Below, in pieces: positions 1 to 55,490 of a DNA stretch of 55,490 nucleotides (positions are counted from its first letter, which is position 1; the number at the start of each line of letters is the position of its first letter). This DNA is from a virus (Duplodnaviria; Caudoviricetes). The stretch lies in IMG/VR virus record IMGVR_UViG_3300037807_000763, positions 1-55,490 of that record; one strand, 5' to 3'. A program made the position numbers and the translations under genes. The notes below the pieces were generated by a model that was not told the DNA's origin, searched no databases, and was given only the letters and a program-made list of their open reading frames with translations.

Positions 1-127
1 TTCCTACGAATTCACTCATAGTGAGTTCAACCACTGGGTAATTTTTAATAAACTCTAATACTGGTTTTTCATTAGTAACAAAGTTTATCCTATTTTTAGT
101 ATTTAATGGACTGTTATTGTAACTCAT
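1..127 (-). CDS. Hypothetical protein, partial (runs off the left edge)
   Basis: ATG at 127 overlaps the stop of the upstream ORF. The frame MSYNNSPLNTKNRINF... is open to position 1. Confidence 0.6.
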   Translation of the reverse strand, partial: MSYNNSPLNTKNRINFVTNEKPVLEFIKNYPVVELTMSEFVG

Positions 128-363
128 TAGAACGGCCTCCGTGAAAGTTCATAAGCAGAAAACGGTCTATCTACTTTATTACCCATAACTCTATTAAACG
201 TCAGACTAATACTATTAATCATATCTATACGTGCACTAATAGTAACATCATCAGCCGCGCCAACTTTGCGTACTAAAGCAGACCTACCTTCACAACTCCC
301 AGTAACTGCCATGTTCTTATTAAACATATTGACTTCATTTTGTATTTTACTTATTTTCACCAT
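127..363 (-). CDS. Hypothetical protein
   Basis: Track ORF 127..396. The start is more likely ATG 363 (MVKISK), which follows an AGAGG SD-like leader shared with the AAA and vWA genes. Confidence 0.6.
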   Translation of the reverse strand: MVKISKIQNEVNMFNKNMAVTGSCEGRSALVRKVGAADDVTISARIDMINSISLTFNRVMGNKVDRPFSAYELSRRPF

Positions 364-405
364 TTGTAACCTCTGTATTGTTTGTTTAGTAACCATTTGT
401 TATAG

Positions 406-439
406 TAGAATATAGCACTTTTCTGCTTAAGATGAAAGG
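406..439 (-). promoter_or_regulatory. Sigma70-like promoter motif TTTCAT-N17-TATATTCTA (copy 1 of 5)
   Basis: The minus strand reads CCTTTCAT CTTAAGCAGAAAAGTGC TATATTCTA. The same motif and 17-nt spacing recur at four other intergenic sites. Confidence 0.7.
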
Positions 440-452
440 ACTTTGTTCACTT

Positions 453-1085
453 TTATTTAATTAAAGCTGCCCAAGATACAGGGAACAATTCACTAACAAC
501 CCCATCCAACATTCCAGCATACTCTTGAATTTCCTTTTGCGCATGACCATCAATCCTCAACTTAAACATCCTCGCATAAGCTGCTAAACTCCCAGTCTCA
601 ATAAACTCAGTCATCATGGATTGGGGTAATATCATACGAGCTTGCTCAGGCGCGATGCCCCGCTTTACAAGTCCTCTATAAACATCTATAGCACCAGCTA
701 AAAACTCCCTATACACCTTACTAACGTCTACTTGGTCACTATCACCCAGGATACTCCCACTGCCCTGCTTTATACTACCATCAGGCCGATTACGCCATAA
801 CTCTGGAACAAAGAATTCAGGATCAGTATCCACATATCTCCGTGATACCTCATTACGCGTCAATCCAGCAGTACTCTTAAACCACTGGCGTGCGACGAAT
901 ATCGGCATCTTAATACGCAATTGGATTTGAGGCTGAGAGAACGGCGTCCAATGATTATACTTTGCCAAGTACTGTATTAACTTAATATCTCTATCATCTA
1001 GTACATCAGATACTTTATCCATCGATACCCTTGCTGCATTAACCACTGTAAGGTCAGTTCCTAAGTGATCTATTAGTTCAATCAT
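453..1085 (-). CDS. thyX: FAD-dependent thymidylate synthase ThyX
   Basis: Motifs VVNAARVS, HWTPF, PIFVARQWFKS...NEVSRRY, APEQARMILPQS and HAQKEI. Confidence 0.9.
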   Translation of the reverse strand: MIELIDHLGTDLTVVNAARVSMDKVSDVLDDRDIKLIQYLAKYNHWTPFSQPQIQLRIKMPIFVARQWFKSTAGLTRNEVSRRYVDTDPEFFVPELWRNRPDGSIKQGSGSILGDSDQVDVSKVYREFLAGAIDVYRGLVKRGIAPEQARMILPQSMMTEFIETGSLAAYARMFKLRIDGHAQKEIQEYAGMLDGVVSELFPVSWAALIK

Positions 1086-1373
1086 GTTGTATTCTCCGTT
1101 TAGTTAAGTTGCCTGTGTGTATATTTGGGTTAGTCAAAGTAAATGATCTGTCAGCAAACGTCTAATCACCAGATGGTTAAACAGCTGGGTATAGTGGTAA
1201 TAATAGAGGGAGCATGGCCTGCCATGGATATGTATATATTAAATATCCGAGAATCAAAATTTCAGTGTTGAGAAAATGGCTTGGAGCAGCCCAACTAATA
1301 AAAAATATTCGATCATTTCGGTGGGGATCTCGCCCGCCGTACATTCCCAGTGTTTGATCCCGCTATACGCTAA

Positions 1374-1444
1374 GACGGTAAGAGATTGATTAGATCCCTT
1401 ACCGTCGTTGTTATATGTCCGTATAGTTGTCATCCTATACGGGA
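1374..1444. other. Two adjacent inverted repeats (hairpins) in a ~390-bp intergenic region
   Basis: GACGGTAAG...CTTACCGTC (9 bp) and CCGTATAG...CTATACGG (8 bp), downstream of the AAA gene. Function unknown. Confidence 0.45.
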
Positions 1445-1477
1445 GGTTACATATTACTTTTGTGTTGAATATTTATC

Positions 1478-2725
1478 TCATCCGTTCCGCATGTCTACGT
1501 CAGTGAAGAGATCATCAGATTGTGTTTCATCAACTGCGTACTTCTGGAGTATCTGGTTGACGTATGTACGTTCTGATTCTAGTCCACCTGAAGCGTCGAA
1601 GATCGGTAGGATTGTTACTTGTGATGCTTCTATTAGTGAGAATCCGTCATATAGTAGGGAAGCTGTCTCAACTGATGTCCTTGTTGATACGTGGTTAGTT
1701 AGCTTACCATCGTCATTGGATGACTCTAAACGGGTTATGCTAGATAGCTCTGATAGATTATTTATTGTTGTACTGTCCACTAGTGGGTATAGATCCATTA
1801 GAAGATTAGCTTCTTGATCCTGGCTCAATACGTCCATTTCTATCTTAGTGAATCTATCTAATAGGGCTCTGTCCATAACTCTGGTTGAGGTGTATTCGTT
1901 ACCTACGTTAGCTGTCGCTATGAACGTTACACCCTTTGCTACTTTAATTACTGCCTGTCCTTCTGCTTCGTCCAATCTGAGATACCGTTGGCCTTCGTCT
2001 AAAACTGTCATAAGGATATTCCACGCGTCTGGATGCGCACGTGATAGTTCGTCCATCAGGATTATTGCGTTAGGTGTCTGTATAGCTTTTACAAAGGTTG
2101 ACTCTGTGAAGTATGTTCCAGATTCTTTGTTAAAGTGTACGTTTCCGATAAGGGAAGCACGGGGATCCTGAGTTGCACCCATATTGAAGTAGAAATCTGG
2201 ACGGTCGAGTGCCTTAACTAATTCCCTTGCTGCCATAGTCTTACCACAACCAGCAGGTCCTGTCATTAAGATATTCTTACCACGTACTGCAGATCGTACA
2301 AGGTACTTCCACTTAAGCTCATTCATAACTAGTTTCTTGGGTTTTAGCTTATAAGAACTATGGATGTACGTCAAGAGCTCATTATGCTCATCTGAAAACT
2401 TAGGCTCTGTCCTGGCCTTAGTAGGCATTACTGAACTAGCCTTAGGTCTACCCAACATATTGTCATTAGTAAAATACTCCTGCTCAATTGGTCTCCAGTA
2501 TAACTTACCTGCTGAACCCATTGCTTGAGCCATAGCTAGCTTATTTTTAAAAGCGGTTGACATCCACTGTTCTGAAATGTCAGTATTCCTATTCCCGTTT
2601 TTATCTATAGCACTATAAGACAAGTCATTCGGATTTTGTTCTATTGTACATATTACTGGATTGTGAGTACTTTCCAATGCTGCTCTAAATGTCTCTGATA
2701 CCTTGTATCTTGTTATTATATTCAT
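1478..2725 (-). CDS. MoxR/CobS-like AAA+ ATPase
   Basis: Walker A GPAGCGKT, Walker B ILMDE, ATAN and DRALLDRF. The start is moved from the track's 2761 to ATG 2725 because the promoter's -10 box ends at 2765 and an SD-like AAAGG precedes 2725. Confidence 0.9.
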   Translation of the reverse strand: MNIITRYKVSETFRAALESTHNPVICTIEQNPNDLSYSAIDKNGNRNTDISEQWMSTAFKNKLAMAQAMGSAGKLYWRPIEQEYFTNDNMLGRPKASSVMPTKARTEPKFSDEHNELLTYIHSSYKLKPKKLVMNELKWKYLVRSAVRGKNILMTGPAGCGKTMAARELVKALDRPDFYFNMGATQDPRASLIGNVHFNKESGTYFTESTFVKAIQTPNAIILMDELSRAHPDAWNILMTVLDEGQRYLRLDEAEGQAVIKVAKGVTFIATANVGNEYTSTRVMDRALLDRFTKIEMDVLSQDQEANLLMDLYPLVDSTTINNLSELSSITRLESSNDDGKLTNHVSTRTSVETASLLYDGFSLIEASQVTILPIFDASGGLESERTYVNQILQKYAVDETQSDDLFTDVDMRNG

Positions 2726-2798
2726 GTTATGTAACCTTTGTATTGTTGATTTAATTGACAATAGAATCTAACACTTAAAAGCTTAACATGAAAGGACT
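2725..2798. repeat. ~74-bp near-identical repeat (partner at ~8204-8277; diverged copy at ~365-443)
   Basis: tgttatgtaacctttgtattgtt(g/t)atttaattgacaatagaatctaacacttaaaagcttaacatgaaaggact, with one mismatch between the two copies. Confidence 0.9.
2762..2795 (-). promoter_or_regulatory. Promoter motif TTTCAT-N17-TAGATTCTA (copy 2)
   Basis: CCTTTCAT GTTAAGCTTTTAAGTGT TAGATTCTA, identical to 8241-8274. Confidence 0.75.
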
Positions 2799-2813
2799 AT
2801 TTTGCTTTATTTT

Positions 2814-2853
2814 AAAATAAAAACGGTCTGCTAGTATCATGTAGCAGACCGTT
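2814..2853 (-). terminator. Rho-independent terminator
   Basis: Perfect 12-bp stem AACGGTCTGCTA/TAGCAGACCGTT followed on the minus strand by a U-rich tract, just downstream of ORF 2881..3570. Confidence 0.8.
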
Positions 2854-2880
2854 GAATGTAATGGTTAAAAGCGTACTTAA

Positions 2881-3570
2881 CTACATTGTACTTGCACCAC
2901 CCCTTGTTGAACCTCTCATTGAATCTGGATCAAGAGTACGTTTACCCCACGCTGTCTCCACTCTCCCACCAACTTTACATAGTGCACGTACCTCTTCTTC
3001 TGTGACTTTAATAGGTGCGCCTTCGATATAGAAGTGACCCTTAATAACTTTGGGGATCCCTTTTAGTGATTTTAACGATTTACAATCCATTGCAAGGAAA
3101 GAGCCATTAACGATTTTTGGTGCGCCCTCTAAAGATTTAATCTTCGTCTCATTCAATTCAAGATCACCGTTCACTGTTGAGGGTAGTCCCTTAAGTGAAG
3201 TGAGTGGGTTTTCTGAAAGTGATATTCCTTTACCTATCTTCTTGGGGAGCCCCTTTAGATTTTTGATATTGTTACCGCTAACTTCTAGACCACCTTTAAT
3301 TACTGTTTTTTCTATGCCTTTGAATGAAGTTAACATATTCTTGTGTGCATTGAAGTCACCATCAACTACTGACGGTGCGCCCACAAGATCTTTTAGTGCA
3401 TTGTTATTGACCCAGTAATTACCAGTAACATGTGATGGACCATCGGAAGGTAATTTTTTAATCCCACTCCACCATATTTCTTTGTAGTCACCGGAATGTT
3501 TTCCGCCTGCTTCTTCTTTGATGACAGTACGTATTAATTTACGTAAGCCTGTTTCTGTTATTATTTTCAT
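2881..3570 (-). CDS. LRR-like solenoid repeat protein with a possible capsid-targeting leader
   Basis: ~22-aa repeats LxSLxGxPxxVxGxF. The N-terminus reads LRKLIRTVIKEE. Confidence 0.75.
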   Translation of the reverse strand: MKIITETGLRKLIRTVIKEEAGGKHSGDYKEIWWSGIKKLPSDGPSHVTGNYWVNNNALKDLVGAPSVVDGDFNAHKNMLTSFKGIEKTVIKGGLEVSGNNIKNLKGLPKKIGKGISLSENPLTSLKGLPSTVNGDLELNETKIKSLEGAPKIVNGSFLAMDCKSLKSLKGIPKVIKGHFYIEGAPIKVTEEEVRALCKVGGRVETAWGKRTLDPDSMRGSTRGGASTM

Positions 3571-3608
3571 ATAAATGTACCTTTCCTTATTACTTGTTTG
3601 ATTTGATT

Positions 3609-3615
3609 ATAAATA
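3609..3615 (-). promoter_or_regulatory. TATTTAT motif, candidate late-type promoter (also at 12678-12684, 23460-23466, 46479-46485, 46901-46907)
   Basis: Recurs in short intergenic gaps just upstream of start codons. A 7-mer in AT-rich DNA can occur by chance. Confidence 0.4.
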
Positions 3616-3617
3616 TA

Positions 3618-3791
3618 CTAGTTTTTCGTTAAAATTTGTTTTATATCCCCGGTGGAAATAGTTATAACCTCTTTGGGCTTACCCTCTATGCTAACCCTGA
3701 TATAACCATCAGGAAGTATCTTCTTAACCCTACCAGCCATTGGGTACCTACCAATCCAAAATCCAACTACGTCATCTATCCTACATTCCAT
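3618..3791 (-). CDS. Small hypothetical protein (57 aa, possibly an SH3/KOW-like barrel); not in the ORF track
   Basis: MECRIDDVVGFWIGRYPMAGRVKKILPDGYIRVSIEGKPKEVITISTGDIKQILTKN, with a GGAAGGA SD upstream. Confidence 0.6.
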   Translation of the reverse strand: MECRIDDVVGFWIGRYPMAGRVKKILPDGYIRVSIEGKPKEVITISTGDIKQILTKN

Positions 3792-3844
3792 AATTCCTTC
3801 CCTTTGTCTGTTAATAGTTTAAATATTCTATATTATTGTCACAT

Positions 3845-4276
3845 CTAGTAAAAGTCTGGAGGAGCATCTGTATTATCTCTATTATCAGAGTACTCAGGAT
3901 CCCAATCACCCTCAATCGGATCGACCTCCCCCTTCTTAATAGCAACTCCAAGCTTACCAGGGACAAATCCACTCTTCCTGTGTATACCTTCCATGTGACC
4001 CCGATTAAACGTATTGTGCTTTCTCCTCTCAACGAAGTCTCTAACATCCACCATATCAAACCTAACTTGACTATTAACTTCAGGACCTAACTTAACATAA
4101 GTAATCCTACCTTCCCTTCTCCACTTGTCTATAGTCTCTATCGTGACGCCAATGTAATTAGCACATTCCTTCTTAGTAAGTAACCGTATTACATCCACTC
4201 CCCCAGCTGAGATCTTATACCGTTGAAGATCCTTGTGGAATACTAAATCTTTTATCTTCTGTGTCTTGTCAGCCAT
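3845..4276 (-). CDS. Excisionase/MerR-like (HTH_17-type) DNA-binding protein
   Basis: LLTKKECANYIGVTIETIDKWRREGRI...VRF, with an acidic C-terminal tail. Confidence 0.75.
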   Translation of the reverse strand: MADKTQKIKDLVFHKDLQRYKISAGGVDVIRLLTKKECANYIGVTIETIDKWRREGRITYVKLGPEVNSQVRFDMVDVRDFVERRKHNTFNRGHMEGIHRKSGFVPGKLGVAIKKGEVDPIEGDWDPEYSDNRDNTDAPPDFY

Positions 4277-4373
4277 AATTTATCCTCTCTATCCATGCTC
4301 AGTAGGCCATCTTTTTTAACCATAATTTATCTAATTCTCCGGCTAGAGGGCTCCGGCACCAATGCATATATTG

Positions 4374-4444
4374 TGGAGAATTACAGAATCGAACTGTAAT
4401 TTCTGCAGTGCAAGTGCAGTGTAATACCGTTATACTAATTCCCC
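4374..4444 (-). tRNA. tRNA-Ala(UGC)
   Basis: Acceptor stem GGGGAAT/ATTCTCC-A carries the G3:U70 Ala identity pair. Anticodon arm CTGCA-CTTGCAC-TGCAG, T-loop TTCGATT. CCA is not encoded. Confidence 0.92.
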
Positions 4445-4454
4445 ATATTTATTG

Positions 4455-4526
4455 TAGCCCATGGGGGGATTGAACCCTCCGACTCCGGATTGAAAGTCCG
4501 ACGTGATACCACTTCACTAATGGGCC
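4455..4526 (-). tRNA. tRNA-Glu(UUC)
   Basis: Acceptor stem GGCCCAT/ATGGGCT-A, anticodon arm TCGGA-CTTTCAA-TCCGG, T-arm GAGGG-TTCAATC-CCCCC (one mismatch). CCA is not encoded. Confidence 0.88.
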
Positions 4527-4630
4527 ATTTTTAAATTGTCAAAAAACTTTTAATTTGACACGCGCATGACCAATGTCCAGATATCACCCCATACCAATTC
4601 CCCTTCATGTAATCAAGTATCTCAACATCG

Positions 4631-4831
4631 CTATTTTAGTTCCCACAATGCCCTCAGAAGCAGCTTAGATTTGTTGACGCAAGACCTCAACCATCCACGT
4701 ATGTATACCATTACTACTATGCCTAATAACACAATAAAAGTAGGTACATATACCACTATAGTTAGTACTATTAGGGTTAATATGTTGATTAGCGGGTGAT
4801 ATCGGGGTGTTGGTATTAGTATTGATTTCAT
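4631..4831 (-). CDS. Possible small membrane protein
   Basis: Hydrophobic ORF that straddles a compositional switch, so it may be spurious. Confidence 0.3.
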   Translation of the reverse strand: MKSILIPTPRYHPLINILTLIVLTIVVYVPTFIVLLGIVVMVYIRGWLRSCVNKSKLLLRALWELK

Positions 4832-4837
4832 TTATTA

Positions 4838-5083
4838 TTAAGCTTGTAGCTCTGATGTATTTAGTTCTTGTTCACATTTAGTACATTGGAATACTGGCAT
4901 AGTTATTAGTTGTTCTTGTCCTGTTGGGGATTGTATTGCTGATATACGCTTCATTTTGAATGCTTGTTTGAAGTAACTATTATTACAAGATCTGTCACCT
5001 GCTTTGTTGTCACATGTTATATCTTGTAATGTGTTTGGGTCGATGTTAATTTGTTTTGTACCTGTCATGCTGTTGTCAATCAT
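4838..5083 (-). CDS. Small Cys-containing (Zn-ribbon-like) protein
   Basis: C...C near the N-terminus plus CTKC, and an SPTGQEQ motif. SD GGAAGGA. Confidence 0.7.
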   Translation of the reverse strand: MIDNSMTGTKQINIDPNTLQDITCDNKAGDRSCNNSYFKQAFKMKRISAIQSPTGQEQLITMPVFQCTKCEQELNTSELQA

Positions 5084-5085
5084 GG

Positions 5086-5238
5086 TTATATTGTCCTTCC
5101 TAAGATTATGAAATACAAGTAAAAGAAGCTAGCAAGTAGAATGAGTCCTGCTTTAAGATAGATTCCTGTTATGCTTGTATCTTTGTTTGTTGATTTAGTG
5201 TAACGCTTCTGTTCTCCGTACCAATTACGTTGTGTCAT
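5086..5238 (-). CDS. Small membrane protein (50 aa); not in the ORF track
   Basis: MTQRNWYGEQ...LKAGLILLASFFYLYFIILGRTI fills the gap exactly and has a C-terminal TM segment. Confidence 0.55.
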   Translation of the reverse strand: MTQRNWYGEQKRYTKSTNKDTSITGIYLKAGLILLASFFYLYFIILGRTI

Positions 5239-5250
5239 ATAGCTAGCTGC

Positions 5251-5517
5251 TTAGTCGTTGAGTAGTTCTCTTTGCTCATGCTCTCCGTAGATGTCCCATA
5301 CTTTGGGGCCGGAGTGTGTTTCTGTTTCTATTGAGATAATTCCTTTAGAGGCGTCGATGTTGTATACACGGTTACCTGTGAGTTTGTATATCTCGTTTAG
5401 AGCTTGAGTAAGTGAGGTTAGAAGTGTTTGGTCTTCGGGTGTTGTTCCGGTAGCTTCTTCGGAGAGTAGCCATCTGTCGCCCGGGGGCTGCCGAGTTGCC
5501 ATTATTAGTTTTGCCAT
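5251..5517 (-). CDS. Hypothetical protein
   Basis: 88-aa ORF packed among its neighbours, with a PPGDRW motif. Confidence 0.7.
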   Translation of the reverse strand: MAKLIMATRQPPGDRWLLSEEATGTTPEDQTLLTSLTQALNEIYKLTGNRVYNIDASKGIISIETETHSGPKVWDIYGEHEQRELLND

Positions 5518-5521
5518 AAGT

Positions 5522-5638
5522 CTAGTCTTCGTAGAAGTATGAGAGTGTTGTGATTGTGATTACTATAGATGTGAGTAATATTACTGTTGCGATCATGATT
5601 ATTATAACTCCCTGTTTTGTTTTTGCATAACTGTTTAG
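5522..5638 (-). CDS. Possible small membrane protein
   Basis: C-terminal part of track ORF 5522..5710 with a strong TM segment. The start is uncertain. Confidence 0.35.
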   Translation of the reverse strand, partial: LNSYAKTKQGVIIIMIATVILLTSIVITITTLSYFYED

Positions 5639-5946
5639 CTTGGGAAGAGTGTCTCCCATGCTTGTTTGATTGCTAATGCGATTATTGCGGCCCCTGATGT
5701 AAGGCGCCATTTGTGTGTGTTAGTTCTGAATAGCGTATTCAGCTTTGATTCTGCCCATAAGCCATCTTGTGGGTTGAATAAGTTCTCTTTAATGAATTTT
5801 AATGAATCGTCTATTTTAGCATTGGATTTTTCGATAACAGAACTCATCTCGCCTATTCGTTTGTCCATTTCGTTTAATCTGTAATGTACTAGTTCGAGGT
5901 CCTGTTTATCCTTATGATTCATTGTCAATACTTCCTTGCTACCCAT
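5635..5946 (-). CDS. Coiled-coil protein with a C-terminal hydrophobic helix (holin/XhlA-like architecture)
   Basis: Heptad region followed by GAAIIALAIKQAW. Confidence 0.55.
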   Translation of the reverse strand: MGSKEVLTMNHKDKQDLELVHYRLNEMDKRIGEMSSVIEKSNAKIDDSLKFIKENLFNPQDGLWAESKLNTLFRTNTHKWRLTSGAAIIALAIKQAWETLFPS

Positions 5947-5986
5947 ATTTAGATTGTCCTGTTAAGTGATACAGTATTACATATGG

Positions 5987-6202
5987 TTATTTATGCGAAG
6001 TTACTCGTAAATTATCTCCAAAACCGTAAATTAAGTTAAGTTGTTTTTGATCCTTGGTACTTATTTTATTTGTCTTAGACACCTTTTCGATTAGGTTGCT
6101 TAGCCATAGTTGATCGCCGGTTTCGTCCTCGCCGAATTTTTTAATTTTCCTTAAGCACCATTTGATCTTTCTGTTGACTGTTTGTGTGTTATCATTTTCC
6201 AT
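5987..6202 (-). CDS. Hypothetical protein
   Basis: 71-aa ORF directly downstream of the vWA gene, with a GGAG SD. Confidence 0.6.
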   Translation of the reverse strand: MENDNTQTVNRKIKWCLRKIKKFGEDETGDQLWLSNLIEKVSKTNKISTKDQKQLNLIYGFGDNLRVTSHK

Positions 6203-6206
6203 GTTG

Positions 6207-8201
6207 TTATTTCTCCAAGAATTTGTTGTTTAGTACTTTTGCTAAGCTCATTATGCTAGTTGGGTCGATTGTGATTGCGTCCTTACCATACATTTGTTTG
6301 AAGTGCCTTAAGCGGTAATGATTTGCGTCTTCTGCCCTATCAGTAATGAAGAATGAGAGGATTTTGATTCCCGCTTGTTTCATTTTATTAACTTCACTAG
6401 CTGTATGTGAGCGGGCAGAATCACCACCGTATCTCATTGTATTGTTATAATAACTGGGCATTCCGTCTGAGTAATTTAGGAAGTATGCATCACGTCCGTT
6501 TGAGTTGCTTAATACATCTTTCATTATTGATTCAAAGCACAGACCTTCAGGTGTTGTTCCTGTAGCCCGTAAATGCTTCCAGAATTTTTTGATGTGGATT
6601 ATCTTATTGACTTTAGAATCATAAATGATAGCAATAACTGGCTTATGATCATGCATGTGTTCAAGAGTTGTTCGAATTGAAACTTGAACATGAATATTCC
6701 CAACCATTGATGCAGCTTGACAAATTGCTGCGGCTGATTTTATTGCGTTAATAAAAAAGGCACCAGACATAGAACCTGAAGCGTCGATTGAAATATGAAG
6801 ATAAGCTTCATTATATTTCTCTGTAAATGATGTTTTAAAGACCCTATCATTGTCAAAGCCAAGTTCAGCAATTAATCTTCTATCTAATCGTCCAGAATCT
6901 TGTCTTGACCACTTAGTTGTTCGTTCTTCGTTTCGAACTTGAAGCTTTTTACCAAGAACTCTACCAAGTCTTAGCCCATCAAGAATATCTTCTATTTTTG
7001 GACCAGCCCATCTCCAGGTTCTGGAACCTTCGGCATGAATAAAAGAGTATATGGGCTTTGCATTTACAGATTCTGGAATCATTGAGTCTGTGAGCTTTGG
7101 GACAACAACGACATTTGTTGTACCAAAAGATGATTCATCACCCACTTTAACAGTATAAGCTCCAGACTCTTCAGTTGCCTTAAGTGACCCCTGGTCTCTT
7201 TGAGAAAGCTTAGTTTTCTTTTGCTTGTTATTCACAAAGTCCTTTTGTTTGTTCACTGCATTTTGCAATGATTTCTTTTGTGAGGGTGTAAGACTTGGTA
7301 GATCTAAATTCTCTAATTCATTATCTTCACCTTCGTCTTGGCTATTATCTTCACCTTCGTCGTTGGATGATTTGTCTTTTTGTTTGTATTCAGTATCATC
7401 CTCAGATTCTTTTTCGTTATTCTCACTATCAGAAGCTAACAAAGGAAGGATTATATCAAAAATCTCCAAAGCCACGTTGATTGCGTCCCTAGAGGTCTTA
7501 AGCCTTGAGATGTTTTGAAGGTTGATAGTTCTGTAAATGTTCCGTAATTCGGGTAGAGCATTTAAGTCAGTGTTCTTATTTGTAAAGTTAATAATTCTAA
7601 AGAAATAACTTTCCCATGTTACATCACGATACTCATCAGACTTCAAAGCTTTATCAATGATAGAGAAATGGAAGTATTTGTTATACATCGAATGATAGTA
7701 ACCTTTGTATCCTGGAGCATCCTTGAATGTAAGTTGATCAATACGTCTATCTTCAATATAATTGAATAAGTTTTTGATAGATTCTAAAGATTCTCGAAAA
7801 AATCTTCGCCCATTATTTTCATCCATGCATTCTGTCGTATAATGTTCTTGAACGATTTTGTCTAAGTTTGTAATCTCTTCAAAGTCTGTGTGAGCGATAT
7901 GACTACCTTCATGAAGAGCTAACCCAACCATTGGATCAAAGTTCTTATCATTCATACTGGCTGATAATGTAACAGCCTTGCCATCTGTATAAGATTCTGA
8001 ACCTGATGAAAATCTAACAGGTATATCTGTTCGCTTAGTAACGATGTTAACAAAGTTTGAGATAGCACGTCGATAAGCACTCAGGGCGATTAAATCTTTC
8101 CCCTTTTTGACTTCCTGATCTGTTCTCCACCACATGTCACTGGACCCAGTAAGATTTCCTGCCCAGTAATTCGTGTTATGGTTGATTTTAGAAAATTTCA
8201 T
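6207..8201 (-). CDS. CobT-like vWA protein with an N-terminal HExxH metallopeptidase-like domain
   Basis: LHEGSH...NYIEDRRI, an acidic linker, then MIDAS DASGSM, T(PE) and SDG. Confidence 0.85.
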   Translation of the reverse strand: MKFSKINHNTNYWAGNLTGSSDMWWRTDQEVKKGKDLIALSAYRRAISNFVNIVTKRTDIPVRFSSGSESYTDGKAVTLSASMNDKNFDPMVGLALHEGSHIAHTDFEEITNLDKIVQEHYTTECMDENNGRRFFRESLESIKNLFNYIEDRRIDQLTFKDAPGYKGYYHSMYNKYFHFSIIDKALKSDEYRDVTWESYFFRIINFTNKNTDLNALPELRNIYRTINLQNISRLKTSRDAINVALEIFDIILPLLASDSENNEKESEDDTEYKQKDKSSNDEGEDNSQDEGEDNELENLDLPSLTPSQKKSLQNAVNKQKDFVNNKQKKTKLSQRDQGSLKATEESGAYTVKVGDESSFGTTNVVVVPKLTDSMIPESVNAKPIYSFIHAEGSRTWRWAGPKIEDILDGLRLGRVLGKKLQVRNEERTTKWSRQDSGRLDRRLIAELGFDNDRVFKTSFTEKYNEAYLHISIDASGSMSGAFFINAIKSAAAICQAASMVGNIHVQVSIRTTLEHMHDHKPVIAIIYDSKVNKIIHIKKFWKHLRATGTTPEGLCFESIMKDVLSNSNGRDAYFLNYSDGMPSYYNNTMRYGGDSARSHTASEVNKMKQAGIKILSFFITDRAEDANHYRLRHFKQMYGKDAITIDPTSIMSLAKVLNNKFLEK

Positions 8202-8240
8202 ATTGTTATGTAACCTTTGTATTGTTTATTTAATTGACAA

Positions 8241-8274
8241 TAGAATCTAACACTTAAAAGCTTAACATGAAAGG
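8241..8274 (-). promoter_or_regulatory. Promoter motif TTTCAT-N17-TAGATTCTA (copy 3)
   Basis: Identical to 2762-2795. Confidence 0.75.
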
Positions 8275-8461
8275 ACTTTGTTCGTTTATTTTAAATAAAA
8301 ATCTTTAATTATTTTCATTATTTTATTAACTGTTTGTTTGTGCATCCCGTCCCAAGGAATTATTCTGCTTAGCTTAGTAAAGTCTTGAGCTATTATTTCC
8401 TGGATTCTCTTTTTAGTTTCTTGATTTGTTTTTTTAATACGTATCAACTCCTTATACTGCG

Positions 8462-8959
8462 TTAAATAAATGAATCTAGTGGAATTGGCTTAAAATTAAA
8501 AACGTCAACGCCAACGTCAAATTGATGTGGTAATGTTTTTAATGAACCGTGAGTATGACCACACAAGTTGATTGATCCGTAGTGACTCATATTCCATGTA
8601 GTGAAAGGATAGTGGCACATAACAATCATACCCTCTGGTAGCTTAATTTCGTGATAGTCTTTTATCCACTCGAATTCATTTTGAATCTGCTTATCCTGAA
8701 TCAGCCAGAAGTCGTGGTTGCCTCGTACTAAGTACTTTGTTCCATTAAGTTGTTTTAAAATCTTTAAGTTGGCAGCATTGTCTTTCCAGCCAAAATCGCC
8801 CAGATGGTATACTTCATCATCTTTGTTAACTATGCTATTCCAGTTCTCTATTAATGCAGTATCCATTTCGTCAATAGAGCTAAATGGCCTATTTTGAAAC
8901 TTAATGATATTCTTATGTGTGAAATGTGTATCTGATGTAACGTATGTGTTCTTACTCAA
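8462..8959 (-). CDS. Calcineurin-like metallophosphoesterase
   Basis: Motifs SDTHF, HLGDF, GNHD, HYP and GHTH. TTG start with a GAGG SD. Confidence 0.92.
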   Translation of the reverse strand: MSKNTYVTSDTHFTHKNIIKFQNRPFSSIDEMDTALIENWNSIVNKDDEVYHLGDFGWKDNAANLKILKQLNGTKYLVRGNHDFWLIQDKQIQNEFEWIKDYHEIKLPEGMIVMCHYPFTTWNMSHYGSINLCGHTHGSLKTLPHQFDVGVDVFNFKPIPLDSFI

Positions 8960-8983
8960 AAAACCTCTCGTGTGTTAAAACTT

Positions 8984-10024
8984 TTATTTTAAAAACTTGC
9001 TTACAATCTTCATTGCGTCCAGTGCATTCCTTCGTGTGTCCTTGATCATTTGAGAAGCTTCAGGTGAATTAGCTTTTGCATACTTTGGATTCTTGAGGCT
9101 TGATTGACTCCTCATTCTCTTAGCATACTCTGCTCTAACTTTTGTAATAAAATCTTTAGTGTCCTTAATGTTACTTAATCCTTTATGTCCTAAGACTCCA
9201 TTCGCCTGGAGAGTATTTGCCATACCTTTGATGCCAAGACAAAAGTCTTTAATGCTTACATTGTCTGTATTGATTCCTTTGTGTTTCTTAAGAAGCGGAT
9301 CAATAATAATTTTTTTTATATCAATAGACGGATCGTTGATTTTAATTAAAAATTTAGTTGCGTGTAACATAAACTTTCCAATATCTGTTGAAATTAGTTT
9401 GTAAATGACACCTTTACGTTTGTTTCCAGTAACCAGTATATCGTCTTTGAATCGTGCTAATACCCCTTCTGTACCAAAACTTAATGTTAAAACAGCACCA
9501 AGAGCACTGTATAGATTGCCTATGTTGAAGCCTTTGAATCCGTACTCAGGTTTATATCTACCAGTCATCCACTCTACATAAGGTTTAAACGTCCAAATTA
9601 AGTCGACTTGTGCGAACATATTATTATTTAGATTGAAAATTATAGATTTAGCATTAGTGTGTAATGTATCATTAACTTCAACGTTTTTAACACTCCCTGA
9701 CTTGATGAATTGCTTGAATGCGTCGTTATACTGTCTTCTAATTTTATTTTCTTCTTTTCTAAAATCATCCTTCTGTTCTACAGCAATAGGTATTTCTACC
9801 ATCATGTCAACATCACCATAGATTTTATCAATATTATTGTCTAAATCTTGTTTAACATAGCTTGTTGAGCCCACTGGAATCATCTTACCAATAGGGTCTA
9901 ATTGATTCTGTTTTAGAAACTTATTAAATCTTAATATAAATTTTTCAAATGCTATTATTGATAATTTAGCAACTGCAGGTGTCAACTTAGTACCTTGCGT
10001 TTTAGATGATTCCCAGCCTCCCAC
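8984..10024 (-). CDS. Pol-beta-superfamily nucleotidyltransferase-like protein
   Basis: PVGS...YGDVDMM (GS-x-DxD) and a third acidic residue in QVDLI. The GTG start overlaps the upstream TAG. Confidence 0.7.
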   Translation of the reverse strand: MGGWESSKTQGTKLTPAVAKLSIIAFEKFILRFNKFLKQNQLDPIGKMIPVGSTSYVKQDLDNNIDKIYGDVDMMVEIPIAVEQKDDFRKEENKIRRQYNDAFKQFIKSGSVKNVEVNDTLHTNAKSIIFNLNNNMFAQVDLIWTFKPYVEWMTGRYKPEYGFKGFNIGNLYSALGAVLTLSFGTEGVLARFKDDILVTGNKRKGVIYKLISTDIGKFMLHATKFLIKINDPSIDIKKIIIDPLLKKHKGINTDNVSIKDFCLGIKGMANTLQANGVLGHKGLSNIKDTKDFITKVRAEYAKRMRSQSSLKNPKYAKANSPEASQMIKDTRRNALDAMKIVSKFLK

Positions 10025-10911
10025 TATTTGATCTCATTTGGAGCTGGAAGTTTGTAACGCTGTAGAGATGTCTTGTAGGCATCAATAATTTTATTATTAA
10101 ATTTTTTGAATAAGAAGTTACTAGACTTCATTAGTTTGTATAGCTTTTCAAATGAGTCTATATCTTTGAAGGTATGATTAGACCCAAATAGAAATTTTGC
10201 AAGCTTATCCATATCACCAATGATTTTTTTAACTTTAAGTTTAACTCGTTTACCTTTTTCATTAGTAGTAAAATCAACTATCTCTACACCATTTTTCCAG
10301 TTCATTTGGAATTTTCTCTTAATATCAGGATCTTTGGTTTTTAGTATGGATTGTGAAAATATGTCTGCTATCAATAAATTGCGATAAACAGCTTTATACT
10401 TACTCCTGTAATCAGCTGCTGATAGAGATTTTTTCATAAATTCTAGATCACCAATCATTACATCAATTTGAACGAACCCAGGTGAGTCTAAGTCATTACC
10501 ATCCTTATCTATTGCAGATAATTGTTTTCCACTTTTATCTATGAGGGGTGTAATGAAATGAGCCTGTTTTAACCCCTTGTTAATTTTATGATCCTTAATT
10601 TTAGTTTTACTGAAGAACTTATCTAACTCTCCCCAGAACTCAGTTGCATCACCTTTAAATTTCATAGTTTTTGCTATAACTGATGCATCTACTGCTATGT
10701 CGATGTCACCCAGGAACGGTTTCTTATAGTTACCAATAATTGTATACTTCAATTTTTTTAACCCTGCATCAACGAGTGATTTTTTAATAGTAGCATCTAA
10801 GTGCTCACTCGGAACTGCAGAGTTCACATCACTAAAAACATTTCCCCCTTCAAGTAACATACGTTTAATCTCTTCTCGTATTAGTTTCCTTAAATTAGTT
10901 TTTGTTAACAT
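10024..10911 (-). CDS. Pol-beta-superfamily nucleotidyltransferase-like protein with a leader peptide
   Basis: IIGN...GDIDIAVD...VQIDVM. Leader LRKLIREEIKRMLLE-GG. Start placed at 10911, after an AGGAG SD. Confidence 0.7.
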   Translation of the reverse strand: MLTKTNLRKLIREEIKRMLLEGGNVFSDVNSAVPSEHLDATIKKSLVDAGLKKLKYTIIGNYKKPFLGDIDIAVDASVIAKTMKFKGDATEFWGELDKFFSKTKIKDHKINKGLKQAHFITPLIDKSGKQLSAIDKDGNDLDSPGFVQIDVMIGDLEFMKKSLSAADYRSKYKAVYRNLLIADIFSQSILKTKDPDIKRKFQMNWKNGVEIVDFTTNEKGKRVKLKVKKIIGDMDKLAKFLFGSNHTFKDIDSFEKLYKLMKSSNFLFKKFNNKIIDAYKTSLQRYKLPAPNEIK

Positions 10912-10924
10912 TTTTGTTATCTCC

Positions 10925-12673
10925 TTAATCAACTGCTCTGTCTAAGAACATTTGAGAAACAATTTCTGGCTCATTACTCTTTAATTTTGCTCTCATATTT
11001 TTAATTCTAGTGATTGTAAGTAAAATAGCTTTTTTTGTATCTTCACGTTTCTTGGGGATTGTTATCATCTCATCACCATCTGCTTTAAATGCTGCTGCGA
11101 TGAGCTTGACCTTTGCCTCGAGTTGAACTAAATATTGTTCAAGTTTCTTCGGATTTAATTTTATACTTTTCCCTAGTTCTTTTTCAGCAATCTGTAAGTC
11201 ATTCATATACTTCCAATTCCGCTCTTTGCGTGCTGTAAACTGTGATTTATCAACTATCTTAACCACATTACCATCCGGTACATATAATACAAGACCTTCG
11301 TCTTCATCACCAAATGCTCTCTGAAAATCAACTTGCAGAACTTTACCTTTCATCTTCTTTCCAATCAAATTGGCTATTCTCTGTATTTGATATTTGATTT
11401 TTTTATGATGAGGCTTTCTTGCTGGTGTGTTTAGTAGGTTACCGTATTTTTCAATTAACTTACTTAATAATATTTCATATTTCTCTTCAAAATGAACTTT
11501 CTTTAAGTTTACCTTTGGATTAGAGTAGAATGTGATAGATGTTTCTGTATTCACAGCTTTAGCAAATACATCGTGGAATGCGATGGGTGTTTCTACTCCA
11601 TCAACTATAATTTTAAACAATACTACAATGCCGTCCCCGATTGTTTCCGGGTTATACAGTACTATATTGTAGTCCCAAGATGGTATCGCTTCACATTCAA
11701 TAGATATGTTTTTAGTGTTTCCCTCAATGCCATATTTCTTTGCGTATTTATCTACTATTTTCTTGTATGGTATTTTCTTTAGTAATTTATGATACCTAAC
11801 AAAATCTTCATAGAAGTACAATGATGGGTATTCTTTTTCGCTTTTAACAGTTTTAGTCTTTGATCCAGAGTAGAATCGTCCGCCCTTAATTCCAAATTGA
11901 AAAAAGTGACCATCCACCTTTTCATTGACTTCAAATTTTGTATTATCTTCATTCCATAGCTTTAAAAACACAAGCAGATCTTTAGGCTTGAGATCCTCTA
12001 TGTGTTTGATACCCTCAGACAAAATTCCTTCTGTGATATTGAATTTTCTCTTAAAGATACTGTAAATAGATGTATTAATTTTTCCATATAATGACTTAAA
12101 AGTATCTTGAGGATTGTCGCCTTTAAAAGCTTTTCGTACTTCAGTGCCACTAATAGTAATACCATTAATTTTCACCTGAAGCTGCGGAACTGAAATTACA
12201 TACCCTTTTGTATCGAAACTTTCCATATCAGCACCCGTGTATGTTTCATAGTACTTACCAAGTAATCTACTAACATCTTCTTTCTCTCCAAGACCAACTA
12301 CTAATGCAGTAGTTTTCTCATCGAATAAAGCTTTTATCTCAACAGGATTATATGGGATTCTTACTTGAATTATGTTAGTCTTCGGAATCTTAAACATCTT
12401 AGAAATTATTGCTTGTTTTTCGTTAAAGTCAAATGGAGATTTGTCGCCTGTCTTGTTTGAAGTGGCTATATAAACGTTCTTCTTTCCGAATTTCTTAACT
12501 AAGAATTTGTATGAATGATGATGTCCGCGATGGTAAGGCTGAAACCGACCAGAATAGATAGCAATTGTTTTTGTAACTTTAGTATCTTCTAGTAACTCTG
12601 TTTTTAATTTGTCCACTACACCTTTCCAGCTTCTAATATCTGTTTCTTTTAGTAAATGTTGAATGTTTGTCAT
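10925..12673 (-). CDS. Fusion of an HxGH cytidylyltransferase-like domain and an ATP-dependent ligase-type nucleotidyltransferase domain
   Basis: N-terminal SGRFQPYHRGH...ISGTEVR. C-terminal ligase motifs I (EKVDG), IV (EGLV) and V (VKIV). Confidence 0.75.
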   Translation of the reverse strand: MTNIQHLLKETDIRSWKGVVDKLKTELLEDTKVTKTIAIYSGRFQPYHRGHHHSYKFLVKKFGKKNVYIATSNKTGDKSPFDFNEKQAIISKMFKIPKTNIIQVRIPYNPVEIKALFDEKTTALVVGLGEKEDVSRLLGKYYETYTGADMESFDTKGYVISVPQLQVKINGITISGTEVRKAFKGDNPQDTFKSLYGKINTSIYSIFKRKFNITEGILSEGIKHIEDLKPKDLLVFLKLWNEDNTKFEVNEKVDGHFFQFGIKGGRFYSGSKTKTVKSEKEYPSLYFYEDFVRYHKLLKKIPYKKIVDKYAKKYGIEGNTKNISIECEAIPSWDYNIVLYNPETIGDGIVVLFKIIVDGVETPIAFHDVFAKAVNTETSITFYSNPKVNLKKVHFEEKYEILLSKLIEKYGNLLNTPARKPHHKKIKYQIQRIANLIGKKMKGKVLQVDFQRAFGDEDEGLVLYVPDGNVVKIVDKSQFTARKERNWKYMNDLQIAEKELGKSIKLNPKKLEQYLVQLEAKVKLIAAAFKADGDEMITIPKKREDTKKAILLTITRIKNMRAKLKSNEPEIVSQMFLDRAVD

Positions 12674-12685
12674 ATTGATAAATAT

Positions 12686-12850
12686 CTAAATAACAAATAA
12701 TACAAGTTCATTTGTGCCCAATGGTGGAATCGAACCACCTTCATCAATATTTTTTCTCTTTAGAAAGAATAACTTAGCTTCTGTAATGGAACAATCTAAA
12801 TTTACTTTGTCAATGATATTATCATTCTTGCCGCTTAAGATGTAGTTCAA
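12686..12850 (-). pseudogene. Small ORF (54 aa) whose 3' end runs through a tRNA 3'-half remnant
   Basis: TTG start overlaps the upstream stop. MNYILSGKND...KRKNIDE continues into GGTGGTTCGATTCCACCATTGGGCA. Confidence 0.4.
12715..12739 (-). pseudogene. tRNA fragment (T-arm plus 3' acceptor strand only)
   Basis: GGTGG-TTCGATT-CCACC-ATTGGGC-A(CAA). No D arm, anticodon arm or 5' acceptor strand upstream. Confidence 0.65.
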
Positions 12851-13359
12851 TTTAGCACTACTTCCATCGAGTCTATGTAACTATTGCCAACATTCCACCA
12901 TAACATCATAGTTGTGTTTTCCATAGAGCTCACAGGCGCAATGATATTTTTAAAATTTCCATTCTCATCTACAATTGAGACTTGGTTTGTCACTGGTGAC
13001 ATTGTATGGAAGTTATAATCCATTTGTGTACTTCCATTATCATCATACCAAAGCCCACTGTCACATGTTCTACAATCTAACTTAAAATATCCAGATGAGT
13101 TACCTACGATCCAAAAGAGATTTGAAGACCACTCAATTCTTATATTTTTTACATCAACGTCGCTAGATAGCATTATACCATTAACTGATTCAATAGATTG
13201 CCATGTCCCGCTATTAACATCGATTGATTCAATTAACTCAACCCAAATAGTAATATCACCGTATCTTGAGTTGACTGGCTCAACAACTGTATTCTCACAC
13301 CCAGTAAGCAAAAGTATTATTAGACTAATGTTTATGTTTTTTAGGATATTGTATTTCAT
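12847..13359 (-). CDS. Predicted lipoprotein
   Basis: Basic N-terminus, hydrophobic core, lipobox LLTG-C. Confidence 0.7.
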   Translation of the reverse strand: MKYNILKNINISLIILLLTGCENTVVEPVNSRYGDITIWVELIESIDVNSGTWQSIESVNGIMLSSDVDVKNIRIEWSSNLFWIVGNSSGYFKLDCRTCDSGLWYDDNGSTQMDYNFHTMSPVTNQVSIVDENGNFKNIIAPVSSMENTTMMLWWNVGNSYIDSMEVVLN

Positions 13360-13381
13360 TTCTCTTTTTTTCCTTTATTTT
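13328..13381. repeat. Perfect 54-bp direct repeat, copy 1
   Basis: atgtttatgttttttaggatattgtatttcatttctctttttttcctttatttt, identical to 14340-14393. Confidence 0.92.
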
Positions 13382-13394
13382 ATTTTTATTATTT

Positions 13395-14312
13395 TTAAAA
13401 AAGAGGAGTTTTATTAATCTCAGGTGCGTGCGCGTCAGACAGATCAGAAAACGCAGATTCTATATTCGTTATAACTACCTCAACCGTATTATCTTCTCTT
13501 TCAACTGATGAAACTCTAGCAGCCCATGCGTTATACGACATTTTAATCAATTTAGAATTATAACCCTTAGACCATTGTATTAATTCTTCGTTATTAACCC
13601 CGCGATGTGAGAACGTATTTGATAATATAAAAGAATATCCTAAAGAGTCTAATTCATCGATATATTCTAGTAGATCTATTTCATCTGACTTATTCCAGCC
13701 GCCGTATTGAAATTTAGAAGCGACATATGGTGGATCAAAATAGATTAAATCATTTTCTTTATCTATATTAGATAAATCTAAATCGCGATACGTCCCGTGT
13801 TTAACATTAATATCCTTGTTTACTACTACATTGACATGAGACTTTATTCTATCTAAATCAAATACCTTTTCTCCATACGGCACATTGTAACCATTTGGAC
13901 CGAACCTTAATAGAGAGTTAAATGATAATTGCAATAAGACATAAAGCATATGTACGTTAGAAGAATCAGTATGTCCGTTAATAGAATATAGTACATTAAA
14001 ATCTTTTCTTAATTCTAAGAAAGATTTCTTAAAATCAGTAGAATTTAAAAAGTAAGAATTATAACAATCTTCTATTTTAGAAACTAAACCTGGATCTTTT
14101 AAAGCATTATGTAATGCTACTACATTTAAATCAATATCTATGGAATTTCCACCATTATTTGAATTATACATACACACACCAGATCCCACGAATGGTTCAT
14201 GTATCCGACTATACGATTTCATGACATCTTTTAGGTACTTGTTCCAAATTCTGTACTTGTTTCCACTATATGAGAAGGGTCCTTTTATCATAATATCTTT
14301 TTTATTATACAC
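13395..14312 (-). CDS. dam: DNA adenine N6-methyltransferase, D12/Dam family
   Basis: FSYSGNK, EPFVGSG (motif I), SFNSLLRF, DPPY (motif IV), LSN. GATC specificity is not established. Confidence 0.88.
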   Translation of the reverse strand: MYNKKDIMIKGPFSYSGNKYRIWNKYLKDVMKSYSRIHEPFVGSGVCMYNSNNGGNSIDIDLNVVALHNALKDPGLVSKIEDCYNSYFLNSTDFKKSFLELRKDFNVLYSINGHTDSSNVHMLYVLLQLSFNSLLRFGPNGYNVPYGEKVFDLDRIKSHVNVVVNKDINVKHGTYRDLDLSNIDKENDLIYFDPPYVASKFQYGGWNKSDEIDLLEYIDELDSLGYSFILSNTFSHRGVNNEELIQWSKGYNSKLIKMSYNAWAARVSSVEREDNTVEVVITNIESAFSDLSDAHAPEINKTPLF

Positions 14313-14321
14313 TAATTTTTA

Positions 14322-14504
14322 TTAAAGTTTCATAGCCATATGTTTATGTTTTTTAGGATATTGTATTTCATTTCTCTTTTTTTCCTTTATTTTTTTTGCC
14401 TCTTTATGATTCAATTTCTTCTTTTTTCTTTTACTGTTGCAAATAAGCTCACTCTCTTCTAGTGCTTCAAATTCTTCTTCGTAATCTATCCAATTATTTT
14501 TCAT
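14322..14504 (-). CDS. Small protein, acidic N-terminal half and basic C-terminal half
   Basis: 60-aa ORF packed against its upstream neighbour. Confidence 0.55.
   Translation of the reverse strand: MKNNWIDYEEEFEALEESELICNSKRKKKKLNHKEAKKIKEKKRNEIQYPKKHKHMAMKL
14340..14393. repeat. Perfect 54-bp direct repeat, copy 2
   Basis: Identical to 13328-13381, offset 1012 bp. The two copies flank the methylase gene. Confidence 0.92.
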
Positions 14505-14505
14505 G

Positions 14506-14754
14506 TCAATTATACAATACCTTCCACTTACTTAATTTATCTAAAAATTCTGTAATTGTGAATTTTTTCCCTGAGTCCTGGACAATAGTTAAAGTTTCTA
14601 GCATTTCTGGGTGATTATTCACAATAGACATTAATGATTTCATTCCCCTATTAGCATAGAATGTGCCAAAACTTTCATCTCCAAGAGTATTTGCATCAAA
14701 GTCTAGCTCTGCTTGACCGTCATCTGAAAGCATGATATAGTATGTTGTTGCCAT
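14506..14754 (-). CDS. Hypothetical protein, probably leaderless mRNA
   Basis: 82-aa ORF whose ATG lies 5 nt after the -10 box of promoter copy 4. Confidence 0.7.
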   Translation of the reverse strand: MATTYYIMLSDDGQAELDFDANTLGDESFGTFYANRGMKSLMSIVNNHPEMLETLTIVQDSGKKFTITEFLDKLSKWKVLYN

Positions 14755-14756
14755 AT

Positions 14757-14790
14757 TAGAATCTAGCTATGTTTATTGACAAATGAAACC
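14757..14790 (-). promoter_or_regulatory. Promoter motif TTTCAT-N17-TAGATTCTA (copy 4)
   Basis: GGTTTCAT TTGTCAATAAACATAGC TAGATTCTA. Confidence 0.7.
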
Positions 14791-14814
14791 TATTTTTGTC
14801 TTTTTTTTGTAAAA

Positions 14815-15990
14815 TTATTCTTTAATAAATATATTATCATTTTGGTTTTCTTGGAGTTTTAAAATCTCTATATTAAAGTTCCCAAGTTTGAACTTACCTG
14901 TCTCACCACTATCGTTAAATATCCACGGGAATTTTGCTATCATATCACCGTCTTGCTGTGTAAGTTGTTTTAAATCGAACTCAACGATAATATCATTTTT
15001 ACATTTCTTTTTATACGATTCTCCGCCATAGCATTTGTTACTTAGATCTATCAATGTATTTTGCTGTTCTCTGTCAATGTAGTCCAAGACAACAAATTCA
15101 TTATCAATAAAAATATTAGAACACCAAGGTTCTAACATGTGCAGATGTTCAATATTACAATTGTGAACTACAAAGCCTATGTTATATATGGGTGCAACTA
15201 TTGGATTCAACGTCGAGTTATGTAGAACCTCTGTACCCCACTTTCTGATAAAATTCCTTACGTTCTTAGAGTTAGTCGCTTTCCACTCAGGACTATCCTT
15301 TCCTGTGTCACCACCTGAAAGTTTGTTATATCTACTTCCCCTGCTGGTAAAGTGGTAAACTAGTGCATCCCAGGATTGAATAATCTCATATCCATTTAGT
15401 TTAAATCTATTAAACAAGTCTGAATCTTCTCTTGACTGAGGTGCGAATAATTTATCATGGCCTCCAATTGATAGAAAATCTTCTCTATACATACACCAGG
15501 GAGCAAAAATACCATCAGTTACTTTTTCATTTTCAAATGATGTATTATTCTCAATCCACTTGCTCATCTCAAATGTCTTTACTTCACTACCAAAGTCATG
15601 AATTATTTTTTCAGGACCCGGAGGATGAAGAGGTGGTTCTATTCTTGTTCCAGAAACTACGATTCCTTTCCTGAGATGTTTCAAGATGTTAATATCAAAG
15701 TTATTCCCAGCAACCATATCAGCATGAAAAGCACATATAATTTTTGTTGTTGCCAACTCAATGCCTTTATCAAACATTCCTACTATACCAATCCTTTCAG
15801 GCCCAGGATTTGTATGAATTATTAATTTATCATCTTTTAGATTTTCTAACCATTTGCTAGTATCATCCGTACTTGCGTCATCTAAAATCAAGATCTCATG
15901 ATTTCCTGACAAATTCCTTATTGAATGGTATGCAAGCTCTAAAAATTCTAAGTTGTTTCTTGTTGGTATTACGAATGTAATTTGTTTCAT
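14815..15990 (-). CDS. Glycosyltransferase family 2
   Basis: ITFVIPTRN, ILDDASTD, HADM, EDSD, YHF. ATGA overlap with the upstream gene. Confidence 0.9.
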   Translation of the reverse strand: MKQITFVIPTRNNLEFLELAYHSIRNLSGNHEILILDDASTDDTSKWLENLKDDKLIIHTNPGPERIGIVGMFDKGIELATTKIICAFHADMVAGNNFDINILKHLRKGIVVSGTRIEPPLHPPGPEKIIHDFGSEVKTFEMSKWIENNTSFENEKVTDGIFAPWCMYREDFLSIGGHDKLFAPQSREDSDLFNRFKLNGYEIIQSWDALVYHFTSRGSRYNKLSGGDTGKDSPEWKATNSKNVRNFIRKWGTEVLHNSTLNPIVAPIYNIGFVVHNCNIEHLHMLEPWCSNIFIDNEFVVLDYIDREQQNTLIDLSNKCYGGESYKKKCKNDIIVEFDLKQLTQQDGDMIAKFPWIFNDSGETGKFKLGNFNIEILKLQENQNDNIFIKE

Positions 15991-16643
15991 TTCTGTATAA
16001 CACCGACCATAATCCATGACTGGCTTAAATCAGCAGTTAGCGTTGACCCCCATTGTTTGTCAATTCCCGGCATGTTAAACGTCTGGAGAGGCACCTCAAT
16101 TATTCCGAACCCAGTTATGTCGCAGTCTTTAAAATTTCTGAATAATATTTCTGTAAATTCTTTTGGGTCGTATTCATATAGATGTGTTCCCCCATTGTAA
16201 GTCCATGTTGGTGTTTTCCTCTTGGGGGTAGTAATAACAAGAGTTTCAGATGTAACACTACTTATAGATTGTAGATATTGATCGATTCTATCTGGGGGTA
16301 GATGTTCAAATGTTTCTATTGAAACACAAACTTCAAATTGGTCTTTATTAAACTTACTACTTAAGTCGAAAATATCACATACTTCAAACTTGCACTTATC
16401 TGACTCAAATCTTTTATTCGAGTTAGTAATTGCGTCTTTGTCTAAATCTATTCCTATAACGCTAGTTGAGCCAAGAGATTGCAAAATTCCTGCGCCGTAG
16501 CCATATCCAGTCGCAGCATCCAACACAGTCTTTTCCTTGGTCCAATGTGATGCAAGCACATATCGATCTATCATTGTTGATACTGCAGGATACATAAATC
16601 TGTCAATCTTTGTTATGTGTGTATTATCTGTTTTTTTAACCAT
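15987..16643 (-). CDS. Class I SAM-dependent methyltransferase
   Basis: VLDAATGYGYG, GID, SIETFEH, ITTP. Confidence 0.9.
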   Translation of the reverse strand: MVKKTDNTHITKIDRFMYPAVSTMIDRYVLASHWTKEKTVLDAATGYGYGAGILQSLGSTSVIGIDLDKDAITNSNKRFESDKCKFEVCDIFDLSSKFNKDQFEVCVSIETFEHLPPDRIDQYLQSISSVTSETLVITTPKRKTPTWTYNGGTHLYEYDPKEFTEILFRNFKDCDITGFGIIEVPLQTFNMPGIDKQWGSTLTADLSQSWIMVGVIQK

Positions 16644-16700
16644 TATTATTCCAGTTTTTTATTTTTTAAGTAACATGTAGTATTGCTATAAGTAATGTCA

Positions 16701-17678
16701 TCAATACTCATCTTTAACGACCTCTAAAAACTTTTTTTGACTAAACTCTTCTTTAAACACCCTTTTTGCTGTTTGGCTACACTTTATGTAAAACTCTTTG
16801 TCTTCTTTTAATTTTCTTGCTAATTGTATTGCTGACTGAATATCATACGTCTGAACAGATAATTCTGGATAGCATAATCTTTGTGTGTCAGCTTTTATCT
16901 CACCGATACAAGGAATTCCGTAGTAAGCACAATTTAAGCTAAAACTTGCTGATGCAGATGTGCCCGGAAGATTTACTGCGTATTTGTAAGATTGCAAATT
17001 TTGTATCCAAGTTTTCCAGTCAACATATTCTAAATAATTAACTCCAAATGCAGGAGCAGTCTCCCAAGAATCTTTGGGCATTCTAGACTTGCCCATTGGA
17101 GGAATATAAATGCCACAATCAAATTCCTTTGCGATGATTGTTTGTTGAAGACCGTTATACTCACGAGTAAAGGGTCCTGAGATTATTGCCTTGTTTTCTT
17201 GTTTAAGATTTTTCTTCTCTTGCGGAAGCATGATGCTCCTTACTACAGATACTGGTATATTTTTGAACATTCCTTTATAATAATTGACATCTGATAAATT
17301 AGGACAAAGAATCTTGTCACATGCTGAAACATTGTTATACCACCAAATTTGTAAAACTGTGTCATGTTGATTCCAATACCCTACTTCTCCGTCTTGATAA
17401 AATAAAACTTTTCCAGAAAACTTCTTCTTAATTTCTTGAATAGCATTAAAGTGCGTTTTTACTAACCAGTGAATTATCTGTTTTTCCATATCACCTTTAG
17501 GGAGAGCTACGACAACATTTCCTTCGTATGTTGTGTCTTCTGTTAGAACCTTGTCAATTGGAAGAGCAAATGCATCCCATGTGTATATTTGGGTCTCAAG
17601 TACTCTCATGTGGGGATGTTCATTTACTAAAAATTTTCCAGTCATTCCTTGTTCTGAAATACAATAGTCTATTTTCAT
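16701..17678 (-). CDS. Putative GT-B fold glycosyltransferase
   Basis: C-terminal SLNCAYYGIPCIG resembles the GT4 ExxxxGxP region, and the gene context fits. Confidence 0.55.
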   Translation of the reverse strand: MKIDYCISEQGMTGKFLVNEHPHMRVLETQIYTWDAFALPIDKVLTEDTTYEGNVVVALPKGDMEKQIIHWLVKTHFNAIQEIKKKFSGKVLFYQDGEVGYWNQHDTVLQIWWYNNVSACDKILCPNLSDVNYYKGMFKNIPVSVVRSIMLPQEKKNLKQENKAIISGPFTREYNGLQQTIIAKEFDCGIYIPPMGKSRMPKDSWETAPAFGVNYLEYVDWKTWIQNLQSYKYAVNLPGTSASASFSLNCAYYGIPCIGEIKADTQRLCYPELSVQTYDIQSAIQLARKLKEDKEFYIKCSQTAKRVFKEEFSQKKFLEVVKDEY

Positions 17679-18244
17679 AAGTTAGCCAGTGTTGTGTATA
17701 AATTGGGTACATTGGGTTCAAAAAATGAAACATCAATTCCTTCAAAGTAACTAAGGTCTAAATAGTCTCGTCCTGATGGGCCGCTAATGTATTCTTTCGC
17801 ATTTAATTCTTTGCAAATGTTCCCTAGTAACTCTGACTTAGAGCCCTCTGCAGATAGCGTAGCAGCGCGGATGATAGGTGTATCGACTCCCAGTCTACCA
17901 GCACAATATACAATACTTCTGATGTTGATGTCTGCTAATAGTTCTGTCTCATACACATGTGTTAAGTCTAATTTGAAGTTATAAGAAAGTTTTTTTAGTA
18001 TTTTAGTTCGCCAGTTTGTTTCAGATGGTTTAACATCTTTGATTTGCTTCTTGACAGCGTCTTTCGGGACAGGTATTGTAAACCATTCTTCAACACCTTG
18101 TGAATTTTTAAATCTATTCCTATTCTGAAAATAATTCTTTCTAAAATTAACATTATCAAGGATCACAATAATATCAGCTTTGTTCATTTTTTGAAAGAAT
18201 CCCAAATATGGGAAATGTTCTGGTTGGTGGATTGTAACTTTCAT
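17675..18244 (-). CDS. WbqC-like protein
   Basis: IHQPEHFPYLGFFQK, FQNRNR, YISGPSGRDYL. Confidence 0.88.
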   Translation of the reverse strand: MKVTIHQPEHFPYLGFFQKMNKADIIVILDNVNFRKNYFQNRNRFKNSQGVEEWFTIPVPKDAVKKQIKDVKPSETNWRTKILKKLSYNFKLDLTHVYETELLADINIRSIVYCAGRLGVDTPIIRAATLSAEGSKSELLGNICKELNAKEYISGPSGRDYLDLSYFEGIDVSFFEPNVPNLYTTLANL

Positions 18245-18321
18245 TATTTAGTCTCCATGCTATAAATCATTAATAGAACATAATGTTCTATTAACTTTGC
18301 CTGTATTATTGTGTATGCTAA

Positions 18322-18957
18322 TTAAAGCCATTTTAGTATCCTGTAGACGTCATAATGTTCGTAATCATTATGAACAAAGTTTTCCATTTGATATGTCTTT
18401 CCGATGTTATAGTGTTCTTCACTCTGTAAATAGTAGCCAAGTTTTGTATATGATTGTTCTGCTTGAATGTTATACTTGTTACACATTTTTACTTTAATGT
18501 CCCAAGCATCTTTATCAAGTGGTATCCAATAATTAGTCTTAAATTTTGAAGAACTTGGTGAGTAAATAGTTATAAATTTGTTTGTGTACTTATACATTCC
18601 CATTGCAATCATATTAATAGCAAGATGATCAGTATGACAGTCTTTGTCATCGTGAGTAAGAATGTCAAACCTTTGATCAAAGTTAATAATTCCGTAAAAC
18701 TTATCTTTTAGATCATCAAGATTTGTTTGCAACTTCCTTTGTGGAAACTTTAAGTTAATATAGTTAAATTCTTTATTTTTGAGGTGTGAAGACATTAAGT
18801 CAATATTGCCTCTCCAGATTTTATCTTTTCTTTCCCAATCTGATGCTATTATCAAGTTGATATTATCATAGTCATTTGCATGTTTATTGATATATCCCCA
18901 GCAAGACAATTCAATATCATCAATATGTGCTACTAAAACATAAAGATCTTTCTTCAT
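18322..18957 (-). CDS. PIG-L/LmbE-family de-N-acetylase-like protein
   Basis: VAHIDDIE and DCHTDH motifs. Confidence 0.75.
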   Translation of the reverse strand: MKKDLYVLVAHIDDIELSCWGYINKHANDYDNINLIIASDWERKDKIWRGNIDLMSSHLKNKEFNYINLKFPQRKLQTNLDDLKDKFYGIINFDQRFDILTHDDKDCHTDHLAINMIAMGMYKYTNKFITIYSPSSSKFKTNYWIPLDKDAWDIKVKMCNKYNIQAEQSYTKLGYYLQSEEHYNIGKTYQMENFVHNDYEHYDVYRILKWL

Positions 18958-19355
18958 TTTAAAATTCCTACGTTTTCTAAATTAGCAAGTGCTCTATCCC
19001 AATCAGTAAATCTAATTCCTTTGTCGTCTATGTAGCAAACTGCTCTGGGTTTTTCTGAAGTAACTAGCTTTACGTATTTGTCCATTTGATATTTTTCCAA
19101 CCACTCCCAAACAAGCACTGTACCTGTCTTACCATTAACGAGACCTCTATCAGGCTTAGCTTTTGCTGTAAAAATTATAATGTCATATTGCTCTGATAAC
19201 AGTTTTAAAGATTCGAATGATCCCTCAACGGGCTCATCATAAATTGTACCATCATAGTAGCCCTTTGAGCACTTGTGAATTACACCATCAAAGTCTATTG
19301 CTAGATTTGTTAATTCATCTTGAAAACTATTTTCTCTTATGTCTTTATCTGCCAT
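18954..19355 (-). CDS. HAD-superfamily phosphatase (capless type)
   Basis: IDFDGV, IFTA, KP, YIDDK. Confidence 0.85.
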   Translation of the reverse strand: MADKDIRENSFQDELTNLAIDFDGVIHKCSKGYYDGTIYDEPVEGSFESLKLLSEQYDIIIFTAKAKPDRGLVNGKTGTVLVWEWLEKYQMDKYVKLVTSEKPRAVCYIDDKGIRFTDWDRALANLENVGILK

Positions 19356-19888
19356 TATTGTCTCGTTTTAAGTTTTGGGATTGTGTATCCTGCTTCCTCA
19401 TAAAGTCTGTACATCAACATGATAATTAAAATTTCGTATTTGTAATAGTGTGATGTATTTATATCTATAGTATTCTTTGCTGGCTTACCTTCAAAATTTC
19501 CAGTAATTAAAAAATTATCAATATTATGATTACTTGCCCATTTGAGGGCTTCATTTACATCTGGGGAATTACCTGATGCTGAAAAGCCGATTACAAGTGC
19601 AAAATGGTTTTTGTGGTCCTTAATTTGTGATGTCAGCCAATCTGATAACCATGTTTTGTAGTCGTAGTCGCCATGCCATATTGCTACAGTATCTGAGTCA
19701 GGTGATAGGAACTTTTTATCATTGTTCATTAAGCGCATTAGATCTGTGCCGAGGTGTCGGGTGATTGCTGTATTACCTCCGTGACTACACAAATAAATCT
19801 CTGTTGATAGTGAAAACTTCTCACTCAAGTCTTTCCAAGCCTTAGTATCTACTAGTGTGTTGTACCTCCACTCTAAATTTGTATACAT
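19355..19888 (-). CDS. SIS-domain sugar-phosphate isomerase (divergent GmhA-like)
   Basis: CSHGGN (cf. CGNGGS), FSASGNS, ITG. Confidence 0.7.
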   Translation of the reverse strand: MYTNLEWRYNTLVDTKAWKDLSEKFSLSTEIYLCSHGGNTAITRHLGTDLMRLMNNDKKFLSPDSDTVAIWHGDYDYKTWLSDWLTSQIKDHKNHFALVIGFSASGNSPDVNEALKWASNHNIDNFLITGNFEGKPAKNTIDINTSHYYKYEILIIMLMYRLYEEAGYTIPKLKTRQ

Positions 19889-20766
19889 TATTTATCCTCT
19901 AGTATTTCAAGCAATGCATCATTGAGCTCTCTATTAGTATTCTTAGTCAACTTGAAAACACGATCTTTTGTGTATGTATAAGGACAAACTTTGTAATGTG
20001 ATTCTGTCCTGCCTTCTGTAATATTTGTTTTAAAATTAATCTTTAAGTCTCCTCCCATTAGTTCCCTTATAATATTAAACAGATCACTAGTTCTCGTCTT
20101 GTAAGAACCTGTTATTGCTAGGGTTTTGTTATCCTGACTACTTCTTATTGCTGCTAAGCTTAAGTCTGCCGCATCCTCAACATGGATATATTCTCTAATT
20201 TCAGTTCCGTCCCCTGTATAATTTATCTGATTGCTATCAAGTGCCTCTGTTAGGAATTTTTCAATGCTATTTGTTTCTGGCGCGCCGAGACCATAGATTG
20301 TGCCAAAACGAAGTAGAGAATATTTTAAATTAAAAAAGTTATGAAAGTCTTTAATGATCATTTCACACGTCTTCTTTGTAGATGAATAAAATCCTCCATG
20401 ATTTCCACCTGCGTACATACTACTAGCAAAAATAAATTTTGCAATTCTTTTTTCAACACATACTTGTAATAACTTGGTCGTTCCCAATACATTATATGTT
20501 ACACATTTGACTGGATCTAGAAGACACTCATCAATATCAGATATGCCTGCTAAGTGAAAGACAATATCACCTTTACTAATTGATCTATTAAGTACCCCCT
20601 TGTCAAGTATTGAACCAACTATTGACTCAATGTTCTCATTATTTTCTAATGGTGGGGTGACATCAATAACCTTCACAAAGTAACCAAGCTTTACAGCTGC
20701 AGCAGCTATATAACTGCCCAAGAATCCATTCCCGCCTGTAATAATTATAGTTTGTTTTTTATGCAT
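19888..20766 (-). CDS. NAD-dependent nucleotide-sugar epimerase/dehydratase
   Basis: TGGNGFLG, HLAG, ASS, YSSTK, REYIHVED. Start placed at MHKKQ. Confidence 0.9.
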   Translation of the reverse strand: MHKKQTIIITGGNGFLGSYIAAAAVKLGYFVKVIDVTPPLENNENIESIVGSILDKGVLNRSISKGDIVFHLAGISDIDECLLDPVKCVTYNVLGTTKLLQVCVEKRIAKFIFASSMYAGGNHGGFYSSTKKTCEMIIKDFHNFFNLKYSLLRFGTIYGLGAPETNSIEKFLTEALDSNQINYTGDGTEIREYIHVEDAADLSLAAIRSSQDNKTLAITGSYKTRTSDLFNIIRELMGGDLKINFKTNITEGRTESHYKVCPYTYTKDRVFKLTKNTNRELNDALLEILEDK

Positions 20767-21604
20767 TTTGAATATTTTTAATTGCTTCAGTTTCCATTTT
20801 GTGTCTTGCTTTTTTTGTATAGCTACCAATATGGGGTGTCATGATTACATTTTTGAGAATTGATAATCCAGAATTCCAATCATAGGGCTCATTTTCAAAT
20901 ACATCTAAAGCAGCAATTGCATTATTATTTTGCACAAGCCACTTGTACAAGTCCTTCTCATTAAAGATTTCACCCCTTGATGTGTTGACTAGAATTACGT
21001 CTTCTTTCATTTGAGAAAAATCAGATTTTTCAATTTGTTTGCTAAGCTTGGGAACATGGAATGTGATTATATCAGACTCTCTATAGATCTCTTCTAAAGT
21101 AGTTGTGTCTTCTATCTCGATGTCGTTTACAAGTACTCCCTTTGGTGAGAAAGACTTTAAATGTTTTTCTACTTTTTTCCCAATCCTGCCGTACCCGACG
21201 ATTCCAATGACACATTCACTTAGCTCTCTACCTAAGGACTTTTTCCAAATTTTTTGATTATGAAGCCTCAAAGCTGATAATATAAATGCAATTGTCAACT
21301 CTGCAACTGCATTTGTGGGTGCATCAGGTGTATTATAGACTTTGATATTTCTTTTTTTACACTCCTGAAGATTGATTGATGATACACCAATACCAACTCT
21401 GGAAATTAATTTTAAGTTACTACATAAATCAAGTTCCTGTTTTCCATAATTTTCTGTGCCTGCTATTATTATTTCTGGGTTTACTTTTTTTAGAAGCGAA
21501 AGAATCTCTCGCTGTGTATACTTCATCTTTTTTGTGTTATATGTTACATTATTAAACCCATCAACAGGCACAGTAAAAGGGTGTGTAGTTACCAATACTT
21601 TCAT
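20759..21604 (-). CDS. D-2-hydroxyacid dehydrogenase (SerA-like)
   Basis: AVAE, GYGRIG, HVP, NTSRG, LDVFENEP, TPHIG. Confidence 0.9.
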   Translation of the reverse strand: MKVLVTTHPFTVPVDGFNNVTYNTKKMKYTQREILSLLKKVNPEIIIAGTENYGKQELDLCSNLKLISRVGIGVSSINLQECKKRNIKVYNTPDAPTNAVAELTIAFILSALRLHNQKIWKKSLGRELSECVIGIVGYGRIGKKVEKHLKSFSPKGVLVNDIEIEDTTTLEEIYRESDIITFHVPKLSKQIEKSDFSQMKEDVILVNTSRGEIFNEKDLYKWLVQNNNAIAALDVFENEPYDWNSGLSILKNVIMTPHIGSYTKKARHKMETEAIKNIQNA

Positions 21605-22296
21605 TAGAAGTTGTAAAATTCTCCCCAGTTATAGATTTCGTTATCTGAGTAGATAGCTTTTGCCACTGCGTAATCGAATGGTGTGTCTATATCAATTGAC
21701 TCAACTTCATCTGTTAAGATGAACCCTGGATTATCACCTACAACTCTTGACATTCCTCTTAGTACATCTCTTTTTGCGATTGTAATACCGTAATTTAATT
21801 TAAAAATTTCAGGAAGATCCTGGCTGTTTGGTACATCATCTAAATCATAGTTTAGTGGATAACCATCAAGCCACAAATGATTTTTAACTTCTGTAATTGA
21901 TGTGATACTATCATAGCTATTTTCTAGATAAAACTTAATTGCTGATTCATGTGTTTTGACTGAAATAAAGGGTGAACAAACTGGTGCAAGAAAAATGTGT
22001 TCTGCATTAGTTATTTCTCCAATGTGCTTATGAAATTCAGAATTAGTACACTCTGAACTTGCATAGTATTCCTCACGTTTGTGTATTGAACAATCATAAT
22101 CTTCACCAATTGAGAGCATTAAGTCAGAATCACTATTAACTATTATTTCTTCAATAAAACCTGCGGCCTTGAGAAGGGCTAAGACTTCTAGCTTTCTTTC
22201 AAGTAAAGTTTTGCTACCAATCTTTTGTAAATTCTTGTCTTTGATTCTCTGCGATCCACTTCTGACTGCAACAACTGCTGTTATACCTGTTGACAT
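21604..22296 (-). CDS. neuA: Acylneuraminate/ulosonate cytidylyltransferase (CMP-NeuAc synthetase family)
   Basis: VRSGSQRIKDKN, SD, SPF, NSQDLP, SIDIDTPFD. The substrate is not necessarily Neu5Ac. Confidence 0.85.
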   Translation of the reverse strand: MSTGITAVVAVRSGSQRIKDKNLQKIGSKTLLERKLEVLALLKAAGFIEEIIVNSDSDLMLSIGEDYDCSIHKREEYYASSECTNSEFHKHIGEITNAEHIFLAPVCSPFISVKTHESAIKFYLENSYDSITSITEVKNHLWLDGYPLNYDLDDVPNSQDLPEIFKLNYGITIAKRDVLRGMSRVVGDNPGFILTDEVESIDIDTPFDYAVAKAIYSDNEIYNWGEFYNF

Positions 22297-23027
22297 TAAA
22301 ATTGTCCCCCATTGATATCCAAACATGCACCATGAATATAGTTGCTTTTATTTGAACATAAAAATAAAATTGGATCAACAATCTCAGTAACTGTTGCTAG
22401 TCGCTTTAGAGGTATAGTTCTTTCTAACTCTTGTATCTGTTCTTCTCTCATAGATTGTTGTAACATATCAGTTAAAGTTTGACTTGGGCAAACACAGTTT
22501 ATATTAATTCCTTTGGGACCAAGTTCTTGTGCAAATTGTCTTGTTAGTCCAATGATACCTGACTTAGATGCTGTATAATGAACCCCACTGACAATACTCT
22601 TACTTCGTCCTGCAATTGATGAGACATTGACGATTTTACTACCGTACTTCATTCTTTTGACAGCTTCTTTAATTGTCAAGAAAAAAGATCTTAGATTAGT
22701 ATCTAAAACCTCATCCCATTCACATGATGAAATATCTTCATGGTTTTTGCAATAATTTATTCCTGCAACGTTTACTAAAATGTCTAGTTTACCTTCTTTC
22801 TTGTCGAATTCTTCAAATCCTCTTATGATGCCAGATTCATTTTTTATATTCACAGGAATATGAGTTGAGTAATGAAAGGGTCTTATGCTTGGTATTCTAT
22901 TATCTTCTTTTTTACTTCTTGAGAAATAATAAGTGTCGTATCCCAAACTCTGAAAAGCTTCAGTGACACCTTTGCCGATTCCTCGACTGCCGCCAACAAC
23001 TAGTACTTTCTTAGTGTATATAGACAT
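22296..23027 (-). CDS. Short-chain dehydrogenase/reductase (FabG-like)
   Basis: GGSRGIG, NVAG, VSS, YTASK, INGG. Confidence 0.92.
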   Translation of the reverse strand: MSIYTKKVLVVGGSRGIGKGVTEAFQSLGYDTYYFSRSKKEDNRIPSIRPFHYSTHIPVNIKNESGIIRGFEEFDKKEGKLDILVNVAGINYCKNHEDISSCEWDEVLDTNLRSFFLTIKEAVKRMKYGSKIVNVSSIAGRSKSIVSGVHYTASKSGIIGLTRQFAQELGPKGININCVCPSQTLTDMLQQSMREEQIQELERTIPLKRLATVTEIVDPILFLCSNKSNYIHGACLDINGGQF

Positions 23028-23448
23028 GTTCTACATCTGGTTTTGTTATCGCGTACCTAGCACCCGGTCCTGATATACATGTAATAAGATGAAGTGTTCC
23101 TTTTTTTACAATAATTATATCATTTTGTGAAACTTTTTTTGTTCCCTGTCCGTCAATCCACCACTCCCACTCGCCATCTAGTATAACCCAATTTTCATCA
23201 GCGTTTGGGTGATAATGTTTCCTGTTTCCTTCACCTGATTGTTGATTAATTATAACCCCGCCGAATGCGTCATTATATGCTAATCTAACTGCCCAGGATT
23301 TATCTACACCAAACTCTGCTCTAAGACTTGATAAGTTTGTTGTTGTAGCATTTTCATATTTTTGTAAAGTTTCCCATTGTATGTTGTCTAAGCCATCTGC
23401 TTTTAAAACTTTAACTACATCTGTTTCTGAAGTGATTATATTTTGCAT
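23011..23448 (-). CDS. Cupin-domain protein
   Basis: HYHPNADENWVILDG...GTLH metal-binding motifs. Confidence 0.85.
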   Translation of the reverse strand: MQNIITSETDVVKVLKADGLDNIQWETLQKYENATTTNLSSLRAEFGVDKSWAVRLAYNDAFGGVIINQQSGEGNRKHYHPNADENWVILDGEWEWWIDGQGTKKVSQNDIIIVKKGTLHLITCISGPGARYAITKPDVEHVYIH

Positions 23449-23534
23449 AATATATTTTCATAAATAGTGTTTTTTGTAAAGGTCTTTAACATGTTTTTAT
23501 AACCTGTTTTATATATATATAAACTGTTTTGTTG

Positions 23535-24545
23535 TTAATGTAATTTTTTAATAATATTGTCCCAGGTGTTGTACCAATTATACTCTGTCTTGATTCTTTT
23601 TTGAATCTTCTGTATAAACGGTAATTGTTTATCAACATTCTTGATATAATACTCTGAAAGTTCTTTGTATTCATCTGCATGTCGCGACCAAACAACTTCA
23701 TCTTCATTGAAGAAATCTAAAACCCCCGGAGAATCAGCAACACCAAATCTTCCTGCTGTGAAAACAGACCAGAATCTATCCTGGATACCATGTTCAACTT
23801 TCCAAGATAGTGCGTTGATGATTGGGCATAGTTTTGATGATGTTAGTATCTTTTTATGCTCATTATCTTCTACAGGACCTCGTTGTGTTCCCATACCTGC
23901 TAAGTTCCATGTATATTTTCCTGTATTCAGAGGTTGCAAGAATTGTTCAACTGAATCAATATTTCCTCTGCCTTTTTTACCCCAAATGCTGCCAACGAAG
24001 CCTAAGTCAGCTTTAAAATTATCCATTACTGGTTTAGCATTTTGAATCTCATCCCAATCATACAAAGATGAACCCCAGGGAACCCAAAATATTCTGTTTT
24101 CTTTTTCTAATTTATTAACAATTCGTTTCTTCTCTGGAAACTCTTCATATCTAGTTTTACATCCAAAAGAGTAGATATTAACTCCTGCGTCTAATGCATC
24201 TTCTACTAATTTGTATGGTGTCCACCTCCAAGTTTTGCACCACTCTTCACACTCGTCCCATGTATTACCCCATGTAACATTAGAATCGTAATTACCCAAT
24301 GCTGTTAGTTTTTGTAAGATCACATCACCTGGTTTATAGATTCCTTCATTGATAAGCCAGACTAAGTCTGGTTCACACCATGAAATAAAAATCCGATTTT
24401 TTTCATTACCAATATCTTCTTTTTCTACCCATCTTACATCATAACCCAAATGCTTTAATACTTTTTCAAACCTTAGCCACGGGTACCAATTCGTATGTTG
24501 ATGTGGTTTTGTGTATCCCAAAAGATAAATTACTCTATTTCTCAT
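23535..24545 (-). CDS. Putative GT-B glycosyltransferase (CgeB/YkvP-like)
   Basis: DLGFVGS, DRFW..F.AGRF..AD and a C-terminal YNW pattern. Confidence 0.65.
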   Translation of the reverse strand: MRNRVIYLLGYTKPHQHTNWYPWLRFEKVLKHLGYDVRWVEKEDIGNEKNRIFISWCEPDLVWLINEGIYKPGDVILQKLTALGNYDSNVTWGNTWDECEEWCKTWRWTPYKLVEDALDAGVNIYSFGCKTRYEEFPEKKRIVNKLEKENRIFWVPWGSSLYDWDEIQNAKPVMDNFKADLGFVGSIWGKKGRGNIDSVEQFLQPLNTGKYTWNLAGMGTQRGPVEDNEHKKILTSSKLCPIINALSWKVEHGIQDRFWSVFTAGRFGVADSPGVLDFFNEDEVVWSRHADEYKELSEYYIKNVDKQLPFIQKIQKRIKTEYNWYNTWDNIIKKLH

Positions 24546-25327
24546 TTTAATAACTCATGTATTTCGTTGTCTAATGTAAATTTATTTTCTGTTTGGCATA
24601 ACAATTTTATAATGTGCATTTGAGGTTCTTGTGAGTGACCTTCTTTCTGCATATTTATCATACCATTATATTTGCCAGATTTGTCATTATTTGTAGAACC
24701 TGCTTTATAGTCTCCAACCCACCCATCTTGAAAGAATGATATACCTGTTAAGTGGAGTGTTTTTACATCATAGTTTATTAAGTCTAAAATTGCTGATGTT
24801 GCTACGTTTGACCTTGTCTCCATTGATATATGTGTGTTTAAGTGATAAATAAGATCTGAGGGCACATGGAAATTGATCCTTTTGTTATTTTGCTTGTCAA
24901 AATTCTTGTTATCATTGTGAAAATAGCTTAAGTTATATGGAAATTGTGATGCGAGCCATTCGACACCATGTTCAACCATGCTATCAATATCATATTGGCC
25001 ACCGTTATTTTCATGTTCCATCATACAGTGGTAACGTATATTTGTTTTTTGGCCGTAATCTTTTTCTAATTCTTTAGTTGGTTGCCATGCTTTGTTTAAT
25101 CTTACAACAATATCATATTTGTCAATTGATGCGCCTCGACCAAGTCCTTGTAGATATGGTGAAGGCCCAACAACAATAACACTTTTGCCCATCAAGTATT
25201 TATTAAACTTAGAAGATATTTTTACATCGCTTCTTATTATACTAAGTTCCTCATTAGTTAAATCAGTTTTACATCCCTCTCTAAAGGGTTCATCAACTGT
25301 CCAATCAAATGTTTTATAAAGATGCAT
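24542..25327 (-). CDS. GT29 sialyltransferase-like protein
   Basis: Sialylmotif-L-like VIVVGPSPYL...GASIDKYDIVVRLN...KDYGQKT, S-like segment ...LHLTGISFF, VS-like HSQEPQ. Start placed at MHLYK. Confidence 0.75.
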   Translation of the reverse strand: MHLYKTFDWTVDEPFREGCKTDLTNEELSIIRSDVKISSKFNKYLMGKSVIVVGPSPYLQGLGRGASIDKYDIVVRLNKAWQPTKELEKDYGQKTNIRYHCMMEHENNGGQYDIDSMVEHGVEWLASQFPYNLSYFHNDNKNFDKQNNKRINFHVPSDLIYHLNTHISMETRSNVATSAILDLINYDVKTLHLTGISFFQDGWVGDYKAGSTNNDKSGKYNGMINMQKEGHSQEPQMHIIKLLCQTENKFTLDNEIHELLK

Positions 25328-25937
25328 AGAGCTTGTTTTGTTTTTCCTGCTTACTGATTTTCTTGTGATGATAAAAGCACCAAATCTCTTCAAAGGGGAG
25401 ATATGAGTCTTGTTTTGCACCCACTAATCTTTCATGCACGGGCTTTTGCCATGTAATTGATTTACAATTCTTATAAATTCTTTGCTGTGAGTCTGGGAAA
25501 TTAACCCATCCTTTCTCATTTATATTCCATTTCCACTTATTAATGTGTTCTTCTGTTAAACCATCTACCGTGTTAATCCTCGGTACCCAGTATAATTCAA
25601 TATCAGGATTTGCTGAGATGAGTGATTTAATATTTGAAATTAAATTCTTGTGGGGTATTTCGTCTGCATCAATGTTTACTATCCAGTCACCTGTGCATTG
25701 TTCATTTAAGAAGTTTTTTTGATTTGAGAAGTTACCCTCTAAAGCTCTCTCTACTAACTTTATATTATTACTTTTGTCATGAATAAATCTATCAAAAACT
25801 CTCCATGTCCTTTGATCAGAGTAATCATCGAGAATAACAATTTCATCTTCTGGATCTTTATGCTTAAGGAGAAATCCTATCAACTCTTCTATTTCTTTGT
25901 GCTCGTTATGTGTTGTTATCGCATAACTTATAACCAT
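25314..25937 (-). CDS. Glycosyltransferase family 2
   Basis: ITTHNE, LDDYSD, NIDADE, VPRIN, PVHE. Confidence 0.9.
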   Translation of the reverse strand: MVISYAITTHNEHKEIEELIGFLLKHKDPEDEIVILDDYSDQRTWRVFDRFIHDKSNNIKLVERALEGNFSNQKNFLNEQCTGDWIVNIDADEIPHKNLISNIKSLISANPDIELYWVPRINTVDGLTEEHINKWKWNINEKGWVNFPDSQQRIYKNCKSITWQKPVHERLVGAKQDSYLPFEEIWCFYHHKKISKQEKQNKLYASL

Positions 25938-25939
25938 TT

Positions 25940-26422
25940 TTAAATATCCTCTTCGTCAACTTCCGGTATTGATGTATTTTCCCATTCTTTAATTAATTCT
26001 TTTGGCCACTCAAAATCTTCTTTAATAAAAAGAGCTCTCGTGTTACATATATGCCAACTAAATGTCCTGTAAATTGGGAACTGACTCAGAATATTTTTCA
26101 ATTCTTTGTACTGACCTCTGTAATTCTTGTCTGAAACTACTCTGTAAGAACCCTCAGATATTTTCATTACAGATCCTGCTTTCTTTAAAATCTTTTTAAT
26201 TGCACCTTCTGTCAAAATAGGTGCATCTGATTTTGAAGGTGAAGCTTTTATTTGTATTGCGTGAACTAATCTTACACGCTTTCCATCTTTTCTCTTGTAC
26301 ATGTGTTTTGGGTTAAGTATAAGACAAGTTCTTGATCTTGATTTTGCACCAGGTTTTTTCCCTTTGTAGCGAAAAGATACAACTTCACCTGACTTTAGTT
26401 TACTCCAGCTTATTCTCTTCAT
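25940..26422 (-). CDS. Hypothetical basic protein
   Basis: 160-aa ORF, tightly packed. Confidence 0.7.
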   Translation of the reverse strand: MKRISWSKLKSGEVVSFRYKGKKPGAKSRSRTCLILNPKHMYKRKDGKRVRLVHAIQIKASPSKSDAPILTEGAIKKILKKAGSVMKISEGSYRVVSDKNYRGQYKELKNILSQFPIYRTFSWHICNTRALFIKEDFEWPKELIKEWENTSIPEVDEEDI

Positions 26423-26857
26423 TTATATATCCTTAACAATACCCATCGCTTTACATGCAGATAAAAAATCATACTTTTGATAAGTTTTAGCACTTTTAAC
26501 ATCTAATATTGATTCATATTGATCACCTAAATCTTTTTTCTCTTTACTTGAGATTTTCTTGACTGTTGCGTACTTCCAAGACCAATTGTTAATAGAGCCT
26601 TCTGGGAAAATTAATCCAAGTGCACCCATATTTACAACTGATGGGAACCACCAGATTTTTCTTTCTTTGTCAAATGTTTTTAATTCATTTATTAGCAAAG
26701 AAGAATCCCCTTGAACTGTCTCTTCAGCATCATCTGTAAACCTAGTATCTGACATAAAACCACAGTTAAAGCACATATAGCTACTATAATCTTCTTGCAT
26801 TTCTTCAAAGCAATGATCAGTTGACTCACAAATTGGGCATGTTATGACACGTTCCAT
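26423..26857 (-). CDS. Zn-ribbon protein
   Basis: CPIC...CFNCG. Confidence 0.75.
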   Translation of the reverse strand: MERVITCPICESTDHCFEEMQEDYSSYMCFNCGFMSDTRFTDDAEETVQGDSSLLINELKTFDKERKIWWFPSVVNMGALGLIFPEGSINNWSWKYATVKKISSKEKKDLGDQYESILDVKSAKTYQKYDFLSACKAMGIVKDI

Positions 26858-26858
26858 C

Positions 26859-28169
26859 TTAACTTACCTTCTCTAATTTAGGAAGTGATAATTTTGGTAT
26901 TTCTGGAAGTGATGCTGTAACAGTTTCTGTAAATACTGGTAATTTTTGATCTAGAATTTCTCTAAAGAGGTCAGTCATTGCATTAAAACTATATTTATTT
27001 TTATTATAAAGTGATTGTTTTCTTGCCTTTAGAACAAATGATTTATAGTCTTTTCTAACACGCATCATTGCTGTTGATGCTGCACCATAATTTACTGCAA
27101 ACCATTGTTGTCCCTTGACATAGATACCCTCTTGGAAGGACTTTTCAGAAACCTCAACTAGACCTCCCGGAAATAGTATTGAGTTATTAGTATTGAGAAA
27201 GTCCACATGCCCACTCCAGTTAGATGCCATTATGGGTTTTTCTGAAAGACTGGCTTCTAAAAGAGGACGACCAAACCCCTCACCATGCGTAAACGTAATA
27301 TGTGACTTTACTTTGGGATGGTTGTAGAGCTCATTCATTTCATCATCGTAAAGATCAGCATGTAAAAGATAAACGTTTGGAAGATCTTTTTCATCTATAT
27401 CCATAGCTTTTCGTATTACTCTTAATCTGGTTAACATGTCTTCTTTATCAATTTTGCATGTAGTTGCACCTGATGTCTTTAGAATAAGAGCTGTATCTTT
27501 TCTGTTTTTGAATGTTTTAAAGAATGTTGCGATTAAATTCCCTACATCTTTACGATCCTCTCCCATACCTCCCTGGAGCCAGTGGCCCACAAACAAAAAA
27601 CACCATTTTTCTTTAATTTGTGACATTGCTTTTTCAAGGTCCTCAGAAATTTCACTATTCTTTGATAGCTTTTTGAAAATTTTTGTGTTAACACCTTCAA
27701 ATAAAACTTCTATAGGCTTTTCAAGTTTCAATACTTGACCTGTTTTTTTATTAGTATATGCTGAAGCTTCTAGTACTTTTTTACTAAAGTTTGAACTTGT
27801 CAAGATTAAGTCCATCCTGTTCATTCCCTCTATCCATGATTGGGGGATAACTGTTGCTTCTAAGCCTGCTGTAATACCGATATTGTATTTACCAACAGGA
27901 ATAAATTCATTGGGTACAACGATATGAATATGAATGTCTGGTTTTTGTTGCATTTCTTTTTCATTCTTTATTAATCTTGAAATGATTTTCATATCTTCAG
28001 GATCATCAACAACAAGTGCGTTTTGAGATGTTTTTCCCCAAGGTACTGGGAATATTTTAATGTCAAATTGATCCATCATAATTAGTGATTGAACGACATC
28101 ACGTGATCGTGCGCCATAACCTGATCTAGTTGCAACAGGAGCTGTTATTAGCATTGTGGGTCTGTACAT
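26859..28169 (-). CDS. Glycosyltransferase, GT4-like
   Basis: SGYG, FLFVGHW, RKD, GEGFGRPLLEA. Confidence 0.88.
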   Translation of the reverse strand: MYRPTMLITAPVATRSGYGARSRDVVQSLIMMDQFDIKIFPVPWGKTSQNALVVDDPEDMKIISRLIKNEKEMQQKPDIHIHIVVPNEFIPVGKYNIGITAGLEATVIPQSWIEGMNRMDLILTSSNFSKKVLEASAYTNKKTGQVLKLEKPIEVLFEGVNTKIFKKLSKNSEISEDLEKAMSQIKEKWCFLFVGHWLQGGMGEDRKDVGNLIATFFKTFKNRKDTALILKTSGATTCKIDKEDMLTRLRVIRKAMDIDEKDLPNVYLLHADLYDDEMNELYNHPKVKSHITFTHGEGFGRPLLEASLSEKPIMASNWSGHVDFLNTNNSILFPGGLVEVSEKSFQEGIYVKGQQWFAVNYGAASTAMMRVRKDYKSFVLKARKQSLYNKNKYSFNAMTDLFREILDQKLPVFTETVTASLPEIPKLSLPKLEKVS

Positions 28170-28171
28170 TT

Positions 28172-29650
28172 TTATATTTTCCTTGTTGTTGTTAGTCCAT
28201 TAAATTCAGGAGTTGCGAAATCCCAAGTTGTAGCATTTGTTATCTCTATTCTGTTTCTTGGTTTCCAGTTTTCTAAAACTTGATAAATATCGTGAATGAA
28301 TCGTTTGTTCATTTCAGATGCTGACATTCCTGTTTCTGGAGACAAGATAAATTTACGTCCTTCTACACCACAAGCTTGGAGCTCTTTACCACGAATTTTC
28401 CATGCTGCCTTTATTTGTTCTGCAACATCCTCAAAATCTGGTCGATCGTCTGAAATATAAGGTGTTGCGGGTGAACCTTGGATGCTTCTTGACGTTGGGA
28501 ATACTGGGAAAACCCAGTTACCATGATCTTTGTAGCGACCATCATGATTAGATCCCCACTCTGTTGTATAGTCATCTACTGTCAAATATGACCCATCTTC
28601 CTTTTTAAATCCACAGTAATCTTGCATTCCACCTGATACATTGACAACTAATGGTGTTCCTGTAATAAGTGATTCTGCTCCCATAAGGCCAAATCCTTCA
28701 TTTGAACTAATGAGAATGCTACAATCAGAAAGGTTATAAAGCCAATTTAATTGTTCTCGTTCTAATTTGTTTGGAGAAAATCCGACAGCATAATTAGGAC
28801 AAAGATTCCTAACCACTTCTGGAAGATCAGTGCCATTATCATCTAAAGGTGAGGTATGCATTAATAAAAGACACTTGTTAGCTTGCTCTTTTGTTAATGA
28901 ATCGCAGAATGTTCTATACGCATAGATAATGTCAGGAACTAATTTTCTTCGAATGTTTCTTGCATTATAGAAAAGTATAAAATCTTTGTCTTGATTACCT
29001 ACTGCTTGTTGCTTGAAATTTTGAAACTCATCCCATTTTTTATCATTCTTGTCCATCAAATAAAAATCGTCCTCATTAATTCCGTGTGGAATATAAGTTA
29101 CTTGCCAATCTTCGTATGATGTTCTTACATTTTTTACGATATTAGATGTTTGTTTTGAAATATTAAAAAGAGCATCAACTGAATCGTAATACTTTTGATT
29201 CCACATTGGATAAGGTAAGTCATCCCAAATATTATAATACATTATGGGTAACTCTTGACGAAGTTCGTGTTCCATTTGAAATAGCCACTGCCAAAATCGT
29301 GGATCTGTGTAGATCAAAATAGCATCAGGCTTGTAATGAGACATTAGAGCTCGCAGCATATCAGGATTTCCATAGCCATTTGTAGGATGGATCTTAAGTG
29401 AGGCACCAGGAACGCCAGTTCTAGTTTGAACATCTTGATCCATATCGATTAATTGACCTTTATCAGGATGATTTATTGCGCCACCAACTTGAACCCAATT
29501 TATTTGATGTAATGTGCCAAGTACAAACTCCCTAGACATATTTCCTACACCTGACATCATTCTTAAATCGTCACTAAGTAGTAGAACAGTTTTTCGTTTG
29601 TCCTGCGGTAGAACTTCGTATCCGTTACGAATATCACCAATTTTAAGCAT
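28172..29650 (-). CDS. Glycosyltransferase, GT4-like
   Basis: SGVG, IPHG, RNIRRK, NEGFGLMGAES. Confidence 0.88.
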   Translation of the reverse strand: MLKIGDIRNGYEVLPQDKRKTVLLLSDDLRMMSGVGNMSREFVLGTLHQINWVQVGGAINHPDKGQLIDMDQDVQTRTGVPGASLKIHPTNGYGNPDMLRALMSHYKPDAILIYTDPRFWQWLFQMEHELRQELPIMYYNIWDDLPYPMWNQKYYDSVDALFNISKQTSNIVKNVRTSYEDWQVTYIPHGINEDDFYLMDKNDKKWDEFQNFKQQAVGNQDKDFILFYNARNIRRKLVPDIIYAYRTFCDSLTKEQANKCLLLMHTSPLDDNGTDLPEVVRNLCPNYAVGFSPNKLEREQLNWLYNLSDCSILISSNEGFGLMGAESLITGTPLVVNVSGGMQDYCGFKKEDGSYLTVDDYTTEWGSNHDGRYKDHGNWVFPVFPTSRSIQGSPATPYISDDRPDFEDVAEQIKAAWKIRGKELQACGVEGRKFILSPETGMSASEMNKRFIHDIYQVLENWKPRNRIEITNATTWDFATPEFNGLTTTRKI

Positions 29651-29664
29651 GTAAACTCCTAAGT

Positions 29665-29868
29665 TTAATAACCGTTTCTATAATTTTCTTTTAAGCTTTT
29701 TGTGTCTTTAATCTTATCTCTATAACTATGATCATTGTTAAATAACCACATTGATCTATTCACTAATTTTTGTAGAGTAACATTTTCTAATTTACTAATG
29801 TTTCTAAATTCTGTGTAGACATCAGCCAAAAGCTTTATTGATGTTAGCTTCCATATTTGTTTTATCAC
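29665..29868 (-). CDS. Small, possibly ribbon-helix-helix DNA-binding protein
   Basis: LTSIKL...TLQKLVNRS. GTG start after an AGGAG SD. Confidence 0.55.
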   Translation of the reverse strand: MIKQIWKLTSIKLLADVYTEFRNISKLENVTLQKLVNRSMWLFNNDHSYRDKIKDTKSLKENYRNGY

Positions 29869-29922
29869 AATTTTTCTCCTATGATTGTATATATTTATTA
29901 TATATATAACAAAAAAGAGAAA

Positions 29923-30393
29923 TTAATGATATTTCTTTCGATCATAATTTGATGAATCATTACGCTTTTGTTTTCTCACATTATACTCTTTTCCCGCATC
30001 TAAGTTTTGATCATCTAAGTTTTTATTTGAAATAAAATTGTAATGGGATTTTAAAAATTGTAGCCCATAAATAATTGAATCAATACCTTCGCCCAATATT
30101 GAAAATCTTGATTGTGTAATGACACTATTTGAAATATCTAAGAAGACATATTCGCTTTTACATAATGAATAAAGCTTTATACTTGTTTTTAATGTGAGAT
30201 GTGGGTTTACTTTATTATGCTTTGTTACTGATTCCGCAATAACTGGGATCTTATCATGTTCTGTTGCATAGAAGCAAAATTGAAATGGTGTATCACCCGG
30301 GACTGAATCAATTGTTTGAAAGATACTTTCCCAAATTGCATCTTCATACTCTGAGTATGTAAAAGCACCTGGCATTCTAATGATTGGTATCAT
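29923..30393 (-). CDS. Hypothetical protein
   Basis: 156-aa ORF with an ATGA overlap. Confidence 0.65.
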   Translation of the reverse strand: MIPIIRMPGAFTYSEYEDAIWESIFQTIDSVPGDTPFQFCFYATEHDKIPVIAESVTKHNKVNPHLTLKTSIKLYSLCKSEYVFLDISNSVITQSRFSILGEGIDSIIYGLQFLKSHYNFISNKNLDDQNLDAGKEYNVRKQKRNDSSNYDRKKYH

Positions 30394-31256
30394 ACTGTTC
30401 CTTTTTTATCACACATGTCAGGTCTGTTGGCATACTCGCACCATTTGCAATTGTTAATAAGACCAAGTTTCTTATACTCACCCTCTGTGTTATATTCACC
30501 TTCCTTAGTAAAACATTCATCTATAAATATGTCTAATTGTTTTTTCATCTTATTCATTGATATGTTACCTGATGGAGGTTCAAAAATTTGTACATATCGT
30601 ACTGGGAAGTCTGAGTTTTCGAAAACTAATCGCTTAACAATAAAAAACTCAATTTCTATGTCATCAAATGGTACATCATACTTTTCTGCAATGAATTTTT
30701 TATAGAATAGTAATTGTCCCCTCTTCATAGGATCACTTTTTTCTTTTTTCCATCCCCTTGTTGATGTTTTTATATCTATGATTTTAATCTTTCCTGTTTC
30801 AGTATTTCGTAAAACAACGTCTAAGTACCCAAGAACATCAAGATTTCTATATACAGAATTAATCTCCATCTCGATCCCCAATAGTTCCCAATTTTTTTTG
30901 AAAAAGTAATTAGATCTCTTTTTCTTAAACCACTCTAGTGCTTTTGAGCCTTGGATGCAAAATTCTGTTAGCTCTGATTGTGTAGAAAAGTGTTTGCCTT
31001 TTGCAGCACTCACAGCTTTTCCATACTCTTTGCGAAGTTCCTCTACAATGGATGCAGACATATCTATCTTATCAGCTGCCTTTATTGAGACAGTATACAT
31101 GGTAGTTATATAGTTCTGCAGTACTGTATGTAGTGCTTTTCCATAAACTGTGTAAATTGAATCAGAAAATTCTCTTAACTTATAGATATAGTTTAGTTTC
31201 CACTTATATGGGCAACTTGTCCAAGTTTGAATTTGAGACCAGCTAATTCTTTCCAT
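30390..31256 (-). CDS. PD-(D/E)xK nuclease, Cas4/AddB-like with 4 Cys (probable Fe-S cluster)
   Basis: SWS...CP, GKALH, E...GYLD...IDIKT, QL..Y, CKWC...C. Confidence 0.88.
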   Translation of the reverse strand: MERISWSQIQTWTSCPYKWKLNYIYKLREFSDSIYTVYGKALHTVLQNYITTMYTVSIKAADKIDMSASIVEELRKEYGKAVSAAKGKHFSTQSELTEFCIQGSKALEWFKKKRSNYFFKKNWELLGIEMEINSVYRNLDVLGYLDVVLRNTETGKIKIIDIKTSTRGWKKEKSDPMKRGQLLFYKKFIAEKYDVPFDDIEIEFFIVKRLVFENSDFPVRYVQIFEPPSGNISMNKMKKQLDIFIDECFTKEGEYNTEGEYKKLGLINNCKWCEYANRPDMCDKKGTV

Positions 31257-31669
31257 TATTTACCCCAACTTCCCCTGCGGACTATCTCTGCGATAATTCC
31301 GTATACTGATAAATCTAAAAAGCTGTCTTCTAATGGTTCATCTTTATTTTCAACATCATTCATTATCATTGTTTTAATTCGTTCTATTTTATCATTCATC
31401 CTGAAAAATAATCCAGTTAGTGATAATTTTACATCTGCTTCAGTTTTTAATTGAGTTCCAACGCTTATGTTGTTTGGGCCGTATGACTGTTGTTTCATTG
31501 CAAATAGCTCATATTGTTCTCGTTGTATGCTTAGGAATTCTGCCATCATCTCAGGATATGCTTGCTTCATTTGACTTACAACATTACTTGCTATAGTTGT
31601 ATAAGCTTCTTTCTTCTTACTGTCTTTTAATACATTTTCCATTTGTTGATCCTCTATATTTCTATACAT
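31256..31669 (-). CDS. Nucleotide-modification-associated domain 1 (DUF1599-like, all-alpha) protein
   Basis: KQQSYG, RMNDKIER, EPLEDSFLDLSVYGII. Confidence 0.75.
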   Translation of the reverse strand: MYRNIEDQQMENVLKDSKKKEAYTTIASNVVSQMKQAYPEMMAEFLSIQREQYELFAMKQQSYGPNNISVGTQLKTEADVKLSLTGLFFRMNDKIERIKTMIMNDVENKDEPLEDSFLDLSVYGIIAEIVRRGSWGK

Positions 31670-32100
31670 TTGATATTATGTTTTTTAAGTAACTCTATAC
31701 CAGAGTCACCACGTTTCTCACCTCTTGCATAAACTTCATCATAGTAAACGCATGTTATACCTGACGCTATAATCTGTTTGGCACAAGAAACACAGGGTGA
31801 GATTGAGATATACATTTCAGCGCCACATGTTGACACACCACTTCTAGCTGCAAATCCGATAGCATTTTGTTCAGCATGAATTTCATTCATAGCTGACCAC
31901 TCGTGGTGTGAAATATCAGGAATTCTGCCAAAAACAAAAACGTCCCCACAGTGATCAGCACCCTTAGGTGTTCCATTCCATCCTGTTGAAACTATTCTCC
32001 CATCTTTAACAATTAATGCTGCAACTGATACCATGACACATGTTGACATTCCTTCAGTAACTTTTAGTACTTTTTTAAAGTATGTTTTATAGTCAGGCAT
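31654..32100 (-). CDS. dCMP deaminase
   Basis: STGWNG, HAEQNA, SPCVSC. Confidence 0.92.
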   Translation of the reverse strand: MPDYKTYFKKVLKVTEGMSTCVMVSVAALIVKDGRIVSTGWNGTPKGADHCGDVFVFGRIPDISHHEWSAMNEIHAEQNAIGFAARSGVSTCGAEMYISISPCVSCAKQIIASGITCVYYDEVYARGEKRGDSGIELLKKHNIKCIEI

Positions 32101-32476
32101 TGGGTTCCTGTTTAAATTTTTGTTCAACTAGCTTTGATTTACTAATAAACTTATTGTAAATTTCATCAACACTGAACCCGTTGATGATTAGCAACCCTAA
32201 CAAATATTTCATTACATCAATTCCCTCTTCTAGAAAATTATCTAAATCGTCTTCTGTTGTTTTAGATTTGTGTGACTTAAAATCTATCTCGTCTAGCATT
32301 TCAGTCACCTCTTTGATAAGCATCAAGATGTAATCTTTACTCCAGAATATTCTCTTTGCTTTATCATTAGGTATTTCACTTATATCATACCCTTCATTTT
32401 CATCAAAGAACTCTTTTGTAAATTTTTCTTGAATTGAATACATTTTTTCAAATTTGTCCATATTATCCCTATACAA
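32093..32476 (-). CDS. All-alpha NTP pyrophosphatase (dimeric dUTPase/MazG-like)
   Basis: EVTEMLDE...FKSHK...EEGIDVMKY. Confidence 0.75.
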   Translation of the reverse strand: MYRDNMDKFEKMYSIQEKFTKEFFDENEGYDISEIPNDKAKRIFWSKDYILMLIKEVTEMLDEIDFKSHKSKTTEDDLDNFLEEGIDVMKYLLGLLIINGFSVDEIYNKFISKSKLVEQKFKQEPNA

Positions 32477-33377
32477 TGTGTGCTGAATGTAAAATTATTT
32501 TGAGTGTTGTTTCTTTTTGTCTTCCTAGTGATAGAAACGATTGTACTGTCTTTGAAAGGTAAGCTAAAAATTGAAGGTCATAAAGAAAAATATCAGAAAC
32601 ATTTGATGACCTACATGTTGCGTAAAAATTTAATCTATCATCTCTATGCACAGTGTGGAACAATGAAATGCATGAATTATCGGTGTAAATGAATCTTCTT
32701 GTTTTATTACTTAACTGTTTTTTATTGTACTCATTACGTCCGTTTAGCTCGTCATCAATGTTCTCCAATACAGAATGTAAGATTGTATTGTAGTAAACTT
32801 CTTCATCTGGGTGATATAAAATTTCAGGATCAATGTCAGTATTCCTAACTTTGTTCAAATCTATTTCCATTGTAAGTGGATATGCTTCTAAGTTGTCTGA
32901 TGCTCTTGCGTTAGTGGTAACCTCTTTTGTGACTTGACTAAAACTAGATGATTCTCTTGTTGTGAGCCATATTTGACAGTCTGCAACTAGTGCGCTTTCT
33001 GATAGCTCTCTTTCAATTATCTTGATAGTTGAGTATTTTGAATAGTGTTTTGACCATTTTTTGAAGATCTTGTATAGATTAAGAATTGATTCTTTATCTT
33101 GGAATTCATCACCTCTTTTCTTAAGTCTTTCTAATAAGATTTTCTTTGAAGGTAATAATACTATTGTTCGTTTATTTAAGTTATTTAATGAGTCACGTAA
33201 TCTCTTGTGCCATTCATCTGTACTTCTCCCATAAAGTTCTGCGTAGCAAAGCATACTTAACTCAGCTCTGTCTTGTATGTTCCACTTAAAACTAGACGCT
33301 CTATGTAAACCGTTATAAAGAGTAGTTTTACCAGCTAGATCTGGTCCTTCAATTGTAACTGTATGTAGATTTATCAT
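32469..33377 (-). CDS. Fusion of a dNMP-kinase domain and a truncated thymidylate-synthase-fold domain
   Basis: N-terminal IEGPDLAGKTT, DR, RGDE. C-terminal TRR, SC, RSSN...D and SAH align with TS motifs SRR, PC, RSxD...N and DxHxY. Confidence 0.72.
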   Translation of the reverse strand: MINLHTVTIEGPDLAGKTTLYNGLHRASSFKWNIQDRAELSMLCYAELYGRSTDEWHKRLRDSLNNLNKRTIVLLPSKKILLERLKKRGDEFQDKESILNLYKIFKKWSKHYSKYSTIKIIERELSESALVADCQIWLTTRESSSFSQVTKEVTTNARASDNLEAYPLTMEIDLNKVRNTDIDPEILYHPDEEVYYNTILHSVLENIDDELNGRNEYNKKQLSNKTRRFIYTDNSCISLFHTVHRDDRLNFYATCRSSNVSDIFLYDLQFLAYLSKTVQSFLSLGRQKETTLKIILHSAHIV

Positions 33378-36300
33378 ATTTGGAAATTAAGTTGCTTAAC
33401 TTTTGGTGCACTTGAAGACATTCCCCAGTCAGGGTCATGATGAATTTCTGCAATACAGAGGGTGTATAAATCTGGAAGCTTTTCGGGTAAGAAATCACCC
33501 CAAAGCCTTAGCCAACCTGTATTATTATTGTTATCTGCTACCTTAAATCTCCAAAATACTTTTCCATTCTTGGTTTTCTTTTTGTGTTCTTCTATTATGC
33601 AAAACCAAGCTGTTTGTTTCGACCTTTCAGGTATGTTAAACATTGAAGGTACGTTGTGTAATGTGATTTGCTTAATAACTTCATCTGGAAACATCAAAGT
33701 AGAGTTTGCTGATTGCATTAGTGTCATGTAATTATCTATTTTTTCAATTCTAGTCCAGTCTTTGATGTAATTTGTCTCTTCTAGTAGCTTATCCATAAGT
33801 GGCTCAACTACGATGCTCTTTTTTATTGCCCTCTCATATTGTGTCTTTGTTAGTCCGTAGAGGCCTTTCTTTAACTGGTTGTATTGTTTATCATTTGTGA
33901 GAGCTTGCATTAATTGATTATGATTGTTTATTTTACCTGAAACAAAATCATCTAATGATTTGAATGCTTCTACCTGACTCAGTGATCTTATTGCTGTCTT
34001 ATTTAACTTAGACCATCTCCACTTATTGTCATCATCATACAAAAACTCCTTTAATGTAGCAAAGGGTCGTTGTTTAATTAGCTCATCCATTGCAATAGAT
34101 CCAACACCCTTGACTGTACTTAGGGGTGGGACAAAAGCTTTAATGTCCTCTGAGAACGTCCACTCATTTCCTGAGTAATTAATGTCTAAGTCAGCGAAGT
34201 TATATCCGTAAGATTTAATTTCTGCAATTGTCTTGGATAATCCAGCAGGGCTATTATTTTCTGATTGAAGTACAGTTGCTAACCATTCTTTTTCATAATG
34301 TGTATGTAACCATGCTGAGTAATAAGAGTCGATAGCATAAGCAATAGCATGTGATTTGTTAAATCCGTAAACAGAGAATGCTTCAATTGTCTCCCACAGT
34401 GTAGTTGAAATAGACTCATCTAGATTGTGTAATTCTTTAGCACCCGCAACAAACTTATTTTTAGCAATCTCTCTTTCAGATGCTTTTCCATCTAGAGTAT
34501 CAAGTGACTTTTTAACTAATGTCTTCCTGAGTTTATCAGACTCTCCTGGTGAGAATCCTGCTAGTTTTTGTGCTAATAGCATAAATTGCTCTTGGAAGAT
34601 TACAAAGTTAAATGTTGGTCCTAAAATATCTTCAATAACTGGGTGATCGTATTCAATCATTGCTGCATGTTTCTTGGCATCAACAAATTTCTTATGAACA
34701 TTTGCTTTTAGTGGTCCTGGACGATAGATAGCTGTTAATGCTGCTAATTCTTCTATGTCTGTTGGTTTTGCATCAAGACAAAATTTCCTTGCACCTTCTG
34801 CAGTAAACTGAAAAACTGATGTAAAGTGGGCGTCTTCGTAAACATGTTTCCAGACTTTTAGATCTTCCTGTTTATTGAATCTACAGTTTAAGTGTTCATC
34901 AAAGAATGTACTTATCTCAGAGAACGCAGGGTTTTCATTTCCGTTTTTAATTAAAATTCTTCTAATACAATTTTCAACGTCCTTAAGTAGTGTCAGTCCC
35001 AAGAAGTCAAATTTTAAGAAGCCATTGTCTTCCAGGTGTCTAAAGTTCATTCCTTCTGCCCAGGGAGTTTGTAATTCCCCCCGAACACTTATTAATGGCA
35101 TACAAGTTTGAATATCATTTTCAGGTGCAACAATTACACCTCCAGCATGTCTACCGATACTTCTATTCTCCATAAATAGTGTCTCAACATGTTTACCCAC
35201 ATCTTCGTATTTAGTCATGAAGTCTTTATATTTTTTAGAGAATTTCATACAATCAGCATGCTTAAGTACAAAAACAGATTTCTCTTCATCTTCATTTCTT
35301 GCATGCGGCATTACTTCTTCTTGCAGACCATTAGTTAGATTGTTAATTTCATTAAAAGGAACACCGTAGAATTTAGAAATATCTTTTATTAGTGACTTAA
35401 GCTTTAGTGTATTGAAATTCGAAACAGGAATTACAGCGTCTTCACCAAATAGTTCGCGTGATGCTTCAATTAATGCCTCTCTATCACCTGCATCTGTATC
35501 AATATCAGGCCATGATATCCTATGTCTACCAAGGAATCTTGACCAAAGTAGACCGTAAGGAATTGGATCAATCTGGGTTATTCCAAGGAGATAATTTACT
35601 AAACTTCCTGATCCTGAACCCCTGCCAGGACCAAAGATCGTTTTAAGTTTTGCTTTATCAAATATTTTTGTCATTGCTAAAAAGTATGATTCATGTCCAA
35701 GAAATTTTATATCTTCAAGTTCTTCTTTGACGCGATCAATATATTCCTGCTTCCCAGAAAGCCCCTCGCGTATTAATCCTTCTTTTACTAAATCTACAAG
35801 CAAGCTAAATGCTGATTTCTCTTTTGTACCAAATGTGGGGAGCTTAGCAGTTTTATCAATCCACGTATCTTCGCATAGATTCCACGCAATATCATGCGTT
35901 CTATTTATTGAATCACGGACATCCATCTCATAACCTTTGTAAAAATCATACATTTCATAATTCTTACTAAACTCGCCCCACATTTGTTGCGCATTTTTTG
36001 GGTATAATAAACATTTCAATTCTTCTTCTTTGGGTAATACCATCTTTGTTGGATCATTACTGAACCATCCAAGTTTTTTGTAAAGTTCACGTGCTTCCCA
36101 TAAATCAGGTGATGGGTAATGAGAATCAGCAGTTGAAATTAATTTTGTTCCTGTCTTTCTAGAGAGATCAAGTAACATCTTGTTGGTCATTTGTTGTGCA
36201 CCCAAATCATTAAATTGTAACTCTAAAAAGAAATTTTCTTCACCAACAGTATTTGTAAAGTGGTCCACCATGTTTTCTAAGCGTCCCATGATTGTATTAT

Positions 36301-37012
36301 ATTTAACTGGATCAGTTAATAGATCTGGGTTCATGTCATTGAAACTTAAATCTTTGTACTCATTGTAAATAATACCAGAAGCTATACCACCAACACAAGC
36401 TGTTGATACTATAAGACCCTCACCGTGCTCTTTGAGCATTTCAAAATCAATACGAGGAAATCTATAAAAGCCATGCTTGTATGATTTCTTAATGAGAGTA
36501 AATAAGTTGCCCAATCCCTTCCTATTTTTAGCTAATACAACAAGGTGATAGTATTTCTTCCACTGAGGTTTGCTTGCACTGGACTTTTTTGTTTCTTCTT
36601 CATCCTCTATTATATGCCCACCCTGATTAATTTCATCTTCTGCATTAATCATTACAGGAGAATTAGCAAGCTTCTTAGCTTTTTTATTATCTCGTTCATC
36701 TTTAACTTTTTGACGATGCTCATCATATTGCATTTTCCATGTGTGCAATGAAGGAACAAAATAAAATTCACATCCATAAATTTGTCGATAGTCATGGCCC
36801 TTCTTCTTAAGTGACATTGCATGCTGGTTTGCATGTGCTAATCCTGATCCATTTCCATGATCAGTCAGCGCCCAGGAGTTGCCACCTTGTTCTTCACTTG
36901 TGATAAAGTTTATGTGGTCTTTAGGGTATCCCAAGCCATCAAAAGTGCTGAATGAAGTGTGAGCATGTAGCCCTGTAAATTGTGTTGGGGGTACTATATT
37001 CTTCAAAGACAT
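33374..37012 (-). CDS. dnaE: DNA polymerase III alpha subunit (family C)
   Basis: PHP domain (HAHTSFS..DG, TDHG, DSHY), GRGSGSGS, PDIDTD, KFDFLGL, YGFNKSH. Confidence 0.95.
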   Translation of the reverse strand: MSLKNIVPPTQFTGLHAHTSFSTFDGLGYPKDHINFITSEEQGGNSWALTDHGNGSGLAHANQHAMSLKKKGHDYRQIYGCEFYFVPSLHTWKMQYDEHRQKVKDERDNKKAKKLANSPVMINAEDEINQGGHIIEDEEETKKSSASKPQWKKYYHLVVLAKNRKGLGNLFTLIKKSYKHGFYRFPRIDFEMLKEHGEGLIVSTACVGGIASGIIYNEYKDLSFNDMNPDLLTDPVKYNTIMGRLENMVDHFTNTVGEENFFLELQFNDLGAQQMTNKMLLDLSRKTGTKLISTADSHYPSPDLWEARELYKKLGWFSNDPTKMVLPKEEELKCLLYPKNAQQMWGEFSKNYEMYDFYKGYEMDVRDSINRTHDIAWNLCEDTWIDKTAKLPTFGTKEKSAFSLLVDLVKEGLIREGLSGKQEYIDRVKEELEDIKFLGHESYFLAMTKIFDKAKLKTIFGPGRGSGSGSLVNYLLGITQIDPIPYGLLWSRFLGRHRISWPDIDTDAGDREALIEASRELFGEDAVIPVSNFNTLKLKSLIKDISKFYGVPFNEINNLTNGLQEEVMPHARNEDEEKSVFVLKHADCMKFSKKYKDFMTKYEDVGKHVETLFMENRSIGRHAGGVIVAPENDIQTCMPLISVRGELQTPWAEGMNFRHLEDNGFLKFDFLGLTLLKDVENCIRRILIKNGNENPAFSEISTFFDEHLNCRFNKQEDLKVWKHVYEDAHFTSVFQFTAEGARKFCLDAKPTDIEELAALTAIYRPGPLKANVHKKFVDAKKHAAMIEYDHPVIEDILGPTFNFVIFQEQFMLLAQKLAGFSPGESDKLRKTLVKKSLDTLDGKASEREIAKNKFVAGAKELHNLDESISTTLWETIEAFSVYGFNKSHAIAYAIDSYYSAWLHTHYEKEWLATVLQSENNSPAGLSKTIAEIKSYGYNFADLDINYSGNEWTFSEDIKAFVPPLSTVKGVGSIAMDELIKQRPFATLKEFLYDDDNKWRWSKLNKTAIRSLSQVEAFKSLDDFVSGKINNHNQLMQALTNDKQYNQLKKGLYGLTKTQYERAIKKSIVVEPLMDKLLEETNYIKDWTRIEKIDNYMTLMQSANSTLMFPDEVIKQITLHNVPSMFNIPERSKQTAWFCIIEEHKKKTKNGKVFWRFKVADNNNNTGWLRLWGDFLPEKLPDLYTLCIAEIHHDPDWGMSSSAPKVKQLNFQI

Positions 37013-37040
37013 ATTGTATGTTTCTTTTTAATTGTTGTTA

Positions 37041-37074
37041 TAGAATCTAATAAAACTTTCCATTAGATGAAAGG
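37041..37074 (-). promoter_or_regulatory. Promoter motif TTTCAT-N17-TAGATTCTA (copy 5), upstream of dnaE
   Basis: CCTTTCAT CTAATGGAAAGTTTTAT TAGATTCTA. Confidence 0.72.
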
Positions 37075-37079
37075 TTTTT

Positions 37080-38075
37080 TTAGTAATATTTTGTCAAATC
37101 TATATTTTGATTTTCTGCTTCTTGCAAGTAAATTAGTGGATTGTAGTTTGAATCTCTTTCGCTTGTAATACTTTCGTAAGATCTTCTTAGTCCATCTAGC
37201 AAGCTAATGCTTGGTTGCCAATCTGTATAACTTGTGAATTTTTTCCTGGATAATCTGTGATTTCCAAGGTAATCTGTTTTTGGATGCCACTTTATGAGAG
37301 GGTTTAGATCTTTTCCTGCAATATCTGACATACTTGTAATGATTTCTTGTGTTATGATAGGAGTTTCAGCTGCTATATTAAAATCATCTTGGAAAAGATC
37401 TTTAAAAATCGCTAATGCAACTGCATCACAAAAATCTTCTACATGTAAATAATCTTTGATTTTGTTTGGATCTAAAAACATGTTTATTTTTTCATTCTCT
37501 TTACTAGCATAAAATGTCTTTGCAATTAATGAATTCATATCACCTACACCACCGTATGCAAAAAGTGGGCGTATGATCATCCACTTATTAGCAAATGATT
37601 TGACCATTTCTTCTGCTGTTACTTTTAAATGACCGTAGTAAGTATGAGGTCCCCTTACTGAATCTTCCTTTATGTGTAGTTCTTGATATAACTTTGCATC
37701 ATATATCACTGTAGTTCCTAAATAGACTACGGGTATGTTACATTTATTTGCTGCTCTAATAATGTTATACGTTCCGGTCACATTTGTGAGTGTTGCTTCA
37801 GATGGCTTAAGTGCAACAACGTCTGTCCCAACTACAGCAGCATTATGAATTACAATATCAATTTTTTGGGAATCAAAAATTTTCTCCCACAAATTTTCAT
37901 TATTCAAATGCACACAAATTTCATTTGTGTCTGTATATTTAGTACCTATTTCTTCAAATAACTCCTTTTTTGTATCGTCAAGATTTGGGTTGAATGATGA
38001 AATGTTGTACTTTGACAAAGATCTTGGTAAGTTTGTTCCTATGAATCCCTTTTCACCTGTAATTAAAGCCCTCAT
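37080..38075 (-). CDS. NAD-dependent nucleotide-sugar epimerase/dehydratase
   Basis: ITGEKGFIG, HNAA, YGHLK, KDYLHVED. Confidence 0.85.
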   Translation of the reverse strand: MRALITGEKGFIGTNLPRSLSKYNISSFNPNLDDTKKELFEEIGTKYTDTNEICVHLNNENLWEKIFDSQKIDIVIHNAAVVGTDVVALKPSEATLTNVTGTYNIIRAANKCNIPVVYLGTTVIYDAKLYQELHIKEDSVRGPHTYYGHLKVTAEEMVKSFANKWMIIRPLFAYGGVGDMNSLIAKTFYASKENEKINMFLDPNKIKDYLHVEDFCDAVALAIFKDLFQDDFNIAAETPIITQEIITSMSDIAGKDLNPLIKWHPKTDYLGNHRLSRKKFTSYTDWQPSISLLDGLRRSYESITSERDSNYNPLIYLQEAENQNIDLTKYY

Positions 38076-39032
38076 CTATGCTCCCAAGAAATCATACTTT
38101 TTGTAAGCAGCCTTCTTTAGTACAAGAAGTTCTTCATCTATTTTGCTGATAATTTCCAAGAATGTATTTCTTCCTGTATCTGTCCCATTGAGCTCATCAC
38201 GTCTTGCCTGATAAAGAAAATCATCTTCATTGTAGTCAAAAGAATCTGAATCATTATCAGGAAAATATAAATTTGTTCCTGTGCCAGTTCTAGCTGTTGA
38301 AATATAGTATCTTGCTGGTGAGTGGATGTCAACTGCATCAATAATCATTGGATATTTTTTGACTAGCTCTAACCACATATAGTATGCAACAACATTATCT
38401 TCTGTTGGTTGTATTTGTTTATCAAGTCTTGTCTTAATGAATGACATTACATCTCTAATATTTCCTCTTGACCAGTAAAATGTACTAAGACACTTAGGAA
38501 GGATATGTCTAGCATCCATTATAGAAATTTCTTTTGTGTCAACCATGTCAGCATAAAGTTGCTTTGATTCATTCACAATCTTCTTATATCTTTCAAACAT
38601 TTCTGGTGAATTAATAATTGCATGCGGAACGACAGCATTATCATCTCTTTGAGATCTATCACCTGTACATTGAGCTGAAAAACTGAAGGCTCGATGTCTA
38701 ATTAAGTGAGTTACAAATTGTGTGTCTATTCCATCAATAGTAAATGTACAATTAATAGTTTCAAATGCTGTTGGTAGTAGTTTGCCTTGGAATAACATCC
38801 AGATCATTTTATCTTTTTCATAATCACTCAAGTCTTGTGAATGAAATGGTTTACTTGCCCATGTTGCTGTACAAAAATCTGGAATGTAACTTCTTAATTC
38901 TTCTATTGAAGGAGAGTTTACTAAATTAACTTTGATTGCGTCTAAATGATCAGTGAATGATGTGCTAATCGAATCATTAATCCCTAGTGTTGTTGGTAAT
39001 TTAACTGGTTCTAGATTATTATTGAGTGGCAT
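38076..39032 (-). CDS. Divergent ThyX-fold flavoprotein
   Basis: THLIRHRAFSFSAQCTGDR and DARHILP. The canonical SxRY is missing. Confidence 0.75.
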   Translation of the reverse strand: MPLNNNLEPVKLPTTLGINDSISTSFTDHLDAIKVNLVNSPSIEELRSYIPDFCTATWASKPFHSQDLSDYEKDKMIWMLFQGKLLPTAFETINCTFTIDGIDTQFVTHLIRHRAFSFSAQCTGDRSQRDDNAVVPHAIINSPEMFERYKKIVNESKQLYADMVDTKEISIMDARHILPKCLSTFYWSRGNIRDVMSFIKTRLDKQIQPTEDNVVAYYMWLELVKKYPMIIDAVDIHSPARYYISTARTGTGTNLYFPDNDSDSFDYNEDDFLYQARRDELNGTDTGRNTFLEIISKIDEELLVLKKAAYKKYDFLGA

Positions 39033-39038
39033 ACTACT

Positions 39039-39560
39039 TTATCTCCGATATTTTTTAAGTTTCTTTTCTAATTGTTTTACTCTTTTTCCTGCATCTTTTA
39101 CAACATCTTTCATATAGCCTTTGTTTCCTAATAGTACTTCAGCTTTAGCATACTGAACACAACTGAGATTATCAGCAAATTTTACGATCAATGCTTCAAC
39201 TGAATCTTGGGCTTCAAATGATTCAAATAGTGAGACCCACTGTGGGTATTTCTCCTTCATTACAATTAGTTCTGCCTCTGTAATTGCGTTTTTAATGTTT
39301 GGAAAGTTTTTCTTTACATCATGTGTAACATCAGACAAGTGTAATTCTGGAACATCGTGAATTAATGCCATTGGTAATGCAGTCTCTAAGCTAAAGTTAT
39401 ATTCATCATACATTTTTAAAACAAGGATTGCAACAAAAAATGAATGTTCTGCAACACTTTCTGATATGATTTTGAATTTGTTATTGTAACGTGTGAGGGC
39501 TTTAAGTGTATAGATACTATCAGTAAAGTCACTCAACGTGACCGATGTACTCTTTTTCAT
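39039..39560 (-). CDS. HD-domain phosphohydrolase (YfbR-like 5'-deoxynucleotidase family)
   Basis: R...ESVAEHS, HDVPE, SD, KFAD. Confidence 0.9.
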   Translation of the reverse strand: MKKSTSVTLSDFTDSIYTLKALTRYNNKFKIISESVAEHSFFVAILVLKMYDEYNFSLETALPMALIHDVPELHLSDVTHDVKKNFPNIKNAITEAELIVMKEKYPQWVSLFESFEAQDSVEALIVKFADNLSCVQYAKAEVLLGNKGYMKDVVKDAGKRVKQLEKKLKKYRR

Positions 39561-39963
39561 AGTCTTTATTTTCCATTATTTGTTTTACATGTTCTTTTAA
39601 TTCTTCAACACTAGTTGCCACAGCACGACCACTACGACTGAGCATGATGTTAAAGTTTCCTGTCAGGCCTTCACAATAATAAATGATGGGTGTATTAACT
39701 GCAAATGAATAGCCAGCTTCAAATATTGTTCCCAAATCTTTATCTCTAGTATTACATACAACAAATTTTGCGTGTTCTATTGCTTTGACATTCCCACGAA
39801 AAACCTCTTCTTGTTCTTGACTTGTTGCATTTCTCTTAACAACAATTTCATCTTTGGGAGAAAAGTAATTAACATCTAATTCATCAAGAACATCTTTAAT
39901 ATTTTCTAGATCTTGGGCTTGATTTGGATTGAACCATCCACTTGCGATATAACAATCGTACAT
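39529..39963 (-). CDS. Nucleoside 2-deoxyribosyltransferase family (nucleotide N-glycosidase)
   Basis: YIASGWF, FSP, DLGTIFEAGY, NIML. Confidence 0.88.
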   Translation of the reverse strand: MYDCYIASGWFNPNQAQDLENIKDVLDELDVNYFSPKDEIVVKRNATSQEQEEVFRGNVKAIEHAKFVVCNTRDKDLGTIFEAGYSFAVNTPIIYYCEGLTGNFNIMLSRSGRAVATSVEELKEHVKQIMENKDYEKEYIGHVE

Positions 39964-40126
39964 TTTTACAACTCCTTTATTTTGTAACCATTTAATAATA
40001 TATATAGTATTGATCAGTCAAAAATTGATTTATATCATAACCACTTATTTTAGGTAGTTGATATGATATATGAATATCCATTTTTGAATAACCAGCTGCC
40101 TGTCCGCTTGTCTTACTGTTCAAAAT

Positions 40127-42139
40127 TTAATTTGAATATTCTTGGTCATCATTGTCACCTGTAATAGGAACTAACTCGCAAACATCATTGTTACAAAATT
40201 TTTCAACGTCTGCTTCTTCATTTTTGATAGTACCAAGTGTTAATTTCTTTAATCTCTTTAACATCTTATTATACAGTTTCTCATCAATTGATTCGTAAGG
40301 CATTTGTTTATATGCACCAAGTTCATGTCTAGGGAGAAGTGAAATACCCTTAAGGTGGTATTGATAGTAATTTAATGCGTGGGGAATTTGTTCTGTCTCT
40401 GTTTTGGGATCAAAAGTTACAGTACAACTTACCTGATTGTCAGCCCAATGTCTTTGCATGAAAGCTGCTAAATTAAATTGCTCCCATATAGTTAGTTCTT
40501 TTACAGTTCGTATTCCTTCACCGACATCTACAGGTACTTCAACAACAACTGTATTATCTTCACTGCCAAATGCTGGTTCGATATGATAGTTTGCTTTCTT
40601 TAAGGGCTCAATTAGTTCAGAGTACTTAGATAATCTCATTCTCCTAATATAAAATCTGCTTTCTGGGTAATGGATTCCAGGTGTTGCTCCTACTAATAAG
40701 CTTACAGTTCCACTTGGTTTCACGGAGCTCAACTTTATACTGCGAGGTACTGCAAACCAATCTGAATACATTTTGTCCCATTTTGTGAGTTCATCATAAC
40801 CCTCTTCACACCACTCTCTTAAAGTGTTTAGACCTTTGCTAGTAATGAATTGTGCTATACCACTCATAGATGTGCCAATTCTTCGATTACGCAACATTAC
40901 TCTATTTGTTTCTGGCCAGTGTGTTTTTCCTAATGTAACTGTTTTTGCATAAAGATATGCATACTTTAATGTCTTCTTGTAATCTTCTAAGTCTGCATGA
41001 TTATGTGGAAATGTTTCAACAAGACAACATAGCTCGTAGCTTTCAAGTGACTGCTCAAGGCATGGGTTACCACCTGCTACTCTATGATCTTTATTATCTT
41101 TGCCATTTTTCATTCGTGAGTAACCACGCATGTTTTCTAACCAAGCAAATCCTGGCTCACCATTATCTGCAATTCTTTTTGATGCCTCAGTATAGTCCAT
41201 ACCAAGCTCAGCAAATATAGAATTATTAGATGTCCAGCCATATTCTTCCCTATGTGGATTTTTCTTGTAGTTCTTTAGGTCTAGATATTCTTCTGATTTT
41301 GGATCTCCGAACACAATTTCCGCAGTTCTTCTCACATTTCCAGCCACTACGCACTTACCTATCAAATTCATAATATCAACAATGGTAGTTACTGTAATGG
41401 GTGCGTCTGTATTACTTTCTAGTATTTTTGTTACTCCAGCATGCACTTCTTTGAGAGGTTCATGACCGCTTGATAAGCCACCAAAACCTTTAATAGGCTC
41501 TCCTGGACCTCTGATTAAATCATAATCAAATGTTATTGAAGCTGTGCCATGGAAATATGAGTCGATTAGCATACCCACAGACTCTACCCATCCTTCACGT
41601 GTGTCTGGTATTTTATAGACTAAGTTGTTTTTATCTTTTTTAGCACCCTTTACTATGATTTCACCCGCACCCTTAGTATCAAATCCAACGCCTACACCAA
41701 CCATCGAGGCATCCATCAGGAATGTAAAAGGTTTTGATGAATCTTCTTTAATTGTTTTAGTAGAAACAAATGCGCAATTATTAAGTGCAGCATATAATCC
41801 ACGTTCTTCAGTGATTGCAGTGCCCATAGCCCATAAGCCCCTACCAGGAGGAAGAAATTTCATATTAAATATTCTATCATACATTTCTTGCGCTGATCGT
41901 TGGGCTTGCCATGCATTCCATCCAAGTTGATAAGAATCAATATGTTTTTTCTGCATTGTGTAAGTGCCCTCTACAACCCGCTTTACTGTTTCCCACCATC
42001 TCTCATTTTTACCATCTGGCTTAACACGAGAATATGTTCTCATATACACTAGCTCACCAAGACCGTTAAATCCCCATGGTGGCTTTTTTCGTTTGTATTT
42101 ATTTATAAATGCGTCTGATAGTGTAAAAGTTTGCTGCAT
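40127..42139 (-). CDS. nrdJ: Class II (AdoCbl-dependent) monomeric ribonucleotide reductase
   Basis: PPGRGLW, NNC, GNVRR, NPCLEQ, KPSGT and a C-terminal Cys pair. Confidence 0.93.
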   Translation of the reverse strand: MQQTFTLSDAFINKYKRKKPPWGFNGLGELVYMRTYSRVKPDGKNERWWETVKRVVEGTYTMQKKHIDSYQLGWNAWQAQRSAQEMYDRIFNMKFLPPGRGLWAMGTAITEERGLYAALNNCAFVSTKTIKEDSSKPFTFLMDASMVGVGVGFDTKGAGEIIVKGAKKDKNNLVYKIPDTREGWVESVGMLIDSYFHGTASITFDYDLIRGPGEPIKGFGGLSSGHEPLKEVHAGVTKILESNTDAPITVTTIVDIMNLIGKCVVAGNVRRTAEIVFGDPKSEEYLDLKNYKKNPHREEYGWTSNNSIFAELGMDYTEASKRIADNGEPGFAWLENMRGYSRMKNGKDNKDHRVAGGNPCLEQSLESYELCCLVETFPHNHADLEDYKKTLKYAYLYAKTVTLGKTHWPETNRVMLRNRRIGTSMSGIAQFITSKGLNTLREWCEEGYDELTKWDKMYSDWFAVPRSIKLSSVKPSGTVSLLVGATPGIHYPESRFYIRRMRLSKYSELIEPLKKANYHIEPAFGSEDNTVVVEVPVDVGEGIRTVKELTIWEQFNLAAFMQRHWADNQVSCTVTFDPKTETEQIPHALNYYQYHLKGISLLPRHELGAYKQMPYESIDEKLYNKMLKRLKKLTLGTIKNEEADVEKFCNNDVCELVPITGDNDDQEYSN

Positions 42140-42199
42140 AAAATGTCCTTTTATTATTTACTAAATTGAGTATGTCGTAATACTAAATAGTAAGACATA

Positions 42200-43570
42200 C
42201 TAATTTGTTGGTTTAAAGTCATCATACTTTTTAGCTAATAATTTTCTAGTATACTCGTTTCCGTTATCTTGTTTCTTTTGCTCTACAATCCCATTTGATG
42301 AAGATGAATCAAAAATATCAAGTTTGCCAATTGATGTATTCATCATAGTAGGGAATGTCATTCCATCAGGACCAAATCTGTTTTTAATAACATGTACACG
42401 TCCTGTATTTGCGATCTTGTCCTCAATCTTTCTTGATAGAGACATTACAAAATCAGCAGTCATGATTTTTGAATACGATTCTGCAATTTTTTCTGCACCG
42501 ATTATGTCATCTTCCAAACTTGATCTGTTGGACTGGCTGGCCGTCCAAATAGGTATCTGGAATTCTCCGCTTAGTCCCCTTAAGTCTTCATAGATATTAC
42601 CCAATGCATGTCTAACTGCTATGTCTTGCTTACCTACATCTCTTAAAAGATCTGCATAGTCAACTAGAATAAGATCAGGCTCATGCCCTAATAACTCCAC
42701 TGTTTTTAAATGTGTGTGTATTGTTTGAACAGTTGCGCCCCTTGTTGGAAAGTACTTAATGAGTAAATTACCATTGCATTCTTTTTCAATAATAGCTTTA
42801 ATAGCATCTTTATTATCTTTGATATTTGCAACTGGTACTTCTGAAAATATAGTTGCATATCTTAAACCCACGTAAGCTTCATTGAGCTCTAGTGTGTAAT
42901 GTATAACATTTTTTCCTTGCTTAAGTGCATTAACACCTAATGCTTGGAGGAACCAACTCTTTCCGATACCAGAAGGTGCAACAACAACACCCATCTCACC
43001 ACCTGCTAGACCACCGTCCATGATAGTATCAATTGGTTCCCATGTTGTTGCAATAGTCTCTCTATTAATGTTTTCTAAAATAGAGTCAAATTCTTTTATG
43101 TATTCTAAGCCAATATCTCTATGTGTTCCAGCACGCATAGCATCATCAACGATCCTTTTTATCTCATCGTACTCTCCCATCTGTAGTAGATCTACAGATT
43201 TAATAATTGCTGCTTTTAGTTGTTGGTTTTTAGCAAAGGTTAGTGTCTCATTCTTAACAAATTCTAAATCAGGTGCTTCAATGTTTTTAGTAACTTCTCT
43301 TAATTCATCAATGATAGAGTCTCTTAGTAACTGTGTTGAAACTTCGTTTACTTTGATTTTTAAAGCAGCTAATGTAGGCGTAACTTTGTATTCATAATAG
43401 TATGCTTTAATCTGCCTCACAAGCCATTGTTTGGCTTCAGTATCTAGCAGTTCTGGTTGAACTAGATCATATATTGTTACTGCAAATTGTTGATCTGTTA
43501 GTAGGCATGTTATTATTTTTGTTTGAAATACCGACCCATATTTTGTTAATGTATCATTTATTGGAGTCAT
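42200..43570 (-). CDS. Replicative helicase, DnaB/T4 gp41-like
   Basis: APSGIGKS, TLE, VDYADL, TASQSNR, KNRFG. Confidence 0.93.
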   Translation of the reverse strand: MTPINDTLTKYGSVFQTKIITCLLTDQQFAVTIYDLVQPELLDTEAKQWLVRQIKAYYYEYKVTPTLAALKIKVNEVSTQLLRDSIIDELREVTKNIEAPDLEFVKNETLTFAKNQQLKAAIIKSVDLLQMGEYDEIKRIVDDAMRAGTHRDIGLEYIKEFDSILENINRETIATTWEPIDTIMDGGLAGGEMGVVVAPSGIGKSWFLQALGVNALKQGKNVIHYTLELNEAYVGLRYATIFSEVPVANIKDNKDAIKAIIEKECNGNLLIKYFPTRGATVQTIHTHLKTVELLGHEPDLILVDYADLLRDVGKQDIAVRHALGNIYEDLRGLSGEFQIPIWTASQSNRSSLEDDIIGAEKIAESYSKIMTADFVMSLSRKIEDKIANTGRVHVIKNRFGPDGMTFPTMMNTSIGKLDIFDSSSSNGIVEQKKQDNGNEYTRKLLAKKYDDFKPTN

Positions 43571-44573
43571 TTTCTAATATCAATTCCAGTTTATTAAAAC
43601 TTGATTGTAACCAAACATCAGGATTTCTTATTGCTTGATTGATTGTATCCTCTAGAAACATTGAATGTAACTTATATTTTACTAAACGATTTGTGCTATT
43701 ACTAACAATATCCTGGATTAGTAGTTTTGTGCTTCCAGGAATATCAACGTCTTTAAGTTGCATTAATTTATAGTTTCTCTCTAGTAGTTCTTTATGTTCT
43801 GTGAGTTGTGTAACGTTCATGAACTCATCAAAGTCACTTACTGGATTATTGCTTAGAAATGGGAACTTCTTTCTTATAGTTTTCAATCCCATACCCTTGA
43901 TACCATTAATGTTGTCAGATTTATCTCCATCTATTATTCTATAGTAGACAAAATTCTCTGTTAAGATTTCGAAATCTTCTTCTAGTCTTTCCTTTGTGAG
44001 CATTACTTTTTTTGTAGGAGACCAAACTTGGACTCTATCACTTGCCATCTGATAGAAATCTTTATCAGTACTCATAATTGTAACTTTAGATTTGTTTAGT
44101 ACTTGATTAGTTATGTATGCAATTGTATCATCTGCTTCAATATTTTCTATAGAAAGTACTGTTACTGGTAGATACTTTAAGTATGTAACTAATCTTTCAA
44201 GCTGGTGTCTCATATTCTCTGATTCATTTTCATCAGATAGACCTTCTATTCTGTTGGGCCTTTTAATTGGTTTACGTTGACCCTTATAATCAGGGAATAT
44301 TTTTCTTCTTTTAACAGAGCCACCCTTTCCATCAAACGTGATTATACACCTTGTAGGTTGAACTGTTCTTATTGCTAAAGCAATTGTTTGTAAGAATCCG
44401 ACGATTCCCCCAATGTGTTGTCCATCTGCATTAGTTGCAGGTGATGCTGCCCATGCTCTAATAAAATTATTTAATCCATCAATTATTAGAACATTGTCAT
44501 TGAGATTGTTCTTATCATACACACCTTTTTTTAGTTGTGATAAGATTTCCTGATAACGTTTACGCATCTTCAT
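43554..44573 (-). CDS. 5'-3' exonuclease / T4 RNase H-like flap nuclease
   Basis: IIDG, FDG, YKGQR, EADD, STDKDF, GDKSDNI.G. Confidence 0.92.
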   Translation of the reverse strand: MKMRKRYQEILSQLKKGVYDKNNLNDNVLIIDGLNNFIRAWAASPATNADGQHIGGIVGFLQTIALAIRTVQPTRCIITFDGKGGSVKRRKIFPDYKGQRKPIKRPNRIEGLSDENESENMRHQLERLVTYLKYLPVTVLSIENIEADDTIAYITNQVLNKSKVTIMSTDKDFYQMASDRVQVWSPTKKVMLTKERLEEDFEILTENFVYYRIIDGDKSDNINGIKGMGLKTIRKKFPFLSNNPVSDFDEFMNVTQLTEHKELLERNYKLMQLKDVDIPGSTKLLIQDIVSNSTNRLVKYKLHSMFLEDTINQAIRNPDVWLQSSFNKLELILENDSNK

Positions 44574-45663
44574 TCATGATTTCATCTGTGAATTCTACAT
44601 CGTCAATTCCTCGTCTATCTTCATAAGCCAATATTGTTTCATCACAAATCTTTTTATATAGATAGTCCTTTAAACCATCTCGGTCTTCAAGTAATGCCTT
44701 AAAGTCCTTAGAAAGAAACTTAATCTCTTCACCATTGAAATTAATTGTATACCATGCGCCTTTAATCGTAGCAACTTTAATATCTTTCAATGTTTGAAGC
44801 CAACTGCCTGCATCATCAAGACCTCTGTCAAAATACATATCAAAATCTGATACTCTCATTGGTGGCCCAAGTCTGTTTTTAATAATTTGTGCTCTACACT
44901 TTACACCAATTACGTTTGTATCTTTGTCTTTAATCATTCCCATATTTTTTAATCGAATACGGGTTGATGAATGAAAGGGTAAAGCTAATCCTCCACTAGT
45001 AGTATACTGGTCACCGAACATGACACCAAGCTTTTGTCTTAATTGTTGGGTAAATACTAATGTTATCTTATGTCTACCAATCATTTGAGTAAGCTTTCTC
45101 ATTGCTTTTGATATGATTATTGCCTTCCCAGTTGACCAACCATCTTTGTCATAGTCTGATGACATTTCTAATTTTGTGGATGCTGCAGCTAAACTATCAA
45201 TGAGTATTGTAACGTATTTATCCTTATCTGTTTCCCTAACCTTAATAACTATGTCTTCAATAGCTTGAAATATATCTTCCACAGTTTCTAAATGCAAATA
45301 AAGAATATTACTTACATCTGCACCAATTGCTTGCAAAAACTCTCTGCTTACTGATGTTTCTGTATCAATGTATACCGCAATTCCACCTTTTTTCTGTGTC
45401 TCTGAAAGTATGTGGGCACCAAGTAATGACTTACCCGTTGAGGATAATCCATTAATCTCTGTTATTCTTCCCACAGCAATTCCACCATTGGGACGATTCG
45501 ATATCGACAGATCTAAAAGGGCAGATCCTGTCGATATAAAATCGTCAATGTCAGTAGGTGTATGATCAGTTCCATCTAAAAAGAATGCTACTTTTTGCCC
45601 TTTTATTTTAGAATTTAGACTTTCAGCTAAATCGTTAGCTAAGACATCGCGTCTATCGCTCAT
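44560..45663 (-). CDS. recA: RecA/UvsX recombinase
   Basis: GLSSTGKS, YIDTE, IDSLAA, QLR, TTSGG, KNRLGPP. Confidence 0.93.
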   Translation of the reverse strand: MSDRRDVLANDLAESLNSKIKGQKVAFFLDGTDHTPTDIDDFISTGSALLDLSISNRPNGGIAVGRITEINGLSSTGKSLLGAHILSETQKKGGIAVYIDTETSVSREFLQAIGADVSNILYLHLETVEDIFQAIEDIVIKVRETDKDKYVTILIDSLAAASTKLEMSSDYDKDGWSTGKAIIISKAMRKLTQMIGRHKITLVFTQQLRQKLGVMFGDQYTTSGGLALPFHSSTRIRLKNMGMIKDKDTNVIGVKCRAQIIKNRLGPPMRVSDFDMYFDRGLDDAGSWLQTLKDIKVATIKGAWYTINFNGEEIKFLSKDFKALLEDRDGLKDYLYKKICDETILAYEDRRGIDDVEFTDEIMNEDA

Positions 45664-45683
45664 AAAACCTCCTGTTGTGTTAT

Positions 45684-46436
45684 TTAGTTATTGAATAGAT
45701 CGTCAAAGGCTTTTGAAACATCTTCTGTCTCAGTAGCTTTAACTACATTCTTGGTTGGATCTGTTGTTTGCTCATCCTTTACTTCATTGTCTTGTGATAA
45801 CCAAGTTTCAAGTGCACCTTGCAAATCCTCATAACTCATTTCCTGATAAATATCAGTAATTTTCTTTTGAGTATCTTTCACAACTTTCATCACGTCAGGA
45901 TTCTCCGTCAATGCTGTCTGGTTTGGCTTGACACGAATAGTTGTACTTGGAAATGCTCTTCCTGTTTCTTCACTTGTTTTGAATTCAACAACAATATCAC
46001 GTCCTTTTACTGGATCAGTAATGTCACCATAGTCAGGATCTGAAATAACTGAAAGTAGCTCTTGATAAACCATTTTACCAAATCCCCAGAACTTAACACC
46101 TTCATGTTCTTCACCTCGTACAATAACAGGGGCGTATGTGCGCATTTTGGCTTCGATCTTTCTTCCTAACTTATAGTCTTCTTTGTTCCCTGAAGTCTTT
46201 AGCTTAACTGCAAATTCTTCAATTGGGTCAGGACGACCAAATGATACTGGTGATAGATAATGCTTATCTCCCATATCATAATGAAAGTACAATTCAATAA
46301 ATGGGTTATCCTTATTGAATTTGTAAGGGACAATTCTAACTTGAGTGTTGCCTGGTCCTGGTTTCCAAAGTGATGATGTTCTATTGTTTGTTTGTTGTAA
46401 CTGATTGAGTTTGTTTTTTATGACACTAATGTCCAT
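45684..46436 (-). CDS. Single-stranded DNA-binding protein (gp32-like)
   Basis: WKP...VRIVP, DYGDITDP..GRD and an acidic tail ending FDDLF. Sits next to recA. Confidence 0.8.
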   Translation of the reverse strand: MDISVIKNKLNQLQQTNNRTSSLWKPGPGNTQVRIVPYKFNKDNPFIELYFHYDMGDKHYLSPVSFGRPDPIEEFAVKLKTSGNKEDYKLGRKIEAKMRTYAPVIVRGEEHEGVKFWGFGKMVYQELLSVISDPDYGDITDPVKGRDIVVEFKTSEETGRAFPSTTIRVKPNQTALTENPDVMKVVKDTQKKITDIYQEMSYEDLQGALETWLSQDNEVKDEQTTDPTKNVVKATETEDVSKAFDDLFNN

Positions 46437-46448
46437 AACTATTTCTCC

Positions 46449-46474
46449 ATTTGTTATTTGTTATTTGTTATTTG
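46449..46474. repeat. Tandem 7-mer (ATTTGTT) x3.7 in the SSB gene leader
   Basis: atttgtt atttgtt atttgtt atttg, directly 5' of the GGAG SD on the minus strand. Confidence 0.8.
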
Positions 46475-46627
46475 CTTCATAAATATATATATAAGTAAAA
46501 CTTGAAAATGTTCTTTTTTTTGCTTAAAAACCCCAGTATTTTATCTTATACCAGGGTTTAGGGAGGGGTAAACTTAGTTTTTAATTTGTTATACTAGTCC
46601 AAGGGTTTGCTAGTTACATTTGCCCGA

Positions 46628-46870
46628 TTAGTTAATTTGTTTAAATAGCTTTTTAAGTTCACCAAAAAAAGCTTGATATGCTGCTACTGTTTTTCCGAAT
46701 TGTCTATTAACTACTTTGGATTCTGATGTAGATACGGCATGTGCTAATCTAGAAAATTTTCTTCCCATAGTAGCAAATTCGTCCATTAAATCTTTTATGT
46801 CTCGTTTTGTATTATCATCCACTAGAAGTTCTTCTTAATCCAGCTTTCTTGTATTTTTTCTAAATTTCAT
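46628..46870 (-). pseudogene. Small helical protein gene with an in-frame TAA in its leader (or an intact 64-aa GTG-start gene)
   Basis: ATG 46870 gives MKFRKNTRKLD*EELLVDDNTK..., in frame with track ORF 46628..46822. Confidence 0.4.
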
Positions 46871-46907
46871 AATTTTTTCCTTAAGTTAATCTAATCTTAA
46901 ATAAATA

Positions 46908-47297
46908 TTAGCAATTAATAATTTTATAAAGTTTTGTTTTGACAATATTAAGACCCTGATCATTAGTTAACAGTAGACTATTTTGATATAAGTTCCAGTC
47001 TATTGGAAATGATTTGTCTAACATACCTCCATTATTTTCACGTATTGCTTCATTAAGAGCATTAATTGTGTATAGTGTGTTAGTCTCTTTCTTGCGATGA
47101 ATCGCCATTGTCTTGCTATTCTGAATAAAGTCTTTAGTTTTCTCAACATTATATGTACAGATTAATGAATTACTTTCATCTACATTTTCAAATACATAAA
47201 TCTTGTTAAATACTATATCAGACACACTTATGATTAATTCTGTTACGTCATTAAAATCACTTTTTGTGCAGAAAGTACACAATAATTGGGTTTTCAT
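46908..47297 (-). CDS. Hypothetical protein
   Basis: 129-aa ORF in the replication block, with motifs LLCTF and HRKKETNTLYTINALN. Confidence 0.8.
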   Translation of the reverse strand: MKTQLLCTFCTKSDFNDVTELIISVSDIVFNKIYVFENVDESNSLICTYNVEKTKDFIQNSKTMAIHRKKETNTLYTINALNEAIRENNGGMLDKSFPIDWNLYQNSLLLTNDQGLNIVKTKLYKIINC

Positions 47298-47298
47298 T

Positions 47299-49137
47299 TT
47301 ATTTCTCTACCTTACTTATCAAGCCGTTTTCACCGTGATCATAATATGTACCGCCTTGTATAATTTCGCCATTTTTGTCTGTTTTAACCTTGACTGAGGA
47401 TTTTTCGCTAATGACAAAATCGCCATAATGGTGTTCGTCCTCATCAACTGTTATAATAACACCTGATTCTCTGTGTTTAACATCACCGTAAAGAAAGCCT
47501 ACTAGTATATCTTTCGCCATTTCTATAATTTCCCTTTGTATATGATACTTGTACTCCCGATAAGCAATTTCCTTCAATAGTGCTAATCGATTGCTTTCAC
47601 TATCTGATACTTTTGGATGTTTTTCAATATACTTATTTATTGATTTTTCCATTTTGGCAAGTATATCTGCTCCAAATGGTGGATCTGGTAAATCATCAGA
47701 AGATGCTAGATCTTGAATTTTATCAATGTTTTCTCTATGTTTTTCGGGAACTTTATCTCTATCAATTTTATGAATAGAATTTTTTGCCATTGTTTTAATG
47801 TAATCTTCTACATATTTCCTATCTTCTTTGGGAAGTTTATTTATTAAATTTTTCAAAAGTTCAATATTAGAAGTTGCTGCTCCCTGAATTTTAGATCCCT
47901 TTTTTGTAGACTTTACTGAGATGCCTCGAAAGGCAATTATCTTTGGATCAGCGTTGTCTTCTTTCATAATAATGTCTGCAATCGGATATGAAGGATCAGA
48001 AGGTAAATAAACTTCTTTCCCTTGCGCTAATAAGCCTAAGTAAACAGATATTTCGCCGTAATTCTTGAGAACCTCACTAGCTTCTGCTTCTGAGTATGAT
48101 GCTACAGTAGCATGAAAGTCTGAGTATGCTTTAGCGATTTTTTCTTGATCAATTGGAGTTTCATTGAAGGCTTCTACTGCTTTACTATTATACTCTGTCC
48201 ATGCTTTTTTTGTTTCATTGCTTGTGCTGGACATGATATTATCGTTAACATCACTTAGACAGTTTATTGCTGCACCTCTTGTATCCAAGTTACCGTCTTT
48301 ATCAAAAAGTCCATGATCTACAACATCCACATTAATATCCTCGCCATCAGCATTTTTGCCAATTTTGAGTGTTTTTTTCTTAAGTTTGTCATCTCCGCTT
48401 TTCAAAATAGTCTGGGGCTTAAAGGATACTGGTTTGTGATTAAACGGCGGCATAATACCCTTCATTATACCATGTGACCTAGATCGAAATGCTAAGTCAA
48501 TTCCATCAATTTTGTTTATTTTATCTGCATTCTCCCAAAAAAAATCTTTTATATCTCTATTAGATACACCAGGAATTTCCATCTTGACCTGTGATTCGTC
48601 TACGTAAAAGTTACCTGATACTGGTGTCATAGAAATTGCTGAATTAGAAATTAGATGCTTTTCTTCTTCAGTTAATTCACTGGCATCTAACCTGCCGTTC
48701 ATCACAAGGTATAACTTTGCTATCGCATATTTTGAATCTGAATTTTTTGCTTTGCTTTTTTTATATTTAGCTAAAGATTTCTGTATTTCTTCTTCTTGCG
48801 CATCTGATATTTGTGTTTTCTGTTCTTCTTCAGCAAACTCCTCAGCACCTTTTGTGTAAATAATACTTGATCTATTTGATGAATAGGTTTCCCCATCTTG
48901 AGCCTTCTCTTTAGCTTTTTCCAAAGTGTCACCTATAACATCAGCACTGGGTTTGTCCTTTTTCTCTTCTTTGCCTTCGTTATACAACACTTTACCTACT
49001 ACATCTACATCTAAAAATTTCCTTAATTCTTCAGCGATTAAAAACTTATGGTAATCATTGTCTAAACTCACCATCCCATCATGTGTCTTATACGATACTT
49101 CATTTATTGCATTACTTATAACTTTTTTTAAGTCCAT
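47299..49137 (-). CDS. Large hypothetical protein with a possible C-terminal PD-(D/E)xK nuclease-like domain
   Basis: GE...ADII...GISVK pattern and a charged low-complexity linker. Confidence 0.55.
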   Translation of the reverse strand: MDLKKVISNAINEVSYKTHDGMVSLDNDYHKFLIAEELRKFLDVDVVGKVLYNEGKEEKKDKPSADVIGDTLEKAKEKAQDGETYSSNRSSIIYTKGAEEFAEEEQKTQISDAQEEEIQKSLAKYKKSKAKNSDSKYAIAKLYLVMNGRLDASELTEEEKHLISNSAISMTPVSGNFYVDESQVKMEIPGVSNRDIKDFFWENADKINKIDGIDLAFRSRSHGIMKGIMPPFNHKPVSFKPQTILKSGDDKLKKKTLKIGKNADGEDINVDVVDHGLFDKDGNLDTRGAAINCLSDVNDNIMSSTSNETKKAWTEYNSKAVEAFNETPIDQEKIAKAYSDFHATVASYSEAEASEVLKNYGEISVYLGLLAQGKEVYLPSDPSYPIADIIMKEDNADPKIIAFRGISVKSTKKGSKIQGAATSNIELLKNLINKLPKEDRKYVEDYIKTMAKNSIHKIDRDKVPEKHRENIDKIQDLASSDDLPDPPFGADILAKMEKSINKYIEKHPKVSDSESNRLALLKEIAYREYKYHIQREIIEMAKDILVGFLYGDVKHRESGVIITVDEDEHHYGDFVISEKSSVKVKTDKNGEIIQGGTYYDHGENGLISKVEK

Positions 49138-50431
49138 TTAACCTCTCCGATATGTCTTTCATTGAATTGTAGTTTAATCCAGCTTTTGTTTTAACAGGGA
49201 ATAAACCACCCTGTAGGATTTTTTTGATCTCTAATACTGTTTTGAGTCCCTCTGTCCTATCTAGATCGAATAGAAAACTATCGTACGTGTATAGTATCAT
49301 TTTTGTTTCCTTGACCTCTAGATATTTTTGCAATTTACTTATAGTCTCAATATTTTGTTCTGTTTCGTAAGACTGAATGAAATAGTTTAATAGCTTATTC
49401 TTATTAACATCAGTGATACTATCAGACGTGAACGGTTTCTTATAAATATATGACTTGAAGTGTTTATTTTTACTAAAATATTTGTACAAAATATTTGCTA
49501 ACTGATCTACTTTAAAGAAAAAAGGATTTTCTTCTTCTGACACGCTGATATTTCCATAAAGAATTTGCCATGAAATCTTTTTTGAATCTTCGTATGATGT
49601 CTTGTAGACATTGTCTGCGAAATATTGGTGTAAAGACTCATCTTTTGGAACTTTAAATTTAAGTATGTTTGCAAGAAGTCTCAAATGGTATGCATCATAG
49701 TCAAACTCTACTAACATTCCCTTATCAAATCGCGATATTATAGAAGATCTTGTTCCATCTTTTTTGTTCATGGCACCAAAATTAATACCACGAAATGTGT
49801 TTGAAGGTCTTCCGGTGGCTGTGTAAATATTGAAATTCGGATAACCGTATCCATTTCTAAAAATAGTATCAAAAGATCCATCTTTTATCCTCATACCAGG
49901 TTCTTCTAGTTTTGCAAATGTAAGTAATGCTTGATTATATTTTAAGTAATATTTCTTAATTACTATGTCTTTAGCCTTTTTCACTATTGATTCTAGTCTG
50001 TCCCTGGTGAATTCTAAAACTTTTACTAATGGGATTATTTGATTTGCTGTTCTAAGTAAATAGTTGTTCTCATAGATGTGAGAAAAAACTTGAGGCATTG
50101 GGACTTCTTCATACTGCTTATGTTCTAGATAATAATTTAATTTTATATCATAGCTATTTTCAAATTTTGTTAGATGATAAAACTCTTTCAAGTCATCAAC
50201 CCAAAACCTTTTTGCAACTGATAAGTCTTGAATGTCTAGATTCTCTGAGAATGATTCTGAATGTGAGTAGATAACATCATACATGACATTGTCTACAGAT
50301 AAAGATAATAATATTGGTTTGCTTTCTGCTGGATGATTTCTATAATCGTCTCTTGCAATTACAATAGCGACATCTTTATCTTTAATTCGTTTGATAAGAT
50401 CATTATATTCTGTTTTTGTCTCTATAACCAT
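49112..50431 (-). CDS. Compact, divergent family A DNA polymerase-like protein
   Basis: TATGRPS, motif A FDYDAYHLR, motif B K...ILYG, NYFIQ, motif C YTYDS. Confidence 0.8.
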   Translation of the reverse strand: MVIETKTEYNDLIKRIKDKDVAIVIARDDYRNHPAESKPILLSLSVDNVMYDVIYSHSESFSENLDIQDLSVAKRFWVDDLKEFYHLTKFENSYDIKLNYYLEHKQYEEVPMPQVFSHIYENNYLLRTANQIIPLVKVLEFTRDRLESIVKKAKDIVIKKYYLKYNQALLTFAKLEEPGMRIKDGSFDTIFRNGYGYPNFNIYTATGRPSNTFRGINFGAMNKKDGTRSSIISRFDKGMLVEFDYDAYHLRLLANILKFKVPKDESLHQYFADNVYKTSYEDSKKISWQILYGNISVSEEENPFFFKVDQLANILYKYFSKNKHFKSYIYKKPFTSDSITDVNKNKLLNYFIQSYETEQNIETISKLQKYLEVKETKMILYTYDSFLFDLDRTEGLKTVLEIKKILQGGLFPVKTKAGLNYNSMKDISERLNGLKKSYK

Positions 50432-50472
50432 TTACTATATATATTAGACTACAGTACTAAAGTGCTGTTATT

Positions 50473-51048
50473 TTATGCTTTTGTGTACTCAGGATTTTTT
50501 AGGATTAAATCTATAGTAGTAGTTTCTTTTTCTACGATTGTCTTGTGGAATTGGGTAAGTGGTATGCTATCTAATAAATCTGGCATGATTTTTCTTACGC
50601 TGTTGAGCGAATTAAAGTTGAAAACTTTTGTTTCATTAATTGGTCCAGATATTTGCCACTTAATAGTTACGAATGTGTAAGCCCTTGTAGACGTCTTTGA
50701 TTTAACTTCCATTATGTCATCATTGGGACGAAGTTTATTTTTAGCAAAAGTCCTTGTCATAATTTTCTTACCAAAAGGGAGCTTTTTTAAATTTGGAAAA
50801 TACTGCTTAGGGTAGCTGTCTCTTTTGATTTGCTTCTTTACGTTCTTGTATTCCTGCATGATGTTATTATTCTTAACTCGAATGATGCTTTGATCATTGG
50901 AATTTAGTTCGTACCTTACATCTTTATTGTCCATATAGTATGTAAAATAAATTTGTCCTTGACGTACTATTATTTTTTCTTTACCCACATAAAAAAATTC
51001 ATGCTGCTGTGTGACTGAGGGGCCTTCTATTCTTTCTATGAATGGCAT
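50473..51048 (-). CDS. Hypothetical protein
   Basis: 191-aa ORF at the end of the structural block. Confidence 0.7.
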   Translation of the reverse strand: MPFIERIEGPSVTQQHEFFYVGKEKIIVRQGQIYFTYYMDNKDVRYELNSNDQSIIRVKNNNIMQEYKNVKKQIKRDSYPKQYFPNLKKLPFGKKIMTRTFAKNKLRPNDDIMEVKSKTSTRAYTFVTIKWQISGPINETKVFNFNSLNSVRKIMPDLLDSIPLTQFHKTIVEKETTTIDLILKNPEYTKA

Positions 51049-51050
51049 GA

Positions 51051-54000
51051 TTAGTCTCCTAATCCTGGGGGTAGTTTGTATCCTGCTTCTCTCATTCTGC
51101 GTGCTTTTTCTTGTGCTTTATCTAAAAGTTGTTTTGACTCTGCTTCAGCTGGTGAAAGTTGATCATCTTGTGAGTCACCATGCCAGCCAGCCATTTTTTC
51201 TAAATTATGTTGAAATGATTTTTCAACCTTTTCTACAAGTTCCTCTCTTGATATACTCATATCTCCAAGCGCTTTTTTTATTAACGCGTCTTGTTTTCTT
51301 TCAATCGCTTTGTTATTAATCATGAGTGTTCCTTCAATAGCTGTATCCCATCCATCACTATTAATCTCATGCGTTACTCCTGTGGTTGTAAAGAATGTAG
51401 TTGGGTCAGCATTGATTTGTCCATAGGGATTCGCTGGAAGATACGATAATCTAAACATATTCCCAAGATTAATCCCGCTCAATCCTTCAATTGTCATTGA
51501 TAATGCTATAGGTAATTTCTGTAGTACATACTTCTCTTTTGGTAAGTTTATAATATTTCGTAAAGGATTATCTGATAAATACCAGGTTAATGTCTGATAA
51601 ATGTGTTGTCTGAGTGTGCACGTTGTGTCGTACGGTTTCTTATATTCTAATGACAAGTCTTTGTATTCAGGTAGATCATCAATATTTTCTGGTGGGATTG
51701 CTGTCATTGTTATTTCATCTAGTTTTAGTGCTGTTATTCTGTCTTTTTTAACAATAAAATCTACTTTTTGTTGTACTTGACCTTCAGAGTCTTTCAATCT
51801 TTTATTGAACTGGTCTAATAGGTATGCCCGTGATGATGGTACAAGCTGAACAAGTTCTTCAGATATTTCATGATTCCATTTTGTTCCATTCTTTAATCCA
51901 TCATCTAAAATATTTAATTCTGTCTTCTGATAATTACCTGCTCTTGGATTGCCAAAATTTTTACTAAACTGTAGATCTCCTTGCATTGGAGATATAATAT
52001 TAGATATTAATGTTTTATTGGCAGGATTAGAAAAGAATTTACCCAGTTCTTCTGCTTTTTTCGATTCTTCAGATTTACTTTTCCTCCCTAGTGATTCAAT
52101 AATTGGATCAGGATTAGATTCCCCTCTCATAGCACCCAATCCTGCTGAAATTGCAAATTTGTCACTAAGTGTTGAATTCATTGATATATCTTTTATAATC
52201 GAATTTAAACCATAGTTTTCAAATATGTAAGAATTTTTTGGGTCATCATCAGTATCAGTATTCTCAAGATACTCAGTTGCTTTTGTATTTTTTGATTCTC
52301 CTTTATCATCAGTAGAAGAATTTTTTAGATCACGAATGAAATATGTTGTATTCGCATTTGTAATATTATCTGCTTTGTGTGATTCAAAATCCCAAAATGA
52401 AAATCCAGAATTCAGATTTTTTGCTAGTGATAACATAGCGCTTGAAATTGATGCGCCTGGAGAAGAAAATGCTGACCTAACAGATGGGAGACTTACTAAA
52501 ATATTCCTTAAATAACCTTCACTTCTCTTGTTGTCTGTAGCAAAGGGTTGGAAGCTTGAATTAATATTCTCTGCAAGAATTTTGTAAATATTTGGGTTAC
52601 CGTCCTGGTCTTCATTAGGATGCCAATCTGATGGGAACTGGCCAGGCAAGATAAAGCTTTTATTATGTGTATAAAGTTTCTTATGATTAGATATTTTTAT
52701 GGGTTTCAAATTGCCGATTGCATCCCTACTTACAGAGCGAAACTCTGCTTGTCTTGTTTTGTAATTATCTTGAAACGGTGCATAAAATGATACTATATTA
52801 TCTTCTAGCCATCCCCACTTAATCCATATCTCTGGTTGAAATCCTTTTGCTCTTAAAAGATTACCTTTATCGTCTGCCGTTACGGCATCAATACCGTATT
52901 TAGTTCCATCCCACAACATACCTTCATCAACCATTGATTGTGGTTTAAGAATAGCAACAATACATTTATCTTCTGAAACAACAACAAAAGGTGACTCATC
53001 TTCGTATTCTTTGTCTTTAGTATTAAAATATTTATTAACAATCTCAATGTCTAAAATAGATAATCTTTCTGAAATATTAAAAATGGGGGAATTATCAAGC
53101 TCTTTTTCAATATTAATTGATGCTTTTTGCTCATCAGAAAGATTTTCTTCTAAGTCTTTTTTTATATTTTTAATTACATTATTAAGTTGAAAATTACCTA
53201 TAGGTGCTAAGTCGCCTGCTTTGTTGGGCTTCTTAATCTGTTCTTCAAAAATGTTTGTTCCTTTTGCAAGTATTTCAGTTGTACAATCAAAGCTACCATC
53301 ATCCCGCATAGACCAATCAAATTTTGTCACAATACCAATCATACCGCCCCAGTCACCGTATTTTTCATAAGGTAACGTTGCCCAAGGATTTATAGAACGT
53401 TGTTTGTTAGGGTCATCTTCTTTTGGTGGGATGAACCATTCTTCGTTTAGTTCAATTTTTCCATCTTCTGTTTTTTTAATAATCTCTGGGATATAAAGTT
53501 TTGAATTGAGTGCCTTGTCTGGCCGAGTCCAACCCCAGTCTAGAATTATCCCCCTACCTGGAGACAGAAATGAGCCCTGTTGATATTGTTCTAATTGGTT
53601 TGTATTCCAGCATATCCACTTAACAACTGCTTTTCTTACAGCTCCACCAAATGCAGATCCATCTAAGAATGTAACTGTTGCGCTTTTAATGCCTGGTGCT
53701 GTATGTCCAAACTGTGAACTAACTAGATCATAATGTGAACTCATTCCATAATCTAATGCATTAGCACTTGTTACATCCATCCCGCTAAATCCTTCTTCTT
53801 CTGAAGAGGGGTGTTCACCAATACCTGATAGGGATGACATACCTAAATTAAACATTCCATATAAAACATCTGTGTTGTGGTCACCTGCTGAGATCATTCT
53901 GATGAAGGATGATTTTGCTACTTGTGACTCTCTTGTCAATACAAATTCACCTTTTGAAGTAGGTTCTAATTGTGAGCTTCTAAGCGATGTATCACCATAC

Positions 54001-54077
54001 TCACTTAATGCGTCTATTCTAGCGTCTAAACCAGATCGTATATTTGGATGAATATTTTTTCTAAAACCAAATGACAT
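51051..54077 (-). CDS. Large structural protein, probable baseplate hub/tail protein
   Basis: PGIKS, LDWGW, F.W...DGSFDCTTE and C-terminal LSMTIEGLSG...VTHEI...WDT.I, resembling hub proteins. Follows a LysM-like gene. Confidence 0.55.
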   Translation of the reverse strand: MSFGFRKNIHPNIRSGLDARIDALSEYGDTSLRSSQLEPTSKGEFVLTRESQVAKSSFIRMISAGDHNTDVLYGMFNLGMSSLSGIGEHPSSEEEGFSGMDVTSANALDYGMSSHYDLVSSQFGHTAPGIKSATVTFLDGSAFGGAVRKAVVKWICWNTNQLEQYQQGSFLSPGRGIILDWGWTRPDKALNSKLYIPEIIKKTEDGKIELNEEWFIPPKEDDPNKQRSINPWATLPYEKYGDWGGMIGIVTKFDWSMRDDGSFDCTTEILAKGTNIFEEQIKKPNKAGDLAPIGNFQLNNVIKNIKKDLEENLSDEQKASINIEKELDNSPIFNISERLSILDIEIVNKYFNTKDKEYEDESPFVVVSEDKCIVAILKPQSMVDEGMLWDGTKYGIDAVTADDKGNLLRAKGFQPEIWIKWGWLEDNIVSFYAPFQDNYKTRQAEFRSVSRDAIGNLKPIKISNHKKLYTHNKSFILPGQFPSDWHPNEDQDGNPNIYKILAENINSSFQPFATDNKRSEGYLRNILVSLPSVRSAFSSPGASISSAMLSLAKNLNSGFSFWDFESHKADNITNANTTYFIRDLKNSSTDDKGESKNTKATEYLENTDTDDDPKNSYIFENYGLNSIIKDISMNSTLSDKFAISAGLGAMRGESNPDPIIESLGRKSKSEESKKAEELGKFFSNPANKTLISNIISPMQGDLQFSKNFGNPRAGNYQKTELNILDDGLKNGTKWNHEISEELVQLVPSSRAYLLDQFNKRLKDSEGQVQQKVDFIVKKDRITALKLDEITMTAIPPENIDDLPEYKDLSLEYKKPYDTTCTLRQHIYQTLTWYLSDNPLRNIINLPKEKYVLQKLPIALSMTIEGLSGINLGNMFRLSYLPANPYGQINADPTTFFTTTGVTHEINSDGWDTAIEGTLMINNKAIERKQDALIKKALGDMSISREELVEKVEKSFQHNLEKMAGWHGDSQDDQLSPAEAESKQLLDKAQEKARRMREAGYKLPPGLGD

Positions 54078-54082
54078 AGTAG

Positions 54083-54391
54083 CTATGCTCCGGAATTTAT
54101 AGTTTTAAGGTCACTCAATATTTGACTAATGTCAATAGGAATTCTAAGAGTAGATGCTGCTTTGATTCCGATGTCTGATGGGTCTAGATTGTTTGCTCTG
54201 CTAATTACCCACCATAAGCCTACATCATCATAAAATTTATGTGCAAGAAGATCTAAACGATCACCGTATCGTACAGTGTAAATTTCATCTGAATCTTTTT
54301 CTGGTATACTTGGATATAATGTAGGTTTAAAATATCTAGATTTTGTTTTTTTATCTGTCTTGATTTCTGTACTATGATATCGATTAAACAT
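54083..54391 (-). CDS. LysM-like baseplate wedge / tail-X-type protein
   Basis: GDRLDLLAHKFYDDVGLWWVISRAN...LRIP. Confidence 0.8.
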   Translation of the reverse strand: MFNRYHSTEIKTDKKTKSRYFKPTLYPSIPEKDSDEIYTVRYGDRLDLLAHKFYDDVGLWWVISRANNLDPSDIGIKAASTLRIPIDISQILSDLKTINSGA

Positions 54392-54393
54392 TT

Positions 54394-55446
54394 TTATTTA
54401 TCCTGCCCTAGTTCTGAAAATAGTGGGCGGAAATCTCTATTAATACTTCCAGGTGTAGCAATTTCCTTTACTTCCTCTGTCCCTTTTCTATCTGGGTAAT
54501 TATTAAATTTAACACCGAATCCCATCTTATCCCCTCTCAACCAGGGTAAGCCATAATGTTTACCAGTTGAAATTGGTATGTAACCCCCAATATAAGAAAA
54601 ATCAATTGAAACATTAATTAATTTCGTAAACCTCATACCATAATCTAATTCCCATGTACTATCTTCTGGAAATTCTACAGTAACTCCGCTTAAATAACCA
54701 AGTTGTTGTCTAAGTATATCACCCAGAGTTAATTTGATCAATGGTGCTGTCTGTCTGTAGAATTTATCTAAATTTGGATAGCATAAGCCCACAAGATAAT
54801 TGACTTTTTCAAGTAGTACTGGAAATTCTTGTTTGGATTTTGGGTATATCTTAAAGTTAAAACTTATTTTTCTATCAACGCCCTTATACGTTGCTGACTT
54901 AACGGGTCTTCCAACAAACTGCTCTTCATTCCACTCAGGCGAGATTGTGTCTGTGATACTACCGAGGATAGAGCGGAAAACAATTGTCTTGTCATTAAAT
55001 ACATCTTTAAAAGCTAGCGGCACAAAATCAAGTGTTTCTGCTTTCTGTAGAGCGTCATTTGATAACTCATCTTCATTGTGCCCATAAGGTATTATGTTTA
55101 CTGAATCAGTACCTGAATAATTGTATTTATCATCATCACTTTTTTTAATAGTTCCTAAAAATATATCGTCTACTGATTCAACGCCTACCTTATCACCTTG
55201 TTTACCAATAGCATATACTTTTTTTTGCATGTGATCTCGTATTCCCGTTCTATCAGTAGAAATTTTGTCTGCTTTAGGTCCACTTAATGCAGATAATGTT
55301 TCAGTTCTGTTTCCGCCCGAACCACCAAATAAAGTGTCTATTGTTTGATTTAATTCTGATGCACTCCTTAGGGTTTTTTCATATCTGAGTGATGCGGCAC
55401 CTCCTGGGTCAACGAATTGATTCTTATCACTTGCGCCTAACGCCAT
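54394..55446 (-). CDS. Probable baseplate/tail-tube initiator-like structural protein
   Basis: WNEEQFVGR...YKGVDRKISFNF, PLIKLTLGD, GYLSGV, WE. Lies upstream of the LysM-like gene. Confidence 0.6.
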   Translation of the reverse strand: MALGASDKNQFVDPGGAASLRYEKTLRSASELNQTIDTLFGGSGGNRTETLSALSGPKADKISTDRTGIRDHMQKKVYAIGKQGDKVGVESVDDIFLGTIKKSDDDKYNYSGTDSVNIIPYGHNEDELSNDALQKAETLDFVPLAFKDVFNDKTIVFRSILGSITDTISPEWNEEQFVGRPVKSATYKGVDRKISFNFKIYPKSKQEFPVLLEKVNYLVGLCYPNLDKFYRQTAPLIKLTLGDILRQQLGYLSGVTVEFPEDSTWELDYGMRFTKLINVSIDFSYIGGYIPISTGKHYGLPWLRGDKMGFGVKFNNYPDRKGTEEVKEIATPGSINRDFRPLFSELGQDK

Positions 55447-55490
55447 ATAGCTGAGAACAGGATTATTTTTAATCTCAACAGAAGAAGGTG

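What the first reader, a model, noticed from the sequence alone, without database searches (positions are those of the whole stretch)
31256..39963. Candidate undescribed modified-pyrimidine DNA pathway built around a DnaE polymerase
Seen: nine contiguous, mostly overlapping genes between nrdJ and the Cas4-like nuclease. In order they are an NDT-family glycosidase, HD deoxynucleotidase, divergent ThyX, NDP-sugar epimerase, DnaE, kinase/TS-fold fusion, MazG/dUTPase-like protein, dCMP deaminase and Nmad1-like protein. Established: phages that replace a base (T4 hmC, SPO1 hmU, dZ phages) combine a base-modifying enzyme, usually a kinase, enzymes that purge the canonical nucleotide, and an adapted polymerase. 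Inference: all four roles are filled here, by two non-canonical C5-pyrimidine enzymes, a kinase, up to four pool-editing enzymes and a family C polymerase. A sugar epimerase sits in the middle, far from the glycosylation island. A near-canonical ThyX elsewhere (453-1085) could cover dTMP supply. This suggests a modified, possibly sugar-bearing, pyrimidine made at the nucleotide level. I do not recognise this gene combination as a characterised pathway.
Basis: partly seen in the sequence, partly recalled or inferred. Interest (0 to 1): 0.85.

Follow-up and report, generated by a model that had tools for sequence, protein, structure and literature searches.

The report
Kinase fused to mini thymidylate-synthase domain
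An uncultured marine phage keeps, next to its DNA polymerase, a nucleotide kinase fused to a stripped-down relative of the enzymes that make modified cytosine in phage T4 and RB69, together with an altered second ThyX, which suggests but does not prove that its DNA carries a modified cytosine.

Summary
The key gene is 32469-33377. It is a TMK-like dNMP kinase fused to a ~140-residue minimal thymidylate-synthase (TS) fold (AF2 pLDDT 96). Its best structural matches are the phage HY126 dCMP hydroxylase AfhB, TS and T4 dCMP hydroxymethylase. The domain keeps the catalytic Cys, the RR and RS phosphate binders and the final His. It has Asp at E. coli N177 (cytosine-type) and Asn at D169, the proposed 5-hydroxy-dCMP synthase signature (PMC13326640). 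It lacks the folate-binding parts.

The fusion lies within 10 kb of DnaE in 80 of 80 related IMG/VR loci. The divergent ThyX occurs in 10 of 10 large relatives. The cultured Geobacillus phage GR1 carries the same module unfused, with the ThyX-like gene directly followed by the mini-TS gene.

Best reading (about 0.4): a T4/RB69-like pre-replicative cytosine C5-modification pathway in a new architecture. Main rival (about 0.33): ordinary pyrimidine-pool management for an AT-rich genome. The epimerase is not core, no DNA glycosyltransferase travels with the module, and no chemistry has been shown.

The parts
39529..39963 (-). NDT-family protein (nucleoside 2-deoxyribosyltransferase / dNMP N-glycosidase fold), 144 aa
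   Evidence: PF05014 2.3e-15, phrog_7995 2.8e-23. It aligns to N-deoxyribosyltransferase 6evs (1.8e-5), with a Glu at the aligned position of the 'WELG' segment, which I recall as the catalytic Glu. It lies within 10 kb of the fusion in 31 of 80 loci and near ThyXdiv in 26 of 31 loci. It is also present in GR1.
39039..39560 (-). HD-domain YfbR-like 5'-deoxynucleotidase / dNTP hydrolase, 173 aa
   Evidence: PF12917 5.6e-17; phrog_7076 'dATP triphosphohydrolase' 5.7e-21; NCBIfam 5'-deoxynucleotidase 34.6 bits, under the 122-bit cut-off. NDT-HD-ThyXdiv is a fixed trio in close relatives, in GR1 and in 9 of 31 ThyXdiv loci.
38076..39032 (-). Divergent long ThyX paralogue ('ThyXdiv'), 318 aa, with a conserved ~85-residue C-terminal extension
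   Evidence: PF02511 5.4e-20; NCBIfam thyX 45.2 bits, under the 87.9-bit cut-off. AF2 pLDDT 88.5; Foldseek hits ThyX 3hzg at 4e-11 and PolB 4p5b at 4e-10. Through the alignment to T. maritima ThyX, R78, R80, R147, R174 and E58 are kept, while H53->L86, E144->M172, R90->D125 and H178->Q206 are invariant changes in 52 family members. More than 1083 clusters exist. It is present in 10 of 10 large relatives. A 48.5% identical copy is in Geobacillus phage GR1.
37080..38075 (-). Extended SDR (NDP-sugar epimerase/dehydratase/reductase family), 331 aa; accessory here
   Evidence: PF01370 1.9e-29. No NCBIfam equivalog reaches its cut-off (best is dTDP-glucose 4,6-dehydratase, 85 vs 365 bits). It is present at this position in 6 of 11 informative close loci and replaced by MazG in 5. 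An SDR lies within 10 kb of the fusion in 56 of 80 loci, often as two copies. It is absent from the GR1 module.
33374..37012 (-). DnaE-type (family C) DNA polymerase alpha subunit, 1212 aa
   Evidence: PHP, DNA_pol3_alpha, finger and HHH_6 domains; phrog_405 8.4e-219. The best cultured-phage match is only 28% identical. It lies within 10 kb of the kinase-miniTS fusion in 80 of 80 loci.
32928..33377 (-). N-terminal domain of the fusion: TMK-like dNMP kinase (residues 1 to ~150)
   Evidence: VIA Z 14.1 to SPbeta YorR 3kb2 and Z ~12 to thymidylate kinases. The A1 profile hits 2axp at 7.5e-8. Invariant residues are E10, D13, G16, K17 (P-loop), D36, R37, R84, R88, G89 and D90. My reading of these as the TMK P-loop, DR motif and lid is recalled knowledge. 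Pfam and NCBIfam TMK hits are under their cut-offs.
32469..32900 (-). C-terminal domain of the fusion: minimal thymidylate-synthase/dCMP-hydroxymethylase-like fold (residues 160-302 plus stop)
   Evidence: Foldseek top hits are 9iqu (HY126 dCMP hydroxylase AfhB, 4.7e-6), 9iqc, TS, MilA and T4 dCH. The domain-only profile A3 hits T4 dCH 1b49 at 3.8e-4 and AfhB at 0.012. In the Atlas, 27 of 30 feature hits are PF00303 clusters. C236 = T4 C148; R256 S257 = R168 S169; N259 = T4 D171 (E. coli D169); D267 = T4 D179 (E. coli N177); H300 lies in 'SAHI' against AfhB 'SAHV'. There is no PF00303 hit. The protein ends 2 residues after H300.
32093..32476 (-). MazG / dimeric-dUTPase-like all-alpha NTP pyrophosphohydrolase, 127 aa
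   Evidence: PF08761 2.9e-6; phrog_12184 and phrog_173 at about 1e-7; weak PDB match to MazG-like 2q73. In 5 close relatives it sits between ThyXdiv and DnaE. In distant relatives it sits next to a MazG-NT5C fusion upstream of ThyXdiv.
31654..32127 (-). dCMP deaminase (zinc), 157 aa
   Evidence: PF00383 3.3e-20; phrog_174 5.2e-47; ComEB-type 88 bits. It lies within 10 kb of the fusion in 64 of 80 loci.
31256..31669 (-). Nmad1 / DUF1599 protein, 137 aa, function unknown
   Evidence: PF07659 1.6e-3 (under the cut-off); phrog_1485 5.3e-13; Atlas 30 of 30 hits are DUF1599 clusters, score 0.96. It is conserved in close relatives, lies near ThyXdiv in 3 of 31 loci, and was not found near the fusion in the 80 distant loci.
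26859..29650 (-). Two GT4-type glycosyltransferases just downstream (candidate DNA glycosyltransferases; link unproven)
   Evidence: 28172-29650: PF20706 'GT4 in conflict systems' 2.8e-6, 27 bits vs a 26-bit cut-off. 26859-28169: GT1-type hits under the cut-off. Both are conserved (63-75% identity) in the 4-5 close relatives whose loci reach this far. They were not found near the module in distant relatives.
453..1085 (-). Second ThyX, of a variant-motif subfamily; probable dTMP synthase
   Evidence: PF02511 6.2e-39. It is well aligned to T. maritima ThyX with H53, E144, S88, R90, R147, R174 and H178 kept, but K-S-T in place of R78-H79-R80. The 120 best homologues printed share this kind of motif.

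Best explanation
The region is a pre-replicative deoxypyrimidine module built on the T4/RB69 plan but with new parts.

Proposed steps (all inferred; none is shown):
1. The C-terminal mini-TS domain of the fusion protein binds dCMP. Asp267 reads the cytosine and Cys236 adds to C6. The domain then installs a group at C5. This is most likely a hydroxyl, as in the flavin-dependent 5-hydroxy-dCMP synthases, whose Asn signature this copy has. In relatives with Asp at that position it may be a hydroxymethyl.
2. The fused TMK-like kinase phosphorylates the product at once.
3. Host NDP kinase and the phage DnaE put it into DNA.
4. MazG, the HD nucleotidase and the NDT-fold protein edit the pool by removing the canonical nucleotide or deaminated by-products.
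5. dCMP deaminase and the second ThyX (plus thymidine kinase in relatives) supply dTTP for an AT-rich genome.
6. The divergent ThyX, which has lost the folate-site residues but kept the nucleotide-binding arginines, works with the mini-TS domain. I think its most likely role is as the flavin-handling partner.
7. The neighbouring GT4 enzymes may then glycosylate the base on DNA.

Shown: the folds, the conserved active-site residues, and the conserved gene linkage across distant phages.

Inferred: substrate, product, cofactor, the role of the divergent ThyX, and any DNA modification.
For: Structure of the fusion:
- It is one confident two-domain protein (pLDDT 96, pTM 0.91).
- The kinase half matches YorR and TMKs (Z 12-14).
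- The C-terminal half matches the TS superfamily, with AfhB dCMP hydroxylase on top. The domain-only profile gives T4 dCH 3.8e-4 and AfhB 0.012. The Atlas gives 27 of 30 hits.

Active site across 85 fusions, not de-duplicated:
- Cys is kept in 83.
- Asp at the E. coli N177 position in 85.
- RR, RS and His are kept in 83.
- The position three before the Cys is never a bulky hydrophobic residue (Q, D, E, S, N, G, H).
- The window copy has Asn at the E. coli D169 position. The paper states that N177D gives dCMP preference and that D169N marked every 5hodCMP synthase tested, and that the cognate dNMP kinase is needed for incorporation (PMC13326640, sections 24 and 28 read).
- That position toggles between D, N and E at least 9 times on a tree of 73 distinct fusions, while the rest of the site is fixed.

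Linkage:
- DnaE lies within 10 kb in 80 of 80 loci and dCMP deaminase in 64 of 80.
- ThyXdiv is present in 10 of 10 large relatives, alongside a standard ThyX in 8 of 10.
- In cultured Geobacillus phage GR1 the same set occurs unfused: NDT, HD, GT, kinase, flavin reductase-like nitroreductase, ThyXdiv, mini-TS, DnaE, MazG. The mini-TS start overlaps the ThyXdiv stop.
- Five metagenomic loci show ThyXdiv directly followed by a short TS-like ORF and then DnaE.
- No full-length TS (PF00303) is found in 4 large relatives or in GR1.
- A GT4 of the 'conflict systems' family lies 1.6 kb downstream in the window.
Against: - No chemistry is shown. The mini-TS lacks roughly the first 60 and last 55 residues of TS, by my recalled mapping on E. 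coli TS, including the folate-contacting helix and the C-terminus. How it would hold folate or flavin is therefore unknown.
- The D169N rule was derived on full-length TS homologues. In this family the position varies (N 41, D 31, E 13 of 85) and differs between close relatives (window and L013 have N; L008, L009, L012 and L014 have D).
- Two relatives (L089, L094, from 84% and 100% complete genomes) have lost the Cys, RS and His but keep the domain and ThyXdiv. This fits a non-catalytic role at least there.
- Relatives carry thymidine kinase, a MazG-NT5C fusion, a DHH phosphoesterase and a standard ThyX. That looks like plain pyrimidine salvage.
- tmk next to a polymerase gene is also a common bacterial arrangement (recalled).
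- No glycosyltransferase family was found in 10 unknown ORFs beside the module in distant relatives. The window's GT4 genes adjoin a large glycan island that includes a CMP-sugar synthetase and a sialyltransferase-like GT, so they may serve another target.
- ThyXdiv keeps R174, which I recall as the uracil-O4 contact. That argues that its own ligand is a uracil nucleotide.
Confidence: 0.4

Rival explanations
1. This is ordinary deoxynucleotide-pool management without any base replacement. The module tunes dTTP and dCTP supply for an AT-rich (about 33% GC) genome in a nutrient-poor host. NDT, HD, NT5C, TK and TMK salvage and recycle. dCMP deaminase plus ThyX convert C to T. MazG/dUTPase keeps dUTP out. 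The mini-TS domain is then a dCMP/dUMP-binding regulatory or channelling domain of the thymidylate kinase, or a cofactor-free Cys-dependent dCMP-to-dUMP converter. ThyXdiv is a specialised dTMP synthase.
For: - Every member has a housekeeping counterpart.
- Relatives add thymidine kinase, MazG-NT5C, a DHH phosphoesterase and Fpg.
- A standard ThyX is present in 8 of 10 large relatives.
- GR1 has only the ThyXdiv-type ThyX and no PF00303 TS. There ThyXdiv may simply be the thymidylate synthase.
- The mini-TS lacks the cofactor-binding parts, and two relatives lost its Cys.
- GC is about 0.31-0.40 across the window.
Against: - A regulatory domain would not need an invariant Cys, RR, RS, Asp and His set in 83 of 85 copies.
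- Asp at the N177 position points to cytosine, not to the kinase's presumed thymidylate substrate.
- A zinc dCMP deaminase is already present.
- Two ThyX paralogues are kept side by side across 8 of 10 large genomes. ThyXdiv has invariant replacements at H53, E144 and R90, which I recall as the folate-site and substrate-loop residues.
- The D/N/E toggling at one active-site position is unusual for a housekeeping enzyme.
Confidence: 0.33
2. The modified base is a thymine or uracil derivative made by the divergent ThyX. ThyXdiv would turn dUMP into 5-hydroxymethyl- or 5-hydroxy-dUMP by stopping the ThyX reaction before the final reduction, or by using the flavin with O2. dCMP deaminase and MazG would feed dUMP, and HD/NT5C would remove dTMP. 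The mini-TS-kinase would only phosphorylate or bind the product.
For: - ThyXdiv keeps the nucleotide-binding arginines, including R174, but has lost H53 and E144.
- It is the most conserved gene of the module (74-82% identity among close relatives, against 39-61% for the fusion).
- It is present in every relative examined and in GR1.
- Pyrimidine-specific NT5C nucleotidase domains are fused to MazG right upstream of it in relatives.
- 5-hydroxymethyl-dUMP has been trapped from the ThyX reaction (recalled, not read here).
Against: - The phages keep a standard ThyX and a thymidine kinase. These make dTTP and would compete with such a base.
- No 5-hmdU DNA kinase or aGPT-Pplase was seen in the window.
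- The reading gives no role to the conserved cytosine-type active site of the mini-TS.
Confidence: 0.12
3. A sugar-bearing pyrimidine would be assembled at the nucleotide level, with the SDR epimerase as an integral step.
For: - An extended SDR sits between ThyXdiv and DnaE in the window.
- SDRs of this family lie within 10 kb of the fusion in 56 of 80 loci, often one on each side of DnaE-fusion, with a 4,6-dehydratase-like second copy.
Against: - The SDR is replaced by MazG in 5 of 11 informative close relatives.
- It is absent from GR1 and from the NDT-HD-ThyXdiv-TS-DnaE loci.
- Known phage pathways attach sugars on DNA, not on the mononucleotide (PMC13326640, abstract and discussion read).
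- No nucleotidyl-sugar transferase is in the nine-gene block.
Confidence: 0.05
4. This would be a 2-aminoadenine (Z) genome pathway. The HD protein would act as DatZ-like dATPase and MazG as MazZ.
For: - The HD protein's best PHROG is named 'dATP triphosphohydrolase'.
- A PurA/PurZ-like gene (PF00709) is present in 3 of 15 related records, including both complete genomes.
Against: - There is no PF00709 match in the other 12 records or in GR1, and none among the window's scanned ORFs. ORFs 50473-55446 were not scanned.
- The module is built around pyrimidine enzymes.
- The PurA-like genes are far from the module.
Confidence: 0.03

Closest known systems
5-hydroxy-dCMP synthases of phages RB69 (gp48), DLP3 (gp80), RL38JI (gp216) and HY126 (AfhB; PDB 9iqu, 9iqc), with their cognate dNMP kinases and DNA glycosyltransferases (PMC13326640)
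   Same: - TS-superfamily fold with the catalytic Cys.
- Asp at the E. coli N177 position, Asn at D169, and an acidic or polar residue at L143.
- A 'SRR' motif and a 'SAH[IV]' motif.
- A TMK-like kinase partner; in RL38JI the kinase gene lies two genes away.
- Glycosyltransferases nearby.
- AfhB is the top structural match.
   Different: - Here the TS part is only about 140 residues. It lacks the N-terminal third and everything after the His, and is not recognised by PF00303.
- It is fused to the kinase.
- The Asn is not fixed in the family.
- A divergent ThyX always accompanies it.
- The polymerase is DnaE rather than a T4-type family B enzyme.
- No arabinose or UDP-sugar activation genes of the RB69 type were seen.
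T4 hydroxymethylcytosine pathway (gp42 dCMP hydroxymethylase, gp1 dNMP kinase, gp56 dCTPase/dUTPase, Cd dCMP deaminase, Td, alpha/beta-glucosyltransferases)
   Same: - The same logical set is present: TS-like dCMP enzyme, kinase, NTP pyrophosphatase, dCMP deaminase, thymidylate synthase, nearby GTs.
- The genes are embedded among T4-like gp32, UvsX/RecA, helicase and RNR genes.
- T4 dCH is the best sequence-profile match of the mini-TS.
   Different: - The folate-binding half is missing.
- MazG-type rather than gp56-type pyrophosphatase.
- ThyX rather than ThyA-type Td.
- Extra NDT, HD, Nmad1 and ThyXdiv genes.
- The roles of the T4 proteins are recalled knowledge, apart from what the 2026 paper restates.
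Flavin-dependent thymidylate synthase ThyX and its neofunctionalised relative PolB (UMP/dUMP C5-methylase of polyoxin biosynthesis, PDB 4p5a/4p5b)
   Same: ThyXdiv has the ThyX fold (Foldseek 4e-11 to 4e-10) and the R-x-R, R147 and R174 nucleotide-binding residues.
   Different: - Invariant L, M, D and Q at T. maritima H53, E144, R90 and H178.
- A conserved acidic ~85-residue C-terminal extension.
- Scores under the NCBIfam thyX equivalog cut-off.
- Coexists with a standard ThyX.
Geobacillus phage GR1 (OK896991.1), genes UDY80701-UDY80713
   Same: It carries NDT, HD, kinase, ThyXdiv (48.5% identity), mini-TS, DnaE/PHP and MazG-type dUTPase in one block.
   Different: - Kinase and mini-TS are separate genes.
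- The mini-TS directly follows ThyXdiv.
- A glycosyltransferase and a nitroreductase-type flavin reductase sit inside the block.
- There is no SDR, no second ThyX, and no Nmad1 in the stretch seen.
- It is a 79-kb siphovirus of a thermophile.
- The papers found mention its endolysin and genome, not its DNA chemistry (search listing and abstracts only).

Membership tests
Thymidylate synthase / dCMP hydroxymethylase superfamily (for residues 160-302 of the fusion) | TS alpha/beta fold | tested here: met
   Foldseek gives probability 1.00 to 9iqu, 9iqc, TS, MilA and T4 dCH (E 4.7e-6 to 5e-4), but only the core is covered: 113-144 aligned columns to human TS and T4 dCH. The Atlas structure search gives TM 0.72 by query to a PF00303 cluster.
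Thymidylate synthase / dCMP hydroxymethylase superfamily (for residues 160-302 of the fusion) | Catalytic cysteine (E. coli C146, T4 C148) | tested here: met
   C236 aligns with T4 C148. It is kept in 83 of 85 fusions.
Thymidylate synthase / dCMP hydroxymethylase superfamily (for residues 160-302 of the fusion) | Phosphate-binding Arg-Arg pair and Arg-Ser (E. coli R126, R127, R166, S167) | tested here: met
   R256 S257 align with T4 R168 S169. R227 R228 in 'TRRF' align with AfhB 'SRRV' only in a low-scoring segment. All four are invariant in 72 of 72 sequences.
Thymidylate synthase / dCMP hydroxymethylase superfamily (for residues 160-302 of the fusion) | Folate-binding elements (helix with W80/W83, C-terminal segment after H207/Y209) | tested here: not met
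   The protein ends 2 residues after H300 (= H207). Only one strand and two helices precede the RR strand. The 58 of 65 domain ends printed stop 1 to about 15 residues after the His, or after the Ser/Leu/Gly-His variants of that motif. The residue mapping on E. coli TS is recalled.
Thymidylate synthase / dCMP hydroxymethylase superfamily (for residues 160-302 of the fusion) | Pfam PF00303 gathering threshold | tested here: not met
   No PF00303 hit at E <= 0.01 for the fusion. No PF00303 match in 4 relatives' genomes that carry the fusion.
5-hydroxy-dCMP synthase (Lee et al. 2026; AfhB) | Asn at E. coli D169 (proposed diagnostic residue) | tested here: met
   N259 in the window copy, through the T4 dCH alignment. 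In the family the counts are N 41, D 31, E 13 of 85. AfhB shows 'RSQN' at the same place.
5-hydroxy-dCMP synthase (Lee et al. 2026; AfhB) | Asp at E. coli N177 (dCMP preference) and an acidic residue at L143 | tested here: met
   D267 is present in 85 of 85 fusions. Position 233 (Cys minus 3) is D in the window. In 72 sequences it is Q 37, D 12, E 11, S 8, N 4.
5-hydroxy-dCMP synthase (Lee et al. 2026; AfhB) | Flavin binding and O2-dependent hydroxylation of dCMP | not testable with these tools
   This needs purified protein or the in vivo LC-MS assay.
Flavin-dependent thymidylate synthase ThyX (for 38076-39032) | ThyX fold and Pfam threshold | tested here: met
   PF02511 scores 72.4 bits against a 24.8-bit cut-off. 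Foldseek gives 4e-11 to Mtb ThyX.
Flavin-dependent thymidylate synthase ThyX (for 38076-39032) | ThyX motif RHRxxS...SxR | tested here: not met
   The first half, R-H-R-A-F-S, is present (R-Y-R in most relatives). The second half reads C-T-G-D, with Asp at the R90 position, invariant in 52 of 52.
Flavin-dependent thymidylate synthase ThyX (for 38076-39032) | Folate-site residues H53 and E144 (T. maritima numbering; role recalled) | tested here: not met
   L86 and M172 are both invariant in A2. The window's other ThyX keeps both residues.
Flavin-dependent thymidylate synthase ThyX (for 38076-39032) | NCBIfam equivalog TIGR02170 cut-off | tested here: not met
   45.2 bits against a cut-off of 87.9.
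Thymidylate kinase / dNMP kinase (for residues 1-150 of the fusion) | P-loop kinase fold with TMK-type motifs | tested here: met
   Z 11-14 to YorR, dTMP kinases and deoxynucleoside kinases. The P-loop, D-R and lid residues are invariant. Pfam (24.5 vs 27) and NCBIfam (31.1 vs 83.25) scores are under their cut-offs, so substrate specificity is open.
Z-genome cluster (PurZ, MazZ, DatZ, DpoZ) | PurZ (adenylosuccinate-synthetase homologue) in the genome | tested here: inconclusive
   None among the window's scanned ORFs. PF00709 is present in 3 of 15 related records. The window is only about 29% of its genome.
Nmad1 / DUF1599 (for 31256-31669) | Match to PF07659 | tested here: inconclusive
   19.2 bits against a cut-off of 25. 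Atlas: 30 of 30 nearest clusters are DUF1599, score 0.96, with a structural TM of 0.65 to a DUF1599 cluster.

The most novel reading that the evidence does not exclude
The divergent ThyX and the minimal TS domain are two halves of one new kind of pyrimidine-C5 enzyme. The ThyX-derived flavoprotein would supply or hold the reactive flavin species. The mini-TS has shed its own cofactor pocket and would activate dCMP through its cysteine. The fused kinase would trap the product. Repeated D/N/E switching at one active-site position would change the product between lineages. On this reading, a large clade of abundant uncultured marine phages of about 140-280 kb, and the cultured Geobacillus phage GR1, would carry cytosine derivatives made by an enzyme architecture not yet described.
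Probability: 0.15. Interest if true: 0.88.

Novelty: new variant of a known kind. Interest (0 to 1): 0.68.

Why it matters
If the reading holds, the TS-superfamily route to modified cytosine extends in two ways. It would reach a widespread group of uncultured marine large phages that use DnaE. It would also reach a much smaller catalytic unit, about 140 residues fused to its kinase.

The reading also gives a first functional context for a large family of long ThyX paralogues (more than 1000 clusters at 90% identity) that annotation pipelines currently name as thymidylate synthase.

It bears on how metagenomic DNA from such phages behaves in library preparation, restriction digestion and nanopore base-calling.

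The hypothesis is directly testable. A cultured phage (GR1) carries the same module, and the fusion is a single 302-residue protein suited to the published in vivo LC-MS assay.

If the rival holds, the result is still useful. The fusion would then be a TS-derived nucleotide-binding domain on a thymidylate kinase, and the 'D169N' rule would need restricting to full-length enzymes.

Tried and rejected
- Complex prediction on ThyXdiv (A2) with the mini-TS domain (A3) gave no verdict (score 0.00). It says nothing either way.
- The look-up of sequencing runs was unreachable in four tries. I could therefore make no look at reads, expression or nanopore error patterns, and read laying was not used.
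- I could not obtain the paper that I recall as the one naming the Nmad domains (Iyer et al. 2013) by DOI or PMC id. What I say about Nmad1 beyond the Pfam name is recalled. A search for Nmad1/DUF1599 found only incidental mentions (listing only).
- I found no paper linking a ThyX paralogue to DNA hypermodification (listings; passages of PMC8989533, which mentions ThyX only as a mechanistic analogy). Supplements were closed. The supplementary alignments of PMC13326640 might show whether any short TS homologue was among the nine tested.
- tblastn of the fusion against 50,697 cultured-phage records found nothing. GR1's split copies were found only with profiles.
- hhalign of the ThyXdiv family against the window's other ThyX gave only a weak partial match (probability 18%).
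- I considered that the two ThyX copies complement each other in a heterotetramer, because the window's short ThyX lacks R-H-R while ThyXdiv lacks H53, E144 and R90. I dropped this idea. The relatives' short ThyX have a normal HRHR motif. The K/R-H/S variant is a large natural subfamily that includes bacterial proteins. No hidden RHR lies in another frame.
- I first noted the epimerase as merely variable and later found it widely present in distant relatives. I keep it as accessory.
- The VIA second look at the fusion model was filled by kinase matches and did not test the C-terminal domain.

Full report
**What the window is**

The window is a 55,490-bp IMG/VR virus record, estimated 29% complete. 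It is about 33% GC, and essentially all genes lie on the minus strand. The finding sits in a T4-like replication block:
- upstream: gp32-like protein, RecA/UvsX, 5'-3' exonuclease, DnaB-like helicase and NrdJ;
- downstream: a PD-(D/E)XK nuclease and two GT4 glycosyltransferases.

**Observation**

The nine ORFs are present as described. Two matches are under the curated cut-offs: the thymidylate-kinase match and the DUF1599 match. Both are rescued by other evidence:
- The kinase gives Z 12-14 to YorR and dTMP kinases.
- For DUF1599, 30 of 30 nearest Atlas clusters are DUF1599.

The DnaE has no close cultured relative. Its best match is 28% identical.

**The key gene: the fusion at 32469-33377**

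With an alignment of 72 homologues, AlphaFold2 gives one compact two-domain model (pLDDT 96, pTM 0.91).

Residues 1 to about 150 form a TMK-like kinase.

Residues 160-302 have a thymidylate-synthase-type core:
- Foldseek's best matches are PDB 9iqu and 9iqc (phage HY126 dCMP hydroxylase AfhB with dCMP and flavin). Next come TS proteins, MilA and T4 dCMP hydroxymethylase.
- A profile of the domain alone (41 sequences) finds T4 dCMP hydroxymethylase at E 3.8e-4 and AfhB at 0.012.
- 27 of 30 Atlas feature neighbours are PF00303 clusters.

The HMMER alignments put:
- C236 on T4 C148;
- R256-S257 on R168-S169;
- N259 on T4 D171;
- D267 on T4 D179;
- 'SAHI' on AfhB 'SAHV'.

In E. coli numbering (the conversion from T4 numbering is recalled), these are C146, R166, S167, D169, N177 and H207.

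The domain is only a core. One strand and two helices precede the RR strand, and the protein stops two residues after the His. Pfam's TS model does not see it. By my recalled map of E. coli TS, the folate-contacting helix and the C-terminal segment are missing.

**What the literature says**

I read sections 24, 28 and 29 and searched passages of PMC13326640. That paper shows the following:
- TS homologues of RB69, DLP3, RL38JI and others make 5-hydroxy-dCMP with a flavin and O2.
- N177D gives dCMP preference.
- L143 is acidic in the hydroxymethylating and hydroxylating enzymes.
- D169N marked all tested hydroxylases.
- A cognate dNMP kinase is needed for incorporation.
- Sugars are then added on DNA.

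The window's fusion has all three residue signatures and brings its own kinase.

**Family-wide behaviour of the active site**

In 85 fusions from the window and related loci (not de-duplicated; L012 and L017 are the same contig):
- Cys, the RS pair and His are kept in 83.
- The N177-position Asp is kept in 85.
- The D169 position is N in 41, D in 31 and E in 13.

On a maximum-likelihood tree of 73 distinct fusions, that one position needs at least 9 changes (shuffled mean 30). Within the window's own small clade, both N (window, L013) and D (L008, L009, L012, L014) occur.

Two fusions (L089, L094) have lost the Cys, RS and His.

Against 1.84 billion representative proteins, the domain profile finds 442 clusters at E <= 1e-3. 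Among the 150 best listed, most are about 300-aa fusions, and some are stand-alone proteins of about 165-200 aa.

**Linkage in related loci**

In 14 close loci the order is NrdJ-NDT-HD-ThyXdiv-[SDR or MazG]-DnaE-fusion-(MazG)-dCMP deaminase-Nmad1-nuclease-GT. Of the 11 loci that cover the slot between ThyXdiv and DnaE, 6 have the SDR and 5 have MazG.

In 80 more distant loci found with the fusion profile (29-47% identity, contigs up to 284 kb), the following lie within 10 kb:

| Gene | Loci of 80 |
|---|---|
| DnaE | 80 |
| dCMP deaminase | 64 |
| an SDR | 56 |
| NDT | 31 |
| ThyXdiv | 21 |
| MazG | 15 |

Many loci are cut by contig ends and several are near-duplicates, so these are rough lower bounds. 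The same blocks also hold thymidine kinase, a DHH phosphoesterase, a MazG-NT5C fusion, Fpg and a superoxide dismutase.

**The divergent ThyX**

It has the ThyX fold and more than 1083 relatives of similar length. By alignment to T. maritima ThyX:
- It keeps R78, R80, E58, R147 and R174.
- It has invariant L, M, D and Q at H53, E144, R90 and H178.
- It has a conserved acidic C-terminal extension.

All 10 large relatives examined (137-284 kb, two of them complete) carry it, and 8 of the 10 also carry a standard ThyX. It is present in 5 of 5 further records. None of the four large genomes tested, nor GR1, has a full-length PF00303 TS.

The window's other ThyX (453-1085) keeps H53, E144, S88, R90, R147, R174 and H178 but reads K-S-T for R-H-R. 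It belongs to a big natural subfamily with that motif.

**A cultured counterpart**

Geobacillus phage GR1 has a 48.5% identical ThyXdiv as its only ThyX match. Profiles show that its block reads NDT, thioredoxin, HD, glycosyltransferase, kinase half (E 1.7e-13), RNase H, nitroreductase-type flavin reductase, ThyXdiv, mini-TS (E 3.3e-11, with C, RSSN and D), a small ORF, DnaE, MazG. The mini-TS start overlaps the ThyXdiv stop.

In 31 further ThyXdiv loci, the neighbours are:

| Gene | Loci of 31 |
|---|---|
| NDT | 26 |
| MazG | 23 |
| DnaE | 21 |
| HD | 9 |

Five of these loci repeat the GR1 order, with a 197-320-aa TS-like ORF or fusion directly after ThyXdiv and before DnaE.

So ThyXdiv, the TS-like unit, NDT, HD, MazG and DnaE travel together across very different phages.

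**Interpretation**

The conserved catalytic set of the mini-TS argues for a T4/RB69-like pre-replicative cytosine modification. So do its cytosine-type Asp, its fusion to a competent-looking kinase, the accompanying pyrophosphatase and deaminase, and the recurrent switching of the one residue known to set product chemistry in full-length homologues. The tight ThyXdiv-miniTS linkage, and the fact that each has lost its own folate-site elements, suggest that they act together on a flavin-based reaction. That step is conjecture.

Several facts argue against:
- The cofactor pocket is missing.
- Two lineages have lost the Cys.
- The block has a strong salvage flavour (thymidine kinase, NT5C, standard ThyX).
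- No conserved DNA glycosyltransferase was found.
- The window's GT4 genes adjoin a large glycan island with a CMP-sugar synthetase and a sialyltransferase-like GT.
- There is no chemical evidence at all.

I put the modified-cytosine reading at about 0.4 and plain pool management at about 0.33.

**Other readings**

A ThyX-made uracil derivative is possible but clashes with the dTTP-making genes. A Z-genome reading rests only on a PHROG name and on PurA-like genes in 3 of 15 relatives.

**Novelty**

TS-homologue routes to hmC and 5hoC are known. Three things look new:
- the minimal TS unit fused to its kinase;
- its fixed partnership with a neofunctionalised ThyX;
- its spread in DnaE-using marine large phages.

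My searches found no description of these, but supplements and non-open papers were not visible.

Noticed in passing
window 453-1085 (-): The 'near-canonical' ThyX reads K-S-T where ThyX has the R-H-R motif, with an Arg five residues later. The 120 best homologues printed, including bacterial proteins named FAD-dependent thymidylate synthase, share a [KR]-[HS]-x-x-G-x-x-R-N-E-x-S-R-R-Y motif. This is a variant-motif ThyX subfamily and not a broken gene. GC is also higher here (0.39-0.40) than in the rest of the window.
   Followed up: partly
window about 14815-29650 (-): A large glycan-synthesis island: GT2, SAM methyltransferase, WbqC, PIG-L deacetylase, SDR epimerase, 2-hydroxyacid dehydrogenase, CMP-sugar cytidylyltransferase, SDR, cupin, GT1-like, GT29 sialyltransferase-like, GT2 and two GT4. 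This looks like a nonulosonic or keto-sugar pathway. Its target (virion, host surface or DNA) is unknown.
   Followed up: partly
related records G001 (212797-213723), G008 (135346-136356), G009 (11545-12558): Adenylosuccinate-synthetase-like (PurA/PurZ) genes occur in 3 of 15 related virus records. G008 and G009 are the two records whose kinase-miniTS fusion has lost the catalytic Cys. The G001 copy is a 346-aa ORF matched in two pieces.
   Followed up: no
loci L022, L028, L039, L042, L050, L054, L059, L070, L072, L078, L088, L089, L094: DnaE is matched in two to four separate ORF pieces with gaps of about 0.8-1 kb. This suggests inteins or homing-endonuclease or intron insertions in the polymerase gene of many relatives.
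   Followed up: no
loci L003, L009, L010, L013, L016, between NrdJ and NDT: There is an insertion of about 3-3.5 kb between NrdJ and the NDT gene in some close relatives. It is absent from the window. Its content was not examined.
   Followed up: no
window 13395-14312 (-): A Dam-type N6-adenine DNA methyltransferase (PF02086, 1.6e-20), so m6A in GATC-like sites is likely whatever else the DNA carries.
   Followed up: no
L025 2538-3470; also L030, L077 and most ThyXdiv loci: Directly upstream of ThyXdiv, many relatives have a 310-320-aa fusion of a dUTPase_2/MazG domain with an NT5C pyrimidine 5'-deoxynucleotidase domain, preceded by a second small MazG. The fusion would take a dNTP down to the nucleoside in one protein.
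   Followed up: partly
L097 (Geobacillus phage GR1) 8286-8885: A nitroreductase/dihydropteridine-reductase-type flavoenzyme lies immediately upstream of the ThyXdiv-miniTS pair in GR1. It is a possible flavin or pterin recycling partner.
   Followed up: no
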